A stretch of 64,000 bases of DNA, from NCBI GenBank assembly GCA_020854105.1, contig JADZGB010000002.1, positions 1,695 through 65,694 on the forward strand, read 5' to 3'. This document shows positions 1 through 64,000 of this stretch, piece after piece; position 1 is the first letter of the stretch; each line of letters begins with the position of its first letter. The notes below the pieces were generated by a model that was not told the origin of the DNA, did no database searches, and worked only from the letters and a program-made list of their open reading frames with translations. This stretch comes from Burkholderiales bacterium. GTDB taxonomy: Bacteria > Pseudomonadota > Gammaproteobacteria > Burkholderiales > SHXO01. The translations under genes were made by a program, and so were the position numbers.

Positions 1-1
1 C

Positions 2-286
2 GCCTCGCGCCATCTCCCCCTGGGCATCCTGCCGGATGCCCGGTTCGACGACGGTTGCACGCGGCTCGACGTCCGGTCGGGCGGACATCTGGTGTTCGTG
101 TCCGATGGCGTGATCGAGGCGGTGGACGCGCTCGGTACCGCCTTCGGCATGGAGCGCGTGCGCACCCAGTTGCTGGGAAGCGACCCGGCTGATGCGATCC
201 CGTGCACCTTGCGAGCGGTGCATTCCCACCTGGGCGATTCTCCCGCCCACGATGACATTTCCATGATGATGCTGGGCCTGCCCTGA
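2..286 (+). CDS. PP2C/SpoIIE-family (RsbU-like) phosphatase, C-terminal fragment; 5' end outside window
   Basis: Frame is open from the window edge to the stop at 284-286. The tail (GHLVFVSDGVIEAVD...FGMERV...HDDISMMMLGL) resembles the conserved C-terminal block of SpoIIE/PP2C phosphatases. Confidence 0.45.
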   Translation, partial: ASRHLPLGILPDARFDDGCTRLDVRSGGHLVFVSDGVIEAVDALGTAFGMERVRTQLLGSDPADAIPCTLRAVHSHLGDSPAHDDISMMMLGLP

Positions 287-357
287 GGTCGTTCCGCGTA
301 CTCGTGTTGCATCGCAATAAACGCACGCAACTGCCCGGAAACCCGCATGGAAACTTG

Positions 358-388
358 TTGACAACGATATGCCGCTTCTTTATCGTTG
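358..388 (+). promoter_or_regulatory. Candidate sigma70 promoter TTGACA-17bp-TATCGT overlapped by inverted repeat CAACGATA-N11-TATCGTTG
   Basis: TTGACA at 358-363, TATCGT at 381-386; palindrome arms at 362-369 and 381-388. All read directly from the sequence, about 130 nt upstream of the PQQ dehydrogenase ATG. Confidence 0.35.
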
Positions 389-518
389 CCCACGCTGTGA
401 CTAGCAGCAGGTCCATCGGATTTTTCCGACGTACTTCAGCAGGCAACAATCAATAACCGGTGTCGAGCGTGAGAAACTCACAAGTCACGCGAGACGCCCA
501 ACCGGGAGGTGCTCCTCA

Positions 519-2261
519 ATGGTGAAGCTGTCGCTCAAGAATGCGGCGTTGACCGTCGCCGCCGCAGCGGCGTTCGGTGCTTCAGCACAGGCGTTCGCGC
601 AGGGTTTGGATTCGGCCGAGTCTAAGCTGTTTCCACGCTACGTGACGGACGACATGCTGCTGAATGCCGACAAGGACACGCAGAACTGGCTGCATTACAG
701 CAAGGACTATGAGTCCACCCGCTATAGCGGTGCCAAGCAGATCAACAAGGACAACATCAAGAAGCTCAAGCCGGTCTGGAACCTTTCCTTCGGTGTGCTG
801 GAAGGTCAGGACAGCCAGGCCGTGGTCGTGAACGGCATGATCTACGTCACCACCTCGTTCAACCGCGTCATCGCGGTCGAAGCGGTGAGCGGCAAGATCG
901 TCTGGAAGTACGAGCGCGAGCTGCCCGGCGACGTGTTCCCGAAGCTGTGCTGTGACGTGGTGAACCGCGGCGTTGCCGTCTACAAGAACAAGGTCTACCT
1001 GGCGACCCTCGACGCACACGTCGTCGCGCTCGACAACGCGACCGGCAAGGTGGTGTGGGACAAGAAGCACGGCGACTACACGTACGCCGAGACCTTCACC
1101 CTGATGCCGATGGCCCTGCGCAACAAGATCATCATCGGTACCGCAGGTGCCGAGTACGGCGTGCGCGGCTGGATCAAGGCGCTGAATGCCGATACCGGCG
1201 AGATGGTGTGGCAGACCTACACCATTCCCGGCCCCGGCGAGCCCGGCAACGAGACCTGGCCCGGCGAGTCGTGGAAGTACGGCGGCGGCTCCGCGTGGAT
1301 CACGGGTTCCTACGACAAGGCCAACAACACGCTGTACTGGCCCGTCGGCAACCCCGGCCCCGACTTCGATCGTCACGTTCGCGTTGGAGACAACCTGTAC
1401 TCCAACAGCAACCTGGCGATGGATCCGGACACCGGCAAGATCAAGAGCTATTTCCAGTACACGCCCAACGATCCGTACGATTACGACGGCGTGAACGAAA
1501 TGATCCTGGTCGACGTCGGCGGCAAGAAGCTGTGGCTGCACGGTTCGCGTAACGGCCATCTCTACGGCATCGATCGCGTCAACACCAAGAAGACCGCCTA
1601 CGGTCAGGAACACGTCTGCGTGTGGGCAACCGCAATGCAGCGCGTGAACTGGACCAAGCCCATCACTCCGGCCAACAACTGCAAGCCGATCTACAACTGG
1701 CCCGAGAAGGACGTGGTGTACGACAAGGTGACCACCGATATCGCTCCGTCCCTGGACGGCGGTAAAGAGTGGCACCCGATGGCGTACAGTCACCGCACCA
1801 AGATGGTCTACGTCCCCGTGTACGACTTCGCGATGGATCTCCAGGCCAAGAAGATGGAGTGGAAGCGCGGTGAGTGGTACCTCGGTGCGAAGGTCATCAA
1901 CTTCAACGCCGGCGCGGGTGCCATCAAGGCCTTCGACGCGGCCACCGGCAAACTGGTGTGGATGAAGTCCCAGTCCTACCCGGCCACCAGCGGCATGCTG
2001 GCCACCGCCGGCGGCCTGGTGTTCTACGGCGATCCGGAAGGCTACTTCAACGCGGTCGACGACGAAACCGGCGAACACCTCTGGTCCTTCCAGACCGGTT
2101 CCGGCGTACACGGCAACCCGACCACCTACACCGTCGACGGCAAGCAATACGTGTCGATCGTGTACGGTGCGGGCGGCGGCGGTATCTGGCCGCTGTACTT
2201 CGCCGACTGGCTCAAGACCAACACCAAGGGCGGCGGCCTGATGGTGTTCGCGGTCGAGTGA
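519..2261 (+). CDS. PQQ-dependent methanol/ethanol-family dehydrogenase (type I quinoprotein ADH, PedH/ExaA/XoxF-like)
   Basis: 580 aa with Sec signal (..ASAQAFAQ). Vicinal Cys-Cys ring KLCCDVVNRG, AEYGVRGW block, NDPYDYDGVNE block, and propeller W-motifs throughout. Confidence 0.93.
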   Translation: MVKLSLKNAALTVAAAAAFGASAQAFAQGLDSAESKLFPRYVTDDMLLNADKDTQNWLHYSKDYESTRYSGAKQINKDNIKKLKPVWNLSFGVLEGQDSQAVVVNGMIYVTTSFNRVIAVEAVSGKIVWKYERELPGDVFPKLCCDVVNRGVAVYKNKVYLATLDAHVVALDNATGKVVWDKKHGDYTYAETFTLMPMALRNKIIIGTAGAEYGVRGWIKALNADTGEMVWQTYTIPGPGEPGNETWPGESWKYGGGSAWITGSYDKANNTLYWPVGNPGPDFDRHVRVGDNLYSNSNLAMDPDTGKIKSYFQYTPNDPYDYDGVNEMILVDVGGKKLWLHGSRNGHLYGIDRVNTKKTAYGQEHVCVWATAMQRVNWTKPITPANNCKPIYNWPEKDVVYDKVTTDIAPSLDGGKEWHPMAYSHRTKMVYVPVYDFAMDLQAKKMEWKRGEWYLGAKVINFNAGAGAIKAFDAATGKLVWMKSQSYPATSGMLATAGGLVFYGDPEGYFNAVDDETGEHLWSFQTGSGVHGNPTTYTVDGKQYVSIVYGAGGGGIWPLYFADWLKTNTKGGGLMVFAVE

Positions 2262-2296
2262 TTGGCGGACGCAACACGTAGTACGATCAGTTGATC

Positions 2297-2330
2297 GGAA
2301 GGGAGGGCTTCGGCCCTCCCTTCGCATTTC
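2297..2330 (+). terminator. GC-rich hairpin (attenuator/terminator) between dehydrogenase and moxJ-like gene
   Basis: Hairpin ggaagggagggc-ttcg-gccctcccttc, followed by gcatttc. Confidence 0.5.
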
Positions 2331-2421
2331 AGGGAGTCAGTCTCGGTCGGTGTAAAAAATCGGGTACCATCTTCGCCACGAAAGGGGATCCGACAGATAC
2401 ATTCGACAGGCAAGGAGCAGT

Positions 2422-3264
2422 ATGAAGCTGTGGAAATCATCAGTCCTGGCACTCGCCCTCGGTCTCGCTGCCATCGGCGCCCGGGCCCAGAGTACCGTGG
2501 AGATCACCGATACCCTGGAGCGGTCCAAGGCCAAGGGCGTCATCTTCGGCTGCGCGTTTCCCTATACCTTCCCGTCAGCGCAGGTGAATTCGAATCCCCC
2601 GGGGTACGACGTCGAGATTCTGCGGGAGCTCGCCAAGCGCGGCGGCATGCAGATCGAGATGCATTGGGTCAACGTACGTTCGCGCGCCAGCGTGCAGCGC
2701 GCCTATCGCGAGTCGATTCTGGCCAAGCGCTGCGACGTCTTCCTCAACTTGGGCGATAGCGGGGAAGAGGACGATGCGACCGGCATGGACCAGATGGCCT
2801 TCACCAAACCCCACATGAGTCAGGCCTACGTGCTGGCGGTCCAGGGCAAGGCGGAGGGAATGAAGTCGATCGAGGAGGTGCACCAGGCCGGGGTCAAGAT
2901 CGGTGTGAACATGTCCACCCCGGCGGATGGATGGCTGTTCGACGCGGGCATCCCGCGCACGCTCTACTTCGGCGAGGAGCGCATGATGAAGGCCATGGCC
3001 GAGGGCGAGATCGATGCTGCGCTGATGTGGTCGCCGTCCTTCGGGGCCGCGAAGCGAACGTTCCCCAATGCGAAATTCCATCTCGTGGAGGGGTATCAGC
3101 CTCTGCCCGAGCACCGCTACAACACCCGCTTCGGCGTCCGCAAGGCCGACGAAACGCTGCTCAAGTTCCTGAATGAAGGCATCGACGAGCTGACCGTCAA
3201 CGGAACGATCGAGCGGATCGTTGAAAGCTACCATGTACCCTACTATGCACCGATATCCAAATAA
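2422..3264 (+). CDS. Quinoprotein-dehydrogenase-associated periplasmic substrate-binding protein (MoxJ/XoxJ-like, SBP family 3)
   Basis: 280 aa with signal peptide and a family-3 solute-binding-like sequence. Sits between the PQQ dehydrogenase and its cytochrome c, as in mox/xox/ped clusters. Confidence 0.75.
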   Translation: MKLWKSSVLALALGLAAIGARAQSTVEITDTLERSKAKGVIFGCAFPYTFPSAQVNSNPPGYDVEILRELAKRGGMQIEMHWVNVRSRASVQRAYRESILAKRCDVFLNLGDSGEEDDATGMDQMAFTKPHMSQAYVLAVQGKAEGMKSIEEVHQAGVKIGVNMSTPADGWLFDAGIPRTLYFGEERMMKAMAEGEIDAALMWSPSFGAAKRTFPNAKFHLVEGYQPLPEHRYNTRFGVRKADETLLKFLNEGIDELTVNGTIERIVESYHVPYYAPISK

Positions 3265-3293
3265 GCAGTCAAGTCCGAGGAGGAAGTAACGAC

Positions 3294-3752
3294 ATGTTGC
3301 ACGCTGTTTCTGGTCGCCTTTCGCGGGTTCTCGCGGTGCTGGCCCTGGCCGCGACCTTCGCTCTGGGGTTGATGGTCTTCCCGGCCTCCGCGCAGGCGCA
3401 ACACAAGATGAACGAGACGGATATGGAACTGCCCATCGACGATGCGGCAGTCGTCGAGCTGGGCAAAGAGAAGTTCGCCCAGCGCTGTTCCTTCTGCCAC
3501 GGCGGTGGCGGCAAGGGCGGCAAGGGGCCCTGTCTCACCTGCGGCAGATTCCCGTATTCGGGCAACACCAATACGGGCATCTACACCGTGATCGCGGTCG
3601 GCATCAGCAACCGCTCCATGGGCGGCACGATGGGCGCATTCGGCACGACGATGAGCGCGGAGGAGATCACTGCCGTGGTGACCTACATGCGTGCGGAAGA
3701 ACGTCGCCGCATCGCTGCGGGCGAGATCCCCGATCCGAGCAGGCCGCAGTAA
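3294..3752 (+). CDS. Cytochrome c550, four-Cys PedF/ExaB-type electron acceptor of quinoprotein ADH
   Basis: 152 aa with signal peptide. Haem motif CSFCH followed by a second Cys pair (PCLTCG). Confidence 0.8.
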   Translation: MLHAVSGRLSRVLAVLALAATFALGLMVFPASAQAQHKMNETDMELPIDDAAVVELGKEKFAQRCSFCHGGGGKGGKGPCLTCGRFPYSGNTNTGIYTVIAVGISNRSMGGTMGAFGTTMSAEEITAVVTYMRAEERRRIAAGEIPDPSRPQ

Positions 3753-3773
3753 GCCCTCTGCGCAGGTGGGAGC

Positions 3774-3798
3774 AAGGCCGGCTTTTGCCGGCCTTTTC
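3774..3798. terminator. Bidirectional hairpin terminator between the cytochrome gene (+) and dut (-)
   Basis: Hairpin aaggccggc-tttt-gccggcctt followed by a T-run. Confidence 0.6.
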
Positions 3799-3822
3799 CT
3801 TTGGTGCGTCCGGCAGGGCGGC

Positions 3823-4275
3823 TCAGTGCTTGCCGGTGCTGCCGAAACCGCCGGCACCACGTTCGCTCGCCTCGAAGCCGTCCACCCGGTTGAAGCGCAC
3901 CTGCACGACCGGCACGACCACCAGCTGCGCAATCCGCTCCATCGGTTCGAGCGTGAAGCGCACGGCCCCCCGATTCCACACCGAGACCATGATCTGCCCC
4001 TGGTAGTCCGAGTCGATCAGGCCGACCAGATTTCCGAGAACGATGCCGTGCCGGTGCCCCAACCCGGAGCGGGGTAGGATCATCGCGGCCAGCCCAGGAT
4101 CGCGCAGGTGGATGGCGATGCCGGTCGGGACGAGATGGGTCGTGCCAGGGGCGAGATTCAGGGGCGCATCCAGGCAGGCGCGCAGATCCATGCCGGCGGC
4201 ACCGTCCGTCGCGTAGGCAGGAGGCAGTTCGGCGATCCGCGGATCGAGTATCTGCAGGTCGACGCTGTAGGTCAT
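3823..4275 (-). CDS. dut: dUTP diphosphatase
   Basis: 150 aa; motifs [33 protein letters not shown]. Confidence 0.97.
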
Positions 4276-4397
4276 GGCGTGTTCCGGGGAGTCATGGCGT
4301 GCTCCGGTTCATGGCGAGTTTCAGTTCACGGGGTATGTCGAGTCATGCCGGGTATCGGACGCCAGCCTTGCATCCCCACTGCGGACGGTCAGTGCGA

Positions 4398-5600
4398 TCA
4401 GGCTCGCGCCCGGTACAGCGCTGCGATGTGCCGGACCAGTGCGCGTGCCTGCTCGATCTTGGGGCCGCGCGGAATCGCGTGCCGCCCGTTGTCATCGAAC
4501 AGGATGAGGGCATTGTCCTCGGCCCCGATGGCCTCCTGTGCGACATTCGCGGCGAGCAAGGGAAGGTGCTTGCGCGCACGCTTCTCCTTCGCGTATCGCT
4601 CGAGATCGTGGCTCTCCGCCGCGAATCCCACACAGAAGGGGGCAGCAGGGCGTGAAGACACGGCCTGCAGGATATCCACGGTCGGTTCCAGTTCCAGAGT
4701 GAGCGGCTGATCGCCCTTCTTGATCTTGCGCACCGAGGCCTGGCGCACCCGGTAATCGGCGACGGCGGCCACCGCGACGAAGATCTGTGCGCTTGCCACG
4801 TGTGCCTGCACTGCCTCGAGCATGTCCTGAGCGGAGACGGCTGGAATCAGCTGCACCCCGAAGGGAGGCGTCAACGCGGTCGGGCCGGTCACGAGCGTCA
4901 CCTGCGCTCCGGCTTCCAGGGCGGCCTGTGCCACTGCATACCCCATGCGGCCGGAGCTGCGGTTGGTGATGCCGCGCACCGGATCGATCGCCTCGAAGGT
5001 GGGTCCTGCCGTCACCAGCACACGAACATCCTGCAGCACCTTGGGACGCAGGAAGGCGGAGATGTGGGCCGCGAGCGTCTCGGGTTCGAGCATTCTGCCC
5101 TCGCCGACCTCGCCGCAAGCCTGGTCGCCGCTCGCCGGGCCGAGGATGGTCACGCCATCGCTGCGCAGCTGCGCGAGGTTGCGCCGGGTGGCGACGTTCT
5201 CCCACATCTGCCGATTCATCGCGGGCGCGAGCAGCAGCGGGCACTCGCGCGCCAGACACAGCGTGGAGAGCAGATCGTCGGCGAGCCCGAGTGCGACCTT
5301 GGCCATGAAGTCGGCACTGGCAGGCGCGACCACGATCAGGTCGCGATCGCGCGAGAGTTCGATGTGCCCCATCGCGTTGTCGATGGATCGATCCCACAGG
5401 TCGCCGGCAACCGGCTGCCCGGACAGCGCCTGCATCGTCACCGGGCCGATGAATCGGGTGGCTGCCTCCGTCATGACCACGCGCACATCGGCCCCGCTGC
5501 GGATCAGCAGCCGGCATAGCTCTGCCGCCTTGTACGCGGAGACCCCGCCGGTCAGGCCGAGCAGGATGCGGGGAGGGGAAGCGGGCATCGTCGAAAGCAC
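4398..5600 (-). CDS. coaBC: Bifunctional phosphopantothenoylcysteine decarboxylase / phosphopantothenate-cysteine ligase
   Basis: 400 aa. N-terminal flavoprotein block ILLGLTGGVSAYKA; C-terminal TAGPTFEAIDPVRGITNRSSGRMG. Confidence 0.96.
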   Translation of the reverse strand: MLSTMPASPPRILLGLTGGVSAYKAAELCRLLIRSGADVRVVMTEAATRFIGPVTMQALSGQPVAGDLWDRSIDNAMGHIELSRDRDLIVVAPASADFMAKVALGLADDLLSTLCLARECPLLLAPAMNRQMWENVATRRNLAQLRSDGVTILGPASGDQACGEVGEGRMLEPETLAAHISAFLRPKVLQDVRVLVTAGPTFEAIDPVRGITNRSSGRMGYAVAQAALEAGAQVTLVTGPTALTPPFGVQLIPAVSAQDMLEAVQAHVASAQIFVAVAAVADYRVRQASVRKIKKGDQPLTLELEPTVDILQAVSSRPAAPFCVGFAAESHDLERYAKEKRARKHLPLLAANVAQEAIGAEDNALILFDDNGRHAIPRGPKIEQARALVRHIAALYRARA

Positions 5601-5655
5601 GTGGTGAATGCGGGCACTAAGTGTAATATAGCGCGGCCTTCGGGAAATTTATGAC

Positions 5656-6330
5656 ATGCGAATTTCGTCCTGGCCCCAGGAGCAGAAACCCCGTGAGCGC
5701 CTGCTCGCGCTCGGGGCGCAGGCCCTGTCCGACGCCGAACTGATCGCCCTGATCCTGCATACCGGCATGCGCGGCAAGAGCGCCGTGGAACTCGCGCAGG
5801 AGGTGCTCGCGCACGCCGGCGGCCTGGCGCGCCTGCTCGAGTGCGATCCCGGCCGTCTGCAGGAGGTCCCCGGACTCGGGCCGGCCAAGGCCGCACAACT
5901 GGTGGCAGTGACCTCGATCGTGCAGCGCGCGCTGTCCGAGCGCATGCGCAATCGCGACCACCTGTGCTCACCGGCTGCCGTGCGCGACTATCTGCGCCTG
6001 AACCTCGCCGGCCGCGCGCGCGAGGTGTTCGTCGTGCTCTACCTCGATGCGCAGAACCGCGTCATCGCCTTCGAGGAATTGTTCGCCGGTACACTCACGC
6101 AGACCAGCGTCTTCCCGCGCGAAGTGGTGCGCTATGCCTTGCTTCACAATGCGGCGGCTGCGATCTTCGCCCACAACCATCCGTCCGGGATCGCCGAGCC
6201 CAGCCGGGCGGACGAACTGCTCACCAGCACCTTGCGCCAGGCCCTCGCGCTGGTGGACGTGAAGGTGCTCGACCACTTCATCGTGGGCAGCGACAGCGCG
6301 CTGTCCTTCGCCGAGCGCGGGCTACTCTAG
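5656..6330 (+). CDS. radC: RadC-family JAMM-domain protein
   Basis: 224 aa; HNHPSG JAMM motif. Divergent from coaBC, the classic arrangement. Confidence 0.92.
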   Translation: MRISSWPQEQKPRERLLALGAQALSDAELIALILHTGMRGKSAVELAQEVLAHAGGLARLLECDPGRLQEVPGLGPAKAAQLVAVTSIVQRALSERMRNRDHLCSPAAVRDYLRLNLAGRAREVFVVLYLDAQNRVIAFEELFAGTLTQTSVFPREVVRYALLHNAAAAIFAHNHPSGIAEPSRADELLTSTLRQALALVDVKVLDHFIVGSDSALSFAERGLL

Positions 6331-6392
6331 GGAGGCGGCGGCTGCCTGGCCCAGTCGCTCGAGGACCGTCTGCAGCTGCTTCATCGTTGGGC

Positions 6393-7016
6393 TCAGCTTC
6401 CGCCGGGCGGCGGCAATGCCTGTCGCGTCGCCGCGGTCGCGGCCTGGATGAGCCCGAGGAGATTGTCGATCTGGTAGTTGGGGATGGTGACGATCTCCTT
6501 GTCCCCGACCCGCAGCACATAGCGGCTGACGCCATCGGGCGCCAAGTCGCCGATCGCGTACTGCGCCAGCGGCTGCGCCTGCGGCGCGCTCCTGGCATAG
6601 ACCAGCACGATCATCTGCGGTGTGGCGACGCCGAACTTGGCCGGCCCCTCGGAGACCGGGATGCGGCGCTCCTTGCGGCTGCGGCCGAAACCGACCAGCG
6701 TCGTGTCGATCTTCTGGGCCAGCGCCGGGTCGGTGGTGTGGCCATGCTGCGGATCGGCTTCGGCGTGCACGCCGTGGTAGAACCAGACGCCTGCCGCATC
6801 ACGTTCGAAGCGATGCAGGCTGCCTTCGTGTACCACCTCTACCGCGCCGAGTTCCGTTGCGGCGGCGGGTACCAGCCAGCGCTCGTCCGCGTCGTCGTCA
6901 CCGGCGTGTCCATCCTGCCCGCCGCTGTCGTCGCCCTGGCGCACGAATAACGCCGCCGCCAGCAGCACCAGCAGCAGACCCCAAACGACCCACAGCCTGC
7001 GCCGCACCGCGCTCAT
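6393..7016 (-). CDS. DUF4340-like membrane-anchored protein, last gene of the GldFG-type ABC operon
   Basis: N-terminal TM anchor (LWVVWGLLLVLLAAALF). ATG at 7016-7014 overlaps the upstream stop (ATGA). Position matches that typical of DUF4340. Confidence 0.6.
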   Translation of the reverse strand: MSAVRRRLWVVWGLLLVLLAAALFVRQGDDSGGQDGHAGDDDADERWLVPAAATELGAVEVVHEGSLHRFERDAAGVWFYHGVHAEADPQHGHTTDPALAQKIDTTLVGFGRSRKERRIPVSEGPAKFGVATPQMIVLVYARSAPQAQPLAQYAIGDLAPDGVSRYVLRVGDKEIVTIPNYQIDNLLGLIQAATAATRQALPPPGGS

Positions 7017-8641
7017 CGCTGTCTGAGCCACACGATGGTGCCAACCAGTGCAAGCAGGGCGGGAATCAGGATCACGGAAAGGAACACCGTACCCTTCATC
7101 TGCGTATTGGTCAGGTTCACGCGCGGCTGATCATAGGTGCGCGGCGAGAATCCGATGAGATTCTCCTGGGCGGCGAGGTAGTTCACCGTGTTCAGGAACA
7201 GCCTGCCATTTCCCATGATGTGGAAGAACGAATTGGTGGCGAAATCCGAATCGCCTACGACCGCTACGCGGGAGGGTTTGAAATCGGCCTTCACCTCCGG
7301 TTCCTGCACCGCGGCGGTGTCATCTCCGCGCAGCCTGCGCTCCAGCACGGCCTGAGCGGGTTCCACGAACTCCGGCCGCCGATTCCCCGCCACCATCAAT
7401 GTGAGAGGGCCGGTCTGCGCTTGATCGAAGTCCACCCGCTCGGGGCTGCGCCCGCCAAAGCTCTGCTTGGAGGAGTTGATCAGCGGGCGGACCGAACTTC
7501 CCGGCACGCGCTCGGGCGTCGGTGAAAGTGATCGCACGCCGGGGAAGAAGGTGAGGGGCAGCTCCTGCGTGACTTCATGGCGGTTGTAGTCCGTGACCGC
7601 AGGGGCCGAGACGTCGGTCCAGAAGTGGCTGGCCTCGTCGATCACCATGTTGTCGTCCAGCACGACACCGTACTTCAGCAGCACGGGTTGCAGCCCGCTG
7701 TCGACGAAGGGGTCGAGCATGAACAGGGCGTTGCCGCCGCCTTTCAGATAGCGATCTATGGCCTGGATCTCGCTCGCGAGCAGCGGCACCTTCGGTCCGG
7801 CCACCACCAGCACGGCACAGGGAGTGAGATCCGCGCCGCCCTTGAGCAGCGCGACCTTCTCGACCACGTAGTTGAGCGCCTCCAGCCCATGGCGCGCCTT
7901 GGCGATGCCGTGCCGCTCGTGCTGGACGAGCTTCTGTCCGATGCCGTGGCTGTGGCCGGCATCGCCCTCGGTGTGATCGTGCGATTCCAGGCTGAACGGA
8001 TCGGCCTCCCCGTGTCCATCGAGGAAGCAGACTTTCTGCTGCTGGCCCTGGCTGATGCGCAGGATGCCGTTGGCGATATCGGTCTCGGTCGGTCCGTGGA
8101 TGCGCATCCTGCGCCCCTCGCTCTCCATCAGCGCGGTGCCGGCGTACTCGACCCCCAGCAGGCGCGCCTGTGCAGGATTGAGCATCGGATCGATGAACTG
8201 GACGGTCAGCATGTCCGTCTCGGAATCCATCAGCTTGTACAGCTCCACGGTCTCGCGCATCGCCGGATCGTGGAAGAAGGTGACGCGCACGGGCCGTTCG
8301 AGGCGATGCAGCATCTGCGTCGTCTGCGGAGAGAGCGAGTAGCGGCCCGCGCTGGTCATGTCCACGCGCACGGGGTAGCGCATCGACAGGTAGCCGAGGA
8401 CGCACAGCACGGCAACCGCGCCCATGGTGAACAGCGCGATCTCCCCGCGCCGGCCCTGGACAATGCCGACGAGTTCGTCGCGCATGCGGTAGCCGCCCCA
8501 TGCCGCGAGCAGCACCCCGAGCACCGCGAGGACCGACTGCAGCAGAAGCGTGTCGGGCTTGAGTGCGCGCAGCGTGAAGACGAGTGCCAGGACGGCGATG
8601 CCGCCGATCAGGGTCAAACCGGAGCGGAAGGAGCGGTCCAT
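7013..8641 (-). CDS. GldG-family ABC-transport auxiliary protein
   Basis: 542 aa with N- and C-terminal TM helices flanking a large extracytoplasmic domain. Follows the ABC-2 permease. Confidence 0.75.
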   Translation of the reverse strand: MDRSFRSGLTLIGGIAVLALVFTLRALKPDTLLLQSVLAVLGVLLAAWGGYRMRDELVGIVQGRRGEIALFTMGAVAVLCVLGYLSMRYPVRVDMTSAGRYSLSPQTTQMLHRLERPVRVTFFHDPAMRETVELYKLMDSETDMLTVQFIDPMLNPAQARLLGVEYAGTALMESEGRRMRIHGPTETDIANGILRISQGQQQKVCFLDGHGEADPFSLESHDHTEGDAGHSHGIGQKLVQHERHGIAKARHGLEALNYVVEKVALLKGGADLTPCAVLVVAGPKVPLLASEIQAIDRYLKGGGNALFMLDPFVDSGLQPVLLKYGVVLDDNMVIDEASHFWTDVSAPAVTDYNRHEVTQELPLTFFPGVRSLSPTPERVPGSSVRPLINSSKQSFGGRSPERVDFDQAQTGPLTLMVAGNRRPEFVEPAQAVLERRLRGDDTAAVQEPEVKADFKPSRVAVVGDSDFATNSFFHIMGNGRLFLNTVNYLAAQENLIGFSPRTYDQPRVNLTNTQMKGTVFLSVILIPALLALVGTIVWLRQR

Positions 8642-8642
8642 G

Positions 8643-9350
8643 TCAGCGTCGCCACTGCAGGTAGCTGGTATTGAGCGTCAGCGCGATCGCGACGACGACG
8701 AGATAGAACGCGGCGGCTTCCGAGCGCAGCAGCCCGCGGATGAAATCGCTGAAATGCAGCGAGAACGAGAGATAGCCGAAGAGTTCGCGCATTGCCGGCG
8801 TGTTCTGATAGGCCTGCAGGTGGCCGATGAACCAGAACCCGAGCAGCACCGGGATCGTGATCAGCGCCGCGACGATCTGATTGTGCGTGAGCGACGAGAA
8901 GAACTGTCCGACCGCGAGGCAGGCCATGCCCATCAGAACGAAACCGATGTAGCCGGAGAGGATGGTCTTGGTCTCGGGATTGCCGAACAGGTACAGCGGT
9001 ACCAGATTGATGCCCGTGGCGGCTGTCATCAGCAGGAAGATCGTGACGGCGCCGAGGTACTTGCCCAGCACGATCTCCCAGGGCCTGAGCGGCAGGGTCA
9101 TCAGCAGCTCCATGGTCCGGCCCGTGTACTCGCCGCAGAACAGCCGCATGGTGATCAGGGGAGTCAGCGTGATCAGGAGGATCCCCATGTTCCGGAACGT
9201 CTCGTCCATCGTCCCGATGCCGGTCGAGAAGATGTTGTAGAGGAAGAAATAGCCGGTCCCGAGCAGGAAGACGGCCAACACGAAATAGGCGATAGGCGAG
9301 CGGAAGTACTGGATGAGTTCCTTCCGGTAGATCGCGAGCGTCCCGTTCAC
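8643..9350 (-). CDS. ABC-2 type (GldF-like) transporter permease
   Basis: Polytopic membrane protein. GTG at 9350-9348 overlaps the ATPase stop (GTGA). The longer ORF to 9509 is a non-membrane Arg-rich extension overlapping the ATPase gene. Confidence 0.8.
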   Translation of the reverse strand: MNGTLAIYRKELIQYFRSPIAYFVLAVFLLGTGYFFLYNIFSTGIGTMDETFRNMGILLITLTPLITMRLFCGEYTGRTMELLMTLPLRPWEIVLGKYLGAVTIFLLMTAATGINLVPLYLFGNPETKTILSGYIGFVLMGMACLAVGQFFSSLTHNQIVAALITIPVLLGFWFIGHLQAYQNTPAMRELFGYLSFSLHFSDFIRGLLRSEAAAFYLVVVAIALTLNTSYLQWRR

Positions 9351-10303
9351 GCCGCCTCCCTCCTGTCGGCGCGCGTGCTCTGGGTCACGTAGCGCAGGAA
9401 CACGTTCTCCAGGGTGGGTTGCTGCCGCTCCAGCCGGTGCAGCGACCAGCGTGTGGCGATCACACGCGCGATGCGCGCCTCGACGCCCGATCCTGCTTCC
9501 ACCTGGCACTCGGCGCGCACCAGGTCACCGGGCAGCGCTGTCACGCTCACGCCGGTCACTCCCTGCACCGCGAGCAGTTCCTGGCGCAGCGGCTCGGCCT
9601 CGGCACCTGCCTCGAGGATGACGCTGTTGGTACGTTCAGAGGCCTGCTGCAGGCCGACGGGCGAATCGATCGCGAGCAGCCGCCCGCCGTTGATGATGGC
9701 CACGCGTTTGCAGATCAGGGTGACCTCCGGGAGGATGTGTGTGCTCAGCAGCACCGCGCCGTGTTCGCCGAACGCGCGAATCACTTCGCGCGTCTCCTGG
9801 ATCTGGCCCGGATCCAGGCCGGCCGTCGGTTCGTCCAGAAGCAGGACGTCGGGATTGCCCAGGAGGGCCTGCGCCAGGCCGACGCGCTGGCGATAGCCCT
9901 TCGACAGCTTGTAGATCTCGCGCGTGACCACTGCCTCCAGCCGGCACGCGTAGACCACGCGATCCAGTTCGGCGCGCATGGCCGAGCCCGGCACACCCTT
10001 GACCTTTGCCACGAAGCGCAGATAGGTGGTCACGTCGAGTACGTCGTACAGCGGCGGATTCTCGGGCAGGTAGCCCAGGCGCCTGGCTGCCTGCTCGTTC
10101 TGTGTAGCCATGTCGAAGCCGGCTACCGTGACGCGCCCCGATGTCGGCGTCGTCGCACCGGCGATCACGCGCATGGTCGTGGTCTTGCCGGCACCGTTGG
10201 GCCCGAGGAATCCCACGATCTCACCCTTGGCGACGGTGAAGGAGATGTCGTGGATGATGGTCTTCGAGCCGTAGCGCTTGGAGACCGATTCGAGCTGGAT
10301 CAT
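9347..10303 (-). CDS. ABC transporter ATP-binding protein
   Basis: Walker A GPNGAGKTT, signature LSKGYRQR, Walker B LLLDEPT. Confidence 0.93.
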   Translation of the reverse strand: MIQLESVSKRYGSKTIIHDISFTVAKGEIVGFLGPNGAGKTTTMRVIAGATTPTSGRVTVAGFDMATQNEQAARRLGYLPENPPLYDVLDVTTYLRFVAKVKGVPGSAMRAELDRVVYACRLEAVVTREIYKLSKGYRQRVGLAQALLGNPDVLLLDEPTAGLDPGQIQETREVIRAFGEHGAVLLSTHILPEVTLICKRVAIINGGRLLAIDSPVGLQQASERTNSVILEAGAEAEPLRQELLAVQGVTGVSVTALPGDLVRAECQVEAGSGVEARIARVIATRWSLHRLERQQPTLENVFLRYVTQSTRADRREAA

Positions 10304-10326
10304 GCGGATGGTGAACCGAGGGGGTG

Positions 10327-10357
10327 AAAAAAGAGCCCCCCGCTAAGGGGGGGGCTC
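10327..10357 (-). terminator. Rho-independent terminator after the MBL hydrolase gene
   Basis: On the minus strand: gagccccccc-ttagc-ggggggctc followed by tttttt. Confidence 0.75.
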
Positions 10358-10381
10358 CGGGTGAAGCGCGGTGCGTGCTGC

Positions 10382-11257
10382 TTACTTGTGCCAGCGGGCG
10401 CCCATCTTGGCGTATTGATCCTGATCATGCGGCATCAGGATCTCGGCACCTTCCAGGTCACGCATGAACTTCAGGCGGTTGAGGGACTTGAAGTAGTCCA
10501 GCACGCTGTAGTTCAGGCCGGCAGGAGCGCCGTCCAGGTTCTCCTGCATCCAGATGGCGTCCTGCGCGATGATGATGGTACGGCCGCTCGCCATCTTCAA
10601 CTTCAGCGACTGATGGCCCAGGGTATGGCCGGGCGTCGTGAGGACCATGATGCTGCCATCGCCGAACAGGTCGTAGTCGCCGTCCAGTTCCAGGTAGTTG
10701 AAGTCGCGCGCGTTGTCCAGATCGGCCACGACGAACGACCCGTTGGGGGCACGCCCCTGGAACTTCTCCGGCCACCAGCCTTGATACAGCTCCTTCTTCT
10801 GAAGCACGTGGATCGCGTTGGGGAACATCTCGATGTTGCCGCCGTGATCCAGATGGGTGTGGGACGTGACTACGACCTTGACCTTGTCGGTGGAATACCC
10901 GAGCTTCTGCAGTTGGCGGTCGATGACGTCGTCACGCGTCTGGCTGGGCTTCAGGAAGTCGCAGTTGCCCGCTGCCCAATACTTCTTGCAGTTGTCGGCG
11001 CCGTCGGAGATCGCGACGTTGTTGCCGGTGTCGAATACCACCAGGCCCTTGGGATGGTCGATCACCCACATGCTGACCGGAATGGTCACGTCGCGCATCT
11101 TCTCTTTCGGAAGAGACGGAATCAGGCCGGTGATGGGGAAGGGACCGAACTTGCCGCTGGTCGTCCAGTACACCTGCTTCACCTGCGCCGATGCCATCGA
11201 AGAGCCGGCGAGCATCGCCATACCGAGCAACGCTGCCGCAATACCCGATTTCTTCAT
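10382..11257 (-). CDS. Secreted MBL-fold metallo-hydrolase (N-acyl-homoserine-lactonase-like)
   Basis: HTHLDHGG zinc motif and signal peptide MKKSGIAAALLGMAMLAGSSMASA. The ATG at 11257 is preceded by AGGAGAGGA. The longer ORF start at 11359 is rejected. Confidence 0.85.
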   Translation of the reverse strand: MKKSGIAAALLGMAMLAGSSMASAQVKQVYWTTSGKFGPFPITGLIPSLPKEKMRDVTIPVSMWVIDHPKGLVVFDTGNNVAISDGADNCKKYWAAGNCDFLKPSQTRDDVIDRQLQKLGYSTDKVKVVVTSHTHLDHGGNIEMFPNAIHVLQKKELYQGWWPEKFQGRAPNGSFVVADLDNARDFNYLELDGDYDLFGDGSIMVLTTPGHTLGHQSLKLKMASGRTIIIAQDAIWMQENLDGAPAGLNYSVLDYFKSLNRLKFMRDLEGAEILMPHDQDQYAKMGARWHK

Positions 11258-11536
11258 ATTTGCTTCCTCTCCTGAACGATGGTGGTGTTCGAGCCGGGGA
11301 GGAGCGGATGCCCCCCGAAAACTGCGACGTGTCCAGCAGAGTCCTCCCCCGCGGACCAACGGCGGCCATTCCGGCTCTTGTACGACAACCGCCCAAAATC
11401 GTGCGGCTGGAGTTGAAGAATAGGAGATTAGCGGATGCCTTGTAAAGGGAAATCAGTTGCGTAAGCCCCTGATGCGGGCAGGTTTCCGGTGCGCTCTGTA
11501 TTGCTGCATCGCACGAGGCACTGGATCGTCCGATCC

Positions 11537-11566
11537 TTGAGCAGCGACCGCGAAGCATGGTATAAA
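11537..11566 (+). promoter_or_regulatory. Candidate sigma70 promoter of rpmB-rpmG (TTGAGC-18bp-TATAAA)
   Basis: Hexamers read directly from the sequence, about 30 nt upstream of the rpmB ATG. Confidence 0.35.
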
Positions 11567-11595
11567 GCCGGTTTTTCGCGATTGGAGTCAGGGCA

Positions 11596-11832
11596 ATGGC
11601 ACGCGTGTGCGAGGTCACCGGCAAGAAGCCGCTCAAGGGAAACCACGTTTCCCACGCCAACAACAAGACCCGTCGCCGCTTCCTGCCCAATCTGCAGAGC
11701 CGGCGCTTCTGGGTGGAAAGCGAGAACCGCTGGGTGCGCCTGCGCGTGTCCCAGGCAGCGCTGCGCACGATCGACAAGCGCGGCATTGACGTTGTCCTGG
11801 CCGAGATGCGGGCGGCCGGCTCCAAGGTCTGA
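11596..11832 (+). CDS. rpmB: 50S ribosomal protein L28
   Basis: [34 protein letters not shown]... Confidence 0.98.
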
Positions 11833-11851
11833 CCCGGGAGGCTGAATCATC

Positions 11852-12007
11852 ATGCGCGAAAAGATCAAGCTGGAATCCTCGGCCGGTACCGGCCACTTCT
11901 ACACCACTACGAAGAACAAGCGTACCAAGCCGGACAAGCTGGAATTGAAGAAATTCGATCCGGTAGCCCGCAAGCACGTGGTCTACAAGGAAACCAAGCT
12001 TAAGTAG
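11852..12007 (+). CDS. rpmG: 50S ribosomal protein L33
   Basis: Not in the ORF track (51 aa). Hand translation: [51 protein letters not shown]. Confidence 0.95.
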
Positions 12008-12072
12008 ACCTCTGGGCTCAAGTAGACCCCCGGGTTCAGTAGACCCCCGGGTTCAAGTAGAACCGGGCCCCG
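12002..12072. repeat. Four tandem 17-18-bp units (AAGTAGACCCCCGGGTTC-like) starting at the last codon plus stop of rpmG
   Basis: Units at 12002-12019, 12020-12037, 12038-12054 and 12055-12072, read directly. Confidence 0.8.
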
Positions 12073-12143
12073 ACCAGGCGCCCGGTTCGAGTGGTTCCTC
12101 CGCCCGGGTGGGAGCCGGCCCAGCCGGCAGGAATCGAGACGAG

Positions 12144-12175
12144 AAAAGGCCCGCATCGGCGGGCCTTTTCCATTT
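12144..12175 (+). terminator. Rho-independent terminator of rpmBG
   Basis: aaaaggcccgc-atcg-gcgggcctttt. Confidence 0.75.
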
Positions 12176-12247
12176 CCGGGTCCCATTTCCGGGGGCGGTG
12201 CCGGTTCCAGCGCGCGCAGCTCCGTCTTGCCGTCGCACGGGACGACA

Positions 12248-12279
12248 GAAAATGAAAAGGCCCGCGCATGCGGGCCTTT
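12248..12279 (-). terminator. Rho-independent terminator of the desaturase gene (near-copy of the rpmG terminator hairpin)
   Basis: On the minus strand: aaaggcccgc-atgc-gcgggccttt followed by ttcattttc. Confidence 0.7.
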
Positions 12280-12303
12280 CCCTTTCCGGACCGGGCGTTG
12301 GGA

Positions 12304-13494
12304 TCAGGCTGGCATCTGGTACCCGCGCAGCGTGCGCGAGAACTCGCGCAGCGAAGCGATGCCCGACTGCTCGGCACGCTTGCACCAATCCTCCAACTGG
12401 CTCAGCAGCTGTTCCTTGGAGTCGTTCGAACGTGCCCACACAGCCGTCAGTTCCTGACGCATCGAATAGATGGTGCGCAGGACCGCGCTCTTGGTGAGCG
12501 CGTCCTCGAGTCCGGCGCGTTCGTCCGCGCGCAGAGTCTCGGGCTCGCGCTGCAGCCAGCGCTTGACGCGGCCGCCATCGACCTTGACGCCCTTGGACTT
12601 GAGCGCGTCCATCTCGTGCTTCCAGGTGTTCATCACCGTGCGCGCATAGCGCGCGGCGACGTCATAGCGGTGCGTCACCACGGCCTGCAGCGTGCGCAGG
12701 TCGCACGCGGCCTTGCCGTCCTCGATCCGCACCTTCGGCGCCAGGCGGCGCACCTCGGCCAGGCCCAGGGTCTCGAGGATGCGGATGTAAAGCCAGCCGA
12801 TATCGAATTCGTACCACTTGTTCGACAGCTTCGCGGACGACCCGTACGCGTGGTGGTTGTTGTGCAGCTCCTCGCCGCCGATCAGGATGCCCCAGGGCAG
12901 TATGTTGGTGCTGGCGTCCTCGGTCTGGAAATTGCGATAGCCCGAGTGGTGGCCCAGTCCATTGATCACGCCCGCGGCAAACAGTGGGATCCACGCCATC
13001 TGCACCGCCCAGACCGTCAGGCCGATGACACCGAACAGCACCAGGTCGATGACGAGCATGAGCGTGATGCCGAGTGCGCTGTACTTCGAATACAGCTTGC
13101 GTTCGATCCAGTCGTCGGGCGTGCCGTGACTGTACTTGGCAATCATCTCGGTGTCGGCGGTGCTCACTCGATACAGCTCCGCGCCCTCCAGCAGGACCTT
13201 CTTCAGCCCGAAGGCGACCGGGCTGTGCGGGTCATCGGCCGTCTCGCACTTCGCATGATGCTTGCGGTGCACGGCCGCCCACTCGCGCGTGATCATGCCC
13301 GTGGTCAGCCAGAGCCAGAACCGGAAGAAATGGCTGGCGATCGGGTGCAGTTCCAGGGCGCGATGCGCCTGGTGCCGGTGAAGGAAGATGGTCACGCCGG
13401 CAATCGTGACGTGCGTCAGTGCAAGGGTTACCAGCACGTAGCCCCACCAGGGCATCCGTACCAGTCCGTTGGCGGCCGCGAGAATAAAATCCAT
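12304..13494 (-). CDS. Membrane acyl-lipid/acyl-CoA fatty-acid desaturase (DesA-type delta-9)
   Basis: 396 aa; His boxes HRHQAH, HRKHH, HNNHH; N-terminal TM helices. Confidence 0.88.
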   Translation of the reverse strand: MDFILAAANGLVRMPWWGYVLVTLALTHVTIAGVTIFLHRHQAHRALELHPIASHFFRFWLWLTTGMITREWAAVHRKHHAKCETADDPHSPVAFGLKKVLLEGAELYRVSTADTEMIAKYSHGTPDDWIERKLYSKYSALGITLMLVIDLVLFGVIGLTVWAVQMAWIPLFAAGVINGLGHHSGYRNFQTEDASTNILPWGILIGGEELHNNHHAYGSSAKLSNKWYEFDIGWLYIRILETLGLAEVRRLAPKVRIEDGKAACDLRTLQAVVTHRYDVAARYARTVMNTWKHEMDALKSKGVKVDGGRVKRWLQREPETLRADERAGLEDALTKSAVLRTIYSMRQELTAVWARSNDSKEQLLSQLEDWCKRAEQSGIASLREFSRTLRGYQMPA

Positions 13495-13615
13495 ATCCTC
13501 TCAATCGGTTATTTGCAGAAAGCTGCGGGCGTCATTCTACAGCAACAGCAAAGCCTGCCGGCTTGATATGCGTCATCCCCCTATATCGGCGTGCCGGAGG
13601 AAGTTTCAATCCGAA

Positions 13616-14926
13616 TCAGGCTGCCGGCCGGATTGCCGGCGGGGTCTCCCCGACGATGCGCACCTCGCGCTGCGGGAAGGGAATCTCGATCGCATGGGCC
13701 TGGAAGGCTTTCCAGATGGCCAGGTAGAGTTCCGACTGCAGGTTGCCGCGCCCGGCCTCGGGATCCCTGATCCAGCCGTACAACTCGAGATCCACCCCGC
13801 TCTCCCCGAAACGCTTGAGCAGCGCGGTCGGCGGCGGCGACTGCATGATGCGGGAATGCGCACACGCCGCATCGCGCATGAGCAGCAGCGCACGCTCCAC
13901 GTCGCTCTGATAGCTCACGCTGATCGGCAGGTCCACGCGCACGATATTGTCCGAGTAGGAATGGTTGACCACGGTCGAGCTGACCACGATCTCGTTCGGG
14001 ATGATCGACTCGGTGCCGTCCGGGCCCCTGAGCACGATGTAGCGCGCGTTCAGGCGCGTGACCTCGCCGTAGCGCTGATCGATGGTCACCAGCGCGCCGG
14101 GGACGATGGAGCGGTCGAGCAGGATGATGAAGCCGCTGATGTAGTTCGCCGCGATCTTCTGCAACCCCAGTCCGATTCCCACCCCGAGCGCGCCGCCGAA
14201 GACCGAGAGCACGGTCAGATCGATGCCGACCATGGGCAGCGCCACCAGCACTGCCACGATCACCAGCACTGTCTTGGTCAGCTTGGCGAACACCACGCTC
14301 AGGCTGGCATCGATTCCCTGGGCCCGCTGCAACCGCCTCTCCATTAGGCGGCCCAGCCAGAGCGCGGCCACCACCGTGATGCCGACCGAGACGCAGCCGC
14401 CGAGGATCTCGAGCAGCGAAATGCGGCGTGCGCCCAGCGGCAGGGTCGCCCCGTCCAGGAGCGCGCGCAGCGGATGGAGCAGGCCGGTGATGTGCAGCGC
14501 CAGGCCGATCCACACGGTCCAGGCGATCGCCCGCTCCCAGTAGCGCAGCAGGCCGCTGGGCGAGAAGGCGTGCCGCAGCAGGTAGACCATCCCGTGCACC
14601 AGGCAGAACGACACCAGCAACGGGACCGCGACATCCAGCAGGGGAGTGGACGGCAGGTGGCGATGCAGCAGCGCACGCCCGACCAGCAGGAGCAGCAGGG
14701 CGATGAGCGGCAGGAGCACGCGGCCCAGGCCGCCGACCGTCATGACCACGGCGCCGTCCAGCCGCTTGGTATCGGCGCTGGTCCAGCGGCGCGTGAATTC
14801 GCGCGCGACGATCCAGCCGCCGAGCAGGCACAGCGCGAGAACGCCGATCTGCCAGAGAACCGCGACGTTCTGCAGATCGGCGATCAGGTGCGTCAGTAGG
14901 CTCGGGATCTCGGCGGATTCCTGCAT
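13616..14926 (-). CDS. Mechanosensitive ion channel (MscS family)
   Basis: 436 aa with multiple TM helices, then the MscS core (ISGFIILLDRSIVPGALVTIDQRYGEVTRLNARYIVLRGPDGTESIIPNE). Confidence 0.88.
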   Translation of the reverse strand: MQESAEIPSLLTHLIADLQNVAVLWQIGVLALCLLGGWIVAREFTRRWTSADTKRLDGAVVMTVGGLGRVLLPLIALLLLLVGRALLHRHLPSTPLLDVAVPLLVSFCLVHGMVYLLRHAFSPSGLLRYWERAIAWTVWIGLALHITGLLHPLRALLDGATLPLGARRISLLEILGGCVSVGITVVAALWLGRLMERRLQRAQGIDASLSVVFAKLTKTVLVIVAVLVALPMVGIDLTVLSVFGGALGVGIGLGLQKIAANYISGFIILLDRSIVPGALVTIDQRYGEVTRLNARYIVLRGPDGTESIIPNEIVVSSTVVNHSYSDNIVRVDLPISVSYQSDVERALLLMRDAACAHSRIMQSPPPTALLKRFGESGVDLELYGWIRDPEAGRGNLQSELYLAIWKAFQAHAIEIPFPQREVRIVGETPPAIRPAA

Positions 14927-14992
14927 GGCATGGCCGTTGGGCGCAGCGATTCTAGCACCGCCCCCGGCCCGGGGCGCCCGTCGCGCCGCGCC

Positions 14993-16255
14993 TCAGCTGG
15001 CCGCCGCGCGCTCCAGCAGGGCCGCGAAGAAGCCGTCCATCCGGTGCCGGTGGGGAAGGACGCGATAGTAGGGCGCACTGTCCAGTTCCAGACCCAGCGG
15101 GCGCAGCGCCGCGCTGGCGTCGCCCGTGCGGAACTGCGGGGCCTGCGCCAGGAACTGATCGACGATCTCCTCGTTCTCCTCCCGCAGCAGGCTGCAGGTC
15201 GCGTACACCAGCACGCCGCCGGGTTTCACCAGCCGGGCCGCCGCTGCCAGGATGGAGCGCTGCTTCGCCTGCAGCTGCGCCACGCTCCCGGGCGTCTGCC
15301 GCCACTTCAGGTCGGGATTGCGCCGCAGCGTGCCCAGGCCGGTGCAGGGCGCGTCCACCAGCACGCGGTCGATCTTGCGCTCCAGGCGTGCGATGCGCCG
15401 GTCGTGCTCGCTGTCGATCAGCTGCGGATGAACGTTGGACAGTCCGGAACGCTTGAGACGGGGCGCCAGATTGGCCAGGCGCTTGTCCGAGGTGTCGAAG
15501 GCGTACAGCCGGCCCTCGGAGCGCATCATGGCGCCCAGGGCAAGGGTCTTGCCGCCAGCCCCGGCGCAGAAGTCGACCACCATCTCGCGCCGCCTGGCGC
15601 CGACGACCAGCGCGAGCAGCTGGCTCGCCTCGTCCTGGACCTCGATGCTGCCGTCGAGAAACAGCGGGTGCTTCTGCAGGGCGGGCTTGTCCGCAAGCCG
15701 GATGCCGAGCGGTGCGAACGGTGTCGGCCGGGCGGCCATGCCCTCCGCCCGCAGACGCTGCAGCACCTCGTCCCGGCCGGCGCGCATGGCGTTGACGCGA
15801 AGATCGAGCGGAGCGGATGCCAGGAGCGCGCGTCCCAGTTCGGTCGCCTCGGCCTCGCCCGACTGCGCACATAGCCGCTCCCAGAGCCAGTCGGGAAGGC
15901 TGAGCTGTACGGCCGGAGGCAGTCCGCGCAGATCCCGTGCGCGCAGCGCCGCCAGCCACTGTCCCTCGTCCTTGCGCAGCACCGGGTCGAGCTGGCGCAC
16001 GCTGCAGCCCTGGGCCAGCACAGCCGCAGCCAGTGCCAGCCTGCGCGGCTGGCGACCCTCGCACACCTGCTCGAGCAGACGCAGGTGGCGCAGGCAGGCG
16101 AACACCAGTTCGGCCACCACGCCGCGGTCGCGCTGCCCCAGTCCCGGCTGCGCGCGGAAGAACGCGCGCAGGCAGGCATCTGCCGGCTGGGTGAGCGCGA
16201 GCACGGCGCGCAGTGCATCGATGGTCGCGTCCAGACGCGCCGGAGTGAGTTCCAT
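14993..16255 (-). CDS. RsmB/NOP2/Sun-family SAM-dependent RNA (m5C) methyltransferase
   Basis: VVDFCAGAGGKT SAM motif; DRVLVDAPCTGLGTLRRNPD and YATCSL catalytic Cys motifs. Confidence 0.88.
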   Translation of the reverse strand: MELTPARLDATIDALRAVLALTQPADACLRAFFRAQPGLGQRDRGVVAELVFACLRHLRLLEQVCEGRQPRRLALAAAVLAQGCSVRQLDPVLRKDEGQWLAALRARDLRGLPPAVQLSLPDWLWERLCAQSGEAEATELGRALLASAPLDLRVNAMRAGRDEVLQRLRAEGMAARPTPFAPLGIRLADKPALQKHPLFLDGSIEVQDEASQLLALVVGARRREMVVDFCAGAGGKTLALGAMMRSEGRLYAFDTSDKRLANLAPRLKRSGLSNVHPQLIDSEHDRRIARLERKIDRVLVDAPCTGLGTLRRNPDLKWRQTPGSVAQLQAKQRSILAAAARLVKPGGVLVYATCSLLREENEEIVDQFLAQAPQFRTGDASAALRPLGLELDSAPYYRVLPHRHRMDGFFAALLERAAAS

Positions 16256-16264
16256 GACAGTGGG

Positions 16265-16957
16265 CTACTTCGAGTAATCGAGCCGGGTGACGATCGAGTC
16301 GAGCACGCGCCCGTCCTTGCCGACGTAGCGGATGCGCACCGGCAGGTTGTGGTGCTCCCGCGCCAGCCACACCTCCAGGCCGCGCTTGTCGCCCGGCTCC
16401 TGCACCTTCTTCACGTGCAGGGTCTCCAGCGTGCCGATCGGGGTCTCCAGGCGTTCCTGGCCCAGGACGGCGTAGCGGTAGTCGCTGATGCGCCGGCCGT
16501 CGGTGAGGTTCACCGGGAAATTGCTCGGTCCCGGCTGCGCGAACGCGAAGTTGTAGCCGAAACTGGTGCTGTCCCAGGTGTGGTCGGGCAGGTCCACGAC
16601 CTTGGTCCTTTCACCGTCGAACAGGGTTGCCTGGCGCTTGCTCCAGTCGAAGTCCACCCGCCGCTTCGGCTTGCCGTTGCGGATCTCCTCGAAGACCTCG
16701 GGGCGCAGCCCGTCCGCCGCGATGCGCCCGCGGCTCTCGCGCTTGACGTCGAGCCGGTAGATCGACGCCAGCCCCACGGTCTTCGATTCGCTGCGCACGC
16801 GGTAGCGTCCGTCCTCGTGCTCGAACACGTCGCGCCCTTCGCCGATGGTCATCGACCCGAACTGCACGGCATAGCTGATCTCGATGTGCGCGGGCGTGGC
16901 GGCGGCGTGCGCGGCCGCGCTCCCGAGCATCACCAGGCACAGCAGCATGACTCTCAT
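16265..16957 (-). CDS. DUF3108-like secreted protein
   Basis: 230 aa with signal peptide [18 protein letters not shown]. The ATG at 16957 overlaps the purN stop (ATGA). The 528-aa ORF extension is rejected. Confidence 0.65.
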   Translation of the reverse strand: MRVMLLCLVMLGSAAAHAAATPAHIEISYAVQFGSMTIGEGRDVFEHEDGRYRVRSESKTVGLASIYRLDVKRESRGRIAADGLRPEVFEEIRNGKPKRRVDFDWSKRQATLFDGERTKVVDLPDHTWDSTSFGYNFAFAQPGPSNFPVNLTDGRRISDYRYAVLGQERLETPIGTLETLHVKKVQEPGDKRGLEVWLAREHHNLPVRIRYVGKDGRVLDSIVTRLDYSK

Positions 16958-17601
16958 GTTCCCTCCGGTGACACGATGGCGGCGGCCAGATCGGCCGCGC
17001 GCGGCGACTCGCCCTCCAGCAGCACCCGCTGACCCTGCACCGAGAGCCGTCCCTCCAGGAACCAGCGCACCGCGAGCGGGAACACGCGATGCTCCTGCCG
17101 CAACACGCGTGCTGCCAGGGCGGCTTCGTCGTCCGCGGGAAGCACCGGCACTGCCGCCTGCACGATGATCGGGCCGTGGTCCAGCTCGGGGGTGACGAAG
17201 TGCACGGTGCAGCCGTGCACGCGCACGCCCTCCTGCAGCGCACGCCGGTGCGTGCGCACACCGGTGAACGCGGGCAGCAGCGACGGATGGATGTTGATGA
17301 TGCGGCCGGCGTAGCGCTCGACGAAGGCGCCGGCGAGGATGCGCATGAAGCCGGCCAGCACCAGCAAATCCGGGCTGAACGCATCGATTGCCCGTGCCAG
17401 CGCCACGTCGAAGGCCTCCCGCGTGGCGAACTCCCGGTGGTCTACCACGCGCGTGTCGATGCCGGCGCCGGCGGCGATTGCCAATCCACCGGCGCGCGGG
17501 TCGTTGCTGATGACTGCCGCGATCGCGCACGGCAGACGTGCCTCGATCAGGGCCTGCATGTTGCTGCCGCGGCCCGAGATCAGGATGACGATGCGCTTCA
17601 T
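16954..17601 (-). CDS. purN: Phosphoribosylglycinamide formyltransferase
   Basis: ILISGRGSN and [13 protein letters not shown] motifs. Confidence 0.95.
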
Positions 17602-18635
17602 GCCAGGAGCGTCTGCGCCTCGCCCGGGCGCCGTGCGCGGATGCTGCCGATGCGCCAGGCCGATTCGCCGGCCGCGGCCAGCGTGCGCAGCGCGGCCGCC
17701 TCCTGCGCCGGATCCACGACCAGCACCATGCCGATGCCGCAGTTGAACACGCGGTGCATCTCGGTCTCGTCCACGCCGCCGGCCTGCTGCAGCCAGTCGA
17801 ACAGCGGCGGCCGCTGCCAGGATGCGCGCACGAGTTCGGCCGCCAGCTCATCGCGCAGGATGCGCGGCAGGTTCTCCAGGAGCCCGCCGCCGGTGATGTG
17901 GGCGATGCCCTTCACCGGGACGGTGCGCAGCAGTTCGAGCACGGGTTTCACGTAGATTCGGGTCGGTGCGAGGATCACCTCGCCCAACGCACGGCCGTGG
18001 AAATCGGAGGACAGATCCGCCCGTGCACGCTGAAGGATGCGGCGGATCAGGGAATAGCCATTGGAATGCGCGCCGCTCGATGCCAGGCCGATGACCGCAT
18101 CCCCTGGAGCGATCGACCTGCCGTCGATGATGGCGTCCTTCTCCACCACGCCCACGGCGAACCCGGCGAGGTCGTATTCGCCCTGCGGATACATGCCGGG
18201 CATCTCCGCGGTCTCGCCGCCGATGAGGGCGCAGCCGGCCAGCTCGCAGCCGCGGGCGATACCGCTCACCACTGCGGTGGCCACCTCCACGTCAAGCTTG
18301 CCGCAGGCGAAGTAGTCGAGGAAGAACAGCGGCTCCGCGCCCTGCACCAGGATGTCGTTCACGCTCATCGCCACCAGGTCGATGCCGACGGTGTCGTGGC
18401 GGCCGGTCTCGAAGGCCAGTCTGAGCTTGGTTCCCACGCCGTCGGTGCCGGACACGAGGACCGGATTTCGGTATCGCCTCGGCACCTCGAACAGGGCGCC
18501 GAAACCGCCGATGCCGGCCAGCACGCCCTCGCGCAGGGTGCGCCGCGCCAGCGGCTTGATGTTTTCGACGAGGGCATCGCCGGCATCGATGTCGACGCCG
18601 GCATCACGATAGGTCAGGCCGTTCGGTTCGGTCAT
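17598..18635 (-). CDS. purM: Phosphoribosylformylglycinamidine cyclo-ligase (AIR synthetase)
   Basis: 345 aa; [17 protein letters not shown]. Overlaps the purN start. Confidence 0.96.
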
Positions 18636-18771
18636 GGAGAGGAAGCAGGAAGCCGGGTGCGAGCGTCCCGGCGGATGGCGGGAGGATCTGCGATAAGATT
18701 GCGCGGCCTGCGGCGGGCGGCCACGGCTGCGCCGTATCGTTTCGCCGCGATTTTACTGCAATCCACTTTCC

Positions 18772-19827
18772 ATGCGTTCCGACCTGCCACGCGTGCTGTG
18801 GACCCTGGCGGCCCTGCTCCTCGCCGGATTTCTCGTCCATCAGCTCGCTTCTGTCCTGTTCGTCTTCGCCGCGGGCGCCATGCTGGCATACGTGTGCGCG
18901 CCCATGGTGGCCGGCATCCAGCGCCGCGGACTGCCGCGCTGGCTGGGCGTGACGCTGGTGCTGGTGCTGGTGGTCCTGGCGGTGGCCGGGCTCCTGCTGA
19001 TTCTCATCCCGCTGGTGGTGTCGCAGATCGGCGCCCTGGTGGACGAGGTGCCGCGGCTGGTGGAATGGTGCCGCTCACGGCTGGTGCCGCTCGCGCGCGG
19101 CGTGCTGGGCGTGGAACTGCCGGTCGATGCCGAGCGCATGCGCGCCATGGCCGCTGCGGCGATGCGCGACGGCGGCGCCCTGGTACAGCGGCTGCTGCCC
19201 TCGATCACCTCCGGCGGCGTGGCGCTGGTGTCGCTGCTGGGCACGCTGTTCCTGCTTCCCATCCTGCTGGTCTATTTCCTCCTCGACTGGGAGCGCATGA
19301 GCAGCGCGGTCATGTCGCTTGTACCGCGCCGGCACATCGGGCCGGTCACGCGCCTGCTGAGGGAGATCGACGGCGTGCTGGGTGCCTTCCTGCGCGGCCA
19401 GTTCCTCGTCATGCTCGGCCTGAGCGTTTTCTACGGCGCCGGGCTGGCGCTGATGGGCCTGGATTCCGCCCTGTCCGTGGGCATCATCACCGGCATGCTC
19501 GCCTTCGTCCCCTATGTCGGTTTCTCGCTCGGACTGCTGCTCGGCAGCTTCGCCGCCGTGCTGCAGTTCCACACCCTGGCCGGCGTGCTGGGCGTGTGGG
19601 CGGTGTTCGTCGTCGGCCAGGTGATCGAGGGCTATGCCCTCACCCCCTGGCTGGTGGGTGACCGCGTCGGCCTGCATCCGCTGTGGGTCCTGTTCGCCGT
19701 CCTCGCCGGCGGGGCGCTGCTCGGCTTTCTGGGCGTATTGCTGGCCGTGCCGGCGGCCGCCGTGGTGGCCGTGCTCGCGCGCCACGTCCGCCGGCGCTAC
19801 CTGGACAGCGCGCTGTACCTCTCCTGA
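18772..19827 (+). CDS. AI-2E family (PerM-like) transporter
   Basis: 351 aa polytopic membrane protein with the typical AI-2E C-terminal block (LTPWLVGDRVGLHPLWVLFAVLAGGALLGFLGVLLAVP). Confidence 0.85.
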   Translation: MRSDLPRVLWTLAALLLAGFLVHQLASVLFVFAAGAMLAYVCAPMVAGIQRRGLPRWLGVTLVLVLVVLAVAGLLLILIPLVVSQIGALVDEVPRLVEWCRSRLVPLARGVLGVELPVDAERMRAMAAAAMRDGGALVQRLLPSITSGGVALVSLLGTLFLLPILLVYFLLDWERMSSAVMSLVPRRHIGPVTRLLREIDGVLGAFLRGQFLVMLGLSVFYGAGLALMGLDSALSVGIITGMLAFVPYVGFSLGLLLGSFAAVLQFHTLAGVLGVWAVFVVGQVIEGYALTPWLVGDRVGLHPLWVLFAVLAGGALLGFLGVLLAVPAAAVVAVLARHVRRRYLDSALYLS

Positions 19828-20504
19828 TGCAGCAGATTCCTCTCGATTTCACGGCCGCGGCCCAGCCGGCACTCGACAACTTCGTGGCCGGCGCCAATGC
19901 CGAGGTGCTGAGCACCGTTGGTGCGCTGGCCGTGGGGGCGGGCAGCGAGCGCTGCGTATGCCTGTGGGGTCCGCCGGGATCGGGCCGCACGCATCTGCTG
20001 CGCGCGGCCGTGGCGCAGGTGCGCGAGGCAGGCGGCAGCGCACTCTACGCGCACGCACCCCTGCCCGATGCAGAGGATGCGGCCGGGGCGCTGCTGGCGA
20101 TCGATGACATCGAGACGCTCGACGCATCGGCCCAGGTGCGCCTGTTCTCGCTGCTCGATGCCGCTGCGCGCGGGGAACTGCGGCTGCTGCTGGCAGCGGC
20201 CAACGCACCGACCGCGCTGCCCCTGCGCGAGGACGTGCGCACGCGCGTGGCGCTCGGGCTGGTGCTGCAGGTGCGCCCGCTCACCGATGAGCAGAAGCGC
20301 GAGGCGCTCGCGGCGCACGCACATGCCCGCAGCTTCGATCTCCCGCGCGAGGTGCTCGACTATCTGCTGGTGCACGGACGGCGCGATCTGCCCTCGCTCA
20401 TGGCCGTGCTCGATGCGGCGGACCGCTACTCCCTGCAGACCAAGCGTGCGGTATCGCTCGCGCTGGTGCGCGAGGTGCTCGAGCGCACCCGGCGCGGCGA
20501 CTGA
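19827..20504 (+). CDS. hda: DnaA regulatory inactivator Hda
   Basis: MQQIPLDF..., Walker A GPPGSGRTHLL, about 225 aa. The ATG overlaps the upstream stop (TGATG). The longer Arg-rich ORF start at 19683 is rejected. Confidence 0.85.
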   Translation: MQQIPLDFTAAAQPALDNFVAGANAEVLSTVGALAVGAGSERCVCLWGPPGSGRTHLLRAAVAQVREAGGSALYAHAPLPDAEDAAGALLAIDDIETLDASAQVRLFSLLDAAARGELRLLLAAANAPTALPLREDVRTRVALGLVLQVRPLTDEQKREALAAHAHARSFDLPREVLDYLLVHGRRDLPSLMAVLDAADRYSLQTKRAVSLALVREVLERTRRGD

Positions 20505-20507
20505 GGC

Positions 20508-21173
20508 TCACTTGCCGAGCAGATAGCGCCGGTCGTCGAAGGTGCTGACCCAGCTCGGCCGGTACACCACCAGCAGGGTGATGGCAGCGCCGGTGGTGAA
20601 GGCCTCGGCCCACGACATCAGCAGATACCAGGGCAGGTAGTCCGAGCGCAGATACTCCAGCGGATAGACGTCCGCCCCGGCGAGCAGCGCGCTCGCCATC
20701 ACGCCCACCGCGATCATTCCCAGCGCAGTGCCGAAGAAGGCGTTGCCGAAGATGTAGACGAAGAAGTGACTGGGAAGCCAGCGTTCCACCGTGCGCAGGG
20801 CGAGCGTGCTCACCGCGATCGGCACCACGCCCATGAGCAGCACGTTCACCGGTATGCTCCACGGTTCCAGCGTGCCGGCCACGGCGTTGAGGACAGCCAC
20901 CAGCGCCATGGCGATCAGTGCCAGGTGCGGACCGAACATGAGGGTGCTGGCGCTGGCACCGAGAAGATGGAAGCCCAGTCCCGGGTGGATGCCCGCCCGC
21001 ATCTGCCACAGCGCGAACAGCGCGACGATGGCGCCTAGCCACGCATGACTGAAGGAGGACTGGCGCAGCCTCGCCCAGGGCGCCTTCGCGGCGCACCACG
21101 CGACCAGGCCGCCCGTGAGCAGCAGGGAGAGCCAGTACCATGTCGGAGGCAGCAGGGTCGAGGTCAGGTTCAT
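20508..21173 (-). CDS. Polytopic membrane protein of unknown function
   Basis: 221 aa with 6-7 hydrophobic helices; no motif recognised. Confidence 0.6.
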   Translation of the reverse strand: MNLTSTLLPPTWYWLSLLLTGGLVAWCAAKAPWARLRQSSFSHAWLGAIVALFALWQMRAGIHPGLGFHLLGASASTLMFGPHLALIAMALVAVLNAVAGTLEPWSIPVNVLLMGVVPIAVSTLALRTVERWLPSHFFVYIFGNAFFGTALGMIAVGVMASALLAGADVYPLEYLRSDYLPWYLLMSWAEAFTTGAAITLLVVYRPSWVSTFDDRRYLLGK

Positions 21174-21339
21174 GCTCGCGATCGGCTATACTTCGCGCCC
21201 GCCGGCATGACCGTGGGCTCCATGTAAACGGAGATCGGGAAATCGTGAATGTACCGGCTGCGGCCGCGGGCGGTCGCGTTCACCGTGATTCTCAGCACTT
21301 GCCGCGCCCGCTCCGAGCGGTGCCGTCTTCCGTCTGCGG

Positions 21340-22005
21340 ATGAAGCCTATGCGCCTTGCCTTGTTCGATCTCGACAACACGCTGCTCGCCGGGGACAGCG
21401 ACTTCGAGTGGGCGCAGTTCCTCATCGACCAGGGCGTGCTCGACCGCGAAGTCTACGAGGCTCGCAACAAGGACTTCTACGAGCAGTACAAGGCGGGCAC
21501 GCTGGACATCCACGAATTCCTCGACTTCCAGCTCAAGCCCCTGGCACGCCACGAGCGCGCCCAGCTGGACGAGTGGCACCGCGAGTTCATGCGCTCGCGC
21601 ATTATGCCGCTGATCACGCGCAAGGCACGTGACCTGGTGCACAGCCATGCCCATGATGCACGCGTGGTCGTCACCGCCACCAACAGCTTCGTGACCGCAC
21701 CGATCGCGCGCGAGTTCGGCATCGAATATCTGATTGCCACCGAGCCGGAGGCCGTCAACGGCGAGTTCACCGGGCGCGTCTCGGGCGTGCCCTCGTTCCG
21801 CGACGGCAAGGTCACGCGGGTCGAGGCCTGGCTGGCCGAGCACGGACTGACCTGGAGTTCCTTCTCCACCTCGTTCTTCTACAGCGATTCCCTCAACGAC
21901 CTGCCCCTGCTGCACAAGGTGAGCGACCCGGTCGCCGTCGACCCCGACGAGACGCTCAAGGAGTGCGCGCTCGAGAAGGGGTGGATGATCATCAGCCTGC
22001 GCTGA
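21340..22005 (+). CDS. HAD-IB family hydrolase (phosphoserine-phosphatase-like)
   Basis: LFDLDNTLL motif I, VVVTATNSF motif II, YSDSLNDLPLL motif IV. Confidence 0.88.
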   Translation: MKPMRLALFDLDNTLLAGDSDFEWAQFLIDQGVLDREVYEARNKDFYEQYKAGTLDIHEFLDFQLKPLARHERAQLDEWHREFMRSRIMPLITRKARDLVHSHAHDARVVVTATNSFVTAPIAREFGIEYLIATEPEAVNGEFTGRVSGVPSFRDGKVTRVEAWLAEHGLTWSSFSTSFFYSDSLNDLPLLHKVSDPVAVDPDETLKECALEKGWMIISLR

Positions 22006-22043
22006 GGGCGGATGCACGCTGCCGCACGGCCCGCGTTGCCCGG

Positions 22044-23012
22044 GTGAGCCAGCGACCGGCGGTGCTCGCGCTGCTGCTCGCGGCAGCGGCCCTCCTCAGC
22101 ACGCTGCTCGCGCTCGGCATCGGCAGTCACCCGCTCTCCCCGGGCGATCTGTGGGCGGCCATTACGGGCGAGCCGGGGCTCGCGCACGACATCGTCATGC
22201 AGGTGCGCCGGCCGCGCGCCGCAGCCGCACTCGCGTGCGGCGCCCTGCTGTCTCTCGCCGGCGTGCTGCTGCAGGTGCTGCTGCGCAATCCCCTGGCCGA
22301 CCCGTACGTGCTGGGCATCTCCGGCGGCGCGGCCCTTGGCGTGCTGCTCGCCATGCTGGCCGGCGTCGCCGCCTGGATGCAGCCTTTCACCGGATTCGCC
22401 GGGGCGTTCGCGGCCGCGGTGACGGTGTTCGCGCTCGGTTACCGGGCGGGCGACTGGAACCTGTACCGCCTGCTGCTCACCGGCGTGGTGCTGGCTGCGG
22501 GATGCGGCGCGGTGCTCAGCCTGGTGCTCGTGCTTGCACCGGGCGCGGCGATCAAGGGCATGCTGTTCTGGCTCATGGGTGATCTGTCCGGCGTGAGCGT
22601 GAGCTGGCCGGCCTGGGCGGTGGCCCTGCTGCTCGGGGCGGGGGCGACCGCCCTGGGCGGCGCGCTCAATGTCCTGGCTCTGGGACGCCAGCAGGCAGCG
22701 GTGCTCGGCGTGCCGGTGGCGATCGCGGAAACCCTCGTCTACGCCGCCGCTGCGCTGGCGACGGTCAGCGCAGTCGTGCTGGGCGGCACCATCGGCTTCG
22801 TGGGGCTGATCGTGCCGCATCTGATCCGCCTGCTGGGCGTGTCCGACCTGCGCTGGCTGGTGCCCTTGTCGATGCTCGCCGGCGCGGCGTTCCTGTGCCT
22901 GGCGGACACGCTGGCGCGGTCGCTGTTCGCGCCGCTGCAGCTCCCGGTGGGCGTGTTCACTGCGCTGCTCGGCGTGCCGGTGATGCTGCTGCTGCTGGGA
23001 CGCCGCCCGTGA
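22044..23012 (+). CDS. FecCD/BtuC-family iron-chelate or cobalamin ABC permease
   Basis: Polytopic, typical FecCD sequence (PLADPYVLGISGGAALG). Start uncertain: GTG at 22044, or ATG at 21963, which would overlap the HAD gene by 43 nt. Confidence 0.85.
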   Translation: MSQRPAVLALLLAAAALLSTLLALGIGSHPLSPGDLWAAITGEPGLAHDIVMQVRRPRAAAALACGALLSLAGVLLQVLLRNPLADPYVLGISGGAALGVLLAMLAGVAAWMQPFTGFAGAFAAAVTVFALGYRAGDWNLYRLLLTGVVLAAGCGAVLSLVLVLAPGAAIKGMLFWLMGDLSGVSVSWPAWAVALLLGAGATALGGALNVLALGRQQAAVLGVPVAIAETLVYAAAALATVSAVVLGGTIGFVGLIVPHLIRLLGVSDLRWLVPLSMLAGAAFLCLADTLARSLFAPLQLPVGVFTALLGVPVMLLLLGRRP

Positions 23013-23779
23013 GCCTGCTGCAGGCACGCACGCTAGCCATCGGCTATCCGGGGCGCACGCTGGTGCGGCGACTCGATCTCACCGTCGATCCGGGACAGGT
23101 GTGGGCGCTGCTGGGCAACAACGGCAGCGGCAAGAGCACGCTGCTGCACACCCTCGCGGGGCTGCGCGCGCCGCTCGAAGGCGGCGTCGAGCTGGACGGC
23201 CGCGCGCTGCCGTCGTTCTCCGCCCCGGCGCGGGCGCGCCGGCTCGGGCTGCTGCTGCAGGAGGACGTGAGCGGATTCTGGGGGACGGTGCGCGACTACG
23301 TGCTGCTCGGGCGCTATCCGCACCGGCGCAGCCTGTGGGGCTGGAGCGAGGCGGATTTCGCCAGCGCCGACGCGGCGATTGCCGTGGTCGACCTGGGCGG
23401 ACGCGCGCAGCGTGCGCTCGGTGCCCTGTCCGGCGGTGAGCGGCAGCGCGCCCGCCTGGCCATGCTGTTCGCACAGGCGCCCGTGCTGCTGCTGCTCGAC
23501 GAGCCGCTCCAGCACCTGGATCTGCGCCACCAGCGCGAACTGCTGGCGCGTCTGCGTGCCTGGGCGGGTGAGCGCGGTCGCGCGGTGCTGATGAGCCTGC
23601 ACGACCCGCGCGCCGCCCGGCGCGTCTGCGATCGTGCGCTGCTGCTGTTCGACGACGGCAGCTGGCAGGCGGGCGAGGCGCACGCGCTGCTCGACGACGC
23701 CTGTCTGGAACGCCTGTACGGCTGCCCGCTGGACGAGGCGTCTGCTTCGGGGCAGGGCGCTTCCGGGCGGCATGTATAA
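23009..23779 (+). CDS. ABC transporter ATP-binding protein (FecE/BtuD-like)
   Basis: GNNGSGKSTLL, LSGGERQR, LLLDEP. The GTG overlaps the permease stop (GTGA). Confidence 0.9.
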   Translation: MSLLQARTLAIGYPGRTLVRRLDLTVDPGQVWALLGNNGSGKSTLLHTLAGLRAPLEGGVELDGRALPSFSAPARARRLGLLLQEDVSGFWGTVRDYVLLGRYPHRRSLWGWSEADFASADAAIAVVDLGGRAQRALGALSGGERQRARLAMLFAQAPVLLLLDEPLQHLDLRHQRELLARLRAWAGERGRAVLMSLHDPRAARRVCDRALLLFDDGSWQAGEAHALLDDACLERLYGCPLDEASASGQGASGRHV

Positions 23780-23830
23780 TCCGGGCATGCTGCTGCCCGG
23801 GTTCGCCCCCGCCACATCCTTCCCGCCGCG

Positions 23831-25204
23831 ATGATCCGCCGCCTCCTGCAGCGCGTCTTCTCCGGGCGCACCGGGAAGAACAAGGATCCCCTGATCATCC
23901 CCTTCCAACGGCACGGCGTCGCGGCCGAGCGCATCAGCCCGTGCGCGGGCAAGGTCGTGGCCGGACTGCAGGAGGCCGGCTACAGCGCGTTCGTGGTCGG
24001 CGGCGCGGTGCGCGACCTGCTCGTCGACCTCGAGCCCAAGGACTACGACGTGGCCACGAGCGCGACGCCCGAGCAGGTGAAGGCGGTGTTCCGGCGCTCG
24101 CGCATCATCGGGCGCCGCTTCCGCCTGGTGCACGTCATGTGCGGCCAGGACACGGTCGAGGTGTCGACCTTCCGCGGATCGGTCAACGGCGAAGGCGGCG
24201 GCCAGATGCACGACGAGCACGGACGCATCCTGCGCGACAACGTGTTCGGCACGCAGGCCGAGGACGCACTGCGCCGCGACTTCACCATCAATGCCCTGTT
24301 CTACGATCCGCGCTCGCAGGAGATCCTGGATTACTGCGGCGGCTTCGACGATCTGCGCAAGCGCGTGATCCGGATGATCGGCGTGCCCGACCAGCGCTAC
24401 CGCGAGGATCCCGTGCGCATGCTGCGTGCGGTGCGGCTCGCCGCCAAGGTAGGCGGGCACGTCGAACCGCGCACGCGCGAGCCGATCCGGGAACTCGCGC
24501 CGCTGCTCCAGAACGTCCCGCCCGCACGCCTGTTCGAGGAGATGCTCAAGCTGCTGCTGTCCGGGCACGCGACGGAGTGCCTGCTGCAGTTGCGTAACGA
24601 GGGCCTGCACCACGGCGTGCTGCCGATGCTGGACGTCATCCTCGAGCAGCCCATGGGCGAGCGTTTCGTCATGCTGGCGCTCAACAAGACCGACGAGCGC
24701 GTGCGCGAGGGCAAGGGGGTATCGCCCGCGTTCCTGTTCGCCGCCCTGCTGTGGCACGAGGTGCTGGCCGCGTGGCGCTCGCGCGAGGCGGGCGGCATGA
24801 GGCCCGTCCCCGCGCTGCACGAGGCGATGGACGAAGTGGTCAGCGCACAGGTCGAGAAACTGGCGATCCCGCGGCGCTTCACCAGCGACATGAAGGAGCT
24901 GTGGGAGCTGCAGCCGCGCCTGCTCAACCGCTCGGGCAAGCGACCCTATCGTCTCCTCGAGCACCCGCGCCTGCGCGCGGGCTACGACTTCCTGCTGCTG
25001 CGCTGCGAGAGCGGCGAGGTCGAGTCGGAGATCGCGCAGTGGTGGGACGACTTCATGCGCGGCAGCGAGGACCAGCGTGCCAGTCTGCTGTTGCCCGACA
25101 GCGGGCCCAAGCGCAGACGGCGCCGGCGCAAGCCGGCCGGCGCTGCCGAGGCCGCCGAGGAGCCGGCGCACGACATGGCAGATGAACCCTCCGCCGAGTC
25201 CTGA
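23831..25204 (+). CDS. pcnB: Poly(A) polymerase I
   Basis: 457 aa; GGAVRDLL..PKDYDVAT nucleotidyltransferase head; basic C-terminal tail. Confidence 0.94.
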   Translation: MIRRLLQRVFSGRTGKNKDPLIIPFQRHGVAAERISPCAGKVVAGLQEAGYSAFVVGGAVRDLLVDLEPKDYDVATSATPEQVKAVFRRSRIIGRRFRLVHVMCGQDTVEVSTFRGSVNGEGGGQMHDEHGRILRDNVFGTQAEDALRRDFTINALFYDPRSQEILDYCGGFDDLRKRVIRMIGVPDQRYREDPVRMLRAVRLAAKVGGHVEPRTREPIRELAPLLQNVPPARLFEEMLKLLLSGHATECLLQLRNEGLHHGVLPMLDVILEQPMGERFVMLALNKTDERVREGKGVSPAFLFAALLWHEVLAAWRSREAGGMRPVPALHEAMDEVVSAQVEKLAIPRRFTSDMKELWELQPRLLNRSGKRPYRLLEHPRLRAGYDFLLLRCESGEVESEIAQWWDDFMRGSEDQRASLLLPDSGPKRRRRRRKPAGAAEAAEEPAHDMADEPSAES

Positions 25205-25694
25205 GGTACGCACGCGCGCATATGTCGGGGTCGGCAGCAACCTGAACGATCCCGCCCGTCATGTGCGCGAGGCCATGGCCGCACTCGAGCAGCTGCCGTC
25301 CACGGCTGTCGCGGCGCGTGCCTCGCTCTATCGCAGCGCGCCGGTCGGCCGGATCGACCAGCCCGATTTCGTGAACAGCGTGGCCGCGCTGGACACGGCA
25401 CTGGCGCCGCAGGAACTGCTCGACCGGCTGCTCGCCATCGAGGCGCGGCACGGGCGCGTGCGCGGCGAGCGCAATGCGCCGCGCACGCTCGATCTGGACC
25501 TCCTGCTGTACGGCGAGCAGCGCGTGCAGGGCCCGGCGCTGACGCTGCCGCATCCGCGCATGCACGAACGCGCCTTCGTCCTGCTTCCGCTTGCCGAGCT
25601 CGACGCCGGCGCACGCGTGCCGGGACACGGCTGCGTGCGCGATCTGCTCGACGCAGTGGCCGGCCAGCGCGTCACGCGCATGCAGGAGCCCTGA
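25182..25694 (+). CDS. folK: 2-amino-4-hydroxy-6-hydroxymethyldihydropteridine diphosphokinase
   Basis: YVGVGSNL, YRSAPVG, PRTLDLDLL, LPHPRMHERAFVL. The ATG at 25182 overlaps the pcnB tail. Confidence 0.9.
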   Translation: MNPPPSPEVRTRAYVGVGSNLNDPARHVREAMAALEQLPSTAVAARASLYRSAPVGRIDQPDFVNSVAALDTALAPQELLDRLLAIEARHGRVRGERNAPRTLDLDLLLYGEQRVQGPALTLPHPRMHERAFVLLPLAELDAGARVPGHGCVRDLLDAVAGQRVTRMQEP

Positions 25695-25696
25695 GC

Positions 25697-26335
25697 ATGC
25701 AGCGCGAGCGCCGCTACATCGTCGTGGAGGGGCCCATCGGCGCCGGCAAGACCACGCTCGCCCGCCTGCTCGGCGAGCGCTCCGGCGCCGATCTGCTGCT
25801 GGAGAATCCGGACGATAATCCCTTCCTCGCCGACTTCTACCAGGATCAGCGGCGCTGGGCGCTCGCCACCCAGCTGTTCTTCCTGTTCCAGCGCGTGAAC
25901 CAGTTGAGCGGACTCAAGCAGCTCGACCTGTTCGAGCAGCCGACCGTGGCGGACTTCCTGTTCGCGAAGGATCCGCTGTTCGCCCGGCTCAACCTGCTCG
26001 ACGACGAGCTGATCCTGTATCAGCGCATCTACGCGCATCTCGCCCCGCAGGTGCCCACGCCCGATCTGGTCATCTACCTGCAGGCGCCGGTGGACACGCT
26101 CATGACCCGCATCCGCCGGCGCGGCACGCCGTCCGAGCGGGCTATCGAGGAGGACTACATCCGCCGGCTGGCCGATGCCTACGGCCGCTTCTTCCACGAC
26201 TTCGCCGCCTCGCCGCTGCTGATCGTCAACAGCCAGAATCTGAATTTTGTTGATCGGCCGGAGGATTTTGATTTATTGTTGCGCCGCATCACCGAGATGC
26301 GCGGCCCGCGCGAGTTCTTCAGCCTGGGCAGATAG
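25697..26335 (+). CDS. Deoxynucleoside kinase family protein
   Basis: 212 aa; P-loop GPIGAGKTT; dNK-like DR(S/F) region. Confidence 0.8.
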
Positions 26336-26391
26336 AGGGCACGGCAACATACCGGTGCGCCGATCGGCGCAGGGGTGGCGGCGAGGAAGAA

Positions 26392-27228
26392 ATGGAAGTC
26401 ATCGGTACGCTCGAGGCGCTGCGGGCGCGACTGCGCGGTGAACCCGCCATCGCCTGCGTGCCCACCATGGGCAACATCCACCAGGGCCATCTCTCACTGG
26501 TGCGCATCGCGTGCGAGCACGCGCCGCTGGTGGTCACCACCATCTTCGTCAATCGCCTGCAGTTCGGCGCCAACGAGGACTTCGACGGCTACCCACGCAC
26601 TTTCGAGGACGACTGCGACTCGCTGGAGCGCGCCGGCAATGCCATCGTGTTCCATCCGAACGAATCGCAGATGTATCCGGAGCCGCAGGTATTCACCGTG
26701 GAGCCGCCGGCCGTGGCCAACAAGCTGGAGGGCCGCTTCCGGCCCGGGCACTTCCGCGGCGTGGCGACCGTGGTCCTGAAGCTGTTCAACATGGTACAGC
26801 CGCACTACGCCGTGTTCGGCAAGAAGGACTACCAGCAGATCTCCATCGTGCGCCACATGGTCGAGCAGCTCGCCCTGCCGGTGAGGATCATTCCGGCGGA
26901 GACGGTGCGCGCCGACGACGGACTCGCACTCAGTTCGCGCAACCGCTACCTGACGGCCGAGCAGCGCAGCGAGGCGCCGCGGCTCAACAGCGTATTGCGC
27001 CGCGTACGCGAGCAGGTGGAGGCGGGCGACCGCAATTTCGAGGCGATCGAGTTCGCTGCCGATGCGGAACTCGCGCGCCATGGCTGGCACGTCGATTACG
27101 TGGTGGTGCGCAGCCGCCGAACGCTGATGCAGCCCGGTGCGCGGGAGCGCGAGCTGGTGGTGCTGGGCGCCGCCAAGCTCGGCAATACCCGCCTGATCGA
27201 CAATCTCGAGATCCTCGCGCCCGCGTAG
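26392..27228 (+). CDS. panC: Pantoate--beta-alanine ligase
   Basis: [17 protein letters not shown]-type motif; FGKKDYQQ. Confidence 0.96.
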
Positions 27229-27461
27229 CGTCGCGACGGCGCGGCAGTTACGCGACCGAAACAAACGGAAACCGCGCGGACACGCTCCACGCATCCCCTT
27301 CATGTACCCTGCCCGCAGGGACGTGAGTGCTCGTCTCACGGCTCCGCCGCTTCGATTCCGAACGGCACAACGCGGCTGCATCGCGAAAAGAACAGATACC
27401 GGCTCGCCGTCGATCGGCTTTCTCTAAGGTTTGATCCGCAGCACCTTAGGAGGAGGTTCGA

Positions 27462-28814
27462 ATGTCACCTGCACGCTTCCCTGGCCGCCGCATGCGCCGC
27501 GGCCTGCTCGCCCCGCTCGCGGCGATCGGAATCGCCGTCTGCGCAGTGCTCGCCCCGTTGGCCGCGTCCGCCGACGAGACCTGCAACTCTCCCTACATGC
27601 GCAACCTGATCAGGGGTCAGGAGGACTACGTCTACGTGTGGACGCTCGGCGTCGAGGGCATGGGCGATGGCTCCGACAAGCTCGTCACCGTGGACGTGAA
27701 CCCCTCGTCGAAGCAGTACGGCAAGGTGGCGCACGTGCTGTCCGTGGGTACGCGCGGCGAGGCGCACCACATGGGCTTCACCGACGATCGCCGTCACCTG
27801 TGGGCGGGCGGGCTGGACGACAGCCGCGTCTACATCTTCGACGTGTACAGCGATCCGTCCCGGCCGAAGCTGGTGCGCACGCTGTCCGACCTGCCGCAAC
27901 GCACCGGACTGGTCGGCCCGCATACCTTCTACGCCATGCCGGGCCGTATGCTGGTGCAGTTCCTGTCCAACAGCAAGGACCACGGCGGCGTGACCGGCAT
28001 GGCCATGTTCACCAACAAGGGCGAACTGATCCGCACCTACGGCATGCCGACCGGGAGCGGCGGGGACGGGTACGGATACGACATAGGCATCAATCCGAAG
28101 AAGAACGTCATGCTCACCTCCAGCTTCTCCGGCTGGAACAACTACATGATGGACTTCGGCAAGATGCTCCAGGACCAGGAGGCGATGAAGCGCTTCGGTC
28201 GGACCATGGTGCTGTGGGATGCCAAGTCGATGAAATCGGAGAAGGTCCTCGACGTGCCCGGCGCACCGCTGGAGATCCGCTGGTCGCTGAACCAGGAGGA
28301 CAACTGGGCCGTCACCGCCTCCGCGCTCACCTCGCAGCTGTGGCTGATCAAGCAGGATGGCAACGGCCAATGGCAGGCGAAGGCCGTCGCCGCCATCGGC
28401 GACCCGGCTCAGGTCCCGCTGCCGGTGGACATCAGCATCACCGCGGACGGCAAGGGGCTGTGGGTGAATACCTTCATGGACGGCAAGACCCGCTTCATCG
28501 ATCTCACCGATCCGGAGCATCCGCGCCAGACCTACGAGAAGGTGACGGGAAAGCAGGTGAACATGGTCTCGCAGAGCTGGGACGGCACGCGCGTGTACAT
28601 CACCTCGTCGCTGCTCGCGAACTGGGACAAGAAGGGCGAGAACGACGAGCAGATGCTGCGCGCCTTCGCCTGGGACGGCAAGGATTTGCAGCCGTTGTTC
28701 GAGGTCGACTTCTATGCCCAGAACCTCGGCCGCGCCCACCACATGAAATTCGGCAGCAACGCGATCAAGGCAGCCTATGAACCGCTCGACGCCACGCTCG
28801 CGCAGAATCGCTAG
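27462..28814 (+). CDS. mtoX: Selenium-binding-protein (SBP56) family protein, probable periplasmic methanethiol oxidase
   Basis: 450 aa with an Arg-rich signal peptide and SBP56-type sequence (GEAHHMGFTDDRRHLWAGGLDDSRVYIFDV). Followed by SCO1 and MauG genes, as described for mtoX clusters. Confidence 0.8.
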   Translation: MSPARFPGRRMRRGLLAPLAAIGIAVCAVLAPLAASADETCNSPYMRNLIRGQEDYVYVWTLGVEGMGDGSDKLVTVDVNPSSKQYGKVAHVLSVGTRGEAHHMGFTDDRRHLWAGGLDDSRVYIFDVYSDPSRPKLVRTLSDLPQRTGLVGPHTFYAMPGRMLVQFLSNSKDHGGVTGMAMFTNKGELIRTYGMPTGSGGDGYGYDIGINPKKNVMLTSSFSGWNNYMMDFGKMLQDQEAMKRFGRTMVLWDAKSMKSEKVLDVPGAPLEIRWSLNQEDNWAVTASALTSQLWLIKQDGNGQWQAKAVAAIGDPAQVPLPVDISITADGKGLWVNTFMDGKTRFIDLTDPEHPRQTYEKVTGKQVNMVSQSWDGTRVYITSSLLANWDKKGENDEQMLRAFAWDGKDLQPLFEVDFYAQNLGRAHHMKFGSNAIKAAYEPLDATLAQNR

Positions 28815-29466
28815 CCGATGGGCCGTCGGTGCGCTGGCGTTGCTCCTCCAGGGCGCGGCGCTGGCGCACGAGGCGCCCGCGCAGAAGCCGGGGTTCACGC
28901 CGCCCGCAGCGGGAACCTACCGGCTCGAGCGCATCATGCCGGCCCCCGACGGCAACGTCGTCGATGCCGCAGGGCAGCGCAGCCGGCTCGCCGCATACAC
29001 GACCGGCAAGGTCACGCTGCTCTCGCTCATGTACACCGCGTGCAGTGACGAGACCGGTTGTCCGGTGGCCTTCTACAGCATTGCATCGATCAGGCGCACG
29101 CTCGAGAAATCCGCCGCCGCTCATGGCCGCGTGCAGCTGGTCAGCATGTCGTTCGATCCGGACAACGACACGCCCGAGGTGATGCGCGCCTACGGCGGGT
29201 CGCAGGCCGGCGGCAGGGTAGGCGTGCCCTGGCATTTCCTGACCACCGAGTCGCGGCGTGAACTCGCGCCGCTGCTCGCCGGATTCGATCAGGATGTTTC
29301 GCGCCCCCGAGCAGCCGGGCCGAGCCAGGATCTGCTGCACGTGCTGAAGCTGTTCCTGATCGACCGGCGCGGCTGGGTGCGCGAGATCTACACCGCGTCC
29401 TATCTGGCACCCGCCATGGTGGTGAACGACATCAGGACGCTGCTGATGGAGGATGGTGCGTTGTAG
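28777..29466 (+). CDS. SCO1/SenC-family copper chaperone
   Basis: Thioredoxin-like fold with a CSDETGCP (CxxxC) copper site and an N-terminal anchor/signal. Confidence 0.85.
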   Translation: MNRSTPRSRRIASRWAVGALALLLQGAALAHEAPAQKPGFTPPAAGTYRLERIMPAPDGNVVDAAGQRSRLAAYTTGKVTLLSLMYTACSDETGCPVAFYSIASIRRTLEKSAAAHGRVQLVSMSFDPDNDTPEVMRAYGGSQAGGRVGVPWHFLTTESRRELAPLLAGFDQDVSRPRAAGPSQDLLHVLKLFLIDRRGWVREIYTASYLAPAMVVNDIRTLLMEDGAL

Positions 29467-29536
29467 ACTGGCGTGCGAGCCGGTCTGGCCCTCGCGGGCG
29501 GGCAGGGCCGGCCGCGCATCTGCAACGAGGAAGACG

Positions 29537-30664
29537 ATGCACGCTGCCAGCCTGGCGGCCGCCGGGGTCCTGATGCTGTCGTGTGCGGTCGCGGCCGCCG
29601 GTCCGCGCGGCGATACCGCGCGTCTGGGCCTGCCGGAGATCTCGGCTGCCGCATCGCGGGCGCAGGTCGATCTCGGCCGCAGGCTGTTCATGGATCGCCG
29701 GCTGTCGCGCAATGGCACGATGTCCTGCGGCATGTGCCACGTTCCCGAGCAGGGCTTCGCGCAGAACGAACTCGCCACCTCGATCGGCGTCGAGGGCCGG
29801 AGTCTGCGTCGCAACGCGCCCTCCGTGCTCAATTCCGGCTTCAACCAGTCCTACTTCCACGACGGGCGCGCGCGCACGCTCGAGGAGCAGGCCTGGGGGC
29901 CGCTGCTCGCGCCGGACGAGATGGGCAACGCGGACCGCGCAACCGTGGTGGGGCGCGTGGCTGCCCTGCAGGACTACCCGGACGCCTTCCGCCACGCCTT
30001 CGGCGATGCCGCGGTGTCCGAGCAGCGCATCGGGGTGGCGCTCGCGGCCTATCAGCGTTCGCTCGTGGCCGGCGGTTCCCGCTTCGACCGCTGGTACTAC
30101 GGCCAGGAGGAGGCAGCGATGAGCGCAGAGGAGAAGCGCGGCTTCGTCGTGTTCCGGGGCAAGGCGCAATGCAACGCCTGCCACGAGCTCGGGCGCACGC
30201 ACGCGCTGTTCACCGACGAGGCGTTCCACAATCTGGGCGTCGGCATCCCTGCCGCCGGTCCGGAGCAGTGGCTCGAGGTGCGGCTGGCGCCGGGTGTGAC
30301 GACGCGCATCCCGCACGCGCTGGTGCGCAGCGTCTCGGAGCCGCCCCGCAAGGACGAGGGACGCTTCGAGGTCACCGGCAGGCCGCAGGACCGCGCCGCC
30401 TACCGCACGCCCACGCTGCGCAACGTAGAACTGACCGCGCCCTACATGCACGACGGTTCGTTCGCCACACTGCGCGAGGTGGTCGACTTCTACGATCGCG
30501 GCGGCAACCCCAACGACAATCTCGACCGGCTCATTCTGCCGCTGTATCTGAGCGAACAGGACAAGCAGGATCTGGTCGCGTTCATGCGCGCGCTCACCGG
30601 CGCGAACGTCGACGAGCTGGCACGGCAAGCCAGGGCGGCCGCGGCGCAACCGGCCACGCGCTAG
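29537..30664 (+). CDS. Dihaem cytochrome c peroxidase / MauG-family protein
   Basis: Two haem motifs, CGMCH and CNACH, plus a signal peptide. The ATG at 29537 is preceded by GAGGAAG. The ORF start at 29453 is rejected. Confidence 0.88.
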   Translation: MHAASLAAAGVLMLSCAVAAAGPRGDTARLGLPEISAAASRAQVDLGRRLFMDRRLSRNGTMSCGMCHVPEQGFAQNELATSIGVEGRSLRRNAPSVLNSGFNQSYFHDGRARTLEEQAWGPLLAPDEMGNADRATVVGRVAALQDYPDAFRHAFGDAAVSEQRIGVALAAYQRSLVAGGSRFDRWYYGQEEAAMSAEEKRGFVVFRGKAQCNACHELGRTHALFTDEAFHNLGVGIPAAGPEQWLEVRLAPGVTTRIPHALVRSVSEPPRKDEGRFEVTGRPQDRAAYRTPTLRNVELTAPYMHDGSFATLREVVDFYDRGGNPNDNLDRLILPLYLSEQDKQDLVAFMRALTGANVDELARQARAAAAQPATR

Positions 30665-30738
30665 AAGCCGGTGCGCGACATCTGCGCGCATCCCCATAGG
30701 CCATGGGGCGCAGCTCCGATGCTATACTCGCCGGCGAC

Positions 30739-31128
30739 ATGTCGAATCGATTGCACCGGCGCACTGCCTGGTTCGCCCTGCTGGCGATCCTGCTCGGCAT
30801 GCTCGTTCCGTCGGTCGCTCGCGCGGTCGCGGGTTCAATCGGTGCCGATGTCACCTGGGTCGAGGTCTGCACCGCACAGGGCGTGCGGTTCATCGCCGTG
30901 CCTGCCGGCGAATCCTCGGTCCCGTCGTCCCTGACCTCCCACGCATTCCAGTCCGAGCACTGCCCGTTCTGCGGCAGCGGGTCGACTGCGTCGCTCCCGA
31001 TGGGAACGGCACGCGTTCTCGTGATCGAATCCGGGCGGGATACCTTCCCGCCGCTGTTCTGGCACGCGCCGCGGACGCTTCACGTGTGGAGCGCGTCGCA
31101 TCCCCGCGATCCTCCCTCCGCCTCCTGA
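30739..31128 (+). CDS. DUF2946-like small protein with C-terminal HCPFC motif
   Basis: Signal/anchor (AWFALLAILLGMLVPSVARA) and an HCPFCG motif. Sits directly upstream of the TonB-dependent receptor. Confidence 0.65.
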   Translation: MSNRLHRRTAWFALLAILLGMLVPSVARAVAGSIGADVTWVEVCTAQGVRFIAVPAGESSVPSSLTSHAFQSEHCPFCGSGSTASLPMGTARVLVIESGRDTFPPLFWHAPRTLHVWSASHPRDPPSAS

Positions 31129-31259
31129 GCTGTTTCCCATTGCGTTGACGCGTTGACGCGCGCCTGCCGAAAGGCAGGCGGCGGCGTGCATCGCGCTCAA
31201 GCCCTGTATCGGACGCGCCGGTCTGCCGCGCGTGTCCCCCTGCTCAGAAGGACAGGAAT

Positions 31260-33455
31260 ATGCCCTTGCACATCGCACGGCTGATGGCGGCCGTCCTGGC
31301 CGCGGCATGCGCCGGCGGCGTCGCCGATCGATCCGCCGCAGCCGAGGATGGTGTCGCCCAGCCGGACCACGAGAGGATCCTGCCGGCGGTGCCGGTCGAG
31401 GCGACCGCGCTCGATGCCGCGCTCGCCCTCGACGCGCCGGCCCCGACCGCCTCGCGCCTCGGCATCACCGTGCGCGAGATTCCCGCGAGTGTCAGCGTGG
31501 TGCCTCGCGAGACGATCGAGCGCCGCGGCGCTGCCGACACCCAGCAGATGCTCCAAAGCGTTACCGGCATGACAGCGGCGTCGCCGCCAGGATCGCCGGG
31601 CTCGGTGTGGTACCGCGGCTTCAGTGCCGCGAACATCACCCAGCTGTTCAACGGCATCACCGTCCAGTACGACGCCATCGCCGGGCGCCCCGTGGACAGC
31701 TGGATCTACGAGCGGGTCGAGGTGATCGGCGGGCCGTCCTCCTTTCTCTACGGCGCCGGGGCGGTCGGCGGATCGATCAACTACGTCACCAAGCTCGCCA
31801 CGATGGAGGAAGAGTTCATCGACGGGCGTGCCGCGATCGGATCCTTTACCACCACCGACCTGTCGCTCGGCGCCAATCGGCTGCTGGGAGCGTCCAATGC
31901 GCTGCGCCTGGACCTCAATCGCAGCGCGTCGAAGGGTTATGTGGACGGGAACCGGAGCCAGGCATGGCAGGTGGCCGCTTCGCTTCTCACGCAGCTGCGG
32001 CCCGGCCTGTCGCACACCCTGGCGGTCGAGTACCAGGACGAAGACGTGGACCGGCCCTACTGGGGCACTCCGCTGCTCCAGCCGGCAAGCGGGGACGGAC
32101 GCGTCGACACGGCCACCCGGTTCGAGAACTACAACTCGGCCGACGGCTTCTACGGCCAGGAGGTCCGATGGCTGAGGTCCGTCCTCGATTGGCAGGTGTC
32201 GGAGCGCACGGCGCTGCGCAACACCTTCTACCATTACGACGCGCTGCGTGACTACCGCAACGTGGAGGTGTACCGCTTTAACGCGGCCAACACGCTGGTC
32301 ACGCGCTCCGACGCGCTGTTGCAACGGCACGATCAGATCCTCAACGGCAATCGGATCGAACTCACGCACGGCGCTTCGCTGGCAGGGCGCAGGTCGGACT
32401 GGGCATTCGGCCTGGACTACAGCGTCAACCGGCAGACGCGCTACCCGCGCTCGATCAGCGGGGTCATCAGCACCGTCCATCCGACCGATTTCGAGACCGA
32501 GGATTTCTTCGACATCCCCGGAATGACGTCGGCTTATCAGCCGGATCGCGACAACCGTCTGCAGACGCTCGCGGCATTCCTGGAGAACCGCACGCAGCTC
32601 ATCGCGCCGCTGTCCGTGGTGCTCGGGTTGCGCTATGAGCGCATCGATCTCGAGGTGCAGAACAAGCGCACCGTCACGCCGACCAACCCGGCCTTCTTCG
32701 AGCGGGTGTGGTATCCGCTCACCGGGCGCATCGGGCTGGTCCTGGATCTGGCCCCAGGCGCGAGCGTCTACGCGCAGTACGCGACCGCAGCCGATCCGCC
32801 CGCCGGCATCCTGACGACCGCCTCGTTCGCGCAGATCCGGGATTTCGATCTGACCACGGGCCGGCAGGCCGAGATCGGCGCGAAGTTCGACTTCGCCGGG
32901 GGTAGGGGTGCCGCCACCATTGCCGCCTACCACATCGTGCGCAGGGATTTCGCGGTGACCGATCCGGCCGCGCCCGGCACGACCATTCCGGTCGGGAAGC
33001 AGTCCTCGCGCGGCATCGAACTGGGTGCCGCGCTGCGTGCCACCAAGCGACTGACACTGGAAGGCAATGTCGCCTGGGTCGATGCGCAGTTCGACGACTT
33101 CACCGAGAACGTCGGCGGCGTGGCGGTGTCGCGCGCGGGCAGGACGCCGCCGAACGTTCCTGACCTCGTCGGCAACCTGTGGGCCACCTACGCGATCACG
33201 CCGGCCCTGCAGCTTGGCATGGACGTGCGCCATGTGTCCTCCCGCTACGGCAACAACGCGAACACCGTCAGCGACGATGCCTACACGCTGCTCGGTGCGC
33301 ATCTGGGCTACCGAGTCGCCAAGGACACGATGGTTGTGCTGCGCGGACGCAACCTGACCGACGAGATCCATGCCACCGCCATCACCGGCACGCCGATGTT
33401 CTACCTCGGTGCGCCGCGCAGCGTCGAGCTGTCCATCCAGACGCGCTTCCGATGA
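31260..33455 (+). CDS. TonB-dependent outer-membrane receptor (metal/copper or siderophore type)
   Basis: 731 aa with signal peptide, plug domain (GITVREIPASVSVVPRETIERRGAADTQQMLQSVTG), and a beta-barrel with an aromatic C-terminus. Confidence 0.92.
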   Translation: MPLHIARLMAAVLAAACAGGVADRSAAAEDGVAQPDHERILPAVPVEATALDAALALDAPAPTASRLGITVREIPASVSVVPRETIERRGAADTQQMLQSVTGMTAASPPGSPGSVWYRGFSAANITQLFNGITVQYDAIAGRPVDSWIYERVEVIGGPSSFLYGAGAVGGSINYVTKLATMEEEFIDGRAAIGSFTTTDLSLGANRLLGASNALRLDLNRSASKGYVDGNRSQAWQVAASLLTQLRPGLSHTLAVEYQDEDVDRPYWGTPLLQPASGDGRVDTATRFENYNSADGFYGQEVRWLRSVLDWQVSERTALRNTFYHYDALRDYRNVEVYRFNAANTLVTRSDALLQRHDQILNGNRIELTHGASLAGRRSDWAFGLDYSVNRQTRYPRSISGVISTVHPTDFETEDFFDIPGMTSAYQPDRDNRLQTLAAFLENRTQLIAPLSVVLGLRYERIDLEVQNKRTVTPTNPAFFERVWYPLTGRIGLVLDLAPGASVYAQYATAADPPAGILTTASFAQIRDFDLTTGRQAEIGAKFDFAGGRGAATIAAYHIVRRDFAVTDPAAPGTTIPVGKQSSRGIELGAALRATKRLTLEGNVAWVDAQFDDFTENVGGVAVSRAGRTPPNVPDLVGNLWATYAITPALQLGMDVRHVSSRYGNNANTVSDDAYTLLGAHLGYRVAKDTMVVLRGRNLTDEIHATAITGTPMFYLGAPRSVELSIQTRFR

Positions 33456-33462
33456 GGCCGCG

Positions 33463-34950
33463 GTGAAGCGCCACCTGTTCCTGGTTCATCGCTGGCTGGG
33501 GATCGTGCTCGGCCTGTTCATGGTGATGTGGTTCGCGTCCGGCATCGTCATGATGTACGTCGGCTACCCGAAGCTCACGGTGGCGGAGCGGGTCGCGGCC
33601 CTGCCGGCGCTCGACCTTCCTGCCGGGACGCCGGGGCCGGGCGGCGCGATCATCGCCGCGGGAAAGGCGGAGCCGCCGCAGTCGGTGCGTCTCACCTCCA
33701 TCGGCGGCGAGGCGTACTACGTCTTGACGTGGAAGGAGGGCGTCGCGGCCGTGCACGCCGCATCGGGGCGCCCGCTCGGCGCCGTCGAAGGCGCGCAGGC
33801 CATGGCGTCGGCGCGTGCGTTCATCCCCGGGGCGCGGGCCGTCTACGACGCGCTGGTGGAAGAGGACGCGTGGACGCATTCGCGTGCGCTGGACCCGCAC
33901 CGGCCGCTGCACCGGGTCGCGATGGACGATGCACGCGGGATGGTTCTCTACGTGTCCGGCCGCACCGGCGAGGTGGTCCGCGACGCCAGCCGCATCGAGC
34001 GCAGCTGGAACTGGGCCGGTGCCTGGATCCACTGGCTGTATCCATTTCGCGGCAACCTGCTGGACCGCCACTGGCACGACATGGTCGTCTGGATCTCCAT
34101 CGCGGCAACGCTGCTCGCCGCAACCGGCGTCACGATCGGCGTGATGCGCTGGCGGTTCCGCGGCGCCTATCGCAGCGGCAGCCGCTCGCCGTACCGGACG
34201 ACCTTCGCGCGCTGGCATCACGTGGGCGGAATGCTGTTCGGATGTCTCGCCCTCACCTGGATCTTCAGCGGGTTGATGTCGATGAATCCGTGGAAGCTGT
34301 TCAGTAGCGCCGCGCCCGCACTGCACGAGGAAGCAATGGCCGGCGCCCCGCTGTCGGCGGCGCACCTCAGCGCGGACGTGGCGGAGCCGATCCGCCGCTT
34401 TCGCGCCGCCGGCTTCGCGCCGCGGGAGCTGGAGTGGACCGTGTTCGACGGGCGGGGGTGGGTGGTGGCGCGCAATGCAGGCGGGCGTACGCGCATCGCC
34501 CCCATCTCCGGCGACATGCCGCCGCGCGAGATGCTGGATCTGGATGCGCTCGCTGCGGCCGGTGCCCGCCTGCTTCCGGGTGCGCGGGTGGTGGCGCGCA
34601 CCGACCTGCGCGACTGGGATGCCTACCATTACACGCGCGCGCCGCACACCATGACCGGGCACGTCGAGAAGCGGCTTCCGGTCGTGCGGCTGGAATTCGA
34701 CGATCCGTACCGCACCTGGGTCCACCTCGATCCGTATACGGGCCGGGTGGCCGCGCGTCTGGACACGCGCCAGCGCGTCAAGCGCTGGCTGTTTGCGTTT
34801 CTGCACAGCTGGGACTGGAACCCGCTGCTCGCGCACCGGCCGGCGTGGGACGCGCTGCTGATCGGCCTGAGTGCAGGAGGGCTGGCGATCGCCGGCACCG
34901 GCGTGACGATGGGATGGCGGCGCCTTCGGCTCAGGCGCCGGCGCGGCTGA
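33463..34950 (+). CDS. PepSY-associated TM-helix protein (PiuB-like)
   Basis: VKRHLFLVHRWLGIVLG... with four TM helices and conserved HxW motifs (WIHWLYPF, FLHSWDW). GTG start at 33463, just after the receptor stop. Confidence 0.82.
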   Translation: MKRHLFLVHRWLGIVLGLFMVMWFASGIVMMYVGYPKLTVAERVAALPALDLPAGTPGPGGAIIAAGKAEPPQSVRLTSIGGEAYYVLTWKEGVAAVHAASGRPLGAVEGAQAMASARAFIPGARAVYDALVEEDAWTHSRALDPHRPLHRVAMDDARGMVLYVSGRTGEVVRDASRIERSWNWAGAWIHWLYPFRGNLLDRHWHDMVVWISIAATLLAATGVTIGVMRWRFRGAYRSGSRSPYRTTFARWHHVGGMLFGCLALTWIFSGLMSMNPWKLFSSAAPALHEEAMAGAPLSAAHLSADVAEPIRRFRAAGFAPRELEWTVFDGRGWVVARNAGGRTRIAPISGDMPPREMLDLDALAAAGARLLPGARVVARTDLRDWDAYHYTRAPHTMTGHVEKRLPVVRLEFDDPYRTWVHLDPYTGRVAARLDTRQRVKRWLFAFLHSWDWNPLLAHRPAWDALLIGLSAGGLAIAGTGVTMGWRRLRLRRRRG

Positions 34951-34959
34951 CGACTCCAT

Positions 34960-35076
34960 CCGTCACCCCGGCGAGTGAAAGCCTGCTCCGGAATTCTTCA
35001 ATCCGGGGCCGGGGACCAGCGGGCAACGAAGGGCAGTTCTACACCCTTGATTCCGGCTTACGCCGGAATGACGATG
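34960..35076. repeat. REP-like composite palindromic element, array 1
   Basis: ccgtcaccccggcg..., ttcaatccggggccgg..., gattccggcttacgccggaatgacg. Same unit types as the other arrays. Confidence 0.75.
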
Positions 35077-35119
35077 TGCTGATGGATTTCGGCTCGCGCC
35101 GGATCGACGGCGTGCTGGC

Positions 35120-35788
35120 CTACACGGCGCAGCAGCGGCCTGCCGGCCCTTCGGGCGAGGCCTGCGACTGCGCAGGCGCGGCAGTGCCTGCCAGCGCGCG
35201 CTCGACGAACTCCAGCCGGTCCTGGCCCCAGAACAGCTCGTCGTCGATGGCGAAGGTCGGCGCGCCGAACACGCCGCGATCGATCGCCTCCTGCGTGTTG
35301 GCCTCGTAGGCCGCGCGCACGTCCGTCGCGTGCGCCATGCGCATCAGCACGTCGGCGTCGAAGCCGTTGTCGACCATCGTGCGACGCAGGGTGGCGGCGT
35401 CGCTCACGTCCTTGTCCTCGACCCAGCAGGCGCGCAGGATCGCAGCGGAGAGCGCCATGGCGGGATCCGGTCCCAGTCGGGTGGCGGCCACGATCAGCAG
35501 CGAGGCGAGCTCCGGGTTGGTCGGGAAGTACTTCGGCTCGAGCGTGAGCGCAATGCCGAGGTGGCTGCGCCAGCGCTTCAGTTCCATCATGCGATAGGCC
35601 TGGCGCTGCGGTGCGCGCTTGGCGAGCGGCAGGCCGCCGGAGACAGGAAAGATCCTGCCGCCGATGTCGCAGGGCTTGACGCGGATGGTCGCGCCGTGTC
35701 GCGCACACATCGCGGCGAAGCGCTCGTGGCCGAGCCAGGTCCAGGGAGAGACGGGCGTGAAGTAGTAGTCGACGGTCTTGGTCATCAT
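35120..35788 (-). CDS. 2-hydroxychromene-2-carboxylate isomerase / DsbA-like thioredoxin-fold protein
   Basis: 222 aa; VDYYFTPVSPWTWLG N-terminus; FGAPTFAIDDELFWGQDRL. Confidence 0.85.
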   Translation of the reverse strand: MMTKTVDYYFTPVSPWTWLGHERFAAMCARHGATIRVKPCDIGGRIFPVSGGLPLAKRAPQRQAYRMMELKRWRSHLGIALTLEPKYFPTNPELASLLIVAATRLGPDPAMALSAAILRACWVEDKDVSDAATLRRTMVDNGFDADVLMRMAHATDVRAAYEANTQEAIDRGVFGAPTFAIDDELFWGQDRLEFVERALAGTAAPAQSQASPEGPAGRCCAV

Positions 35789-35810
35789 TATTCGTTGGGA
35801 TGCGGGGTTG

Positions 35811-37010
35811 TCAGGCGGCCGAGGGAAAACAGGCAGGTTCCAGCGGCTCGAAGGATTTGTAGGTGAGGATGAATTCCTGGTGGCCGAGCGCTTCGGACTT
35901 CGTCTGCTCGCCGTTGGCCACGCGCAGGACCAGCTCGTGAATCTCGCGGCCGACTTCGTCGAGCGTGGCGCGGCCTTCCAGGATGCGGCCGGCGTCCACG
36001 TCCATGTCCTCGCTCATGCGCTTGTAGGTGGCCGGGTTGGCGCACACCTTGATCACCGGTGCGAGTGCCGATCCGACCACCGAGCCGCGGCCGGTCGAGA
36101 ACAGGATCACGTGGCTGCCACAGGCGATCAGCTCGGCGATCTCGGCGTTGTCGCTGATGTTGGGGAAGCCGAAGCGCGGTTCGCCGTCGGGCACCACGTC
36201 GAGCAGGTACAGGCCGCCCGTGACCGGCACGTCCCCCGGCTTGACGATGCCGCGGATCGTCGATTGCCCGGACTTGGCGTACGCCCCCAGCGACTTCTCC
36301 TCGATGGTGGTGAGGCCGCCGTCGGCGTTGCCGGGCCCGATGCTGGCGTGACCGTAGGTGGCGTAGTAGGTGGCCGCCTTCGCCACGGTCTTCACGATCT
36401 CGCTGCCCAGCGCGGGATGCTCCGCCCGCTGCGCCATCCAGTGCTCCATGCCGATCAGTTCGCCGGTCTCCTCGAAGATGCAGGTCGCGTTCTGTTCGAC
36501 CAGGAAGTCGAAGGCGCGGCCCATCGCGGGATTCGCGGTGAGGCCGCTGGTGGCATCCGATCCGCCGCAGATGGTGCCCACCACCAGTTCCTCGATCGGC
36601 ATCGGTGCCCGCGGCGTATCCTGGATCTGCTGCAGCGTCTGCGCCACCCAGGCCTGGCCTTCGGCGATGCTCCTGCGCGTGCCGCCGCTGTCCTGGATCA
36701 CCAGCAGCTTGGCCGGTCGTCCCGATTCGCGCACGACTTCCAGCAGCCGCCCCTTGTTGAAGCCCTCGCAGCCCAACGACACCAGCAGCACCGCGCCCAC
36801 GTTGGGATGCGTGCACAGCCGTTCCAGCATCCTGTGCGAGTAGGAGTTCGGAAAGCAGCCGGGAAAGCCGATCAGGTGCGCGCCCGCCTCGCGATGGGGA
36901 TGGACGATCTCGCGTGAGACGTGGTGCGCGCACTCGACCAGATAGCACACCGCGACGATGTTGCGGATGCCCTTGCGCCCGTCCGCGCGCAGGTAGCCCT
37001 GGATGGCCAT
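35811..37010 (-). CDS. UxaA-family sugar-acid dehydratase, large (catalytic) subunit
   Basis: 399 aa; MAIQGYLRADGRKGIRN..., altronate/galactarate dehydratase C-terminal-type sequence. Confidence 0.85.
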   Translation of the reverse strand: MAIQGYLRADGRKGIRNIVAVCYLVECAHHVSREIVHPHREAGAHLIGFPGCFPNSYSHRMLERLCTHPNVGAVLLVSLGCEGFNKGRLLEVVRESGRPAKLLVIQDSGGTRRSIAEGQAWVAQTLQQIQDTPRAPMPIEELVVGTICGGSDATSGLTANPAMGRAFDFLVEQNATCIFEETGELIGMEHWMAQRAEHPALGSEIVKTVAKAATYYATYGHASIGPGNADGGLTTIEEKSLGAYAKSGQSTIRGIVKPGDVPVTGGLYLLDVVPDGEPRFGFPNISDNAEIAELIACGSHVILFSTGRGSVVGSALAPVIKVCANPATYKRMSEDMDVDAGRILEGRATLDEVGREIHELVLRVANGEQTKSEALGHQEFILTYKSFEPLEPACFPSAA

Positions 37011-37342
37011 CAGTGTGCCTCCTTCAGGAATTCGTGCCCGGCCTCGAGCGTGTAGGTCGGGATGTAGTCGCTGGTGCAGTTGTGCAGGTGAACGTACTCG
37101 CCCGCCGCGATGTCCTGCGTGGCCACGCCGATCGGCGCGCCATACTTGATCACGCGCTCACCCCTGGCGATGCGGCGGATGGCGAACTTGTGTCCGACCA
37201 GCACTTCGCGTTCGAGCACCACCCGGTTGCCGCCGACCTCGCGTTCGGTACCCGCGGGGAGATCGCTCGCGGCCACCGCGATGTTGTCGCCGGGGGCGAG
37301 CAGCAGCACGCCGCTGCCGTCGGTCTTCTGGAAGAAGCTCAT
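37010..37342 (-). CDS. UxaA-family dehydratase, small SAF-domain subunit
   Basis: 110 aa; SAF-like DNIAVAASDLPAGT..GHKFAIRRIARGERVIKYG. Its stop overlaps the large-subunit ATG. Confidence 0.82.
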   Translation of the reverse strand: MSFFQKTDGSGVLLLAPGDNIAVAASDLPAGTEREVGGNRVVLEREVLVGHKFAIRRIARGERVIKYGAPIGVATQDIAAGEYVHLHNCTSDYIPTYTLEAGHEFLKEAH

Positions 37343-37402
37343 TCACGTCTCCTGTTGCCTGCCGTCATCGCCACTGCGGAAGACTGGGGCCAGATCTGTT
37401 CC

Positions 37403-37490
37403 GGGCTGGATCCCGGCTCTCGCCGGGGCCCAGCGAAAACGATCAGGCATCTCGCATCTTCCCGGATCCTGGCCCTTGCCGGGACGACGA
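37403..37490. repeat. REP-like composite element, array 2 (between the enolase-family and SAF genes)
   Basis: ggctggatcccggctctcgccggggcccagcgaaaacg and cccggatcctggcccttgccgggacgacg. Confidence 0.75.
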
Positions 37491-37497
37491 GCAGGCA

Positions 37498-38706
37498 TCA
37501 CAAGCTGCTGCGCCGGATCCGCGCGTCCTTGCGCTTCAACACGTCGGGTTGCAGCTTCGTTCCCAATCCCGGTCCGGGCGGGGCGGTGATGTAGCCGTCC
37601 TTCAGCGGCGGCAGCTGGGTGACCAGCTTGCCGTACCAGTCGGTGTAGAACGCGCGCACCACCTCCTGCACCAGGGTGTTGGGGCAGTTCATGGACAAAT
37701 GCACGGACGAGGTGAGCAGGATCGGACCGGTGCAGTCGTGCGGTGCGATCGGCAGCTGGTAGGCCTCGGCCATGGTCGAGATCTTCTTCGCCTCGGTGAG
37801 GCCGCCGGTCCAGCCGATGTCGAACATGCACACGGACACCGCACGCTTCTCGAACAGGTCGCGGAACGCCCAGCGCGTGGCGAGCGTTTCGCTGGCGGTC
37901 ACCCACACGTCGGTGCGGTGGGCGAACTCGGCGATGGCGTCGAGGTTGTCCATCTTGATCGGATCCTCGTACCAGAACGGGTCGAACTGCTCGAGCGCCT
38001 TGGCGATTTTGATCGCCGTGGGCAGATTCCACAACGAGTGGAATTCGACGTGGATGTCCATCCGGTCGCCGACCGCCCTGCGGATCTTCTCGAACGGCAC
38101 CATCGCCTTCTTCAGGTCCGCACTCGAGATATAGGTGCCGTTGCTGGCCTCGGCGTACTCGTCGAAGGGCCAGATCTTCATCCCGGTGTAGCCTTCCTCG
38201 AGCAGGGACAGGGCCAGCTCGTCGGCGTAGTGCATGAAGCCCACCAGATCCTCGTAGGGCCGGTACCTGCCGCTGTCGCCTGGCATGCCGAAATTCGCCG
38301 TCCCCTGCTCGGACTTTGCCCGCACGTACTGGTAGCCGGCGCAGGTATTGTAGGCGCGCACCTTGTCGCGCGTGGCGCCGCCCAGCAGCTGGTAGATCGG
38401 CTGATTGGTGGCCTGCCCGAGAATGTCCCACAGCGCGATGTCCACTGCCGAGGCCGCACGCATCTCGGCGCCCACGGTCTTGAAGCCCAGGTAGTTGTAG
38501 AGCATGTGGCGGCTGTGCCTGTCGATCTGCAGGGGGTTCTGCCCGAGCAGATAGGGCGCGATCGTCTGGTGGATGTGGGCGATTGCCGGCTCCACCGCAT
38601 AGAAAGTCTCGCCCAGGCCGACGATCCCCTCGTCGGTGTGGATCTGCACCCACAGGACGTTCGGGTACTCCTCCAGGTTGATGGTCTCGATGGCCGTCAC
38701 TTTCAT
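37498..38706 (-). CDS. Enolase-superfamily (mandelate racemase/muconate lactonizing) sugar-acid dehydratase
   Basis: 402 aa; MKVTAIETINL...GIVGLGETF capping domain and a barrel domain with acidic metal ligands. Confidence 0.88.
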   Translation of the reverse strand: MKVTAIETINLEEYPNVLWVQIHTDEGIVGLGETFYAVEPAIAHIHQTIAPYLLGQNPLQIDRHSRHMLYNYLGFKTVGAEMRAASAVDIALWDILGQATNQPIYQLLGGATRDKVRAYNTCAGYQYVRAKSEQGTANFGMPGDSGRYRPYEDLVGFMHYADELALSLLEEGYTGMKIWPFDEYAEASNGTYISSADLKKAMVPFEKIRRAVGDRMDIHVEFHSLWNLPTAIKIAKALEQFDPFWYEDPIKMDNLDAIAEFAHRTDVWVTASETLATRWAFRDLFEKRAVSVCMFDIGWTGGLTEAKKISTMAEAYQLPIAPHDCTGPILLTSSVHLSMNCPNTLVQEVVRAFYTDWYGKLVTQLPPLKDGYITAPPGPGLGTKLQPDVLKRKDARIRRSSL

Positions 38707-38898
38707 GGTGTGCTCGCCGATGTCGGGGGGTGTCCCGATTCTAGCCGATCGCCCATGCGCGCTCGTCCCCGGCCGGCCGGCCGGGCGGGCGGGCCCCGGC
38801 GCAGTGCGCGCGGCCCGCGCATCTCGCCCTCAACCACGTCCCGCCGCCGGCCGATTATATGCCTTGCTTATAGTTAGCTAGGCAACTAATATTGGCAC

Positions 38899-39444
38899 AT
38901 GTTTCGAGAAGATCAGTCTCGTAATTCCGGCAAGCTCCGGGATGACCAGGGGCCGCGCACCCCGAACCAGGTGCGGGAGGATCTGTCGCGCAATTTCGGC
39001 TTCATTCTCAATGACGTGGCGCGCCTGATGCGCACCATCTTCGACCGCCGCGTGAAGTCCCTGGGCCTGACCCGGTCCCAGTGGTGGGTCCTCCACCACC
39101 TGTTCCGCAACGACGGCGTGACTCAATCCGAGCTGGCGATCATCCTGGAGGTCGAGAAACCGAGCCTCGGCCGGCTGCTCGACCGGCTGGAGGTCAAGGG
39201 CTGGGTCCGGCGCGAAGCCGACCCCGACGACCGGCGCATCCGGCGGGTGTTCCTGACCGAGGAAGTGCAGCCTGCGATCAAGGCCATGCGGGCCGCGGCG
39301 GCGGATATCCGGCGCGAAGCGCTGTCCGGACTGGACGCAGGCGAACAGGAACACTTCGTCGACGTTCTCCTGGCCATCAAGGGCAACCTCGCCCGCGCCG
39401 AGGGCAACGGCAACGGCAACGGCACGCGCCGCAGCAAGCCATGA
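38899..39444 (+). CDS. MarR-family transcriptional regulator
   Basis: Winged-helix block LGLTRSQWWVLHHL..GVTQSELAIILEVEKPSLGRLLDRLEVKGWVRREADPDDRR. Confidence 0.9.
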   Translation: MFREDQSRNSGKLRDDQGPRTPNQVREDLSRNFGFILNDVARLMRTIFDRRVKSLGLTRSQWWVLHHLFRNDGVTQSELAIILEVEKPSLGRLLDRLEVKGWVRREADPDDRRIRRVFLTEEVQPAIKAMRAAAADIRREALSGLDAGEQEHFVDVLLAIKGNLARAEGNGNGNGTRRSKP

Positions 39445-40568
39445 GCATCGACATTCCCAAGACCAGGCTGTTCGCCGCGACCCGCCGGGGGTCGCGGCTG
39501 GCGGTGCTGCTGGTCGCGCCTGTGGTGGTGGCGGCCGTGGCGTTGTACTTCTACGCGCGCGGCGGCGGCGTCGAGGAGACCGAGAACGCCTACGTCAAGG
39601 CCAACATCGTCGCGATCAGCGCGGTGGTCACCGGCCGGGTGATCGAGGTGACGGTCGCGGACAACGAGGCGGTGAAGAAGGGCGCGGTCCTGTTCCGTCT
39701 CGATCCCGTCCCGTTCGAGATCGCTGCCTCGGGTGCACGCGCACAGATGGAGGTGGTGCGCAGCGAGGTGCTGTCGCTGCGGGCGGAGTACCGTGCCACG
39801 CTGCTGGAGCGGGCCGAGGTGCAGGAGCAGATCGCCTTTCTCGCACGCCAGCTGGAGCGGCAGGAAGCGCTCAAGGAGCGCGGGATGAGTCGTGCCGACG
39901 TCTATGACGAGGCCCGTCACAAGCACTCGCTCGCGCAGCGCCGGCTCGAGAGCGTGCAGGAGCAGACCAACCGTGTCGTGGCCAGCCTGGGGGGCGATCC
40001 CAATCTCGTCCCGGAGCGCCATCCGCGCTACACGGAAGCCAAGGCCCAGTACGACGCCGCGATGCTGGACATCTCCCGCACCCGGATCATTGCCCCGGTG
40101 GACGGGGTGCTCAGCAACATGAAGCTCCAGGTCGGCGAGTACGTCGACCGTGGCAAGGCCGTGTTCAGCCTGATCGAGAGCGGGCCGCTGTGGATCGAAG
40201 CGAACTTCAAGGAAACGCAGCTCACGCACATGCGCGAGGGACAATCCGCGACCGTGATTGCCGATGCCTACCCGGACGTGAAGTGGCGTGCGCGCATCGA
40301 GACCATCGCGCCTGCCACGGGTGCCGAGTTCGCCGTACTCCCGCCGCAGAACGCCACCGGCAACTGGGTGAAGGTGGTGCAGCGCATCCCGGTGCGCGTG
40401 GTGGTGGATCAGTCGCCCGGCCAGCCTCCGCTGCGCGCCGGCATGACCGTCACCGTGGCCGTGGAAACCGGCAAGGAGCGCGGTCTGCCGCGCGTGGTGC
40501 AACGGATGATCGACAGCGGCGTCCTGCCGCGCGCGCTGGAGCCCTCGCACGCCGTCGCGGGCCGCTGA
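39441..40568 (+). CDS. HlyD/EmrA-family periplasmic adaptor (membrane fusion) protein
   Basis: 375 aa with TM anchor, NAYVKANIVAISAVVTGRVIEV lipoyl-like motif, and a coiled coil. ATGA overlap with marR. The ORF start at 39081 is rejected. Confidence 0.88.
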   Translation: MSIDIPKTRLFAATRRGSRLAVLLVAPVVVAAVALYFYARGGGVEETENAYVKANIVAISAVVTGRVIEVTVADNEAVKKGAVLFRLDPVPFEIAASGARAQMEVVRSEVLSLRAEYRATLLERAEVQEQIAFLARQLERQEALKERGMSRADVYDEARHKHSLAQRRLESVQEQTNRVVASLGGDPNLVPERHPRYTEAKAQYDAAMLDISRTRIIAPVDGVLSNMKLQVGEYVDRGKAVFSLIESGPLWIEANFKETQLTHMREGQSATVIADAYPDVKWRARIETIAPATGAEFAVLPPQNATGNWVKVVQRIPVRVVVDQSPGQPPLRAGMTVTVAVETGKERGLPRVVQRMIDSGVLPRALEPSHAVAGR

Positions 40569-40605
40569 CACCCATCCTCATGCTTTCTTCCACTCCGACT
40601 CGAAC

Positions 40606-41475
40606 ATGACCCCGACCGATCGTCTCATCCGCCCGCGCCGCAGCCTGCTGTTCGTTCCCGCACTGCGTCCCGACCGCTTCCACAAGGCCCTCGACGCCGG
40701 TGCCGACATCGTCTGCGTCGACATGGAGGACGCGGTGGCGCTGCCCCGCAAGGACGAGGGCAGGGCGCTGACCCTGCCGCTGTTCGCCGCGCACGGCCAC
40801 CCGCAGGTGGAGAAGATGGCGCGCATCAACAGCATCTCCACCGTGCACGGGCTCAAGGACCTGCAGGCGATCATCGAGTGCGATGCACCGCCGCCGTCCA
40901 TCATGATTCCCAAGGTCAAGTCGGCCGACGAGATCCAGCTCATCGACACGCTGCTCTCGACCGGCCCGGCGCGCGCGATCCGCTTCTGCGTGATCATCGA
41001 GACCAACCAGGGGCTCGAGCGCGCGATCGAGATCGCGAAGTCCAGCCCGCGCATCGATTCGATGATCCTGGGTGCGGTGGACATGTCCGCGGAGCTGCGC
41101 TGCCAGAAGTCCTGGGAGCCGCTTCTGTACACGCGCGCACGCCTGGTGCACGCGGCCGCCAGCGCCGGGATCGACCTGCTCGACGTCCCCTACCTGAACC
41201 TCGACGATCCGGACGGCCTCGAGGCCGAGGCCGAAGGGGTGCAGCGCCTGGGATTCACCGGCAAGGCGTCCATCCACCCGAACCAGATCCCTATCATCAA
41301 CGCCGCCTTCACGCCCGACGCGAAGACCATCGAGAAGGCGCGCAAGGTGTGCGCCGCCTTCGAGCAGGACAAGACCGGGCTGGTGGTGGTGGACAACGAG
41401 CTGATCGAGTTGCCCGTGGTGCGTTCCTACTACCGCGTGCTGGCGATCGCGGAGCGGCTGCAGAAGCCGGCGTAG
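40606..41475 (+). CDS. HpcH/HpaI aldolase / citrate-lyase beta (CitE-like) acyl-CoA lyase family protein
   Basis: RRSLLFVPALRPDRFHKALDAGADIVCVDMEDAV...GKASIHPNQI. Confidence 0.85.
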   Translation: MTPTDRLIRPRRSLLFVPALRPDRFHKALDAGADIVCVDMEDAVALPRKDEGRALTLPLFAAHGHPQVEKMARINSISTVHGLKDLQAIIECDAPPPSIMIPKVKSADEIQLIDTLLSTGPARAIRFCVIIETNQGLERAIEIAKSSPRIDSMILGAVDMSAELRCQKSWEPLLYTRARLVHAAASAGIDLLDVPYLNLDDPDGLEAEAEGVQRLGFTGKASIHPNQIPIINAAFTPDAKTIEKARKVCAAFEQDKTGLVVVDNELIELPVVRSYYRVLAIAERLQKPA

Positions 41476-41597
41476 GCGGCGCACCTGCTGCCCCGGCGCC
41501 GGACGTACCGGGCGTTGCCGCCGGACCGCACGTTGCTGCCGGGCCGGGCACGCTGCGCATCGACTGCATCGATCACTTCATCGGACGACTGCCGCGC

Positions 41598-42362
41598 ATG
41601 GAACTCGATTTCCTCGCCCTGGACCCGTCGCAGCGCTACAAGCTCCTCGCCAGCCTGGTGGTGCCGCGTCCGATCGCGCTGATCTCGACGCTGGGAAGGA
41701 ACGGCGTGCTCAATGCCGCCCCCTTCAGCTTCTTCAATGCGCTGGGCGAGGATCCGCCCATCGTCATCTTCGCCGCCGATGCGCGCGCCAGCGGCGGCGC
41801 CAAGGACACCATGCGCAACGTGCTCGAGACCAGGGAGTACGTGGTGAATCTGGTGGACGAGGCGATCGCGCCGCAGATGCACGGCTGCGCCGTGGACACC
41901 CCGCCCGAGACGAGCGAGTTCGATCTGGTGGGCTTCACGCCGGTGCCGTCGAAGGCGGTCAGGCCGCCGCGTATCGCGCAGGCGCCGGTCTGCTTCGAGT
42001 GCCGCCTGCACACGCACCTCGATTTCAACACGCGCCACCTGTGCATCGGCGAAGTCGTGTGGCTGCATGCGCGCGGCGGCGTGCTCGATCCGCACACGCT
42101 GCGGCGTCTTCCGGACGCCTTCCATCCGGTCGGGCGGCTGTACGCGACGCGCTATTGCAGCACGCGCGAGGAATTCGAACTGGACAACGGCGCGTACGCG
42201 GAGAAGGCGAACGCGCAGAGCGCCATCAGGAAATTCCGACTGCCGCCCCCGGCCGCTCTGCGTTGCGGCGAGCGGCGCCCTGCTGCACGCGCATGCGCTG
42301 TTCCGGATACGGAAACAGCGTGGACAGCGCCACCGACTCATAGGCGCTGCGCACCACCCTGA
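41598..42362 (+). CDS. Flavin reductase-like (FMN-binding split-barrel) protein with an unusual C-terminal extension
   Basis: PRPIALISTL..NAAPFSFFN motif. There is no stop before 42362, so the tail overlaps the convergent gene. Confidence 0.75.
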   Translation: MELDFLALDPSQRYKLLASLVVPRPIALISTLGRNGVLNAAPFSFFNALGEDPPIVIFAADARASGGAKDTMRNVLETREYVVNLVDEAIAPQMHGCAVDTPPETSEFDLVGFTPVPSKAVRPPRIAQAPVCFECRLHTHLDFNTRHLCIGEVVWLHARGGVLDPHTLRRLPDAFHPVGRLYATRYCSTREEFELDNGAYAEKANAQSAIRKFRLPPPAALRCGERRPAARACAVPDTETAWTAPPTHRRCAPP

Positions 42363-43758
42363 CGTGATCGCGGCGCAACTCGCGCGCGTGCCGCAAGCCG
42401 CAGGAGTGCGCGATCATGTCGATCTCGGCGTTCATGTTGCGGCAGTAGCTCGCCACGCGCTGGAACTTCTCCTCCACCACCAGCCCGCGCTGCAGCCGCT
42501 TGTTATGCGTGGTTACGCCGGTGGGGCAGGTGTTGGTGTGGCAGCGCAGTGCCTGGATGCAGCCGAGCGCGAACATGAAGCCGCGCGCGGTGTTGACGAA
42601 ATCCGCGCCCGCACACAGGGCCCACGCCGCCTTGGCGGAGGTCACCAGCTTTCCGCTCGCCACGACCGAGATGCGCTCGCGCAGACCCGTCTCGATCAGC
42701 GCGTCCACCACGCGCGGCAGGGCCTCGGCGATGGGCAGCGCCATGTGATCCATCAGTGCCTGCGGAGCGGCGCCCGTGCCGCCCTCGCCGCCGTCGATGA
42801 CGAGGAAATCCGGCGCGAGCTCCAGGCCCCGGCGCTGGATCGCATCGCCGAGCTGGTGCATGAAGTCCCAGCCGCCGATCGCGGTCTTCACGCCCACCGG
42901 CTTGCCGGTCACGTCGCGGACGTGCGCGATCATGTCGAGCAGCGCGTCCGCGTTGCCGATGTCGAGGTGCCGGTTGGGGCTGATCGAGGCCGTGTGCGGC
43001 GCGATGCCGCGGATGCGCGCGATCTCCTCGCTGACCTTGGCCGCCGGCAGGACCCCGCCCTTGCCGGGCTTGGCGCCCTGCGACAGCTTCAGCTCGAAGG
43101 CGCGCACGCGCGGGGCGATCTCGCGCAGGCGTGCGTCGCTCAGATTGCCCTGCGTATCGCGCACGCCGTACTTGGCGGTGCCGATCTGCATGATCACGTC
43201 GGCACCGCCTTCGGTGTGATAGTCCGACAGGCCGCCTTCGCCGGTGTCGATCCAGCAGCCGGCCGCCGCGGCACCGCGCGACAGGGCGCGCACCGCCGGC
43301 GCCGACAGCGCCCCGTAGCTCATTCCGCTGACGTTCACTATCGAGTGCGCGACGAAGGGTTCCCTGCACCAGCCGTCTCCGATGATCCGCGGCGGCGTGG
43401 GCATGCGCTCCTCCTCCAGCACCGGGAAGGGAGCGTTCACGAAGATCAGATTGCCGGTCTCGCTCAGGTTGTTGGTGGAGCCGAAACCGATCGCGCCGCC
43501 TTCGTCCTTGGCCAGCCGGTAGACCCAGGATCGGATCGCCCGGTTGAACGGCATCTCCTCGCGGTCGTTGGCGAAGAAGTACTGCCGGAAGTATTCGCCC
43601 TGCCGCTCGAACAGATAGCGCAGGCGCCCGATCACGGGGAAGTTGCGTAGGATCGTATGCTTCTTCTGGGTCACGTCCTGCACGAACCAGAGCAGCACCA
43701 CGCCCACTGCCAGCAGCGCGAGCAGGGTGCCGGCCCCCTGCATCAACAAGTCCATCAT
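42226..43758 (-). CDS. FMN-binding glutamate-synthase-family (GltB domain 2-like) oxidoreductase
   Basis: 510 aa with N-terminal TM helix and a VIDGGEGGTGAAP FMN-site block. Confidence 0.88.
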   Translation of the reverse strand: MMDLLMQGAGTLLALLAVGVVLLWFVQDVTQKKHTILRNFPVIGRLRYLFERQGEYFRQYFFANDREEMPFNRAIRSWVYRLAKDEGGAIGFGSTNNLSETGNLIFVNAPFPVLEEERMPTPPRIIGDGWCREPFVAHSIVNVSGMSYGALSAPAVRALSRGAAAAGCWIDTGEGGLSDYHTEGGADVIMQIGTAKYGVRDTQGNLSDARLREIAPRVRAFELKLSQGAKPGKGGVLPAAKVSEEIARIRGIAPHTASISPNRHLDIGNADALLDMIAHVRDVTGKPVGVKTAIGGWDFMHQLGDAIQRRGLELAPDFLVIDGGEGGTGAAPQALMDHMALPIAEALPRVVDALIETGLRERISVVASGKLVTSAKAAWALCAGADFVNTARGFMFALGCIQALRCHTNTCPTGVTTHNKRLQRGLVVEEKFQRVASYCRNMNAEIDMIAHSCGLRHARELRRDHVRVVRSAYESVALSTLFPYPEQRMRVQQGAARRNAERPGAAVGIS

Positions 43759-43784
43759 TGCGCGAGTCCTCTCTGCAGTCTCCT

Positions 43785-43814
43785 CCGCCGTCCCGGCGAA
43801 AGCCGGGACCCAGG
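43785..43814. repeat. Single REP-like unit (type B), array 3
   Basis: ccgccgtcccggcgaaagccgggacccagg. Confidence 0.6.
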
Positions 43815-43860
43815 GGTTGACATCGACATGGGGCGACCGCCTCTGAAGGCCGCCACGAAT

Positions 43861-43890
43861 GAAAAGGGCCAGGCGCGACGCCTGGCCCCT
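43861..43890 (-). terminator. Rho-independent terminator of bioB
   Basis: On the minus strand: ggggccaggcg-tcgc-gcctggccct followed by tttcatt. Confidence 0.65.
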
Positions 43891-43914
43891 GCGGCCGCAG
43901 TGATGTCGGGCCGG

Positions 43915-44898
43915 CTACGTCTCCACCGCTTTCATGCCCAGTCTGGCCAGCAGCGCGCGGTCGCTGTCCATGTCGGGATTGCCGGTGGTGAGCAGTTTCT
44001 CGCCGCAGAAGATCGAGTTCGCCCCGGCCATGAAGCACAGCGCCTGCACGGCGTCCGACATCCCGGAGCGGCCCGCCGACAGGCGCACCCAGGACTTCGG
44101 CATGGTGACGCGCGCGACGGCGATGGTGCGCACGAACTCCAGCGGATCGAGTGCATCGGTCCCGTGCAGGGGCGTGCCCTCCACCTGCACCAGGTTGTTG
44201 ATCGGAACCGACTCGGGATGCGGATCCAGGCTCGCGAGCTGGGCGATCAGGCCAGCGCGCTGGCGGCGCGATTCGCCCATGCCGACGATGCCGCCGCAGC
44301 AGACGTTGATGCCTGCGCCGCGCACCTGCCGCAGCGTGTCCAGGCGGTCCTCGTACTCGCGCGTGCTGACGATCTCGCCGTAGAAGTCGGACGAGGTGTC
44401 GAGGTTGTGGTTGTAGTAGTCCAGGCCGGCGTCCCGGAGCCTGTCCGCCTGCCCGGGCCGCAGCATCCCCAGCGTCGCACAGGTCTCCATGCCCAGCGCC
44501 TTCACGGCCCGCACCATTTCCAGTACGGGCTCGAGATCGCGTTCCTTCGGGCCGCGCCAGGCCGCGCCCATGCAGAAGCGCGTGGCGCCGCCTTCCTTCG
44601 CCTTCGTCGCCGCGTCGACCACCTCCTGCAGACGCAGCAACGCCTGGTTCTGCACGCCGGTCTGGTAGCGCGCCGACTGCGGGCAGTACGCGCAGTCCTC
44701 GGGACATCCGCCGGTCTTGATCGACAGCAGCCGCGACAGCTGCACGCGGTCGGGGGCGAAATGCGCGCGATGCACGGTCTGGGCGCGGTAGAGCAATTCT
44801 GGAAAGGGCAGCTCGAAGAGCGCGAGGATCGCGTCCACGGACCAGGAGGCAGCGGGAACTGCGCGCGGGTGGTCGAGCGTCGAGGCAGACTGTTGCAT
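43915..44898 (-). CDS. bioB: Biotin synthase
   Basis: Radical-SAM [11 protein letters not shown], plus YNHNLDTS and GGIVGMGE. The ATG at 44898 (MQQSAS..) is preferred over the ORF start at 44988. Confidence 0.95.
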
Positions 44899-45038
44899 GC
44901 GGGAATGGGGGAGCGAGAGCCGTTGAGCGCGCAAGTATGCCCGAACTGCACGCGACGAACGCCGCCGGTGCCGCGAGGGCGCGGGCATAATGGGCAGGAG
45001 CCGCCCACTGGCGGCGAACCCGACTTCGTATCACGCAC

Positions 45039-46025
45039 ATGTCCGACCCGGTGCACCTCGAACTGCTGGGGCAGGGGCGCGAGGCATGGAATGCCTGGCG
45101 CGCGGCACATCCCGGCATCGCTCCTTTCCTGCGCAGTGCGCGCCTGGAGGGGCGCGATCTGGCCGGCTACGATCTGCACGATGCCTATCTTCGGCGGGCG
45201 CATCTCGACGGTGCCCGCCTGGACGGCTGCAGGCTGCGCGAGGCCAACCTCAGCGGAGCGTCGCTGCAACGCGCATCGCTGGTCGAAGCCGAGATGGCGG
45301 GCGTGAATCTGCGCGCGGCGCGCCTGCGCGGCGCCAACTTGCGTGCAGCCGACCTCAAGAGTGCGATCCTGGTCGATACCGATCTGCGCGACGCCGATCT
45401 GAGCCGGGCACAGGTCTACGGCATCTCGGCCTGGGAGGTGCGGCTCGACGGCGCCCGGCAGAGCGAACTGGTGGTGACGCGCCCCGACCAGCCGCGCATC
45501 ACGGTCGACGATCTCGAGGTCGCACAGTTCATCTACGTCCTGCTCAATCATCGCAAGCTTCGCGACGTGTTCGACACCACCACCGAGCGCGGCGTACTGA
45601 TCCTGGGGCGATTTCAGGACGGCGGCCTGGACACGCTGCGCGCCGTGGCGAGCAGCCTGCGCGGCATGGGCTACGTCCCCATCCTGTTCGATTTCGATCG
45701 TCCGCGGCAGCGCACCTACACGGAGACCGTGCTGACATTGGCCGGGCTGTCGAGCTTCGCCGTCGCCGACCTCAGCGGACCTTCGGTCGGGAAGGAGCTG
45801 GAGGCGATCGTCAAGGCGGTCATGCTGCCGGTGGTGCCCATCATCGAGAGGAGCCGCTCGGCCGCCTCGATGACGAAGGATCTCGCCATGCACGACCACT
45901 TTCTCTATCCGCCGGTCGAGTTCGAGTCGACCGAGGATCTCGTTGCCCAGATCCCCGCCCGCGTGATCGCGCCCGCGCGCGCGTTTCTGGAGCGGCACGG
46001 ACAGAAGCTGCGCGCGCTCCTGTGA
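45039..46025 (+). CDS. Pentapeptide-repeat protein fused to an uncharacterised alpha/beta C-terminal domain
   Basis: Residues ~30-135 are A(D/N)LxX pentapeptide repeats (ANLSGASLQRASLVEAEMAGVNLRAARLRGANLRAADLKSA). The C-terminal 170 aa show a beta-alpha-beta pattern (VLILGRF.., VPILFDFD, FAVADLSGPS, LPVVPII). Confidence 0.8.
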   Translation: MSDPVHLELLGQGREAWNAWRAAHPGIAPFLRSARLEGRDLAGYDLHDAYLRRAHLDGARLDGCRLREANLSGASLQRASLVEAEMAGVNLRAARLRGANLRAADLKSAILVDTDLRDADLSRAQVYGISAWEVRLDGARQSELVVTRPDQPRITVDDLEVAQFIYVLLNHRKLRDVFDTTTERGVLILGRFQDGGLDTLRAVASSLRGMGYVPILFDFDRPRQRTYTETVLTLAGLSSFAVADLSGPSVGKELEAIVKAVMLPVVPIIERSRSAASMTKDLAMHDHFLYPPVEFESTEDLVAQIPARVIAPARAFLERHGQKLRALL

Positions 46026-46119
46026 GCGATGGCCGGCCTGTTCCCGCCCGCGTCCGGGAGACGCGATCGCCGCGCCCGAGTGCTTCGCGCGCGCACGGCT
46101 GCCGCTACAATGCGCTCCC

Positions 46120-46704
46120 GTGGCCGCCTCGAAGGATCACCCGAGTCCGCTGACGCTCTCGCGTCATCCCGGTTCCCCGTCCGGAGGCGTCGAGCATGCC
46201 GACGTGTCGGCGAGCGCGCTGCCGGGGGCACTGGCGCTGTGCTACCGCCTGCGCGGCGCGTTGCGGCGCATCGCCGTTCCCGAGCCGGCGAGGCCCGCGC
46301 GCCGGGACGGCCTGTGGCGCCACACCTGCTTCGAGTGCTTCGTGCGAATCCCGGGACAGCGCGCCTATGCCGAGTTCAATGTCTCGCCCTCGGGCGAGTG
46401 GGCCGCCTACCGGTTCGACGCCTGCCGCGCCGGGATGCGCCCGCTGGAGCTGGACGAAGCGCCGCGGATCGAGCTGGTGCGCAGCCACGCCGCGCTGGAG
46501 CTACGGACCCGGCTGCGTCTGCCCGCACCCTGGGACGGTGCGCCGCGTCTGCAACTCGCGCTGACTGCGGTGGTCGAGGAGGTGAGCGGGGCGCTGTCGT
46601 ACTGGGCGCTGGCACATCCGCCCGGCAAGCCGGATTTCCATCGCGACGACGGTTTCGCGCTGATGATCGAGACCGGGCAGGATTGCTCGCGCGGCACGCA
46701 ATGA
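46120..46704 (+). CDS. Hypothetical protein (DOMON/CBM9-like fold suspected)
   Basis: 194-aa ORF with GTG start, coding-like composition, upstream of the DUF1343 gene. Start codon uncertain. Confidence 0.45.
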   Translation: MAASKDHPSPLTLSRHPGSPSGGVEHADVSASALPGALALCYRLRGALRRIAVPEPARPARRDGLWRHTCFECFVRIPGQRAYAEFNVSPSGEWAAYRFDACRAGMRPLELDEAPRIELVRSHAALELRTRLRLPAPWDGAPRLQLALTAVVEEVSGALSYWALAHPPGKPDFHRDDGFALMIETGQDCSRGTQ

Positions 46705-46793
46705 CAGCTCCGCCCGGGTCAGATCCAGTGCCGCGAGACGTCCGCTACCTGCAGGCGTCCGACAACCGTGCAGTGACAACATCGGAGCCCTGA

Positions 46794-47999
46794 ATGCTAC
46801 TCGGAATCGAGCGTCTGCTGGCCGATCCTTCCCTGCGCAAGGCGCTCGCCGGACGCCGGGTGGCGCTGCTGGCGCACCCGGCCTCGGTGACCGCCGACCT
46901 GACGCACGCGCTCGACGCGCTGATGGACGTGGGCGGCCTGGACGTCAGCGCCGCATTCGGGCCGCAGCACGGCCTGCGCGGCGACAAGCAGGACAACATG
47001 GTGGAGTCGCCGGACTTCCGCGATCCGCGCTACGCAATCCCGGTGTTCAGCCTGTACGGGGAGGTGCGCCGGCCCACGCAGGCGATGATGGACAGCTTCG
47101 ACGTCCTGCTGGTGGACCTGCAGGATCTGGGCTGCCGCATCTACACCTTCATCACCACCTTGCGCTACGTACTGGAGGAGGCGGCGCGGTGCGGCAGGAG
47201 CGTGTGGGTGCTGGATCGGCCCAATCCGGCCGGCCGGCCGGTGGAAGGTCTGTGCCTGCGTCCCGGCTGGGAGAGCTTCGTGGGTGCCGGACCGTTGCCG
47301 ATGCGCCACGGCCTGACCATGGGCGAACTGGCTCGCTGGTTCGTCGCCACCCTGAAGCTGGACGTCGATTGCCGCGTGGTCGCGATGCAGGACTGGGATT
47401 TCTCCAGCGGCCCCGGCTACGGGTGGCCGCTGTACGAGCGCACCTGGATCAATCCGAGCCCCAATGCACCGAACCTGTGGATGGCGCGCTGCTACGCCGG
47501 CACCGTGATGCTGGAAGGCACGACGCTGTCGGAAGGCCGTGGAACGACGCGGCCGCTGGAATTGTTCGGCGCGCCGGATATCGACGCCGACGTGGTGATC
47601 GCCGGCATGCAGGCACTTGCGCCGCAATGGCTGCAGGGATGCCGGCTGCGCGCGTGCTGGTTCGAGCCCACCTTCCACAAGCACGCCGGTACGCTGTGCG
47701 CCGGCGTGCAGTTCCACGTCGAGGACGGCGCCTACGATCACCAGGCGTTCCGGCCCTGGCGTGCGCAGGCGCTCGCGTTCAAGGCGATCCGCCAGCTCTG
47801 GCCCGACTACCCGCTGTGGCGGAACTTTCCGTACGAGTACGAGCACGACCGTCTGGCGATCGATCTCATCAACGGCAGTGCGCTGTTGCGCGAATGGGTG
47901 GATGATACGCATGCGCAACCCGGCGACCTGGACGCGATCGCGCGTGCGGACGAGACGAGTTGGGAGGCGGAACGCGAGGCCGTGCTGCTGTACCGGTGA
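46794..47999 (+). CDS. DUF1343-family protein (NamZ-like exo-beta-N-acetylmuramidase)
   Basis: 401 aa; GIERLLADP...RVALLAHPASV N-terminus; typical DUF1343 length and sequence. Confidence 0.8.
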   Translation: MLLGIERLLADPSLRKALAGRRVALLAHPASVTADLTHALDALMDVGGLDVSAAFGPQHGLRGDKQDNMVESPDFRDPRYAIPVFSLYGEVRRPTQAMMDSFDVLLVDLQDLGCRIYTFITTLRYVLEEAARCGRSVWVLDRPNPAGRPVEGLCLRPGWESFVGAGPLPMRHGLTMGELARWFVATLKLDVDCRVVAMQDWDFSSGPGYGWPLYERTWINPSPNAPNLWMARCYAGTVMLEGTTLSEGRGTTRPLELFGAPDIDADVVIAGMQALAPQWLQGCRLRACWFEPTFHKHAGTLCAGVQFHVEDGAYDHQAFRPWRAQALAFKAIRQLWPDYPLWRNFPYEYEHDRLAIDLINGSALLREWVDDTHAQPGDLDAIARADETSWEAEREAVLLYR

Positions 48000-48502
48000 C
48001 CCAGTCCGGTGTACCGATGACCGGAGTCCGGTTCCTCGCGCGCGGTTTTTACCCGGATTCGCGGCACGCACTTTGTTACATGCGGTTGAATGCGTTTCCT
48101 GCCTTGACAAGTCGTAGCGGCCCGGTGAATCAGGGCCTCGGCGGGGGCGCCTGAATGTCCGTCCAGCTTTGTTGTGCACATTACTTAAAGTGTTTTATGA
48201 AGAGTGTGGCCGAAAGTGGGCAATTTCCCGAAGCCACCTCTTAAGTCGTTGATTCATATGTCAAGTAAACGGTTGCACAAATGTTACGCACCCCCAGCCG
48301 GAAGCCTTTGTTTTCGGGCTTTTGAGGTAGTGCCGGCAGCCTTATCCACAAAGCTGTCCACATTTTCTGGGGACAACTTTTCGGCACAGCCCGACGATCG
48401 ATTGTCGGTAATTTCCACCCTGCGACCCTGCGAAATTTCCGGGTCGGCCGCGTCCGGGTCGGGCGCGACACTTTCGCTCACGCCGCATAACGGTCCTTCA
48501 GC

Positions 48503-50563
48503 ATGAACGCACCAGAACGCATCGCCCCCTCCGTCTGCCCGCACGACTGCACCAGCACCTGCGCCCTGGACGTCGAAATCCTGGATGCCCGCACCATCGG
48601 ACGGGTGCGCGGTTCCCAGCGCAATACGTACACCGCCGGGGTGGTCTGCGAGAAGGTGTCGCGCTACGCCGAGCGCGTGCACCACCCCGACCGCCTCGAG
48701 CATCCGCTGCTGCGGGTCGGACCGAAGGGTTCGAAGCAGTGGAAGCGCATCGGCTGGGACGAGGCGCTGGACCGTGTGGCAGAAGCCTTCGTGGGGAAGG
48801 CAGCACGGCACGGATCGGAGACGGTGTGGCCCTACTTCTACGCCGGCACGATGGGTCTGGTGCAGCGCGACGGGATCAACCGGCTGCGCCACGCGATGAA
48901 GTACTCGCGCTGGTACTCCACCATTTGCGTCGCGCTGTCCGACACCGGCTGGCTGGCGGGCGTGGGCAGCAAGCGCGGCGTGGACCTGCTGGAGGCGGCC
49001 GAGCATGCCGGCCTGATCGTGATCTGGGGCGGCAACCCGGTGAACACGCAGGTCAACGTGATGCAGCACTGCATGAGTGCGAAGAAGCGCGGCGCCACAC
49101 TGGTGGTGGTCGATCCCTACCGCACCGGCACGGCCGAGAAGGCCGACATCCACCTCGCGCTGCGCCCGGGCACCGACGGCGCGCTGGCCTGCGGCGTGAT
49201 GCACGTGCTGTTCGCCGAGGGCTATGCCGACTGGGATTACCTGCGCAAGCACACCGACCGCCCGGACGAGCTGGCCGCCCATCTGACGACGCGCACACCG
49301 CAGTGGGCCTCCGACATCACCGGACTGCCGGTGCAGACCATCGTCGACTTCGCGCGCCTGTATGGCAGCACCCGGGCGAGCTTCATCCGCTGCCACCACG
49401 GCTTCTCGCGCAGCCGCAACGGCGCGGCCAACATGCACGCGGTGTCCTGCCTTCCGGCGGTGACCGGTGCGTGGCAGCACCGCGGCGGCGGCGCGCTATA
49501 TGGCCAGGGCGCGTTGTATCCGCTGGACAAGACGCTGATAGAGGGCCTGGACGTGATGGACATGTCGCTGCGCGACCTCGATCAGTCGCGCCTGGGGCCG
49601 ATCCTCACCGGCGATCGCGAGGCGCTCAGAGATGGCCCGCCGGTCACCGCCATGCTGGTGCAGAACACCAATCCGGCGCTGGTCTGCCCCGAACTGCACA
49701 AGGTGCACGAAGGGCTGCTGCGCGAGGATCTGTTCGTGTGCGTGCACGAGCAGTTCATGACCGAGACCGCGGCCCTGGCCGACCTCGTTCTGCCCGCAAC
49801 GAGCTTCCTCGAGCATGACGACTTCTACACGGCCAGCGGCCACACCACCTTCCAGGTGGCGCGCAAGCTGATCGAGCCGCCCGGCGAGGCGCGCGAGAAC
49901 CATTACGTGATCTGCGAACTCGCCAGGCGCCTGGGCGCCCGGCACCCGGGCTTCGAGATGAGCACGTGGGAACTGATGGACCAGACCCTGCGCCGCTCCG
50001 GCATGTGGGACGCGCGGACCAACTACGAGCGCGGCGGCCAGAACTTCGCGCGGCCGTTCGAGCAGATGCACTTCCTGGACGGCTTCGACACGCCGGACCG
50101 CAAGTTCCACTTCTCGCCCGACTGGAAGCGCTTCGGCGGGCGCTGGGAGGAGATGCCCCGGCTGCCCGATCACCTGAACGTGATCGACAACGCCACGGCC
50201 GAGAAGCCCTACCGGATGGTGGCAGCGCCGTCGCGGACCTTCCTCAACTCCACCTTCACCGAGACGCCCGGTTCGCTCAAGCGCGAGAAGCGTCCGACCG
50301 TGCTGATGAACCCCGACGCCTGCGCAGCGCTGCAACTGGTCGAGGGCGATCGCGTCCGCCTGGGCAACGAGCGCGGCGAGGTCATCGTGCACGTGAGGCC
50401 GCAGGCAGGCCAGCAGCGCGACGTCGTGGTGGTGGAGGGCATCTGGCCCAGCAAGTATTTCGAGAACGGCGTCGGCATCAATTCGATCACCAGCGCACAG
50501 CCCGGCTGGCCCAATGGCGGCGCGGTGTTCCACGACACCGCGGTGTGGATCAGGCCGCTGTAG
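48503..50563 (+). CDS. Molybdopterin (bis-MGD) oxidoreductase family protein
   Basis: 686 aa. N-terminal Cys cluster CPHDCTSTC, MopB-type core, and a C-terminal barrel (VVMNPDACAALQLVEGDRVRLGNERGEV). Confidence 0.88.
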   Translation: MNAPERIAPSVCPHDCTSTCALDVEILDARTIGRVRGSQRNTYTAGVVCEKVSRYAERVHHPDRLEHPLLRVGPKGSKQWKRIGWDEALDRVAEAFVGKAARHGSETVWPYFYAGTMGLVQRDGINRLRHAMKYSRWYSTICVALSDTGWLAGVGSKRGVDLLEAAEHAGLIVIWGGNPVNTQVNVMQHCMSAKKRGATLVVVDPYRTGTAEKADIHLALRPGTDGALACGVMHVLFAEGYADWDYLRKHTDRPDELAAHLTTRTPQWASDITGLPVQTIVDFARLYGSTRASFIRCHHGFSRSRNGAANMHAVSCLPAVTGAWQHRGGGALYGQGALYPLDKTLIEGLDVMDMSLRDLDQSRLGPILTGDREALRDGPPVTAMLVQNTNPALVCPELHKVHEGLLREDLFVCVHEQFMTETAALADLVLPATSFLEHDDFYTASGHTTFQVARKLIEPPGEARENHYVICELARRLGARHPGFEMSTWELMDQTLRRSGMWDARTNYERGGQNFARPFEQMHFLDGFDTPDRKFHFSPDWKRFGGRWEEMPRLPDHLNVIDNATAEKPYRMVAAPSRTFLNSTFTETPGSLKREKRPTVLMNPDACAALQLVEGDRVRLGNERGEVIVHVRPQAGQQRDVVVVEGIWPSKYFENGVGINSITSAQPGWPNGGAVFHDTAVWIRPL

Positions 50564-50576
50564 CTCGCGTCGGATG

Positions 50577-50727
50577 CCGCCGCCCCGGCGAAACCTGCCC
50601 CGGGAGGATTTACAGTAAGCCGAGGGCCGGGACCCAGCCAGCCTCCGTCGCACCGGCGAGCCAGGCCCCAGCCCGGCCTCCGTCGCCCCGGCGAAAGCCG
50701 GGGTCCAGCGCAAAAAGAAAAGGCCGC
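50577..50727. repeat. REP-like composite element, array 4
   Basis: ccgccgccccggcgaaacc..., ggatttacagtaagccgagggccgggacccagc..., ccgtcgccccggcgaaagccggggtccagcgcaaaaagaaaaggcc. Confidence 0.8.
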
Positions 50728-50759
50728 TCACCACTTCACCTCCTCCACCTCCGCAGATC

Positions 50760-51074
50760 GTGCCTCCCTTCATCGAATCCTGGCTCGTCCGCTGGAGCCG
50801 CAACTACGCACTCCTGCGCCGCGCCGTGGACGCGGTCGGCCGCGAACTCGCGCGCAAGCCGTACGAGAGCCTGCTGCAGCCCGACGAGTTGTCCTTCACG
50901 CAGTTCGTCGAGGGTGAAGCCGTCGATTTCGAGGTAGAGGTCTATCGCATCGAACCCGACGGTACGATCTGGGCCCGGGTCGAGACGCGCAGCCGCCTGC
51001 CCACGCCCTTCATGCTGCGGCCCGCGCTGGTCTTCACCAAGCATCGGGACGGCATGGCCTACGTGCAGTTCTGA
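50760..51074 (+). CDS. Small hypothetical protein (104 aa) upstream of the TIR gene
   Basis: GTG-initiated ORF with coding-like composition; no motif recognised. Start uncertain. Confidence 0.4.
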   Translation: MPPFIESWLVRWSRNYALLRRAVDAVGRELARKPYESLLQPDELSFTQFVEGEAVDFEVEVYRIEPDGTIWARVETRSRLPTPFMLRPALVFTKHRDGMAYVQF

Positions 51075-51162
51075 TCGACGCAGCAGAGGCGCGCCTGGCG
51101 CGGCCTGCACGCTGTCATTGCGCGCGCAGCGGACGATCCTGCTTTGCGCCAGAATCCTGTCC

Positions 51163-52695
51163 ATGGCGGACATCTTCATCAGCTATGCCAGCGAGGATCG
51201 CGAACGCGCCAAGGTGTTCGCGCTAGCGCTGGAGGGCGAGGGATGGAGTGTCTGGTGGGATCGCCTGATTCCGTTCGGCAAGCCCTTCGATGCGGTCATC
51301 CAGGAGAACCTGACCGCAGCGAAGTGCGTGGTGGTGCTGTGGACCGAACACTCGGTGGCCTCCAAGTGGGTGCGCTCGGAAGCAGCTGCGGCCGAAGAGC
51401 GGTACACGCTGGTGCCGGTGATCCTGGACGAGGACGTGCAGTTGCCGCTGGCGTTCAAGCTGCTGCAGTGCGCCAAGCTGCACGACTGGGATCCGGACAG
51501 CGACAGCGCCGAGTACGACAAGATCCTGGCGCAGATCCGCGTACTGGTGAGCGGCGGCGGAACGACGCCCGAGCCCGCGGTGACGCCGGCGCGGCGCCTG
51601 ACGTTGCGCGGCAGCGGGGTCAGGCGCCGCTCGTGGCTGGTGCTGCTGTTCCTCGTGCTGCCGTCGCTGCTGGCGATCGGCGGTGCGCTCGTCCTGATGA
51701 ACTGGCGCGTTGCCACGCAGATCGAGCTGGCGCTGCAGGTCGACCGTATCGCCTTCACGCTGGCCGGCAGTGAGCGGGTGCCGCTGCTCGAGCGTGCCGT
51801 GAGCTTCGATGCTCTCTCGCTCGAACGGCTCGCGCGGGTGGAGTTGCGTGCAGCGCGTCTGCTGCCTGTCGATCCTGTCCCTGGCAGCGCCGAGCGGCGG
51901 GGCGTGACGCTGAAGCTGGAGGGCACGCCGCGCGATCGCATGGCCGTGGATTTCGAGAGCGAGACCGGCGGTGCGGTGACGGGTCGGCTGTCCGCGCTGT
52001 CGGTGGATCCGGGCACGCAGGTGGTGCTCGAGATGCGCCAGGGAGCCAGGCCGGCGCTCGTCATGCACCTGGACGCGCCGGCGATCGAGACCTCGGTGCT
52101 GCCCGCGCACCCGCTGCTGCTGACAGTGAGCAACGCCACAGTCGCGGAGCCGCCCGGCTTCGCGCAGTCGCCGCGCTGGCGCGCGCGACTCCAGATCAGC
52201 GAGGCCGACCCGATCATCGCCGTACGCGGCATCGCCTCCGCGTTCACGGCGATCATCGCGCCCTCGCGGGCGATGCGTGTTCTGCCCGACGGCGGGGCCC
52301 CCGTCTCCCAGGTGGAACTGCTCAGGCAGACCGGCAGCGGCGGTTATGCCAGTGCCCTGGTCGCGCCTGCCCGGCTCAGCTATCCCGGCTATGCGAAGGA
52401 CGCGGTCACGCTCGCGGCCGGCAGCCTGCTGAGCATCGACGCGCTGCACGATGCGACGCTCGCCGCGATCACGGTCGAGCCTGCACAGACGGTCTTGCCG
52501 GTGACGGTGCGCGCCCAGGCAGGCAGGATCCAGTCGCGGCTGGGCGGCGGCCCGCCGGTCGATCATCGCCTCAGCCTGTTCGACAGACTATGGTACGGAT
52601 CACGCACGGCGCTGCTGTTCAGCATCCTGGTGTGGGTGGCGAGCGTGACCGTGGGCGCGTACAAGCTCTACAGGGAGACCAGGGGGAGCACATGA
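51163..52695 (+). CDS. TIR-domain membrane protein: N-terminal TIR, TM helix, ~330-aa unknown extracytoplasmic domain, C-terminal TM helix
   Basis: MADIFISYASEDRERAKVFALALEGEGWSVWWDR...CVVVLWTEHSVASKWVRSEAAAA is a TIR_2-type sequence including the conserved Glu. TM1 is WLVLLFLVLPSLLAIGGALVLMNW; TM2 is ALLFSILVWVASVTVGAY. Confidence 0.85.
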   Translation: MADIFISYASEDRERAKVFALALEGEGWSVWWDRLIPFGKPFDAVIQENLTAAKCVVVLWTEHSVASKWVRSEAAAAEERYTLVPVILDEDVQLPLAFKLLQCAKLHDWDPDSDSAEYDKILAQIRVLVSGGGTTPEPAVTPARRLTLRGSGVRRRSWLVLLFLVLPSLLAIGGALVLMNWRVATQIELALQVDRIAFTLAGSERVPLLERAVSFDALSLERLARVELRAARLLPVDPVPGSAERRGVTLKLEGTPRDRMAVDFESETGGAVTGRLSALSVDPGTQVVLEMRQGARPALVMHLDAPAIETSVLPAHPLLLTVSNATVAEPPGFAQSPRWRARLQISEADPIIAVRGIASAFTAIIAPSRAMRVLPDGGAPVSQVELLRQTGSGGYASALVAPARLSYPGYAKDAVTLAAGSLLSIDALHDATLAAITVEPAQTVLPVTVRAQAGRIQSRLGGGPPVDHRLSLFDRLWYGSRTALLFSILVWVASVTVGAYKLYRETRGST

Positions 52696-53870
52696 CACAC
52701 ATCACGCGGATCCTGCCGCCGATCGCACTCGTCTTCGCCCTGCTGCTCGCGGCCGCGTCCGCGTCCGCCGCCAGTGCACCAACCGCCGCGGAAATGCGCA
52801 GCGGCGTGGCGAAGATCGCTTCCACCGCTGGCGGTATACGCCGCACGGGCACGGGCTTCGTGGTGCAGGCGGCCGGCGATGCCGTGTACATCGCCACCGC
52901 CTCGCACGTCGTGGAAGGCGACAAGGCGCCGCGGGTGGCCTTCCTGCCCGATCCCAACGCCGAATTCGAGGCGCAGGTGGTGAAGATAGAAAGCGGCGAT
53001 CCCAGGGGTCTTGCCCTGCTGGTCGTGCGCGGCAACGTGAAGCGGTTGCTGCGCGAGTTGCAGGTGCTGCAGTTCAGCACGTCGAACGATCTGGCAGCCG
53101 GCGACGCCGTCACCGCGATCGGATTTCCCCAGGGCGGGGGCGGATGGGCGGTGGTGCCGGCGACGGTTGCCTCGCGCGAGGGGCGCGAACTGGTGCTGAG
53201 CGGCAACATCGCCGAAGGCAGCTCCGGCGGACCGATCGTCAAGGACGGTGCCGTCGTGGGCCTGGTCACCGGAACCCAGGGCCAGTACGCGCGCGCCACG
53301 CCCGCCGTCATCGTGCGCTTCACCATGGAAGGCTGGGGCGTGAAGCTCCCCGCGGGCAGTGCGCCCGCCGCAGCGGCACCGGAGACGGCCACGCGCCGGC
53401 CCGCAGCCACGTCTGCACCGGCATCGTCCGGACCGGCACCGGCGACGTCCGGTTCGGCACCGGAAGCGTCCAGCCCGGCACCGGCATCGCCCGGTTCGGC
53501 ACCGGGGGCGCCCGGTCCGACACCGGCGCCGCCGCCGGCAGCTGCCAATGCCAGCCCGCAGGTATCCGGTTATTACACCGGCCAGTTGCACGGCATGACC
53601 GTGCTGCAGCAGCGCTACACGTGCGGATTCGCCGCCAGTTTCACCCAGGCCGGGCAGGAGGTCACGGGGCAGTACGCCAACACCTGCGGCGACCAGGGTG
53701 TGTTCGGCGGACAGCTGATCCAGAACGGATTGGTGGGGCAGACGCTGTCGCACGTCAACGGCGGCTACTGCGGTATGGCGATCGAGGTCACCGGCAACGG
53801 TGCGTCGCTCCAGGGCCAATACGAGTGCGCGAACGGCGAGAAGGGCTCTTTCACGATGGTGAGGAACTGA
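52692..53870 (+). CDS. Secreted trypsin-fold (S1/S1C-like) serine protease with Pro/Ala/Ser linker and Cys-containing C-terminal domain
   Basis: The ATG overlaps the TIR gene stop (ATGA). Signal peptide ILPPIALVFALLLAAASASAASA; triad contexts ATASHVV, GLALLVV, GSSGGPIV. The linker APAAAAPETATRRPAATSAPASSGPAPATSGSAPEASSPAPASPGSAPGAPGPTPAPPPAAA is followed by a domain with 4 Cys. Confidence 0.85.
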   Translation: MTHITRILPPIALVFALLLAAASASAASAPTAAEMRSGVAKIASTAGGIRRTGTGFVVQAAGDAVYIATASHVVEGDKAPRVAFLPDPNAEFEAQVVKIESGDPRGLALLVVRGNVKRLLRELQVLQFSTSNDLAAGDAVTAIGFPQGGGGWAVVPATVASREGRELVLSGNIAEGSSGGPIVKDGAVVGLVTGTQGQYARATPAVIVRFTMEGWGVKLPAGSAPAAAAPETATRRPAATSAPASSGPAPATSGSAPEASSPAPASPGSAPGAPGPTPAPPPAAANASPQVSGYYTGQLHGMTVLQQRYTCGFAASFTQAGQEVTGQYANTCGDQGVFGGQLIQNGLVGQTLSHVNGGYCGMAIEVTGNGASLQGQYECANGEKGSFTMVRN

Positions 53871-53920
53871 GACTCGCGGAAGTCCCTCGCTCCGCGATCA
53901 CTCCGTCAACTCTGAATCAT

Positions 53921-54097
53921 CCTGTCACGCCGGAAGCCTGCCCGGAACGCTTCAATCCGGGGCCGGAGCCCGGCACCACCATCCGTCGCCCCGGCGAAAG
54001 CCGGGGCCCAGCGAAACAGAAAAGGCTCTGGATCCCTGCATTCGCCGGGATGACGGGGCGATGGTTGCTGGATCCCGCCCTTCGCCGGGATGACGGC
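53921..54097. repeat. REP-like composite element, array 5 (complete C-B-A-A arrangement)
   Basis: Unit C: cttcaatccggggccggagcc. Unit B: ccgtcgccccggcgaaagccggggcccagcgaaacagaaaaggc. Unit A twice: ctggatccctgcattcgccgggatgacgg and ctggatcccgcccttcgccgggatgacgg. Confidence 0.85.
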
Positions 54098-54287
54098 AAG
54101 AAGCTCCGCCGCGAGGATGCCGGCCGGGCCTGCGTCCCGCGCAGAAACAATTCTGTTTCGAAGCAGACATCGTGCGGATACCGCACCCGCGTACGGTGTG
54201 GGTGTCACGAGCAGATCCTGTGCGCTGAGCCGTGCAGCAGAACGCTGGATGCAGCTACCCATTCCAACCGTCATCACGGAGCGCGCC

Positions 54288-55382
54288 ATGTCCGCTCAAC
54301 GTCGCCAGCTTCCTCACCAGTCCGACCGCCTGTTCATGACCGACGGCGGGCTGGAGACCACCCTGATCTTCCAGGACGGCATCGACCTTCCGGCATTCGC
54401 CGCCTTCGATCTGATGAAGTCCGAGGAGGGCATGCAGCGGCTGCGCGAATATTACCGGCGCTATGTCGTGATGGCGCACGCACTCGGTCTCGGCATCGTG
54501 CTGGAGGCGCCGACCTGGCGCGCCAATGCTGACTGGGCAACCCAGCTCGGGTACGACGAGGTCTCGCTGGCGCGCGTCAATCGCCGGTCGATCGGGATGC
54601 TTGCCACCCTGCGCCAGGCGTACGAGACCGCTGGTACTCCGATCGTGCTCAGCGGCTGCCTGGGGCCGCGTGGAGACGGATACCGCGTGTACGGGCGCAT
54701 GACCGCCGCGCAGGCGCGCGACTACCACGCCGTGCAGATCGATACCTTCGCAGGTACCGAGGCAGACATGATGGCGGCCTTCACCATGAACTACGTCGAC
54801 GAAGCGCTTGGCATCGTGCTGGCCGCGCGCGGCGCGCAGATGCCGGTGGCGATCTCGTTCACGGTGGAGACGGACGGACGTCTGCCGTCCGGCGATACGC
54901 TGCAGGAGGCGATCGAGCGCACCGATCGGGAGACCGACGGCTATCCCGCCTACTACATGATCAACTGCGCGCACCCGACACACTTCCACCACGTACTGTC
55001 GGACGAGCGTCATCCCGGCGACAGCCAGGATTCAGCAACCACCTCCCGTCATCCCGGCGACAGCCGGGATCCAGAACTCCCCGGCTGGCGCATGCGCATC
55101 GCCGGCATTCGTGCCAACGCGTCCACGCGCAGCCACGCAGAACTGGACGAGAGCACGGAGCTGGACGATGGCGATCCCGTCGAGCTCGGCCGTCAATACG
55201 TGGCGCTGCGCGGCCTCCTGCCGCGGCTGACGGTGGTGGGCGGCTGCTGCGGCACGGATCACCGGCACGTCGAGTCGATCTGCCGGGCGATGAGCGACGT
55301 TGCCGCGCCGGTTTCGATTCCGATCGCCTCCTCGTCCGGGGCGGACGCTTTGCGCGGTGGCACCCGGCTGCCGGCCGGATGA
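54288..55382 (+). CDS. Homocysteine S-methyltransferase family protein carrying an in-frame REP-derived insertion
   Basis: LFMTDGGLETTLIF N-terminus; zinc-ligand contexts MINCAHP and VVGGCCGTDHRHV. ATG at 54288; the ORF start at 54090 lies inside REP array 5 and is rejected. Confidence 0.85.
   Translation: MSAQRRQLPHQSDRLFMTDGGLETTLIFQDGIDLPAFAAFDLMKSEEGMQRLREYYRRYVVMAHALGLGIVLEAPTWRANADWATQLGYDEVSLARVNRRSIGMLATLRQAYETAGTPIVLSGCLGPRGDGYRVYGRMTAAQARDYHAVQIDTFAGTEADMMAAFTMNYVDEALGIVLAARGAQMPVAISFTVETDGRLPSGDTLQEAIERTDRETDGYPAYYMINCAHPTHFHHVLSDERHPGDSQDSATTSRHPGDSRDPELPGWRMRIAGIRANASTRSHAELDESTELDDGDPVELGRQYVALRGLLPRLTVVGGCCGTDHRHVESICRAMSDVAAPVSIPIASSSGADALRGGTRLPAG
55018..55084 (-). repeat. 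REP unit-A doublet located inside the methyltransferase CDS (opposite orientation to array 5)
   Basis: The reverse complement reads ctggatcccggctgtcgccgggatgacgggaggtggttgctgaatcctggctgtcgccgggatgacg, almost colinear with 54037-54097. Confidence 0.8.
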
Positions 55383-55510
55383 CGGCTCGGCTCGCGCGAT
55401 GCTGACGAGGCGGAAGTCGGCCGGCGTAGTGTCATCGCGGCAGCACGGTGTGGCCTTCACGCGCGCACGGCGATGATTTCGCGTAGCACTCCAACGAGAG
55501 GAGACCCTGC

Positions 55511-56167
55511 ATGGACCATTCGAATGCGTTCGACCGCCGCAACTTCCTCGGCTTCACCGCCGCCGCTGCCACTCTCGGTCTCGCCGCTGCCGCACCGGCG
55601 GCACGCGCGGCCACCGGTCCCTCCACTGCCTTCACTCAGTGGCTCGACAGCATTCCAGGCACGCACAAGGTAACCCTCGACGTGCGCGAGCCGGGCGGGG
55701 GCATGTGCAACGTCTGGGCATGGGTCTACCTGTTCACCGCGCCCAAGGCCTACGGCATGAACGAAGGCGACATGGGCGTGGCGATGGTGCTGCGCCACAA
55801 CGCCATCCCCTTCGCGCTGGGTGACGAGGCGTGGAGCAAGTACAGGCTCGGCGAGGTGTTCAAGATCGACGACCACGAGACGGGCAAGGCAGCGGTGCGC
55901 CATCCCTACTACGTGGACATGCCCGCCGAATTCTTTCCGGACATGGCGCTGCAGACGCTGATCGAGCGCGGCGTCAAGCCGGTGGCCTGCGACATGGCGA
56001 TCTTCTACTACAGCGGTCTGGTGGCGAAGGCGATGAGCCTGAAGCACGAGGACGTGATGGCGGACTGGAACGCCAATGTGCTGCCCGGCATCGCCCACGC
56101 GCCCTCGGGCCTGGTGGCGGTTCAGGGTCTGGGCGAGCGCGGCTGTTCCTACATCTACGCAGGCTAG
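55511..56167 (+). CDS. Tat-signal periplasmic protein of unknown function (DsrE-like fold suspected)
   Basis: Twin-arginine motif DRRNFLGF plus AxA site; 218 aa; alpha/beta pattern with conserved Cys context (KPVACDMAIFY). Confidence 0.65.
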   Translation: MDHSNAFDRRNFLGFTAAAATLGLAAAAPAARAATGPSTAFTQWLDSIPGTHKVTLDVREPGGGMCNVWAWVYLFTAPKAYGMNEGDMGVAMVLRHNAIPFALGDEAWSKYRLGEVFKIDDHETGKAAVRHPYYVDMPAEFFPDMALQTLIERGVKPVACDMAIFYYSGLVAKAMSLKHEDVMADWNANVLPGIAHAPSGLVAVQGLGERGCSYIYAG

Positions 56168-56237
56168 CGCCTGCACAACCGGACAGCGGGCGGATGCCAG
56201 CGCATTCGCCCGCTGCTGCACGGAGAACACCTGCGCC

Positions 56238-57071
56238 ATGAAGAAACTGCTCTTCGCGGCGGCGGGCGTGCTTGCCCTGTCGCTGCCGGCCCAGGACGCG
56301 GCCGCACGTCCCACGATCGAGGAACTGCAGAAGCGGGCGGTCCTCGACGACTACGAAGCGAACGTGCTGTTCGGCTACAACATCGTGATGGACAGCAACC
56401 GCTACGCGCCGCGCTACGCCGGGAACGCATTGCGCTGCAGCAGCTGCCATCTCGACGGCGGCACCAGGCCGGACGGCTTTCCGCTGTTCGTCGCCGGTGT
56501 CTATCCGAAGTGGCGCGCGAAGAACGGCGTGCGCAATTCGCTGGAGATGCGCATCCGTGACTGCTTCCTGTACAGCCTCAGCGGAGTGATGCCGCCGGAG
56601 GAGGCGCCGGAGGTGCTCGCGGTGTCGGCCTACATCAGCTATCTCTCGTACGGCAAGTCGATCGGCACCCCGCCGCAGGGATGGGGCGTGCCCACGCTGC
56701 CCGAGACCGGCGCCGATCCCGATCCCGCGCGCGGACAGGCGGTGTTCCGGCGCGCGTGCACGCTGTGCCACGGTGCCGATGGCGCGGGCACCGCGGTCGC
56801 GCCGCCGCTGTGGGGCTTTCAGTCGTTCAACGCGGGCTCGGGCATGAACGTCGTGCCGCGCCTCGCCGGTTTCATCTGGGCCAACATGCCGATGGGCGCG
56901 GAGCGCTCGCTCACGCACCAGGAGGCGCTCGACGTGGCGGCCTTCCTGCACATCCAGCACCGGCCGTTCGATCCGCGCGAAGGCCGGCTGAGGAAGCTCG
57001 CCGAGGAGATCTATCATGGCCTGTCCCGGCTGTTCGGAGCGCGCGCGCCGGCCGCGCCCACCGGTCGATGA
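56238..57071 (+). CDS. Dihaem c-type cytochrome, TsdA-like (thiosulfate dehydrogenase family)
   Basis: Signal peptide; haem motifs CSSCH and CTLCH; a Cys (RIRDCF) about 40 residues after the first haem His. ATG at 56238. Confidence 0.75.
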   Translation: MKKLLFAAAGVLALSLPAQDAAARPTIEELQKRAVLDDYEANVLFGYNIVMDSNRYAPRYAGNALRCSSCHLDGGTRPDGFPLFVAGVYPKWRAKNGVRNSLEMRIRDCFLYSLSGVMPPEEAPEVLAVSAYISYLSYGKSIGTPPQGWGVPTLPETGADPDPARGQAVFRRACTLCHGADGAGTAVAPPLWGFQSFNAGSGMNVVPRLAGFIWANMPMGAERSLTHQEALDVAAFLHIQHRPFDPREGRLRKLAEEIYHGLSRLFGARAPAAPTGR

Positions 57072-58567
57072 GCCTGCTGCGCGAGGCCGTCCCCGACCTG
57101 CGCTGGCGGCGTTCGGTAGACGTGCGGCGCGAGGTCGCGGCAGGGCTGGTCGGGGCGCTGCTGGTCATTCCCCAGGCGATCACGTTTGCCTACGTCGCCG
57201 GGGTCGCGCCGGAGTACGGCCTGTACTGCGCGGTGTTCGTCGGCTTCCTCGCGAGCCTGCTGGGCAATTCGCCGATGGTGGGCGGACCGAACACCGCGGT
57301 CTCCATCCTCATCGGGCTAACCGTGCTGCCGTTCGCCGGACGCGGCTCGCCCCTGTACACCGAGCTGGTCCTGGCGCTGAGCCTGATGGTCGGCTTCATC
57401 CAGCTGCTGATGTGGCTCGGCCGCGCCGCCGCGCTGTTCCGCTATTTCAGTCCTGCGGCGATCATCGGCATCAAGGCCGGGGTGGGCGTGTGGCTGATCG
57501 CCTCCGCGCTGGAAGGCGCGACCGGCATGGGGCCGATGACGGTGAAGTTCCTGTACGAGAAGTTCTACATCGTGCTGGCCGGCTGGCAGGAACTGGTTAA
57601 TCCGTACGCGACACTGGTGAGCGGGGTGACGGTGGCGGCCGGCTTGCTGCTGCGCCGTCGCTGGCGCCGCAGCTACGTGGTACTCGCGGTGCTGATCGGC
57701 AGCATCGTGGGCGGGCTCGTCTACGGCTGGCTCGGCCCGGTCGATTCGGACCTCGAACTGCTCGGCCACGTCACCCTGGATGCGCTGCCGTTCCGGATCC
57801 CGACGCTCGGTCCGCCGCACTGGCTGTTTCTCGAGCTCGCGATCGCGCCGGCAATCGCCATCGCCATCCTCGGCTTGGCGCAGTCGCTCGTCATCGCGCG
57901 CGATCTGAAGTCCACGGTCGCTCCCCATCTCGATCTGCACAAGGAGGTGTTCGCGCAGGCGATGGCGAATGCGCTCGGTCCGTTCTTCTCCAGCTTCGCC
58001 GGATCGGGCAGCTTCAACCGCACCGCGATCGCGCTCGAGATGGGCGCGCGCACGCCGCTGTCCGGCATGGTGGCCGCGCTCGCGGTGGTGCTCATCGCCT
58101 GGTTGCTCGGGCCGGTGCTCACCTACCTGCCGATGCCGGTGGTGGCCGGCGTGATGGTGCTGGTGGGCATCGGCATGATCCAGCCGCGTGAGCTCCGCCC
58201 GATGCTGAACCGGATCGACGGCCCGGTGCTGCTGGTGACCCTGTTTGCCGTGATCTTCCTGGGCCTGGAGAGCGGCATCCTGGTCGCAGTAACGGCGTCG
58301 GTGATCTTCTTCGTGGCGAGCGCCTCGCAGGTCAGGCTGGCGATCTCGCACCAGGGCGAGGCCGAACACATCCGGGTGACGGGCAATCTGTTCTACGCCT
58401 CGATCGATCGGCTGGCGAAGCACCTGCACGCGAATCCCGCGGCCGTGACGTCGCTGGATCTGTCGCGCGTGCCGTTCCGCGACGCGACCGCGATGCAACT
58501 GATCGAGCGCATCCAGCGCGAGCGCGTCCGCTGTGGCGGGAAGCTGGAGGTGGTGGAAGAGGGGTGA
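57068..58567 (+). CDS. SulP-family anion (sulfate/bicarbonate-type) transporter with C-terminal STAS domain
   Basis: GALLVIPQAITFAYVAGVAPEYGLY N-terminal signature, polytopic core, STAS-like tail. ATGA overlap with the cytochrome gene. Confidence 0.88.
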   Translation: MSLLREAVPDLRWRRSVDVRREVAAGLVGALLVIPQAITFAYVAGVAPEYGLYCAVFVGFLASLLGNSPMVGGPNTAVSILIGLTVLPFAGRGSPLYTELVLALSLMVGFIQLLMWLGRAAALFRYFSPAAIIGIKAGVGVWLIASALEGATGMGPMTVKFLYEKFYIVLAGWQELVNPYATLVSGVTVAAGLLLRRRWRRSYVVLAVLIGSIVGGLVYGWLGPVDSDLELLGHVTLDALPFRIPTLGPPHWLFLELAIAPAIAIAILGLAQSLVIARDLKSTVAPHLDLHKEVFAQAMANALGPFFSSFAGSGSFNRTAIALEMGARTPLSGMVAALAVVLIAWLLGPVLTYLPMPVVAGVMVLVGIGMIQPRELRPMLNRIDGPVLLVTLFAVIFLGLESGILVAVTASVIFFVASASQVRLAISHQGEAEHIRVTGNLFYASIDRLAKHLHANPAAVTSLDLSRVPFRDATAMQLIERIQRERVRCGGKLEVVEEG

Positions 58568-58598
58568 GAGGCAGAAGGAGAAAGGCCTTGTCTGCTGG

Positions 58599-58698
58599 AG
58601 CTGGATCCCGGCGTTCGCCGGGATGACGGAAGTGAGCAGGAATGACAGATAACCGCCGCCCCGGCGAACGCCGGGGCCCAGCGAAAACGAAAAGGCCG
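58599..58698. repeat. REP-like composite element, array 7
   Basis: gctggatcccggcgttcgccgggatgacgg ... ccgccgccccggcgaacgccggggcccagcgaaaacgaaaaggcc. Confidence 0.85.
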
Positions 58699-58715
58699 TT
58701 CACAACCTGAACCGA

Positions 58716-59468
58716 TCACCCCCCCACCTTCGGCTGGTGATAGAACCTCACCACCTGCACGATCGGATCGTTCGTACTGCTCACGAACCCGCGCAGCACC
58801 AGCCGGTAGCGGCCCGCCGGTACGGCCGAGGCTCCAGTCCATTTCACCGCGAACGGCCTGCCGCCCGCCTGGCGGCCGAAGTCCTGCGAGAACACCGCCC
58901 GATCACCGGACTCCGGAAAGATCGACGCCTTCAGCACCGATTCCTCGCGCACGCGGAAATAGAACACGTACGAGTCCGCCGAACGGGGCGGATCGGACTG
59001 ATACAGCACCACCGGCGCCACCGCTTCGTCGGCGCTGGGATTGGGCTTGTCCAGTCGCGCCACCACGCCCAGATCGTGCGGCTGCAGGCCACGCAGCTGC
59101 TTGAGGACTTCGCCGGTTGGCCACTCGAAGGTGTTGCCGAAACCGGCGCGCCACGGATCGTGCGGTTCGACCCGGTCCAGCCAGTAGTAATGCTTGTAGT
59201 CGAGTTCGCGCACGACCAGATTGACGCTTCGCTGGCGATCGAGGTAGAAGCGCGCGTGCAGTCGCTCCCCGAGGTCAGGCGCGTCCTCGTGATAGTCGAT
59301 CTGGGCAGCGAGCAGTTCCACGTCGAAGCCGGACACGGGCTTGGGCTTGATGCCCTCGAATCGGTTGTCGCGCTTCTGGTACTGCAGGGAATCCTGCGCG
59401 TGCAGCGCCGGGCTGAGCGCGAGTGCAGCCAGCACGATGGCAACGACGTACGGGCCGAGTCTGGACAT
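58716..59468 (-). CDS. Secreted hypothetical protein (250 aa)
   Basis: The ATG at 59468 is preceded by GAGGAGG. Signal peptide MSRLGPYVVAIVLAALALSPALHA; no motif recognised. Confidence 0.65.
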   Translation of the reverse strand: MSRLGPYVVAIVLAALALSPALHAQDSLQYQKRDNRFEGIKPKPVSGFDVELLAAQIDYHEDAPDLGERLHARFYLDRQRSVNLVVRELDYKHYYWLDRVEPHDPWRAGFGNTFEWPTGEVLKQLRGLQPHDLGVVARLDKPNPSADEAVAPVVLYQSDPPRSADSYVFYFRVREESVLKASIFPESGDRAVFSQDFGRQAGGRPFAVKWTGASAVPAGRYRLVLRGFVSSTNDPIVQVVRFYHQPKVGG

Positions 59469-59590
59469 GGCGCACCTCCTCACGGCAAGGATCCGCGGGC
59501 CGAGCAGAGGAGCCTAGCTTACCGTCTGCAGAGCGCAGTGGCGAAAAAGTGCGTGACGATTGTTGGACTCGCGCGGAGATGATGAAGAGG

Positions 59591-59700
59591 CCGTCGCCCC
59601 GGCGAACGCCGGGGCCCAGCGCAACAGAGAAGGCTCTGGATCCAGGCTTCCGCCGGGATGACGGAATCGTAGGCTTCTGTCTGAATGACGGCTTCCGCCG
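59591..59700. repeat. REP-like composite element, array 8
   Basis: ccgtcgccccggcgaacgccggggcccagcgcaacagagaaggc, ctggatccaggcttccgccgggatgacgg. Confidence 0.85.
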
Positions 59701-59723
59701 TCCTTTCCCTCACCAGGCCGTCG

Positions 59724-59972
59724 TCACTTGCGGCCGTAGGTTTCCTCGGCTTTCGTCATGTTGCCCGACGCATCTGCCATGAACTTGCCCTTGGCCTCAG
59801 GGCTGCTGAAGCAATAGGTCTTTCCGTTGATCTGCTCGCTCACCGAGCAGTCGGTCTTCACGTGCTTGCCCAGGGAAAGGCCGTACGCGCATTCCTGGTC
59901 GAACTCGCCTTTGGCAGCGAAGGCGGTAGCGGCGAGCATGGACATCGCAATCGCGATCAGGGTCTTCTTCAT
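59724..59972 (-). CDS. Small secreted protein (82 aa), YHS/TRASH-like
   Basis: Signal peptide MKKTLIAIAMSMLAATAFA. The mature part has 3 Cys and a GKTYCFSSPEAKGKF block reminiscent of YHS domains. Confidence 0.6.
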   Translation of the reverse strand: MKKTLIAIAMSMLAATAFAAKGEFDQECAYGLSLGKHVKTDCSVSEQINGKTYCFSSPEAKGKFMADASGNMTKAEETYGRK

Positions 59973-60148
59973 GACAGTGTCTCCGTGGTCGAGAAACGAC
60001 AGCTTCGTCATCGAAAGCCATGACGAAGGCTCGATGCGGCTTCCTGCCGATGAGGCGGGTGCGGCGAGTCCGGCATCGGAGCGCGAGGTGACTCGCAAGC
60101 AGCGTACCCAGTTCACCGGTCGGTGACCGGCACGCCCGAAACAGAGCC

Positions 60149-60285
60149 GTTACACGCCCATACAAACTGTTTCTGCGGCGACAAAGGCGGGTTACCTCGG
60201 GTGCGTAGAGTGGCAACCGTACTGAACACGGACTCGAACACCGGTTCGGACGGAAGCGCCCACTCAACCAACCCAGGAGATGACC
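60149..60285 (+). promoter_or_regulatory. Conserved 5' leader, copy 1 (candidate cis-regulatory RNA/operator) of the small-peptide gene
   Basis: Aligns by eye along its whole length with 63567-63700, with substitutions that keep potential stems. Confidence 0.4.
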
Positions 60286-60513
60286 ATGAACGCCAAGACC
60301 ATTCTTTTCGCCATCGCGATCGTCGCATCCGCAAACACCTTCGCCGCCGGCCGCGACAGCGTGTACGCCCAGCCCGGCACGGCCGTGAGGATGTCCACGA
60401 AGGCGATCGTTTCGGTTCAGGGCCGCAGCAGCGTATATGCGAAGGATCTGCCTGTGGTGATGAAGTCGACCCGTCAGGCGACGATGTCCAGCGGGAAGTT
60501 CGGTCGCGCGTGA
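60286..60513 (+). CDS. Small secreted peptide, paralog 1 (GRDSVYA / GRSSVYAKDLP / GRA motifs)
   Basis: MNAKTILFAIAIVASANTFA signal. Start chosen by homology with paralog 2 and spacing from AGGAGA (the ORF-track start at 60280 is 2 codons earlier). Confidence 0.7.
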   Translation: MNAKTILFAIAIVASANTFAAGRDSVYAQPGTAVRMSTKAIVSVQGRSSVYAKDLPVVMKSTRQATMSSGKFGRA

Positions 60514-60554
60514 TGGCGGCGAGAGCGCGGGCCTGGAAGGGTCCGCGCCGCGTC

Positions 60555-60989
60555 TCAACGCTTCTTCGACGGGGCGTAGCGCACGTCGATGCGGTAGTCC
60601 ATGCGCAGACTGCACGGTACCGGCTGACTCTCGGGGGGCTCCATGTGCCCCGGACATTCGAGCGTGCCGCTCGCACTGACTTTTCCCGCCTTGAGCGCCT
60701 TGATCACCACTTCCTCCAGCCGGAAGCCGCCGTGCAGACACAGCGTGCGCGGACAGGCGAAGGCGAAGAACGCCTTGGCGGCGGGGAAGATGATGTGCTG
60801 TCTGGGCGAGTAGTGACCGAGGCTGATCGGATCGACGAAAGTCGAGGCAATCAGCAGTTCCTCCACTTTCGGAAACAGTTCGCCCATCGTGCCCGCCTGC
60901 GCATAGGCGTGGCGCCACTGCTCTGACTGGCGTTTGAACGTGTCGGTATTTCTGCCGCCGCGATCCGGCGTGCTGAATCGCATCACCAT
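60555..60989 (-). CDS. Hypothetical protein (144 aa), Cys/His-containing
   Basis: Coding-like ORF directly downstream of the 76-aa ORF on the same strand. Contains CPRTLCLHGG and ECPGH. Confidence 0.5.
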   Translation of the reverse strand: MVMRFSTPDRGGRNTDTFKRQSEQWRHAYAQAGTMGELFPKVEELLIASTFVDPISLGHYSPRQHIIFPAAKAFFAFACPRTLCLHGGFRLEEVVIKALKAGKVSASGTLECPGHMEPPESQPVPCSLRMDYRIDVRYAPSKKR

Positions 60990-61006
60990 GTTCCTTTACG
61001 GCACGC

Positions 61007-61237
61007 TCAACGCCACCCCCTGCGTCCGACCAGGTGGTAATCGCCGCCGTGCGAGCTGCTGCGACGGCCGCTCTCGGGCGAGGATGGCGGGGGCGCGAAA
61101 TGCGTGCACCAGTCGTGGTCGAAGCGAATCACTCGCGAAGCGGTCTCCGGCGCGTCGGCAGTAGCGGGGAAGGTGAGGGTGAATCCGTCGGTGAACGCGC
61201 AGGCGCGCTTGCCGTAGGGCTCTCGAGATGGCTTCAT
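61007..61237 (-). CDS. Hypothetical small protein (76 aa)
   Basis: The ATG at 61237 is preceded by a strong AGGAGG. The longer ORF to 61450 has no RBS and an odd N-terminus. Confidence 0.45.
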   Translation of the reverse strand: MKPSREPYGKRACAFTDGFTLTFPATADAPETASRVIRFDHDWCTHFAPPPSSPESGRRSSSHGGDYHLVGRRGWR

Positions 61238-61507
61238 GTTTGGACCTCCTGTGAATCCCCGAACGCGACGAGCCGGCAGAACTGTCCGGCCAAGGGGATC
61301 TGCGAAGCCGACTGAACCGATACACCGAGGCTGCGCCTTTTCGCGGGCGAATTCAAGGGAAATCTTGGCGACAGGCCAGCGCAGCGCGCACGAAACGGCG
61401 CATTTCGCGTGTACCGCTTGCAATATCAGCGAAATGGCTCCATAAAGCAAGGCTTGCCGCGTTGACCGAGGGCCGGCCTCGCCTCGTCCTCGTCGACGTG
61501 ATTCAAT

Positions 61508-61555
61508 TTCACCCGGTCAAGGTTATCCCACTTCACCCGATCAAGGTTATCCCAC
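61508..61555 (+). repeat. Two tandem 24-bp direct repeats (TTCACCCGRTCAAGGTTATCCCAC) abutting the start codon of the 79-aa ORF
   Basis: Units at 61508-61531 and 61532-61555 differ at one position. ATG at 61557. Confidence 0.85.
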
Positions 61556-61556
61556 G

Positions 61557-61796
61557 ATGAGAGTAAGCACCGATCCCGATTATCTCAGCGCCCGCGCCGC
61601 GCAACTGGCCAAGTACGAGGCCGAGCGCGACCAGGCAATCAAGAAGAACGACAAGGGCGAGTACAAGGAAGGCGAGTTCGAGCGCGTGCGCGATGCGCAG
61701 CGGCACGAGTATGCGATCGCGATGAGCCGCTGGTACGCCGAGTTCACGCTCCGCGAGACCAAGCAGGCGCAGGCAGCGGCTGCAGGCAATCTGTGA
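61557..61796 (+). CDS. Hypothetical small helical protein (79 aa)
   Basis: Charged, helix-prone sequence (AAQLAKYEAERDQAIKKNDKGEYKEGEFERVRDAQRHEY); no motif recognised. Confidence 0.45.
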   Translation: MRVSTDPDYLSARAAQLAKYEAERDQAIKKNDKGEYKEGEFERVRDAQRHEYAIAMSRWYAEFTLRETKQAQAAAAGNL

Positions 61797-61810
61797 GAGG
61801 TGCCTTGGCG

Positions 61811-62045
61811 GCTAGCTGCGCCGGGATGACGGAAGCGCCGTCGTATCGGCGGATGTAAAGCTTGCCCCGGGTTGCCTACTGTAAATCCGGGGCCGGTGCC
61901 CAGCTATAACGAGAAAGCCCCTTCTCTGTTCTCGCTGGATCCCGGCTTTCGCCGGGATGGCGGAGAAGACGAATTAATCGCGGCGTTCGCCGCGATGACG
62001 ATGTCGAGTCGTACGCCTAGGATGACGAGATCCAGGCGTTCGCCA
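61811..62045. repeat. REP-like composite element, array 9 (largest, with degenerate units)
   Basis: gctgcgccgggatgacgg, ctgtaaatccggggccggtgcc, gctggatcccggctttcgccgggatggcgg, aatcgcggcgttcgccgcgatgacg, gatccaggcgttcgcc. Confidence 0.8.
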
Positions 62046-62050
62046 TCTCG

Positions 62051-62701
62051 CTACTGCCTCACGAACTTCATCTTCATCGCCTCGCCCTCGGGTGCGCCTT
62101 CCAGCACATTGCCCTTGCGCGTGAGCACCAGCGGTGCACCGCCGTCGGGATCGGACACGGTCACCTTGTCGCCGACCACCTTGTACGTGGCGTCGCGCGC
62201 ATCCGATGGTGTCTGGGAGCCGGCCACGAGAATGCGCACCTTGCTTGCAGGCCGGAAGTCGAGCACCACATTGACCTTCGCGTCGCCTGCCTTGTACTTG
62301 CCTGACAGCGCGGCGCCCTTGGAACTTCCGAAGGCGGCCGTCGCACCTGGCTTAGTCCCGGCCGGCGTACCCGGCTTCGCCGCGGCCGCTGAACCGCCGC
62401 CCTTGCAGTAGGTGCCCAGCGGCCCGCCGCCGACCACGCAGCCCTTGTCGTCCAGGGTGAAGACGTTGGTCTCGTTTCCCACCGTGATAAGCACTTCCTT
62501 GCCATCGACCTCGTACGTGCCGACCTTGGTCATGCCCATGAAGGTCACGTACACCTTTCCGCCGGAGCGGAAGCTCAGCTTCTCGAAGAGGCTGGTGCCG
62601 ACCTGCTGGTAATCGCCATCCAGCCGGGCGGCGAGGGCCGGCAGCGCGACACAGACGCAGCCGAGCAGAGCGAGGAAGCGGATGGCGATGCAGGCCGGCA
62701 T
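62051..62701 (-). CDS. Secreted hypothetical protein with two copies of a ~70-aa beta-rich module
   Basis: Signal/lipobox-like N-terminus (FLALLGCVCVALPALA). The modules start LDGDYQQ.. and LSGKYKAG.. and are separated by a Gly/Ala/Pro linker. Confidence 0.7.
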   Translation of the reverse strand: MPACIAIRFLALLGCVCVALPALAARLDGDYQQVGTSLFEKLSFRSGGKVYVTFMGMTKVGTYEVDGKEVLITVGNETNVFTLDDKGCVVGGGPLGTYCKGGGSAAAAKPGTPAGTKPGATAAFGSSKGAALSGKYKAGDAKVNVVLDFRPASKVRILVAGSQTPSDARDATYKVVGDKVTVSDPDGGAPLVLTRKGNVLEGAPEGEAMKMKFVRQ

Positions 62702-62721
62702 GATGGTCTCTCCCGTTGTTC

Positions 62722-63453
62722 CTACTTCTTCTTCATCCGCGCGACGAACGAATCCGGCGGTCCGCGCAGCGCGCCGTCGTCATCGACCTTGAACTGCAGG
62801 TCCTCGTCGTCGCACGTGAGGACGACGAGCATCGCCGTTCCCTTGTGCGTGCACTCCATTGTCAGGCCCTGCATCGACATGAAGGCGACGCCCTTGGGCT
62901 TGAACTCGATCTGCACGCCGCCGTCTGCATTCGCGTAGGTGCCCGCGAGGGGAGATGGACCCGATGCAGCAGTCCGGGCCGGCGCCGCGGCAGCGGGTTC
63001 GGCGTCCGCGGCGGCCGGCACGGCGCCGTCCTTCGCCAGCTTCAACTCCCTGCACTCGGCCCAGCCGACCGTGCCCGGCGCCTCGAGCTGGCACCAGGCG
63101 CCGTTCACCTTGACCACCTTGGCGCGCAATATCGTGCCTTGCGTGCGCAGGTCTACCACCTCACCCGCCTTGAACGCTGCGGCCGGTTTCCCGCCGCGCT
63201 GCAGCAGACGCAGCTTGCTCGCGTGCACCGGCACCTCGCCGGCACCGGGGACCGACAGCACCACGTAGCCGGACTCGTCCGGTCCGACCGTGACCTCGCC
63301 CACCGTGGGCCCCATGCCGCTCACGTACTCTGCCAGATCGCCGAGCGCGAGCGGTCCCTTGGACGGCTTGGGCTCCGCCGCATGCGCGGATACGGAAAAC
63401 AGGAGCAACACGAGACACTGCACTACGAGCGGGACAACACGGGGACAGCGCAT
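62722..63453 (-). CDS. Secreted hypothetical protein: SH3/Tudor-like N-domain + one copy of the same ~70-aa module
   Basis: The ATG at 63453 is preceded by GAGGAGA. Signal peptide VVPLVVQCLVLLLFSVSAHA. The C-terminal module (LAGTYANADGGVQIEFKPKG...) is related to the modules of the neighbouring gene. Confidence 0.7.
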   Translation of the reverse strand: MRCPRVVPLVVQCLVLLLFSVSAHAAEPKPSKGPLALGDLAEYVSGMGPTVGEVTVGPDESGYVVLSVPGAGEVPVHASKLRLLQRGGKPAAAFKAGEVVDLRTQGTILRAKVVKVNGAWCQLEAPGTVGWAECRELKLAKDGAVPAAADAEPAAAAPARTAASGPSPLAGTYANADGGVQIEFKPKGVAFMSMQGLTMECTHKGTAMLVVLTCDDEDLQFKVDDDGALRGPPDSFVARMKKK

Positions 63454-63566
63454 GGAGGTCTCCTCGGGTTGGTCTTCTTGGAAGGATGGCGCCTCGGCTG
63501 GGGGGACGCAGCCGGCAGCATGATGCGCCCGAATCGATGCGCGCGCCATTCAGTGGAAACACTGGT

Positions 63567-63700
63567 GTTACACAGCCATACGAACTGTTTCCCGCCCGAC
63601 AGAAGCGGGTTACCCGCGGTGCGTAGAGTGACAACCGTGCCGAACACGATCTGGAACACCCGGTTCGGACAGTGAAGTCCACTCAACCCAGGAGACGATC
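63567..63700 (+). promoter_or_regulatory. Conserved 5' leader, copy 2 (candidate cis-regulatory RNA/operator)
   Basis: Homologous to 60149-60285; same GAAACA...TGTTTC inverted repeat and CYGAAC...GTTCGG stem. Confidence 0.4.
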
Positions 63701-63928
63701 ATGAACGCCAAGTCCATCCTCTTCATCGCAGCCATCGCAGCCTCCACCAGCACGTTCGCCGCAGGGCGCGACAGCGTGTATGCCCAGCCCGGCCAGAGCG
63801 TCGGCAAGTCCACGAAAGTCACGGTCACGGCGCAAGGGCGCAGCAGCGTGTACGCGAAGGATCTGCCCGCGCCGCGCCGTTCCACCGGCTACGCGCAGTC
63901 CACGATGACCAAGCCCGGGCGTGCGTGA
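63701..63928 (+). CDS. Small secreted peptide, paralog 2
   Basis: MNAKSILFIAAIAASTSTFA signal; GRDSVYAQPG, GRSSVYAKDLP, C-terminal PGRA. AGGAGA RBS. Confidence 0.7.
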   Translation: MNAKSILFIAAIAASTSTFAAGRDSVYAQPGQSVGKSTKVTVTAQGRSSVYAKDLPAPRRSTGYAQSTMTKPGRA

Positions 63929-63947
63929 TGCGCAGCGCCTCGGACCA

Positions 63948-63975
63948 CAGCCCGCTTCGGCGGGCTGTTTTGTTT
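63948..63975 (+). terminator. Rho-independent terminator after paralog 2
   Basis: cagcccgc-ttcg-gcgggctg followed by ttttgttt. Confidence 0.8.
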
Positions 63976-64000
63976 GGAACCCCGGAAGAACTCCCGTACA

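What the first reader, a model, noticed from the sequence alone, without database searches (positions are those of the whole stretch)
50760..53870. TIR-domain two-TM membrane protein translationally coupled to a secreted trypsin-fold protease: candidate trans-envelope signalling/defence pair
Seen in sequence, gene 1: the ORF at 51163-52695 opens with a textbook bacterial TIR block (DIFISYASEDRERA...VVVLWTEHSVASKWVRSE). It includes the Glu that is catalytic in NAD-cleaving TIRs. Then come one TM helix, about 330 aa with no motif I recognise, and a second TM helix at the extreme C-terminus. Seen in sequence, gene 2: the stop of gene 1 overlaps (ATGA, 52692-52695) the start of a 392-aa protein. 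That protein has a Sec signal peptide, a His/Asp/Ser trypsin-fold triad (ATASHVV, GLALLVV, GSSGGPIV), a ~70-aa Pro/Ala/Ser linker and a C-terminal domain with 4 Cys. The predicted topology puts the TIR in the cytoplasm and both the unknown domain and the protease in the periplasm. Established knowledge: bacterial TIR domains act as NADases or signal generators in Thoeris, some CBASS/Pycsar-like and retron systems, and their partners there are cytoplasmic. Inference: a TIR wired to a periplasmic sensor domain plus a dedicated periplasmic protease suggests regulated proteolysis (DegS/RseA-like logic). An envelope event such as phage adsorption or cell-wall damage could be converted into cytoplasmic NAD+ cleavage or signalling. 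I do not recognise this architecture as a named system. The pair is bracketed by REP arrays, and a 104-aa ORF of unknown function lies 89 nt upstream.
Basis: partly seen in the sequence, partly recalled or inferred. Interest (0 to 1): 0.8.

Follow-up and report, generated by a model that had tools for sequence, protein, structure and literature searches.

The report
Three-gene envelope sensor with TIR output
The flagged gene pair is real and belongs to an undescribed, widely conserved three-gene envelope module (a secreted protein, a membrane receptor and secreted proteases with interchangeable binding domains) whose receptor carries a cytoplasmic TIR here, which suggests bacteria can link events outside the cell membrane to a cell-death enzyme inside.

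Summary
Gene T (51163-52695) encodes an N-terminal TIR_2 domain, a TM helix, a ~300-aa all-beta periplasmic domain and a second TM helix. It overlaps by ATGA the secreted Trypsin_2 protease P (52692-53870). The error: His72 and Ser178 are present, but the canonical Asp position is a Gly.

The pair is two thirds of a conserved triad. The third gene, U, encodes a secreted ~250-aa double beta-sandwich protein in no family library.
- U lies directly upstream of T in 60 of 62 metagenome loci.
- P follows T in 31 of 35.
- In this window U is displaced 4.8 kb (58716-59468, minus strand) by four metabolic genes.

Two further patterns:
- T's membrane/periplasmic module occurs with different cytoplasmic heads. 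Of 141 clusters, 82 have none, 35 have TIR and 9 have CHAT; a SEFIR/TIR form also exists.
- P occurs in 1-4 copies per locus. Its C-terminal domains include FGE-sulfatase, PEGA, Ig-like, Sel1, ankyrin and PD40.

No named defence system matches (PADLOC, NCBIfam, Pfam, literature).

My best reading is periplasmic sensor-proteases acting on U and/or T, clustering T and activating the TIR NADase. The function is untested. Most homologues lack any effector head, and the locus shows no defence-island features.

The parts
51163..52695 (+). Gene T: TIR / TM / periplasmic beta domain / TM receptor-like protein (510 aa, = P0001)
   Evidence: ORF. About 44 full-length homologues at 30-72% identity. AF2 mean pLDDT 91.
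51172..51525 (+). Cytoplasmic TIR_2 domain (residues 4-121). The putative catalytic Glu73 is the codon at 51379-51381.
   Evidence: Pfam E=2.8e-22. Foldseek hits to SPARTA, SARM1, AbTir and BtpA TIR domains. E73 aligns with the BtpA/AbTir Glu and is kept in 73 of 75 relatives.
51631..51702 (+). TM helix 1 (about residues 157-180), preceded by an RRR cluster and a disordered linker (133-152)
   Evidence: Hydropathy. AF2 helix 154-180 and low pLDDT for 133-152.
51703..52602 (+). Periplasmic all-beta domain (residues 181-480), a new family with no library match
   Evidence: No Pfam, NCBIfam or PADLOC hit. 141 homologue clusters. AF2 strands 185-459. Only a weak titin-Ig profile hit in the PDB.
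52606..52668 (+). TM helix 2 (about residues 482-502), preceded by the conserved D467-x-R469-L470 juxtamembrane motif
   Evidence: Hydropathy. AF2 helix 472-508. Conservation analysis.
52692..53870 (+). Gene P: secreted trypsin-fold serine protease (392 aa). Its start overlaps the T stop codon (ATGA).
   Evidence: Homologue downstream of T in 31 of 35 metagenome loci. Also present after the full-length genome-MAG homologues wherever the contig extends past T.
52692..52769 (+). Sec-type signal peptide of P (residues 1-26, ...ASA|AS)
   Evidence: Hydropathy and sequence.
52848..53264 (+). Trypsin_2 protease domain. His72 and Ser178 are present; Gly106 sits at the canonical Asp position and Asp103 lies nearby.
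   Evidence: Pfam. Alignment to DegP/DegQ. Family alignment. Residue positions.
53562..53867 (+). C-terminal ~100-aa four-Cys beta domain of P (Cys 311, 332, 360, 379), the position of the variable binding domain
   Evidence: No family hit. The same domain occurs on P paralogues in L039, L152, L155, L162 and L167. Other P proteins carry FGE-sulfatase, PEGA, Ig-like, SH3, Sel1, PD40/Lcl_C or ankyrin domains instead.
58716..59468 (-). Gene U: secreted ~250-aa protein (= P0100) with two beta-sandwich domains. It is the third conserved component, displaced 4.8 kb from P in this clade.
   Evidence: tblastn 40-55% identity to the gene directly upstream of T in other loci. More than 190 homologues, all unnamed. 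AF2 pLDDT 94. AGGAGG lies 7 nt before the ATG at 59468. 60 of 62 U loci have T next.
50760..51074 (+). 104-aa ORF (g0), a clade-specific neighbour that is not part of the conserved system
   Evidence: Found only in the closest relatives L001, L002 and L081-L083. No family hit. Unrelated to U.
50680..50703 (.). REP-like element upstream of g0/T/P
53983..54096 (.). REP-like array downstream of P
58606..58676 (.). REP-like elements between the SulP gene and the 3' end of U
59591..59664 (.). REP-like elements upstream of U

Best explanation
The window holds a split copy of a conserved three-component envelope module, U-T-P.

The components (shown):
- T is an inner-membrane hairpin protein. Both termini are cytoplasmic, a ~300-aa all-beta domain is periplasmic, and here an N-terminal TIR domain faces the cytoplasm.
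- P is a secreted serine protease whose C-terminal domain is swapped among many ligand-binding folds. Many genomes carry arrays of 2-4 P paralogues.
- U is a highly conserved secreted protein with two beta-sandwich domains.

Proposed mechanism (inferred):
- P proteins act as periplasmic sensor-proteases. When the variable domain binds a foreign or damage-associated envelope ligand, P cleaves U and/or T's periplasmic domain.
- This changes the oligomeric state of T.
- Clustering of T brings the cytoplasmic TIR domains together and switches on NAD+ cleavage. In sister systems the head is SEFIR or a CHAT caspase-like protease instead.
- The outcome is growth arrest or death of the affected cell.

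Shown: gene linkage, topology, domain identities, head swapping and variability of P's C-terminus. Inferred: who cleaves whom, the trigger, and that the output is NAD+ depletion.
For: - Linkage: in genome MAGs from Burkholderiales, Nitrospirota and Ectothiorhodospiraceae, the full-length T homologues have P downstream wherever the contig extends far enough, and all but the two closest relatives (L001, L002) have U upstream.
- In a U-anchored metagenome sample, 60 of 62 loci have T next and 31 of 35 have P after T.
- T and P are often translationally coupled, here by ATGA.
- Topology.
- TIR competence: E73 aligns with the BtpA/AbTir Glu, is kept in 73 of 75 relatives, and the TIR is the most conserved part of T.
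- Head swapping on one periplasmic module: TIR 35, CHAT 9, none 82 clusters, plus SEFIR/TIR_2. The triad is retained in the CHAT (L084, L089), SEFIR (L090) and headless (L085) versions. From general knowledge, TIR, SEFIR and caspase-like domains are all activated by induced proximity.
- P's His and Ser are invariant. Its C-terminal domains are hypervariable, and up to 4 paralogues per locus each carry a different domain.
- Relative conservation against L003: U about 55%, P protease domain about 52%, T periplasmic domain about 32%.
- Giant DUF7379-LCAT-CHAT-TPR-S proteins adjoin the triad in Nitrospira-type and CHAT-type loci.
Against: - There is no experimental datum for any member.
- 58% of homologue clusters have no cytoplasmic head.
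- A headless T (L085) is the nearest relative of TIR-bearing T proteins in the same syntenic context. The core therefore works, or at least persists, without TIR.
- In this genome the locus sits among metabolic genes in synteny conserved across relatives.
- U has no match on plasmids or phages.
- No PADLOC model matches beyond generic domains.
- P lacks the canonical Asp, so its activity is unproven.
- No protease-substrate relation could be tested because no complex prediction was available.
- In this clade U is separated from T-P by four genes.
Confidence: 0.45

Rival explanations
1. Non-immune envelope module. U, T and P form a periplasmic proteolytic, maintenance or surface-remodelling complex, for example processing of envelope or extracellular proteins bound by P's variable domains. 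T acts as a membrane anchor or regulator. The TIR, CHAT and SEFIR heads are late, dispensable add-ons that tune physiology rather than execute defence.
For: - Most T homologues have no cytoplasmic head (82 of 141 clusters).
- TIR presence flips within one syntenic clade.
- The locus is in conserved chromosomal synteny with metabolic genes here.
- RoxA-like cytochrome c genes are constant neighbours in another clade.
- U is absent from plasmids and phages.
- Periplasmic HtrA-type proteases also carry substrate-binding C-terminal domains (general knowledge; weak HtrA similarity).
Against: - The heads that were added are precisely the death or immune effector set, TIR, SEFIR and CHAT.
- The TIR keeps its catalytic Glu and is under strong constraint.
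- Arrays of P paralogues with FGE-sulfatase, ankyrin, Sel1, PEGA and PD40 domains look like a recognition repertoire rather than one housekeeping protease.
- CHAT/TPR giant proteins are nearby.
Confidence: 0.3
2. A TIR membrane protein and its dedicated protease work as a DegS/RseA-like pair, with the 104-aa upstream ORF as a possible third gene and no role for U.
For: - T-P adjacency and ATGA coupling.
- In this clade U is 4.8 kb away on the other strand, while g0-T-P stays together.
Against: - U is immediately upstream of T in 60 of 62 loci, and in every T variant examined by gene neighbourhood: headless, CHAT and SEFIR/TIR_2.
- Even in this clade U stays within 5 kb across relatives.
- g0 is restricted to the closest relatives.
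- P has no PDZ domain and scores far below the HtrA/DegS family cut-offs.
Confidence: 0.1
3. The TIR is a signal generator (Thoeris ThsB-like) that makes a nucleotide second messenger for an effector encoded elsewhere. It is not a self-sufficient NAD+-depleting effector.
For: - Weak partial hits to ThsB-type models (PF08937 E=7.7e-4; PADLOC ThsB models; Thoeris type III ThcB4, 29.6 bits).
Against: - All these hits are far below family cut-offs and cover only generic TIR motifs.
- No ThsA-like, SLOG, Macro or SAVED gene is conserved near any locus examined.
- Replacement of TIR by a CHAT protease argues for a directly acting effector head.
Confidence: 0.1

Closest known systems
TIR-effector abortive-infection systems (SPARTA TIR-APAZ, TIR-SAVED and TIR-STING in CBASS, SARM1-type NADases)
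   Same: A TIR domain with the conserved catalytic Glu. Structural matches to the SPARTA, SARM1 and AbTir TIR domains. Activation by induced oligomerisation is the expected logic (general knowledge).
   Different: Those sensors are cytoplasmic (guide RNA/DNA, cyclic nucleotides). Here the TIR is tethered to a membrane hairpin with a periplasmic domain and partnered with secreted proteins. No Argonaute, CD-NTase or SAVED is present.
Envelope-sensing anti-phage systems (Zorya ZorAB, Kiwa KwaA, SNIPE)
   Same: In concept, an inner-membrane component with a periplasmic part reports an envelope event to a cytoplasmic effector (PMC13434031).
   Different: There is no sequence relation (no PADLOC hits). 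Those systems use motor or stator or small TM sensors and nucleases. None uses secreted proteases, a secreted accessory protein or a TIR/CHAT head.
Regulated intramembrane or periplasmic proteolysis (DegS-RseA-RseP; SpoIVB-SpoIVFA)
   Same: A periplasmic trypsin-fold serine protease is encoded next to a membrane protein with a periplasmic domain. Weak similarity to HtrA and SpoIVB.
   Different: P has no PDZ domain and scores 38.6 bits against a 416 cut-off for the Do family. The canonical Asp is missing. No site-2 protease or sigma factor is conserved in the loci. The output is TIR or CHAT rather than transcription.
Predicted conflict systems of multicellular bacteria (Kaur, Burroughs, Iyer, Aravind; eLife 2020, 2021)
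   Same: A shared vocabulary: trypsin-like and caspase-like peptidases, TIR, FGE-sulfatase (FGS) and repeat domains as variable sensor/effector modules. CHAT-TPR giant proteins are nearby.
   Different: Those systems centre on cytoplasmic NTPases (MoxR-vWA, STAND, GTPases) or the EACC1-caspase pair. This triad has no NTPase, is extracytoplasmic, and rests on two protein families (U and T's periplasmic domain) that I did not find in the passages of those papers I searched.
Drosophila Toll pathway (recognition proteases, Spaetzle-processing enzyme, Spaetzle, Toll)
   Same: A formal analogy from general knowledge. Extracellular trypsin-fold proteases with recognition modules, a small secreted protein, and a single-pass-like receptor with a cytoplasmic TIR.
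   Different: No homology outside the TIR and the protease fold. The TIR is N-terminal and probably enzymatic. U is a double beta-sandwich, not a cystine knot. Cleavage of U is hypothetical.

Membership tests
Pfam TIR_2 (PF13676) domain family | Score above the gathering threshold over the full domain | tested here: met
   79.9 bits against a cut-off of 28, covering profile positions 1-121 of 122.
NAD+-cleaving TIR enzymes | Catalytic Glu in the W-x-x-x-E motif position | tested here: met
   E73 aligns with the Glu of BtpA and AbTir. Conserved in 73 of 75 relatives.
NAD+-cleaving TIR enzymes | Demonstrated NADase activity | not testable with these tools
   Needs a biochemical assay.
Thoeris | A ThsB-type TIR scoring as the family, and an adjacent ThsA (SIR2 or Macro/SLOG) effector | tested here: not met
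   ThcB4 scores 29.6 bits against a cut-off of 220. PF08937 scores 20.3, below its cut-off of 21.2. No ThsA-like gene in the window or in related loci.
CBASS / Pycsar TIR effectors | A CD-NTase or pyrimidine cyclase gene plus a SAVED or cNMP-binding sensor on the effector | tested here: not met
   The PADLOC SAVED_TIR hit covers only TIR residues 2-75. No cyclase in the neighbourhoods.
Retron-TIR | A reverse transcriptase fused or adjacent | tested here: not met
   NF042941 scores 29 bits against a cut-off of 600, over the TIR part only. No RT in the loci.
Pfam Trypsin_2 (PF13365) | Score above the gathering threshold | tested here: met
   63.6 bits against a cut-off of 27.6.
HtrA / DegP / DegS family | Protease domain with the canonical His-Asp-Ser triad, plus one or more C-terminal PDZ domains | tested here: not met
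   TIGR02037 scores 38.6 bits against a cut-off of 416. No PDZ domain. Gly at the canonical Asp position.
NTP-dependent ternary conflict systems (MoxR-vWA, STAND) | A MoxR AAA+ or STAND NTPase core with a vWA component | tested here: not met
   None found among conserved neighbours. System descriptions read.
Zorya / Kiwa / other named PADLOC systems | Homology to the system's core proteins | tested here: not met
   PADLOC gives only generic TIR and protease domain hits for T and P. It gives none for U or for a headless T.
U-T-P triad (defined here) | A secreted U homologue, a T homologue (TM / beta domain / TM) and one or more secreted Trypsin_2 P homologues in one neighbourhood | tested here: met
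   The window holds one copy of each: T at 51163-52695, P at 52692-53870, U at 58716-59468. Family statistics.

The most novel reading that the evidence does not exclude
A bacterial counterpart of Toll-pathway logic. Arrays of secreted recognition proteases (P, with interchangeable lectin, repeat or Ig domains) detect foreign or damaged envelope material in the periplasm and cleave the conserved secreted protein U. Processed U then binds and clusters the membrane receptor T, which fires a cytoplasmic TIR (or SEFIR, or CHAT caspase-like) death domain. This would be an extracytoplasmic proteolytic cascade feeding a TIR receptor in prokaryotes.
Probability: 0.2. Interest if true: 0.95.

Novelty: new variant of a known kind. 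Interest (0 to 1): 0.75.

Why it matters
Characterised bacterial TIR systems sense events in the cytoplasm. The known envelope-sensing defences (Zorya, Kiwa, SNIPE) use neither proteases nor TIR.

A conserved module that couples secreted sensor-proteases to a membrane receptor with swappable TIR, SEFIR or CHAT heads would be a new way for bacteria to read the periplasm and trigger cell-death enzymes. It would also be the closest prokaryotic parallel so far to receptor-type TIR signalling in animals.

Independently of function, the work defines two new protein families (U and T's periplasmic domain) with hundreds of members. It also gives a clear, testable three-gene cassette.

The headless majority offers a natural experiment on what the core does without an effector.

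Tried and rejected
- Fold search of the whole T model against the PDB returned only TIR matches among the 50 listed.
- A profile of headless T proteins against PDB sequences gave only a weak titin Ig hit. A profile of U gave nothing.
- Foldseek for U against the PDB and against viral structures gave only generic Ig/FnIII-like matches with TM-scores of about 0.2-0.28.
- The word-indexed homologue search with P's four-Cys domain found only itself. Copies of that domain were instead found by eye in P paralogues of fetched loci.
- g0 as a remnant of U was rejected (hhalign probability 0.2%).
- The promoter and terminator scan of 50400-54400 found nothing.
The N-terminal heads were classified locally with HMMs instead.
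- Mobile-element association: U is not on any PLSDB plasmid or INPHARED phage. Only one locus (L090) had an integrase or transposase nearby.
- Literature searches for a described TIR, periplasmic-protease or Toll-like bacterial system found none.

Full report
**What is at the coordinates**

The window is about 68% G+C. Its proteins are identical to those of a Burkholderiales MAG (P0001 and P0100).

Gene T (51163-52695, +) encodes 510 aa.
- Residues 4-121 are a Pfam TIR_2 domain (E=2.8e-22).
- Hydropathy gives two TM segments, at about 157-180 and about 482-502.
- An AlphaFold2 model built on 43 homologues (mean pLDDT 91.2) shows five parts in order: a TIR fold, a disordered linker (133-152), a long helix (154-180), an all-beta region (185-459) and a terminal helix (472-508).
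- An RRR cluster precedes TM1 and a basic tail follows TM2. Both termini are therefore cytoplasmic and the beta domain is periplasmic.

The T stop codon overlaps the start of gene P (52692-53870, +) in ATGA, with a purine-rich run just upstream. P encodes 392 aa:
- a Sec-type signal peptide;
- a Trypsin_2 domain (E=4.4e-17, residues 53-191);
- a Pro/Ala/Ser-rich linker;
- a ~100-aa C-terminal domain with four Cys.

REP-like elements flank the block and are strongly over-represented in the window: 9 hits against 0.05 expected and 14 against 0.10 expected.

'GLALLVV' contains no Asp. In alignments with DegP/DegQ the canonical Asp position is Gly106. It is Gly in 33 of 34 aligned family sequences, the window's included, and an Asp in 'GGDP' lies three residues upstream in most. 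His72 and Ser178 are invariant.

**TIR competence**

Glu73 (WVRSE) aligns with the Glu of the Brucella BtpA motif 'WPARE' and the Acinetobacter AbTir motif 'WTEYE'. From general knowledge this is the catalytic Glu of TIR NADases. Glu73 is kept in 73 of 75 TIR-bearing family members. The TIR is the most conserved part of T. Foldseek matches are to the TIR domains of SPARTA, SARM1, AbTir, BtpA and TLR/MyD88.

**The pair is a triad**

A scan of one genome per species returned 15 loci with full-length T homologues at 25-67% identity, from Burkholderiales, Nitrospirota and Ectothiorhodospiraceae MAGs. Fourteen of them have a P homologue directly downstream. In the fifteenth (L004) the contig ends about 110 nt after T.

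Clustering of the neighbouring ORFs revealed a third conserved gene immediately upstream of T, encoding a secreted ~250-aa protein that I call U. The window has a U homologue with 55% identity to the L003 copy. It lies at 58716-59468 on the minus strand, 4.8 kb beyond P, and AGGAGG sits 7 nt before its ATG.

Four unrelated genes lie between P and U:
- a homocysteine S-methyltransferase;
- a 218-aa protein;
- a SoxA/TsdA-like cytochrome c;
- a SulP transporter.

The whole order is kept in relatives at 70-80% identity (L081, L083): Mo-oxidoreductase, g0, T, P, the four-gene insert, then U on the opposite strand. In this clade the cassette was split, and REP elements sit at each junction. The 104-aa ORF g0 occurs only in this clade and is unrelated to U.

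**How solid is the linkage**

I anchored on U, which has more than 190 homologues, all unnamed. I fetched 80 metagenome loci and annotated them with local HMMs.
- 60 of 62 loci with room have T directly downstream of U.
- 31 of 35 loci with room have at least one P after T.
- The exceptions are the split-clade relative L091, a rearranged but complete locus (L168), and four loci with no P within 1.1-4.9 kb.

**Variable heads on a constant periplasmic module**

I searched T's periplasmic domain alone against 1.84 billion cluster representatives and found 141 clusters. Classified by what precedes the first TM:
- 82 have only a short tail;
- 35 have TIR;
- 9 have a CHAT caspase-like domain (Pfam);
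- 5 have something else, one of which is SEFIR/TIR_2.

Gene neighbourhoods show U and a Trypsin_2 gene alongside every variant type examined:
- CHAT: L084 and L089;
- headless: L085 (the short contig L086 shows U next to T but ends before any P gene);
- SEFIR: L090, with two P genes.

The headless T of L085 is closest (56-58% identity) to the TIR-bearing T proteins of L003-L007, in the same synteny. There the cytochrome is 80% identical, U about 70% and P about 69%. The TIR has therefore been gained or lost recently.

**Variable tails on the protease**

P's protease domain is conserved, but its C-terminus is replaced again and again. The domains seen are:
- the four-Cys beta domain found here, which recurs in P paralogues of L039, L152, L155, L162 and L167;
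- FGE-sulfatase (C-type-lectin fold);
- PEGA;
- Ig-like TMEM131/ASH;
- SH3_3;
- Sel1;
- Lcl_C plus a PD40 propeller;
- ankyrin repeats.

Loci carry 1-4 P paralogues, each with a different tail.

The nearest TIR relatives outside the family are N-terminal TIR plus TM proteins. Their extracytoplasmic parts are FGE-sulfatase, PEGA, PDZ, TonB_C, Amidase_2 or TPR. These are a one-protein version of the same idea.

**What U and T's periplasmic domain are**

Neither has a Pfam, NCBIfam or PADLOC family.

U models confidently (pLDDT 94) as two beta-sandwich domains. It has only generic Ig/FnIII-like structural neighbours and no PDB sequence relative. Its best-conserved stretch is the N-terminal motif YQxRxNRxEGIKPKPVSG, right after the signal peptide.

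A profile of T's periplasmic domain gives only a weak titin Ig hit. The conserved positions of T's membrane/periplasmic module are mostly juxtamembrane: T185, R195, F198, G393, Y407-P408, and D467-x-R469-L470 just before TM2.

Among the core parts U and the protease domain evolve slowly and T's periplasmic domain evolves fast. Against L003 the identities are 55%, 52% and 32%.

**Interpretation**

Three patterns point to a conflict-type signalling device:
- The heads added to T are exactly the death or immune effector set (TIR, SEFIR, CHAT). From general knowledge these share activation by induced proximity.
- P's tails form a diversified recognition repertoire.
- Giant DUF7379-LCAT-CHAT-TPR-S proteins adjoin the triad in several clades.

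The most economical mechanism has four steps. P binds a periplasmic ligand. P then cleaves U and/or T. T clusters as a result. The cytoplasmic head then fires, which here means NAD+ cleavage by the TIR. I put this at about 0.45.

The counter-evidence is substantial:
- Most family members have no head.
- The locus here is syntenic among metabolic genes.
- U is absent from plasmids and phages.
- P lacks the canonical Asp.
- Nothing has been tested experimentally.

A non-immune envelope function with accessory heads therefore remains a serious rival (about 0.3).

**Comparison with known systems**

The locus fails the defining features of several families:
- Thoeris, CBASS/Pycsar and retron-TIR: it has no ThsA, cyclase/SAVED or RT, and scores lie far below the cut-offs.
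- HtrA/DegS: it has no PDZ and scores 38.6 bits against a cut-off of 416.
- The NTPase-centred conflict systems of Kaur et al..

It shares only the concept with Zorya, Kiwa and SNIPE. I found no paper describing it.

It works most like a receptor-type TIR pathway. The formal resemblance to recognition proteases, Spaetzle and Toll is an analogy from general knowledge, not homology.

**Verdict**

- The finding is an uncharacterised, widespread three-component envelope module with exchangeable TIR, SEFIR or CHAT heads.
- It is a new variant within TIR- or caspase-effector conflict systems, with a genuinely new extracytoplasmic sensing layer if the model holds.

Noticed in passing
window 55007-55069 (inside the S-methyltransferase gene 54276-55382, +): A pair of REP-like elements sits in frame inside the homocysteine S-methyltransferase coding sequence. 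It coincides with a 21-aa insertion (…HPGDSQDSATTSRHPGDSRDPELP…) that is absent from the 68%-identical orthologue in L083.
   Followed up: partly
window 34960-62001, scattered: Two REP-like motifs (CCCGGCGAAAGCCGGGG and TTCGCCGGGATGACGG) recur 9 and 14 times against 0.05-0.10 expected. They sit mostly in intergenic gaps, including every junction of the split U / insert / T-P arrangement. This suggests REP-associated rearrangement.
   Followed up: partly
proteins P0045-P0099, not in the window: A broad class of N-terminal TIR_2 proteins closest to this TIR. Their remaining domains are FGE-sulfatase, PEGA, PDZ, TonB_C, Amidase_2 (PGRP-like), FHA, TPR or TolB-like. The architectures resemble receptors (extracytoplasmic binding domain plus cytoplasmic TIR). 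TM segments were not checked.
   Followed up: no
L057:1006-6573; L089:350-5767; also L014, L065, L067, L073, L077: A ~1800-aa protein (DUF7379, LCAT-like alpha/beta hydrolase, CHAT, TPR-S) lies just upstream of the triad in Nitrospira-type (TIR) loci and in one CHAT-type locus. It may be an accessory fourth component.
   Followed up: partly
L003-L007 and L085, upstream of U: Two tandem ~500-540-aa RoxA-like di-haem cytochrome c genes are constant upstream neighbours of the triad in one Burkholderiales-like clade. Both TIR-bearing and headless T proteins occur in this context.
   Followed up: partly
L011:7238-7928 and 7986-10736: U is hit in two reading frames, and T and the first P appear as one long ORF. 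This is either a frameshifted (decaying) copy of the triad or an assembly error.
   Followed up: no
L090:6380-6586 and 12254-12895: The SEFIR/TIR_2 version of the triad is flanked by an rve_3 transposase fragment and a phage-type integrase. It is the only locus seen with mobile-element neighbours.
   Followed up: no
window 55511-58567: The four-gene insert between P and U includes a 218-aa protein with a twin-arginine-like signal (RRNFLGF…), a SoxA/TsdA-like dihaem cytochrome c and a SulP transporter. It looks like a sulfur-oxyanion module unrelated to the triad.
   Followed up: no
window 62051-62701 (-) and 62722-63549 (-): Two adjacent secreted proteins with only sub-threshold Pfam hits (DUF5640, SH3_4). 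Function unknown.
   Followed up: no

Follow-up and report, generated by a model that had tools for sequence, protein, structure and literature searches.

Two paralogous small-peptide genes in the stretch of Burkholderiales DNA analysed here (64,000 nucleotides, hereafter the window; positions refer to it and its features lie on the forward (+) strand unless stated otherwise) are each preceded by a block of about 150 nucleotides that is conserved between the two copies. An earlier note, made from the sequence alone, interpreted this block as a structured leader, either a ligand- or protein-responsive switch or an operator plus attenuator, rather than as a simple promoter. The locus raises the question of what kind of regulatory element the block represents, which part of it acts as DNA and which part, if any, acts as RNA.

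Two upstream blocks and their peptide genes

The two blocks (60138–60285 and 63556–63700) can be aligned from end to end with a column identity of 83%, flanks included, and blastn between them reports 76–77% identity (E 3e-23 to 2e-29), in good agreement with the earlier estimate of a whole-length alignment that is roughly four-fifths identical. In this 4.07-Mb genome (100% complete) they are the only full copies of leader plus gene. Each block is located directly 5′ of a 75-aa gene taken from the list of open reading frames (60286–60513 for peptide gene 1 and 63701–63928 for peptide gene 2), and the two genes are paralogous, with ATGAACGCCAAG as their common start. Both encoded peptides carry a signal sequence (MNAK...FAA), the motifs GRDSVYA and GRSSVYA and a C-terminal GRA, and searches of Pfam and NCBIfam with both peptides returned no family. 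The Shine-Dalgarno sequence AGGAGA is found at 60275–60280 in copy 1 and at 63690–63695 in copy 2, and its GGAG is invariant among the homologues aligned below. It is separated from the start codons (ATG at 60286 and 63701) by TGACC and CGATC, respectively, giving AGGAGA-N5-ATG in both copies instead of the seven-nucleotide spacing that had been stated. A terminator-like hairpin (63947–63968) is present 3′ of peptide gene 2; the terminator scan returned only one further match, on the minus strand near 60003–60028.

The peptides belong to a small family, for which a search of 5.8 billion proteins yielded 27 clusters, and the host is an uncultured Burkholderiales lineage. Genome and metagenome searches together with exact-protein look-ups identified the same upstream block before 21 further distinct homologues of the peptide genes, in relatives and in metagenomes. 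The resulting alignment, here called A3, comprises 23 distinct leader-bearing upstream regions, and the similarity between the window copies can therefore not be attributed to a recent duplication private to this genome, a possibility that the earlier note had raised against its own reading. The sequences in A3 are all close relatives from a single lineage, so that any support derived from shuffled alignments is inflated. More distant homologues of the peptides (L034 and L042–44) have no leader directly upstream, and in these another small open reading frame precedes the gene. A leader peptide encoded within the block was considered and rejected: the frame that runs through it shares the phase of the gene in one homologue, P0021, whereas in the window copies the two phases differ, and some of the indels in the leader have lengths that are not divisible by three.

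A phased array of putative half-sites and a predicted −10 element

In A3, the sequence 5′ of an almost constant hexamer (TAGAGT) is organised in conserved blocks, GGAWACA, GTTACA, CATACAAAC-TGTTTC, GACAA and GGTTACC, with variable spacers between them. In copy 1 these blocks form a predicted operator array (60138–60196) of GWWACA-type hexamers about 10–11 bp apart, conserved as blocks in the 23 homologues: GAAACA (60138–60143), GTTACA (60149–60154), CATACAAAC-TGTTTC (60159–60173, an imperfect dyad), GACAA (60180–60184) and GGTTACC (60190–60196). The predicted array of copy 2 (63556–63614), recognised from its sequence, from the alignment with copy 1 and from a match to the module pattern described below, consists of GAAACA (63556–63561), GTTACA (63567–63572), CATACGAAC-TGTTTC (63577–63591), GACAG (63598–63602) and GGTTACC (63608–63614). 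In both copies the starts of GAAACA, GTTACA and CATACA are 11 and 10 bp apart, and TACA-N6-TACA occurs literally at 60151–60164. This spacing is reflected in the alignment as a whole, where conservation 5′ of TAGAGT shows a period of 10–10.5 nt (power 4.2 vs. at most 2.1 at other periods), while no such period is present 3′ of it. The associated p of about 2e-4 is optimistic, since column permutation ignores local autocorrelation.

The hexamer TAGAGT itself (60206–60211 in copy 1 and 63624–63629 in copy 2) follows an invariant GGTGCG and is the predicted −10 element, with transcription predicted to start near 60216–60219 and 63634–63637, respectively. All 23 peptide leaders in A3 have either TAGAGT or TAAAGT, and the other modules described in the next section have TAGCCT, TAGGCT, TAATCT, TAGTCT, TAACCT, TAAGCT or TACGGT at the same fixed distance. 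Across about 38 modules GCG is invariably followed by a TAnnnT hexamer, in which the first T, the A and the final T are fixed and the inner bases free; as far as sequence goes, information is distributed in this way in a sigma-70 −10 element. No acceptable −35 element was found 16–18 bp 5′ of TAGAGT, the TTGACA-like GACAA being 21–22 bp away, and a generic scan for sigma-70 consensus promoters called none at the leaders.

Three other promoter assignments were tried and discarded. A sigma-54 reading (GG-N10-GC) of GGTTACC...TGC has a spacing that is off by one, and its GG is absent from the modules of the mddA type. The use of GCGACA as the −35 of TAGAGT would require a 22-bp spacer, longer than sigma-70 or MerR-type promoters allow. 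Finally, for a promoter GGAWACA-N17-TACAAA at the 5′ edge of the block, GGAWACA is missing in the partial copy on contig C13 (see below) and the final T is mostly absent.

Recurrence of the distal module before unrelated genes

A search of the whole genome with the A3 profile revealed a third, partial copy at C13:11265–11347 (E 6e-6). It precedes an unrelated gene for an 84-aa acidic protein, which is followed by mddA, annotated as methanethiol S-methyltransferase (NF045656, 348 bits vs. a cut-off of 270). The part that this copy has in common with the leaders reads GTTACAC-N3-GAAACAAAC-TGTTTC-N6-GACAA-N6-AATACA-N3-GCTGCGTAGCCT, after which it diverges into a hairpin and a ribosome-binding site of its own. 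The pattern TGTT-N8-GA-N11-TAC-N6-TGCGTA gave 12 matches in six of the 28 genomes of the genus and none with the reversed control. At one mismatch it identified a fourth site of this genome at 54154–54193 of the window, the reversed control again giving none at up to one mismatch. This further module copy (54144–54197), delimited by the pattern and by a scan for the dyad plus TAnnnT, contains GAAACA-ATTC-TGTTTC, GACAT, GATACC and the −10-like TACGGT (54192–54197). A gene for a homocysteine S-methyltransferase (PF02574, E 1.8e-31) starts 91 nt further on, with its ATG at 54288, and the same variant of the module is also present in the relative G013. The combination of the dyad and TAnnnT at the fixed distance occurs at only four sites in the genome.

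The search was extended to 301 genomes sampled across the order, with three matches for the reversed control. Within this sample, convincing modules outside the genus were found in two genomes of another family only. These two carry TAGAGT, precede a different gene and are divergent from a gene whose product is a 65%-identical orthologue of the regulator described below. The open reading frames after an additional module at L040:3850 are toxin-antitoxin-like and lie on the minus strand, and no further target was derived from this module.

A candidate response regulator

The gene divergent from the C13 module (C13:10460–11185) encodes a 242-aa protein with a Response_reg domain (PF00072, E 1.6e-31) and a Trans_reg_C domain (PF00486, E 6.2e-23). 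Its best NCBIfam matches are OmpR (239.6 bits, cut-off 331) and TorR (228.2 bits, cut-off 275). As both scores fall under the respective equivalog cut-offs, the protein is not an orthologue of either, and by its sequence it can be classed as OmpR/TorR-like, with no named orthologue. The next gene after it encodes a 1217-aa hybrid PAS histidine kinase.

Orthologues of the regulator with at least 65% identity are present in 10 of the 28 genomes of the genus. At all 13 orthologue loci (12 genomes, two families), comprising seven that were examined first, four more distant orthologues and two of another family, a module adjoins the regulator gene, which is divergent from it. The four more distant orthologue loci (65–74% identity), which the strict pattern missed, have direct repeats of the GATACAAAC type next to the regulator gene, together with TGTTTC and TAnnnT; at orthologous regulator loci the repeats are arranged as GATACAAAC-N1/2-GATACAAAC. 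Regulators of the OmpR/PhoB family bind tandem repeats, for instance the RstA box TACA-N6-TACA, and OmpR occupies ompF as six tandem protomers, binding being possible head-to-tail as well as head-to-head (PMC4117788). The link between regulator and module rests on synteny, from which we infer that this regulator most likely binds the array.

An alternative that leaves promoter and operator unchanged is that they are bound by another protein, either a MerR-family neighbour or an unidentified factor, the response regulator being only a co-regulated target. At two loci a gene with a MerR domain does adjoin the peptide gene, at one of the two in divergent orientation, and two features of the module would fit this alternative: the distance of 21–22 bp between GACAA and TAGAGT, over-long as at MerR-type promoters, and GGTTACC, a 7-bp palindrome located after the −35 region and before the −10 element. 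In addition, the relative G023 (78% complete) has the module, and no orthologue of the response regulator was found in it. However, the operators of MerR-type regulators are long dyads within spacers of 19–20 bp, whereas no dyad beyond 7 bp is present here, and most loci, the surroundings of both window copies included, lack the MerR gene. The adjacency of the response-regulator gene, complete over two families, and direct repeats at 10–11 bp, a hallmark of the OmpR/PhoB family (PMC4117788), both argue for the response regulator, and we consider another binder unlikely.

The block as a possible transcribed leader

If the whole block of about 148 nt were transcribed, either from a promoter further upstream or from GGAWACA-N17-TACAAA at its 5′ edge, it could function as a riboswitch or as a protein-binding leader. 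Such an interpretation would account for the very strong sequence conservation over GGTGCGTAGAGTGG-NAACCGTGCTGAAC, and copy 1 as a whole indeed folds better than its shuffles (z −2.3). A weak helix, GGUGCG/CGUGCY, in which three of the four variable positions are tolerated via wobble, and a −35/−10-like GAWACA-N17-TACAAW that can be read at the 5′ edge are also consistent with it. Copy 2, however, folds no better than random (z −0.1), into another predicted structure, the third hairpin being the only feature common to the predicted folds of the two copies. The Rfam search that had been proposed for the leaders (cmscan of window positions 59000–64000 with 4227 models, E up to 10) returned six weak matches, none of them in either leader. 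RNAalifold on the whole block in A3 gave a consensus of only −4.15 kcal/mol, with six mostly invariant pairs and no double changes, and a multi-helix structure with compensatory changes, sought in the same alignment, was not found, hairpin H3 (the third stem) alone receiving support.

The three pairings on which the structured reading had been built are present in both window copies as they were written, and they fare differently in the alignment. Stem 1 (GAAACAG/CTGTTTC) is paired in 72% of cases in A3, which is the level of the shuffles, and its A35 is replaced by T in 13 sequences, breaking the pair. Stem 2 is paired in 62.6%, less than the shuffles on average and about as much as slid registers. 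As elements of RNA structure the first two stems are thus disrupted by substitutions and do not exceed the shuffled or slid controls. A pairing of GGTTACC with GGNAACC fails the controls as well, all substitutions in A3 but two disrupting the pair. The second GAACAC, which was thought to allow mutually exclusive hairpins just upstream of the Shine-Dalgarno sequence, occurs in three of the 23 regions, namely both window copies and, as GAACA, one relative.

Evidence from outside the fold points in the same direction. The distal part is common to unrelated genes whose downstream sequences differ, and it is conserved with a period of 10.5 nt; the 5′-edge promoter, moreover, is the one that lacks GGAWACA in the C13 copy and mostly lacks the final T of a −10 element. 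An association with the genes of one pathway or ligand was also sought and is not seen: the genes behind the distal part, which encode secreted peptides, the acidic protein with MddA, homocysteine S-methyltransferase and a 316-aa protein of another family, are unrelated in function. In view of its recurrence before unrelated genes, its position next to the response-regulator gene and the TAnnnT at a fixed distance, the distal part of about 75 nt is best read as promoter/operator DNA, its boundary being placed by comparison rather than by a mapped start; the earlier note had itself named promoter or operator DNA as an outcome that would count against its reading. That the entire block is a transcribed leader appears very improbable, and the riboswitch interpretation is not supported, which removes one false riboswitch candidate. 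The element is regulatory nonetheless. The expectation of the earlier note that the region is more than a bare promoter is borne out by its conservation, and its alternative of an operator plus attenuator comes close to the present result.

The third hairpin

The third stem (CYGAAC...GTTCRG) is kept in 23 of the 23 homologues with some compensatory change, and is the one pairing of the earlier note that survives the comparison. In copy 1 it can be extended to CCGU/CUGAAC/CGG...CCG/GUUCGG/ACGG (60217–60253; MFE −16.5 kcal/mol, z −3.6). In copy 2 (CCGAAC...GUUCGG, 63635–63672) the extension is short and the hairpin taken alone is not exceptional (MFE −11 kcal/mol, z −0.3), its pairs being kept in the family. 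Over the homologues the mean z is −2.2. The core of the stem is 85% paired in A3, and pair 119:162 is U-G in nine sequences, U-A in eight and C-G in five. With the extension CCGU/ACGG, 87% of cells are paired in the 23 sequences and three pairs show double changes; the covariation of the extended stem is 0.114 vs. 0.075 in shuffles (1/500), a value to be read with the close relatedness of the sequences in mind. The length of the loop is variable, with inserts of +13 and +17 nt in two homologues that still fold, and the long-loop homologue L058 keeps the hairpin through compensating changes. The stem starts 6 nt past the predicted −10 hexamer. Other promoters that bear the module have different, unrelated hairpins at the same position. 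Taken together, H3 is probably an RNA hairpin, with moderate comparative support. An attempt to assign the strand from wobble pairs gave no preference, nine U-G at one pair facing eight C·A at pair 123:158.

The same sequence could instead be double-stranded DNA with a function of its own, either an ECF/sigma-E-type promoter (GAAC-N16/17-TCRGAC), which would leave a 5′ UTR of about 30 nt, or the palindromic operator of a second protein. GAAC and TCRGAC are nearly invariant and are separated by 15–17 nt in 21 of the 23 regions, the conserved GAC extends outside the core stem, and targets of the envelope-stress response are typically small secreted proteins. The reverse complement of H3 folds about equally well (−12.6 vs. 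−13.2 kcal/mol), and the absence of strand bias among the wobbles fits a DNA element too. Yet the fixed spacing of 16–17 nt expected of an ECF promoter does not hold throughout the 23 leaders, L041 and L058 having spacers of 29 and 33 nt while keeping the hairpin, the latter through its compensating changes. The spacer consists of self-complementary, lineage-specific sequences (CGAU/AUCG, GACAU/AUGUC, CGC/GCG), and the conserved GAC pairs with an upstream GU(C) in the extended stem, where a C-G to U-A double change is found in L054 and L060. Since the other module promoters also lack GAAC and have unrelated hairpins, an ECF promoter or second operator at this place is highly unlikely.

Proposed mechanism

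With a probability of roughly 0.7, we propose that the block of about 148 nt is a response-regulator-dependent promoter with predicted tandem boxes, followed by a hairpin in the 5′ UTR; this proposal builds on the observed conservation and phasing of the block, its recurrence before unrelated genes and its synteny with the regulator gene. The distal part of the block, about 75 nt long (60138–60211 and 63556–63629), would be an activator-dependent promoter of the sigma-70 type, with TAGAGT as −10 element and no recognisable −35. Upstream of the −10, half-sites of the GWWACA type, including the dyad resembling GAAACA-N3-TGTTTC, would be presented once per helical turn. The phosphorylated regulator encoded at C13:10460–11185 may bind this phased array on one face of the DNA and recruit RNA polymerase, activation being presumed here over repression. 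Transcription would start about 7 nt past TAGAGT, as judged from the comparison of homologues, and the stem-loop CCGU-CYGAAC...GUUCRG-ACGG would stand at the head of the predicted 5′ UTR, which is about 70 nt long. From its position, the most plausible role of this stem-loop is that of a 5′-terminal stabilising hairpin, and the Shine-Dalgarno sequence is predicted to be unpaired. In this genome the module would drive at least four promoters, those of the two peptide genes, that of the operon of the acidic protein and mddA, and probably that of the homocysteine S-methyltransferase gene. What appeared to be a single conserved leader can be separated in this way, by comparison alone, into predicted promoter/operator DNA and predicted transcribed RNA.

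Relation to known systems

The closest parallel to the proposed promoter is found in the OmpR-dependent ompF and ompC (sites F1–F3 and C1–C3) and in the RstA box. The half-sites GTTACA, GAAACA and xATACA are of the same type, the repeats are likewise arranged head-to-tail at about 10–11 bp over several helical turns, and the −10 elements likewise lack a good −35. The candidate regulator has the same combination of Response_reg and Trans_reg_C domains, OmpR being its best NCBIfam match. Unlike in the OmpR system, the partner appears to be a soluble hybrid PAS kinase rather than EnvZ, the array includes an inverted half-site (TGTTTC) with sites that come as close as 9 bp to the −10, and the putative targets are secreted peptides and S-methyltransferases instead of porins.

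In the pho box of PhoB and the tor box of TorR, direct decameric repeats stand in for the −35 element and stop about 10 bp 5′ of the −10. As is generally known of those two systems, the regulator gene is located beside a target operon, and the arrangement proposed here resembles them in this respect as well as in the repeats that take the place of the −35. It differs in its half-sites (CTGTCAT and CTGTTCATAT there, GWWACAAAC here), in its larger number of sites and in having no gene link to phosphate or TMAO.

With regard to the RNA part, the hairpin is comparable to that of the ompA 5′ UTR, in that an mRNA encoding an exported protein is predicted to carry a stable hairpin within a few nucleotides of its presumed 5′ end, with the Shine-Dalgarno sequence downstream left free; there is no sequence similarity between the two, and the function suggested here follows from position only. 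The block also resembles riboswitches and other Rfam leaders in being a conserved non-coding stretch of about 150 nt upstream of a gene, with hairpin potential. In contrast to these, its conserved part is common to unrelated genes and has the helical-repeat periodicity that is typical of protein-DNA contacts.

The regulator, the operator module and the regulon of peptide genes are, as predicted here, previously undescribed, while the kind of system, a promoter dependent on a two-component regulator combined with a 5′ UTR hairpin, is known. The result would be a small two-component regulon of conventional mechanism in an uncultured Burkholderiales lineage, tying two orphan secreted peptides to MddA and homocysteine S-methyltransferase, and the regulator, its operator and the four target promoters make a concrete system that can be tested.

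A more speculative extension concerns the signal. The regulator and its hybrid PAS kinase might sense a volatile or toxic sulfur compound (H2S, methanethiol or a related one) and co-induce MddA, homocysteine S-methyltransferase and the GRxSVYA peptides, the 5′ hairpin together with a CA-rich tract serving as a genus-specific element of post-transcriptional control. We put this forward tentatively, as an idea that is more likely wrong than right. A full-text literature search for mddA together with response regulators returned no described regulator of mddA. If the sulfur-sensing idea were true, this would be the first regulator to be described as dedicated to the MddA-dependent formation of dimethylsulfide, and the orphan peptide family would gain a physiological context.

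Regulator and mddA genes

In the organism's own genome, a gene cluster on contig C13 (locus L073, 6476-12400) carries on one strand the genes for an OmpR/TorR-like response regulator, proposed to bind the module, and a hybrid PAS histidine kinase. On the opposite strand the module, an array of GWWACA-type half-sites with a TAnnnT hexamer, is followed by the genes for an 84-aa acidic protein and for the methanethiol S-methyltransferase MddA. The response-regulator gene has its own -10 element on the minus strand, which reads TATACT at this locus and TATAAT in relatives.

At two loci from relatives (L083 in G026 and L084 in G012), a paralogous response regulator, 52-55% identical, was found divergent from an mddA-like gene. 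Since the intergenic region of both loci contains direct repeats of the type GAAACAAAT-GAAACAAAA together with TAAAGT, this arrangement suggests that the pairing of regulator and mddA predates the peptide targets.

A small ORF followed by a gene for a distantly related GRxSVYA peptide paralogue was observed in another relative (G003, L034:1448-3200). This paralogue lies on the same contig as the module and the acidic protein and mddA genes, downstream of them, so that not only the shared promoter but also gene position ties the peptide family to mddA.

Further module copies and peptide loci

A fourth copy of the module is located at 54144-54197 in the window, upstream of a homocysteine S-methyltransferase gene (54288-55382), so that the window contains three module-driven promoters less than 10 kb apart. 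An additional module with TAGAGT was identified at L040:3850-4350, with no plus-strand gene after it; downstream there is a pair of short ORFs on the minus strand that look like a toxin-antitoxin system, and this module may represent an orphaned promoter.

Peptide genes occur as a tandem pair at L039:481-980. The second gene is probably co-transcribed with the first, as it has no module and its leader is reduced to the final ~40 nt, the part following the hairpin. At two metagenomic loci (L045:1-407 and L052:1313-2260) a MerR-domain protein of ~315 aa is encoded beside the peptide gene, divergently from it in L052; this gene is absent from the surroundings of the window copies.

Most peptide leaders keep a C/A-rich tract (CCCACUCAACC; 60256-60274 and 63673-63689 in the window) that separates the hairpin from the Shine-Dalgarno sequence and might act as a translational enhancer or sRNA target. 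Finally, a terminator-like hairpin of 9 bp with a T-run is found 3' of peptide gene 2 (63947-63968), and the weak, sub-threshold Rfam matches to rsmX and istR arise from it.
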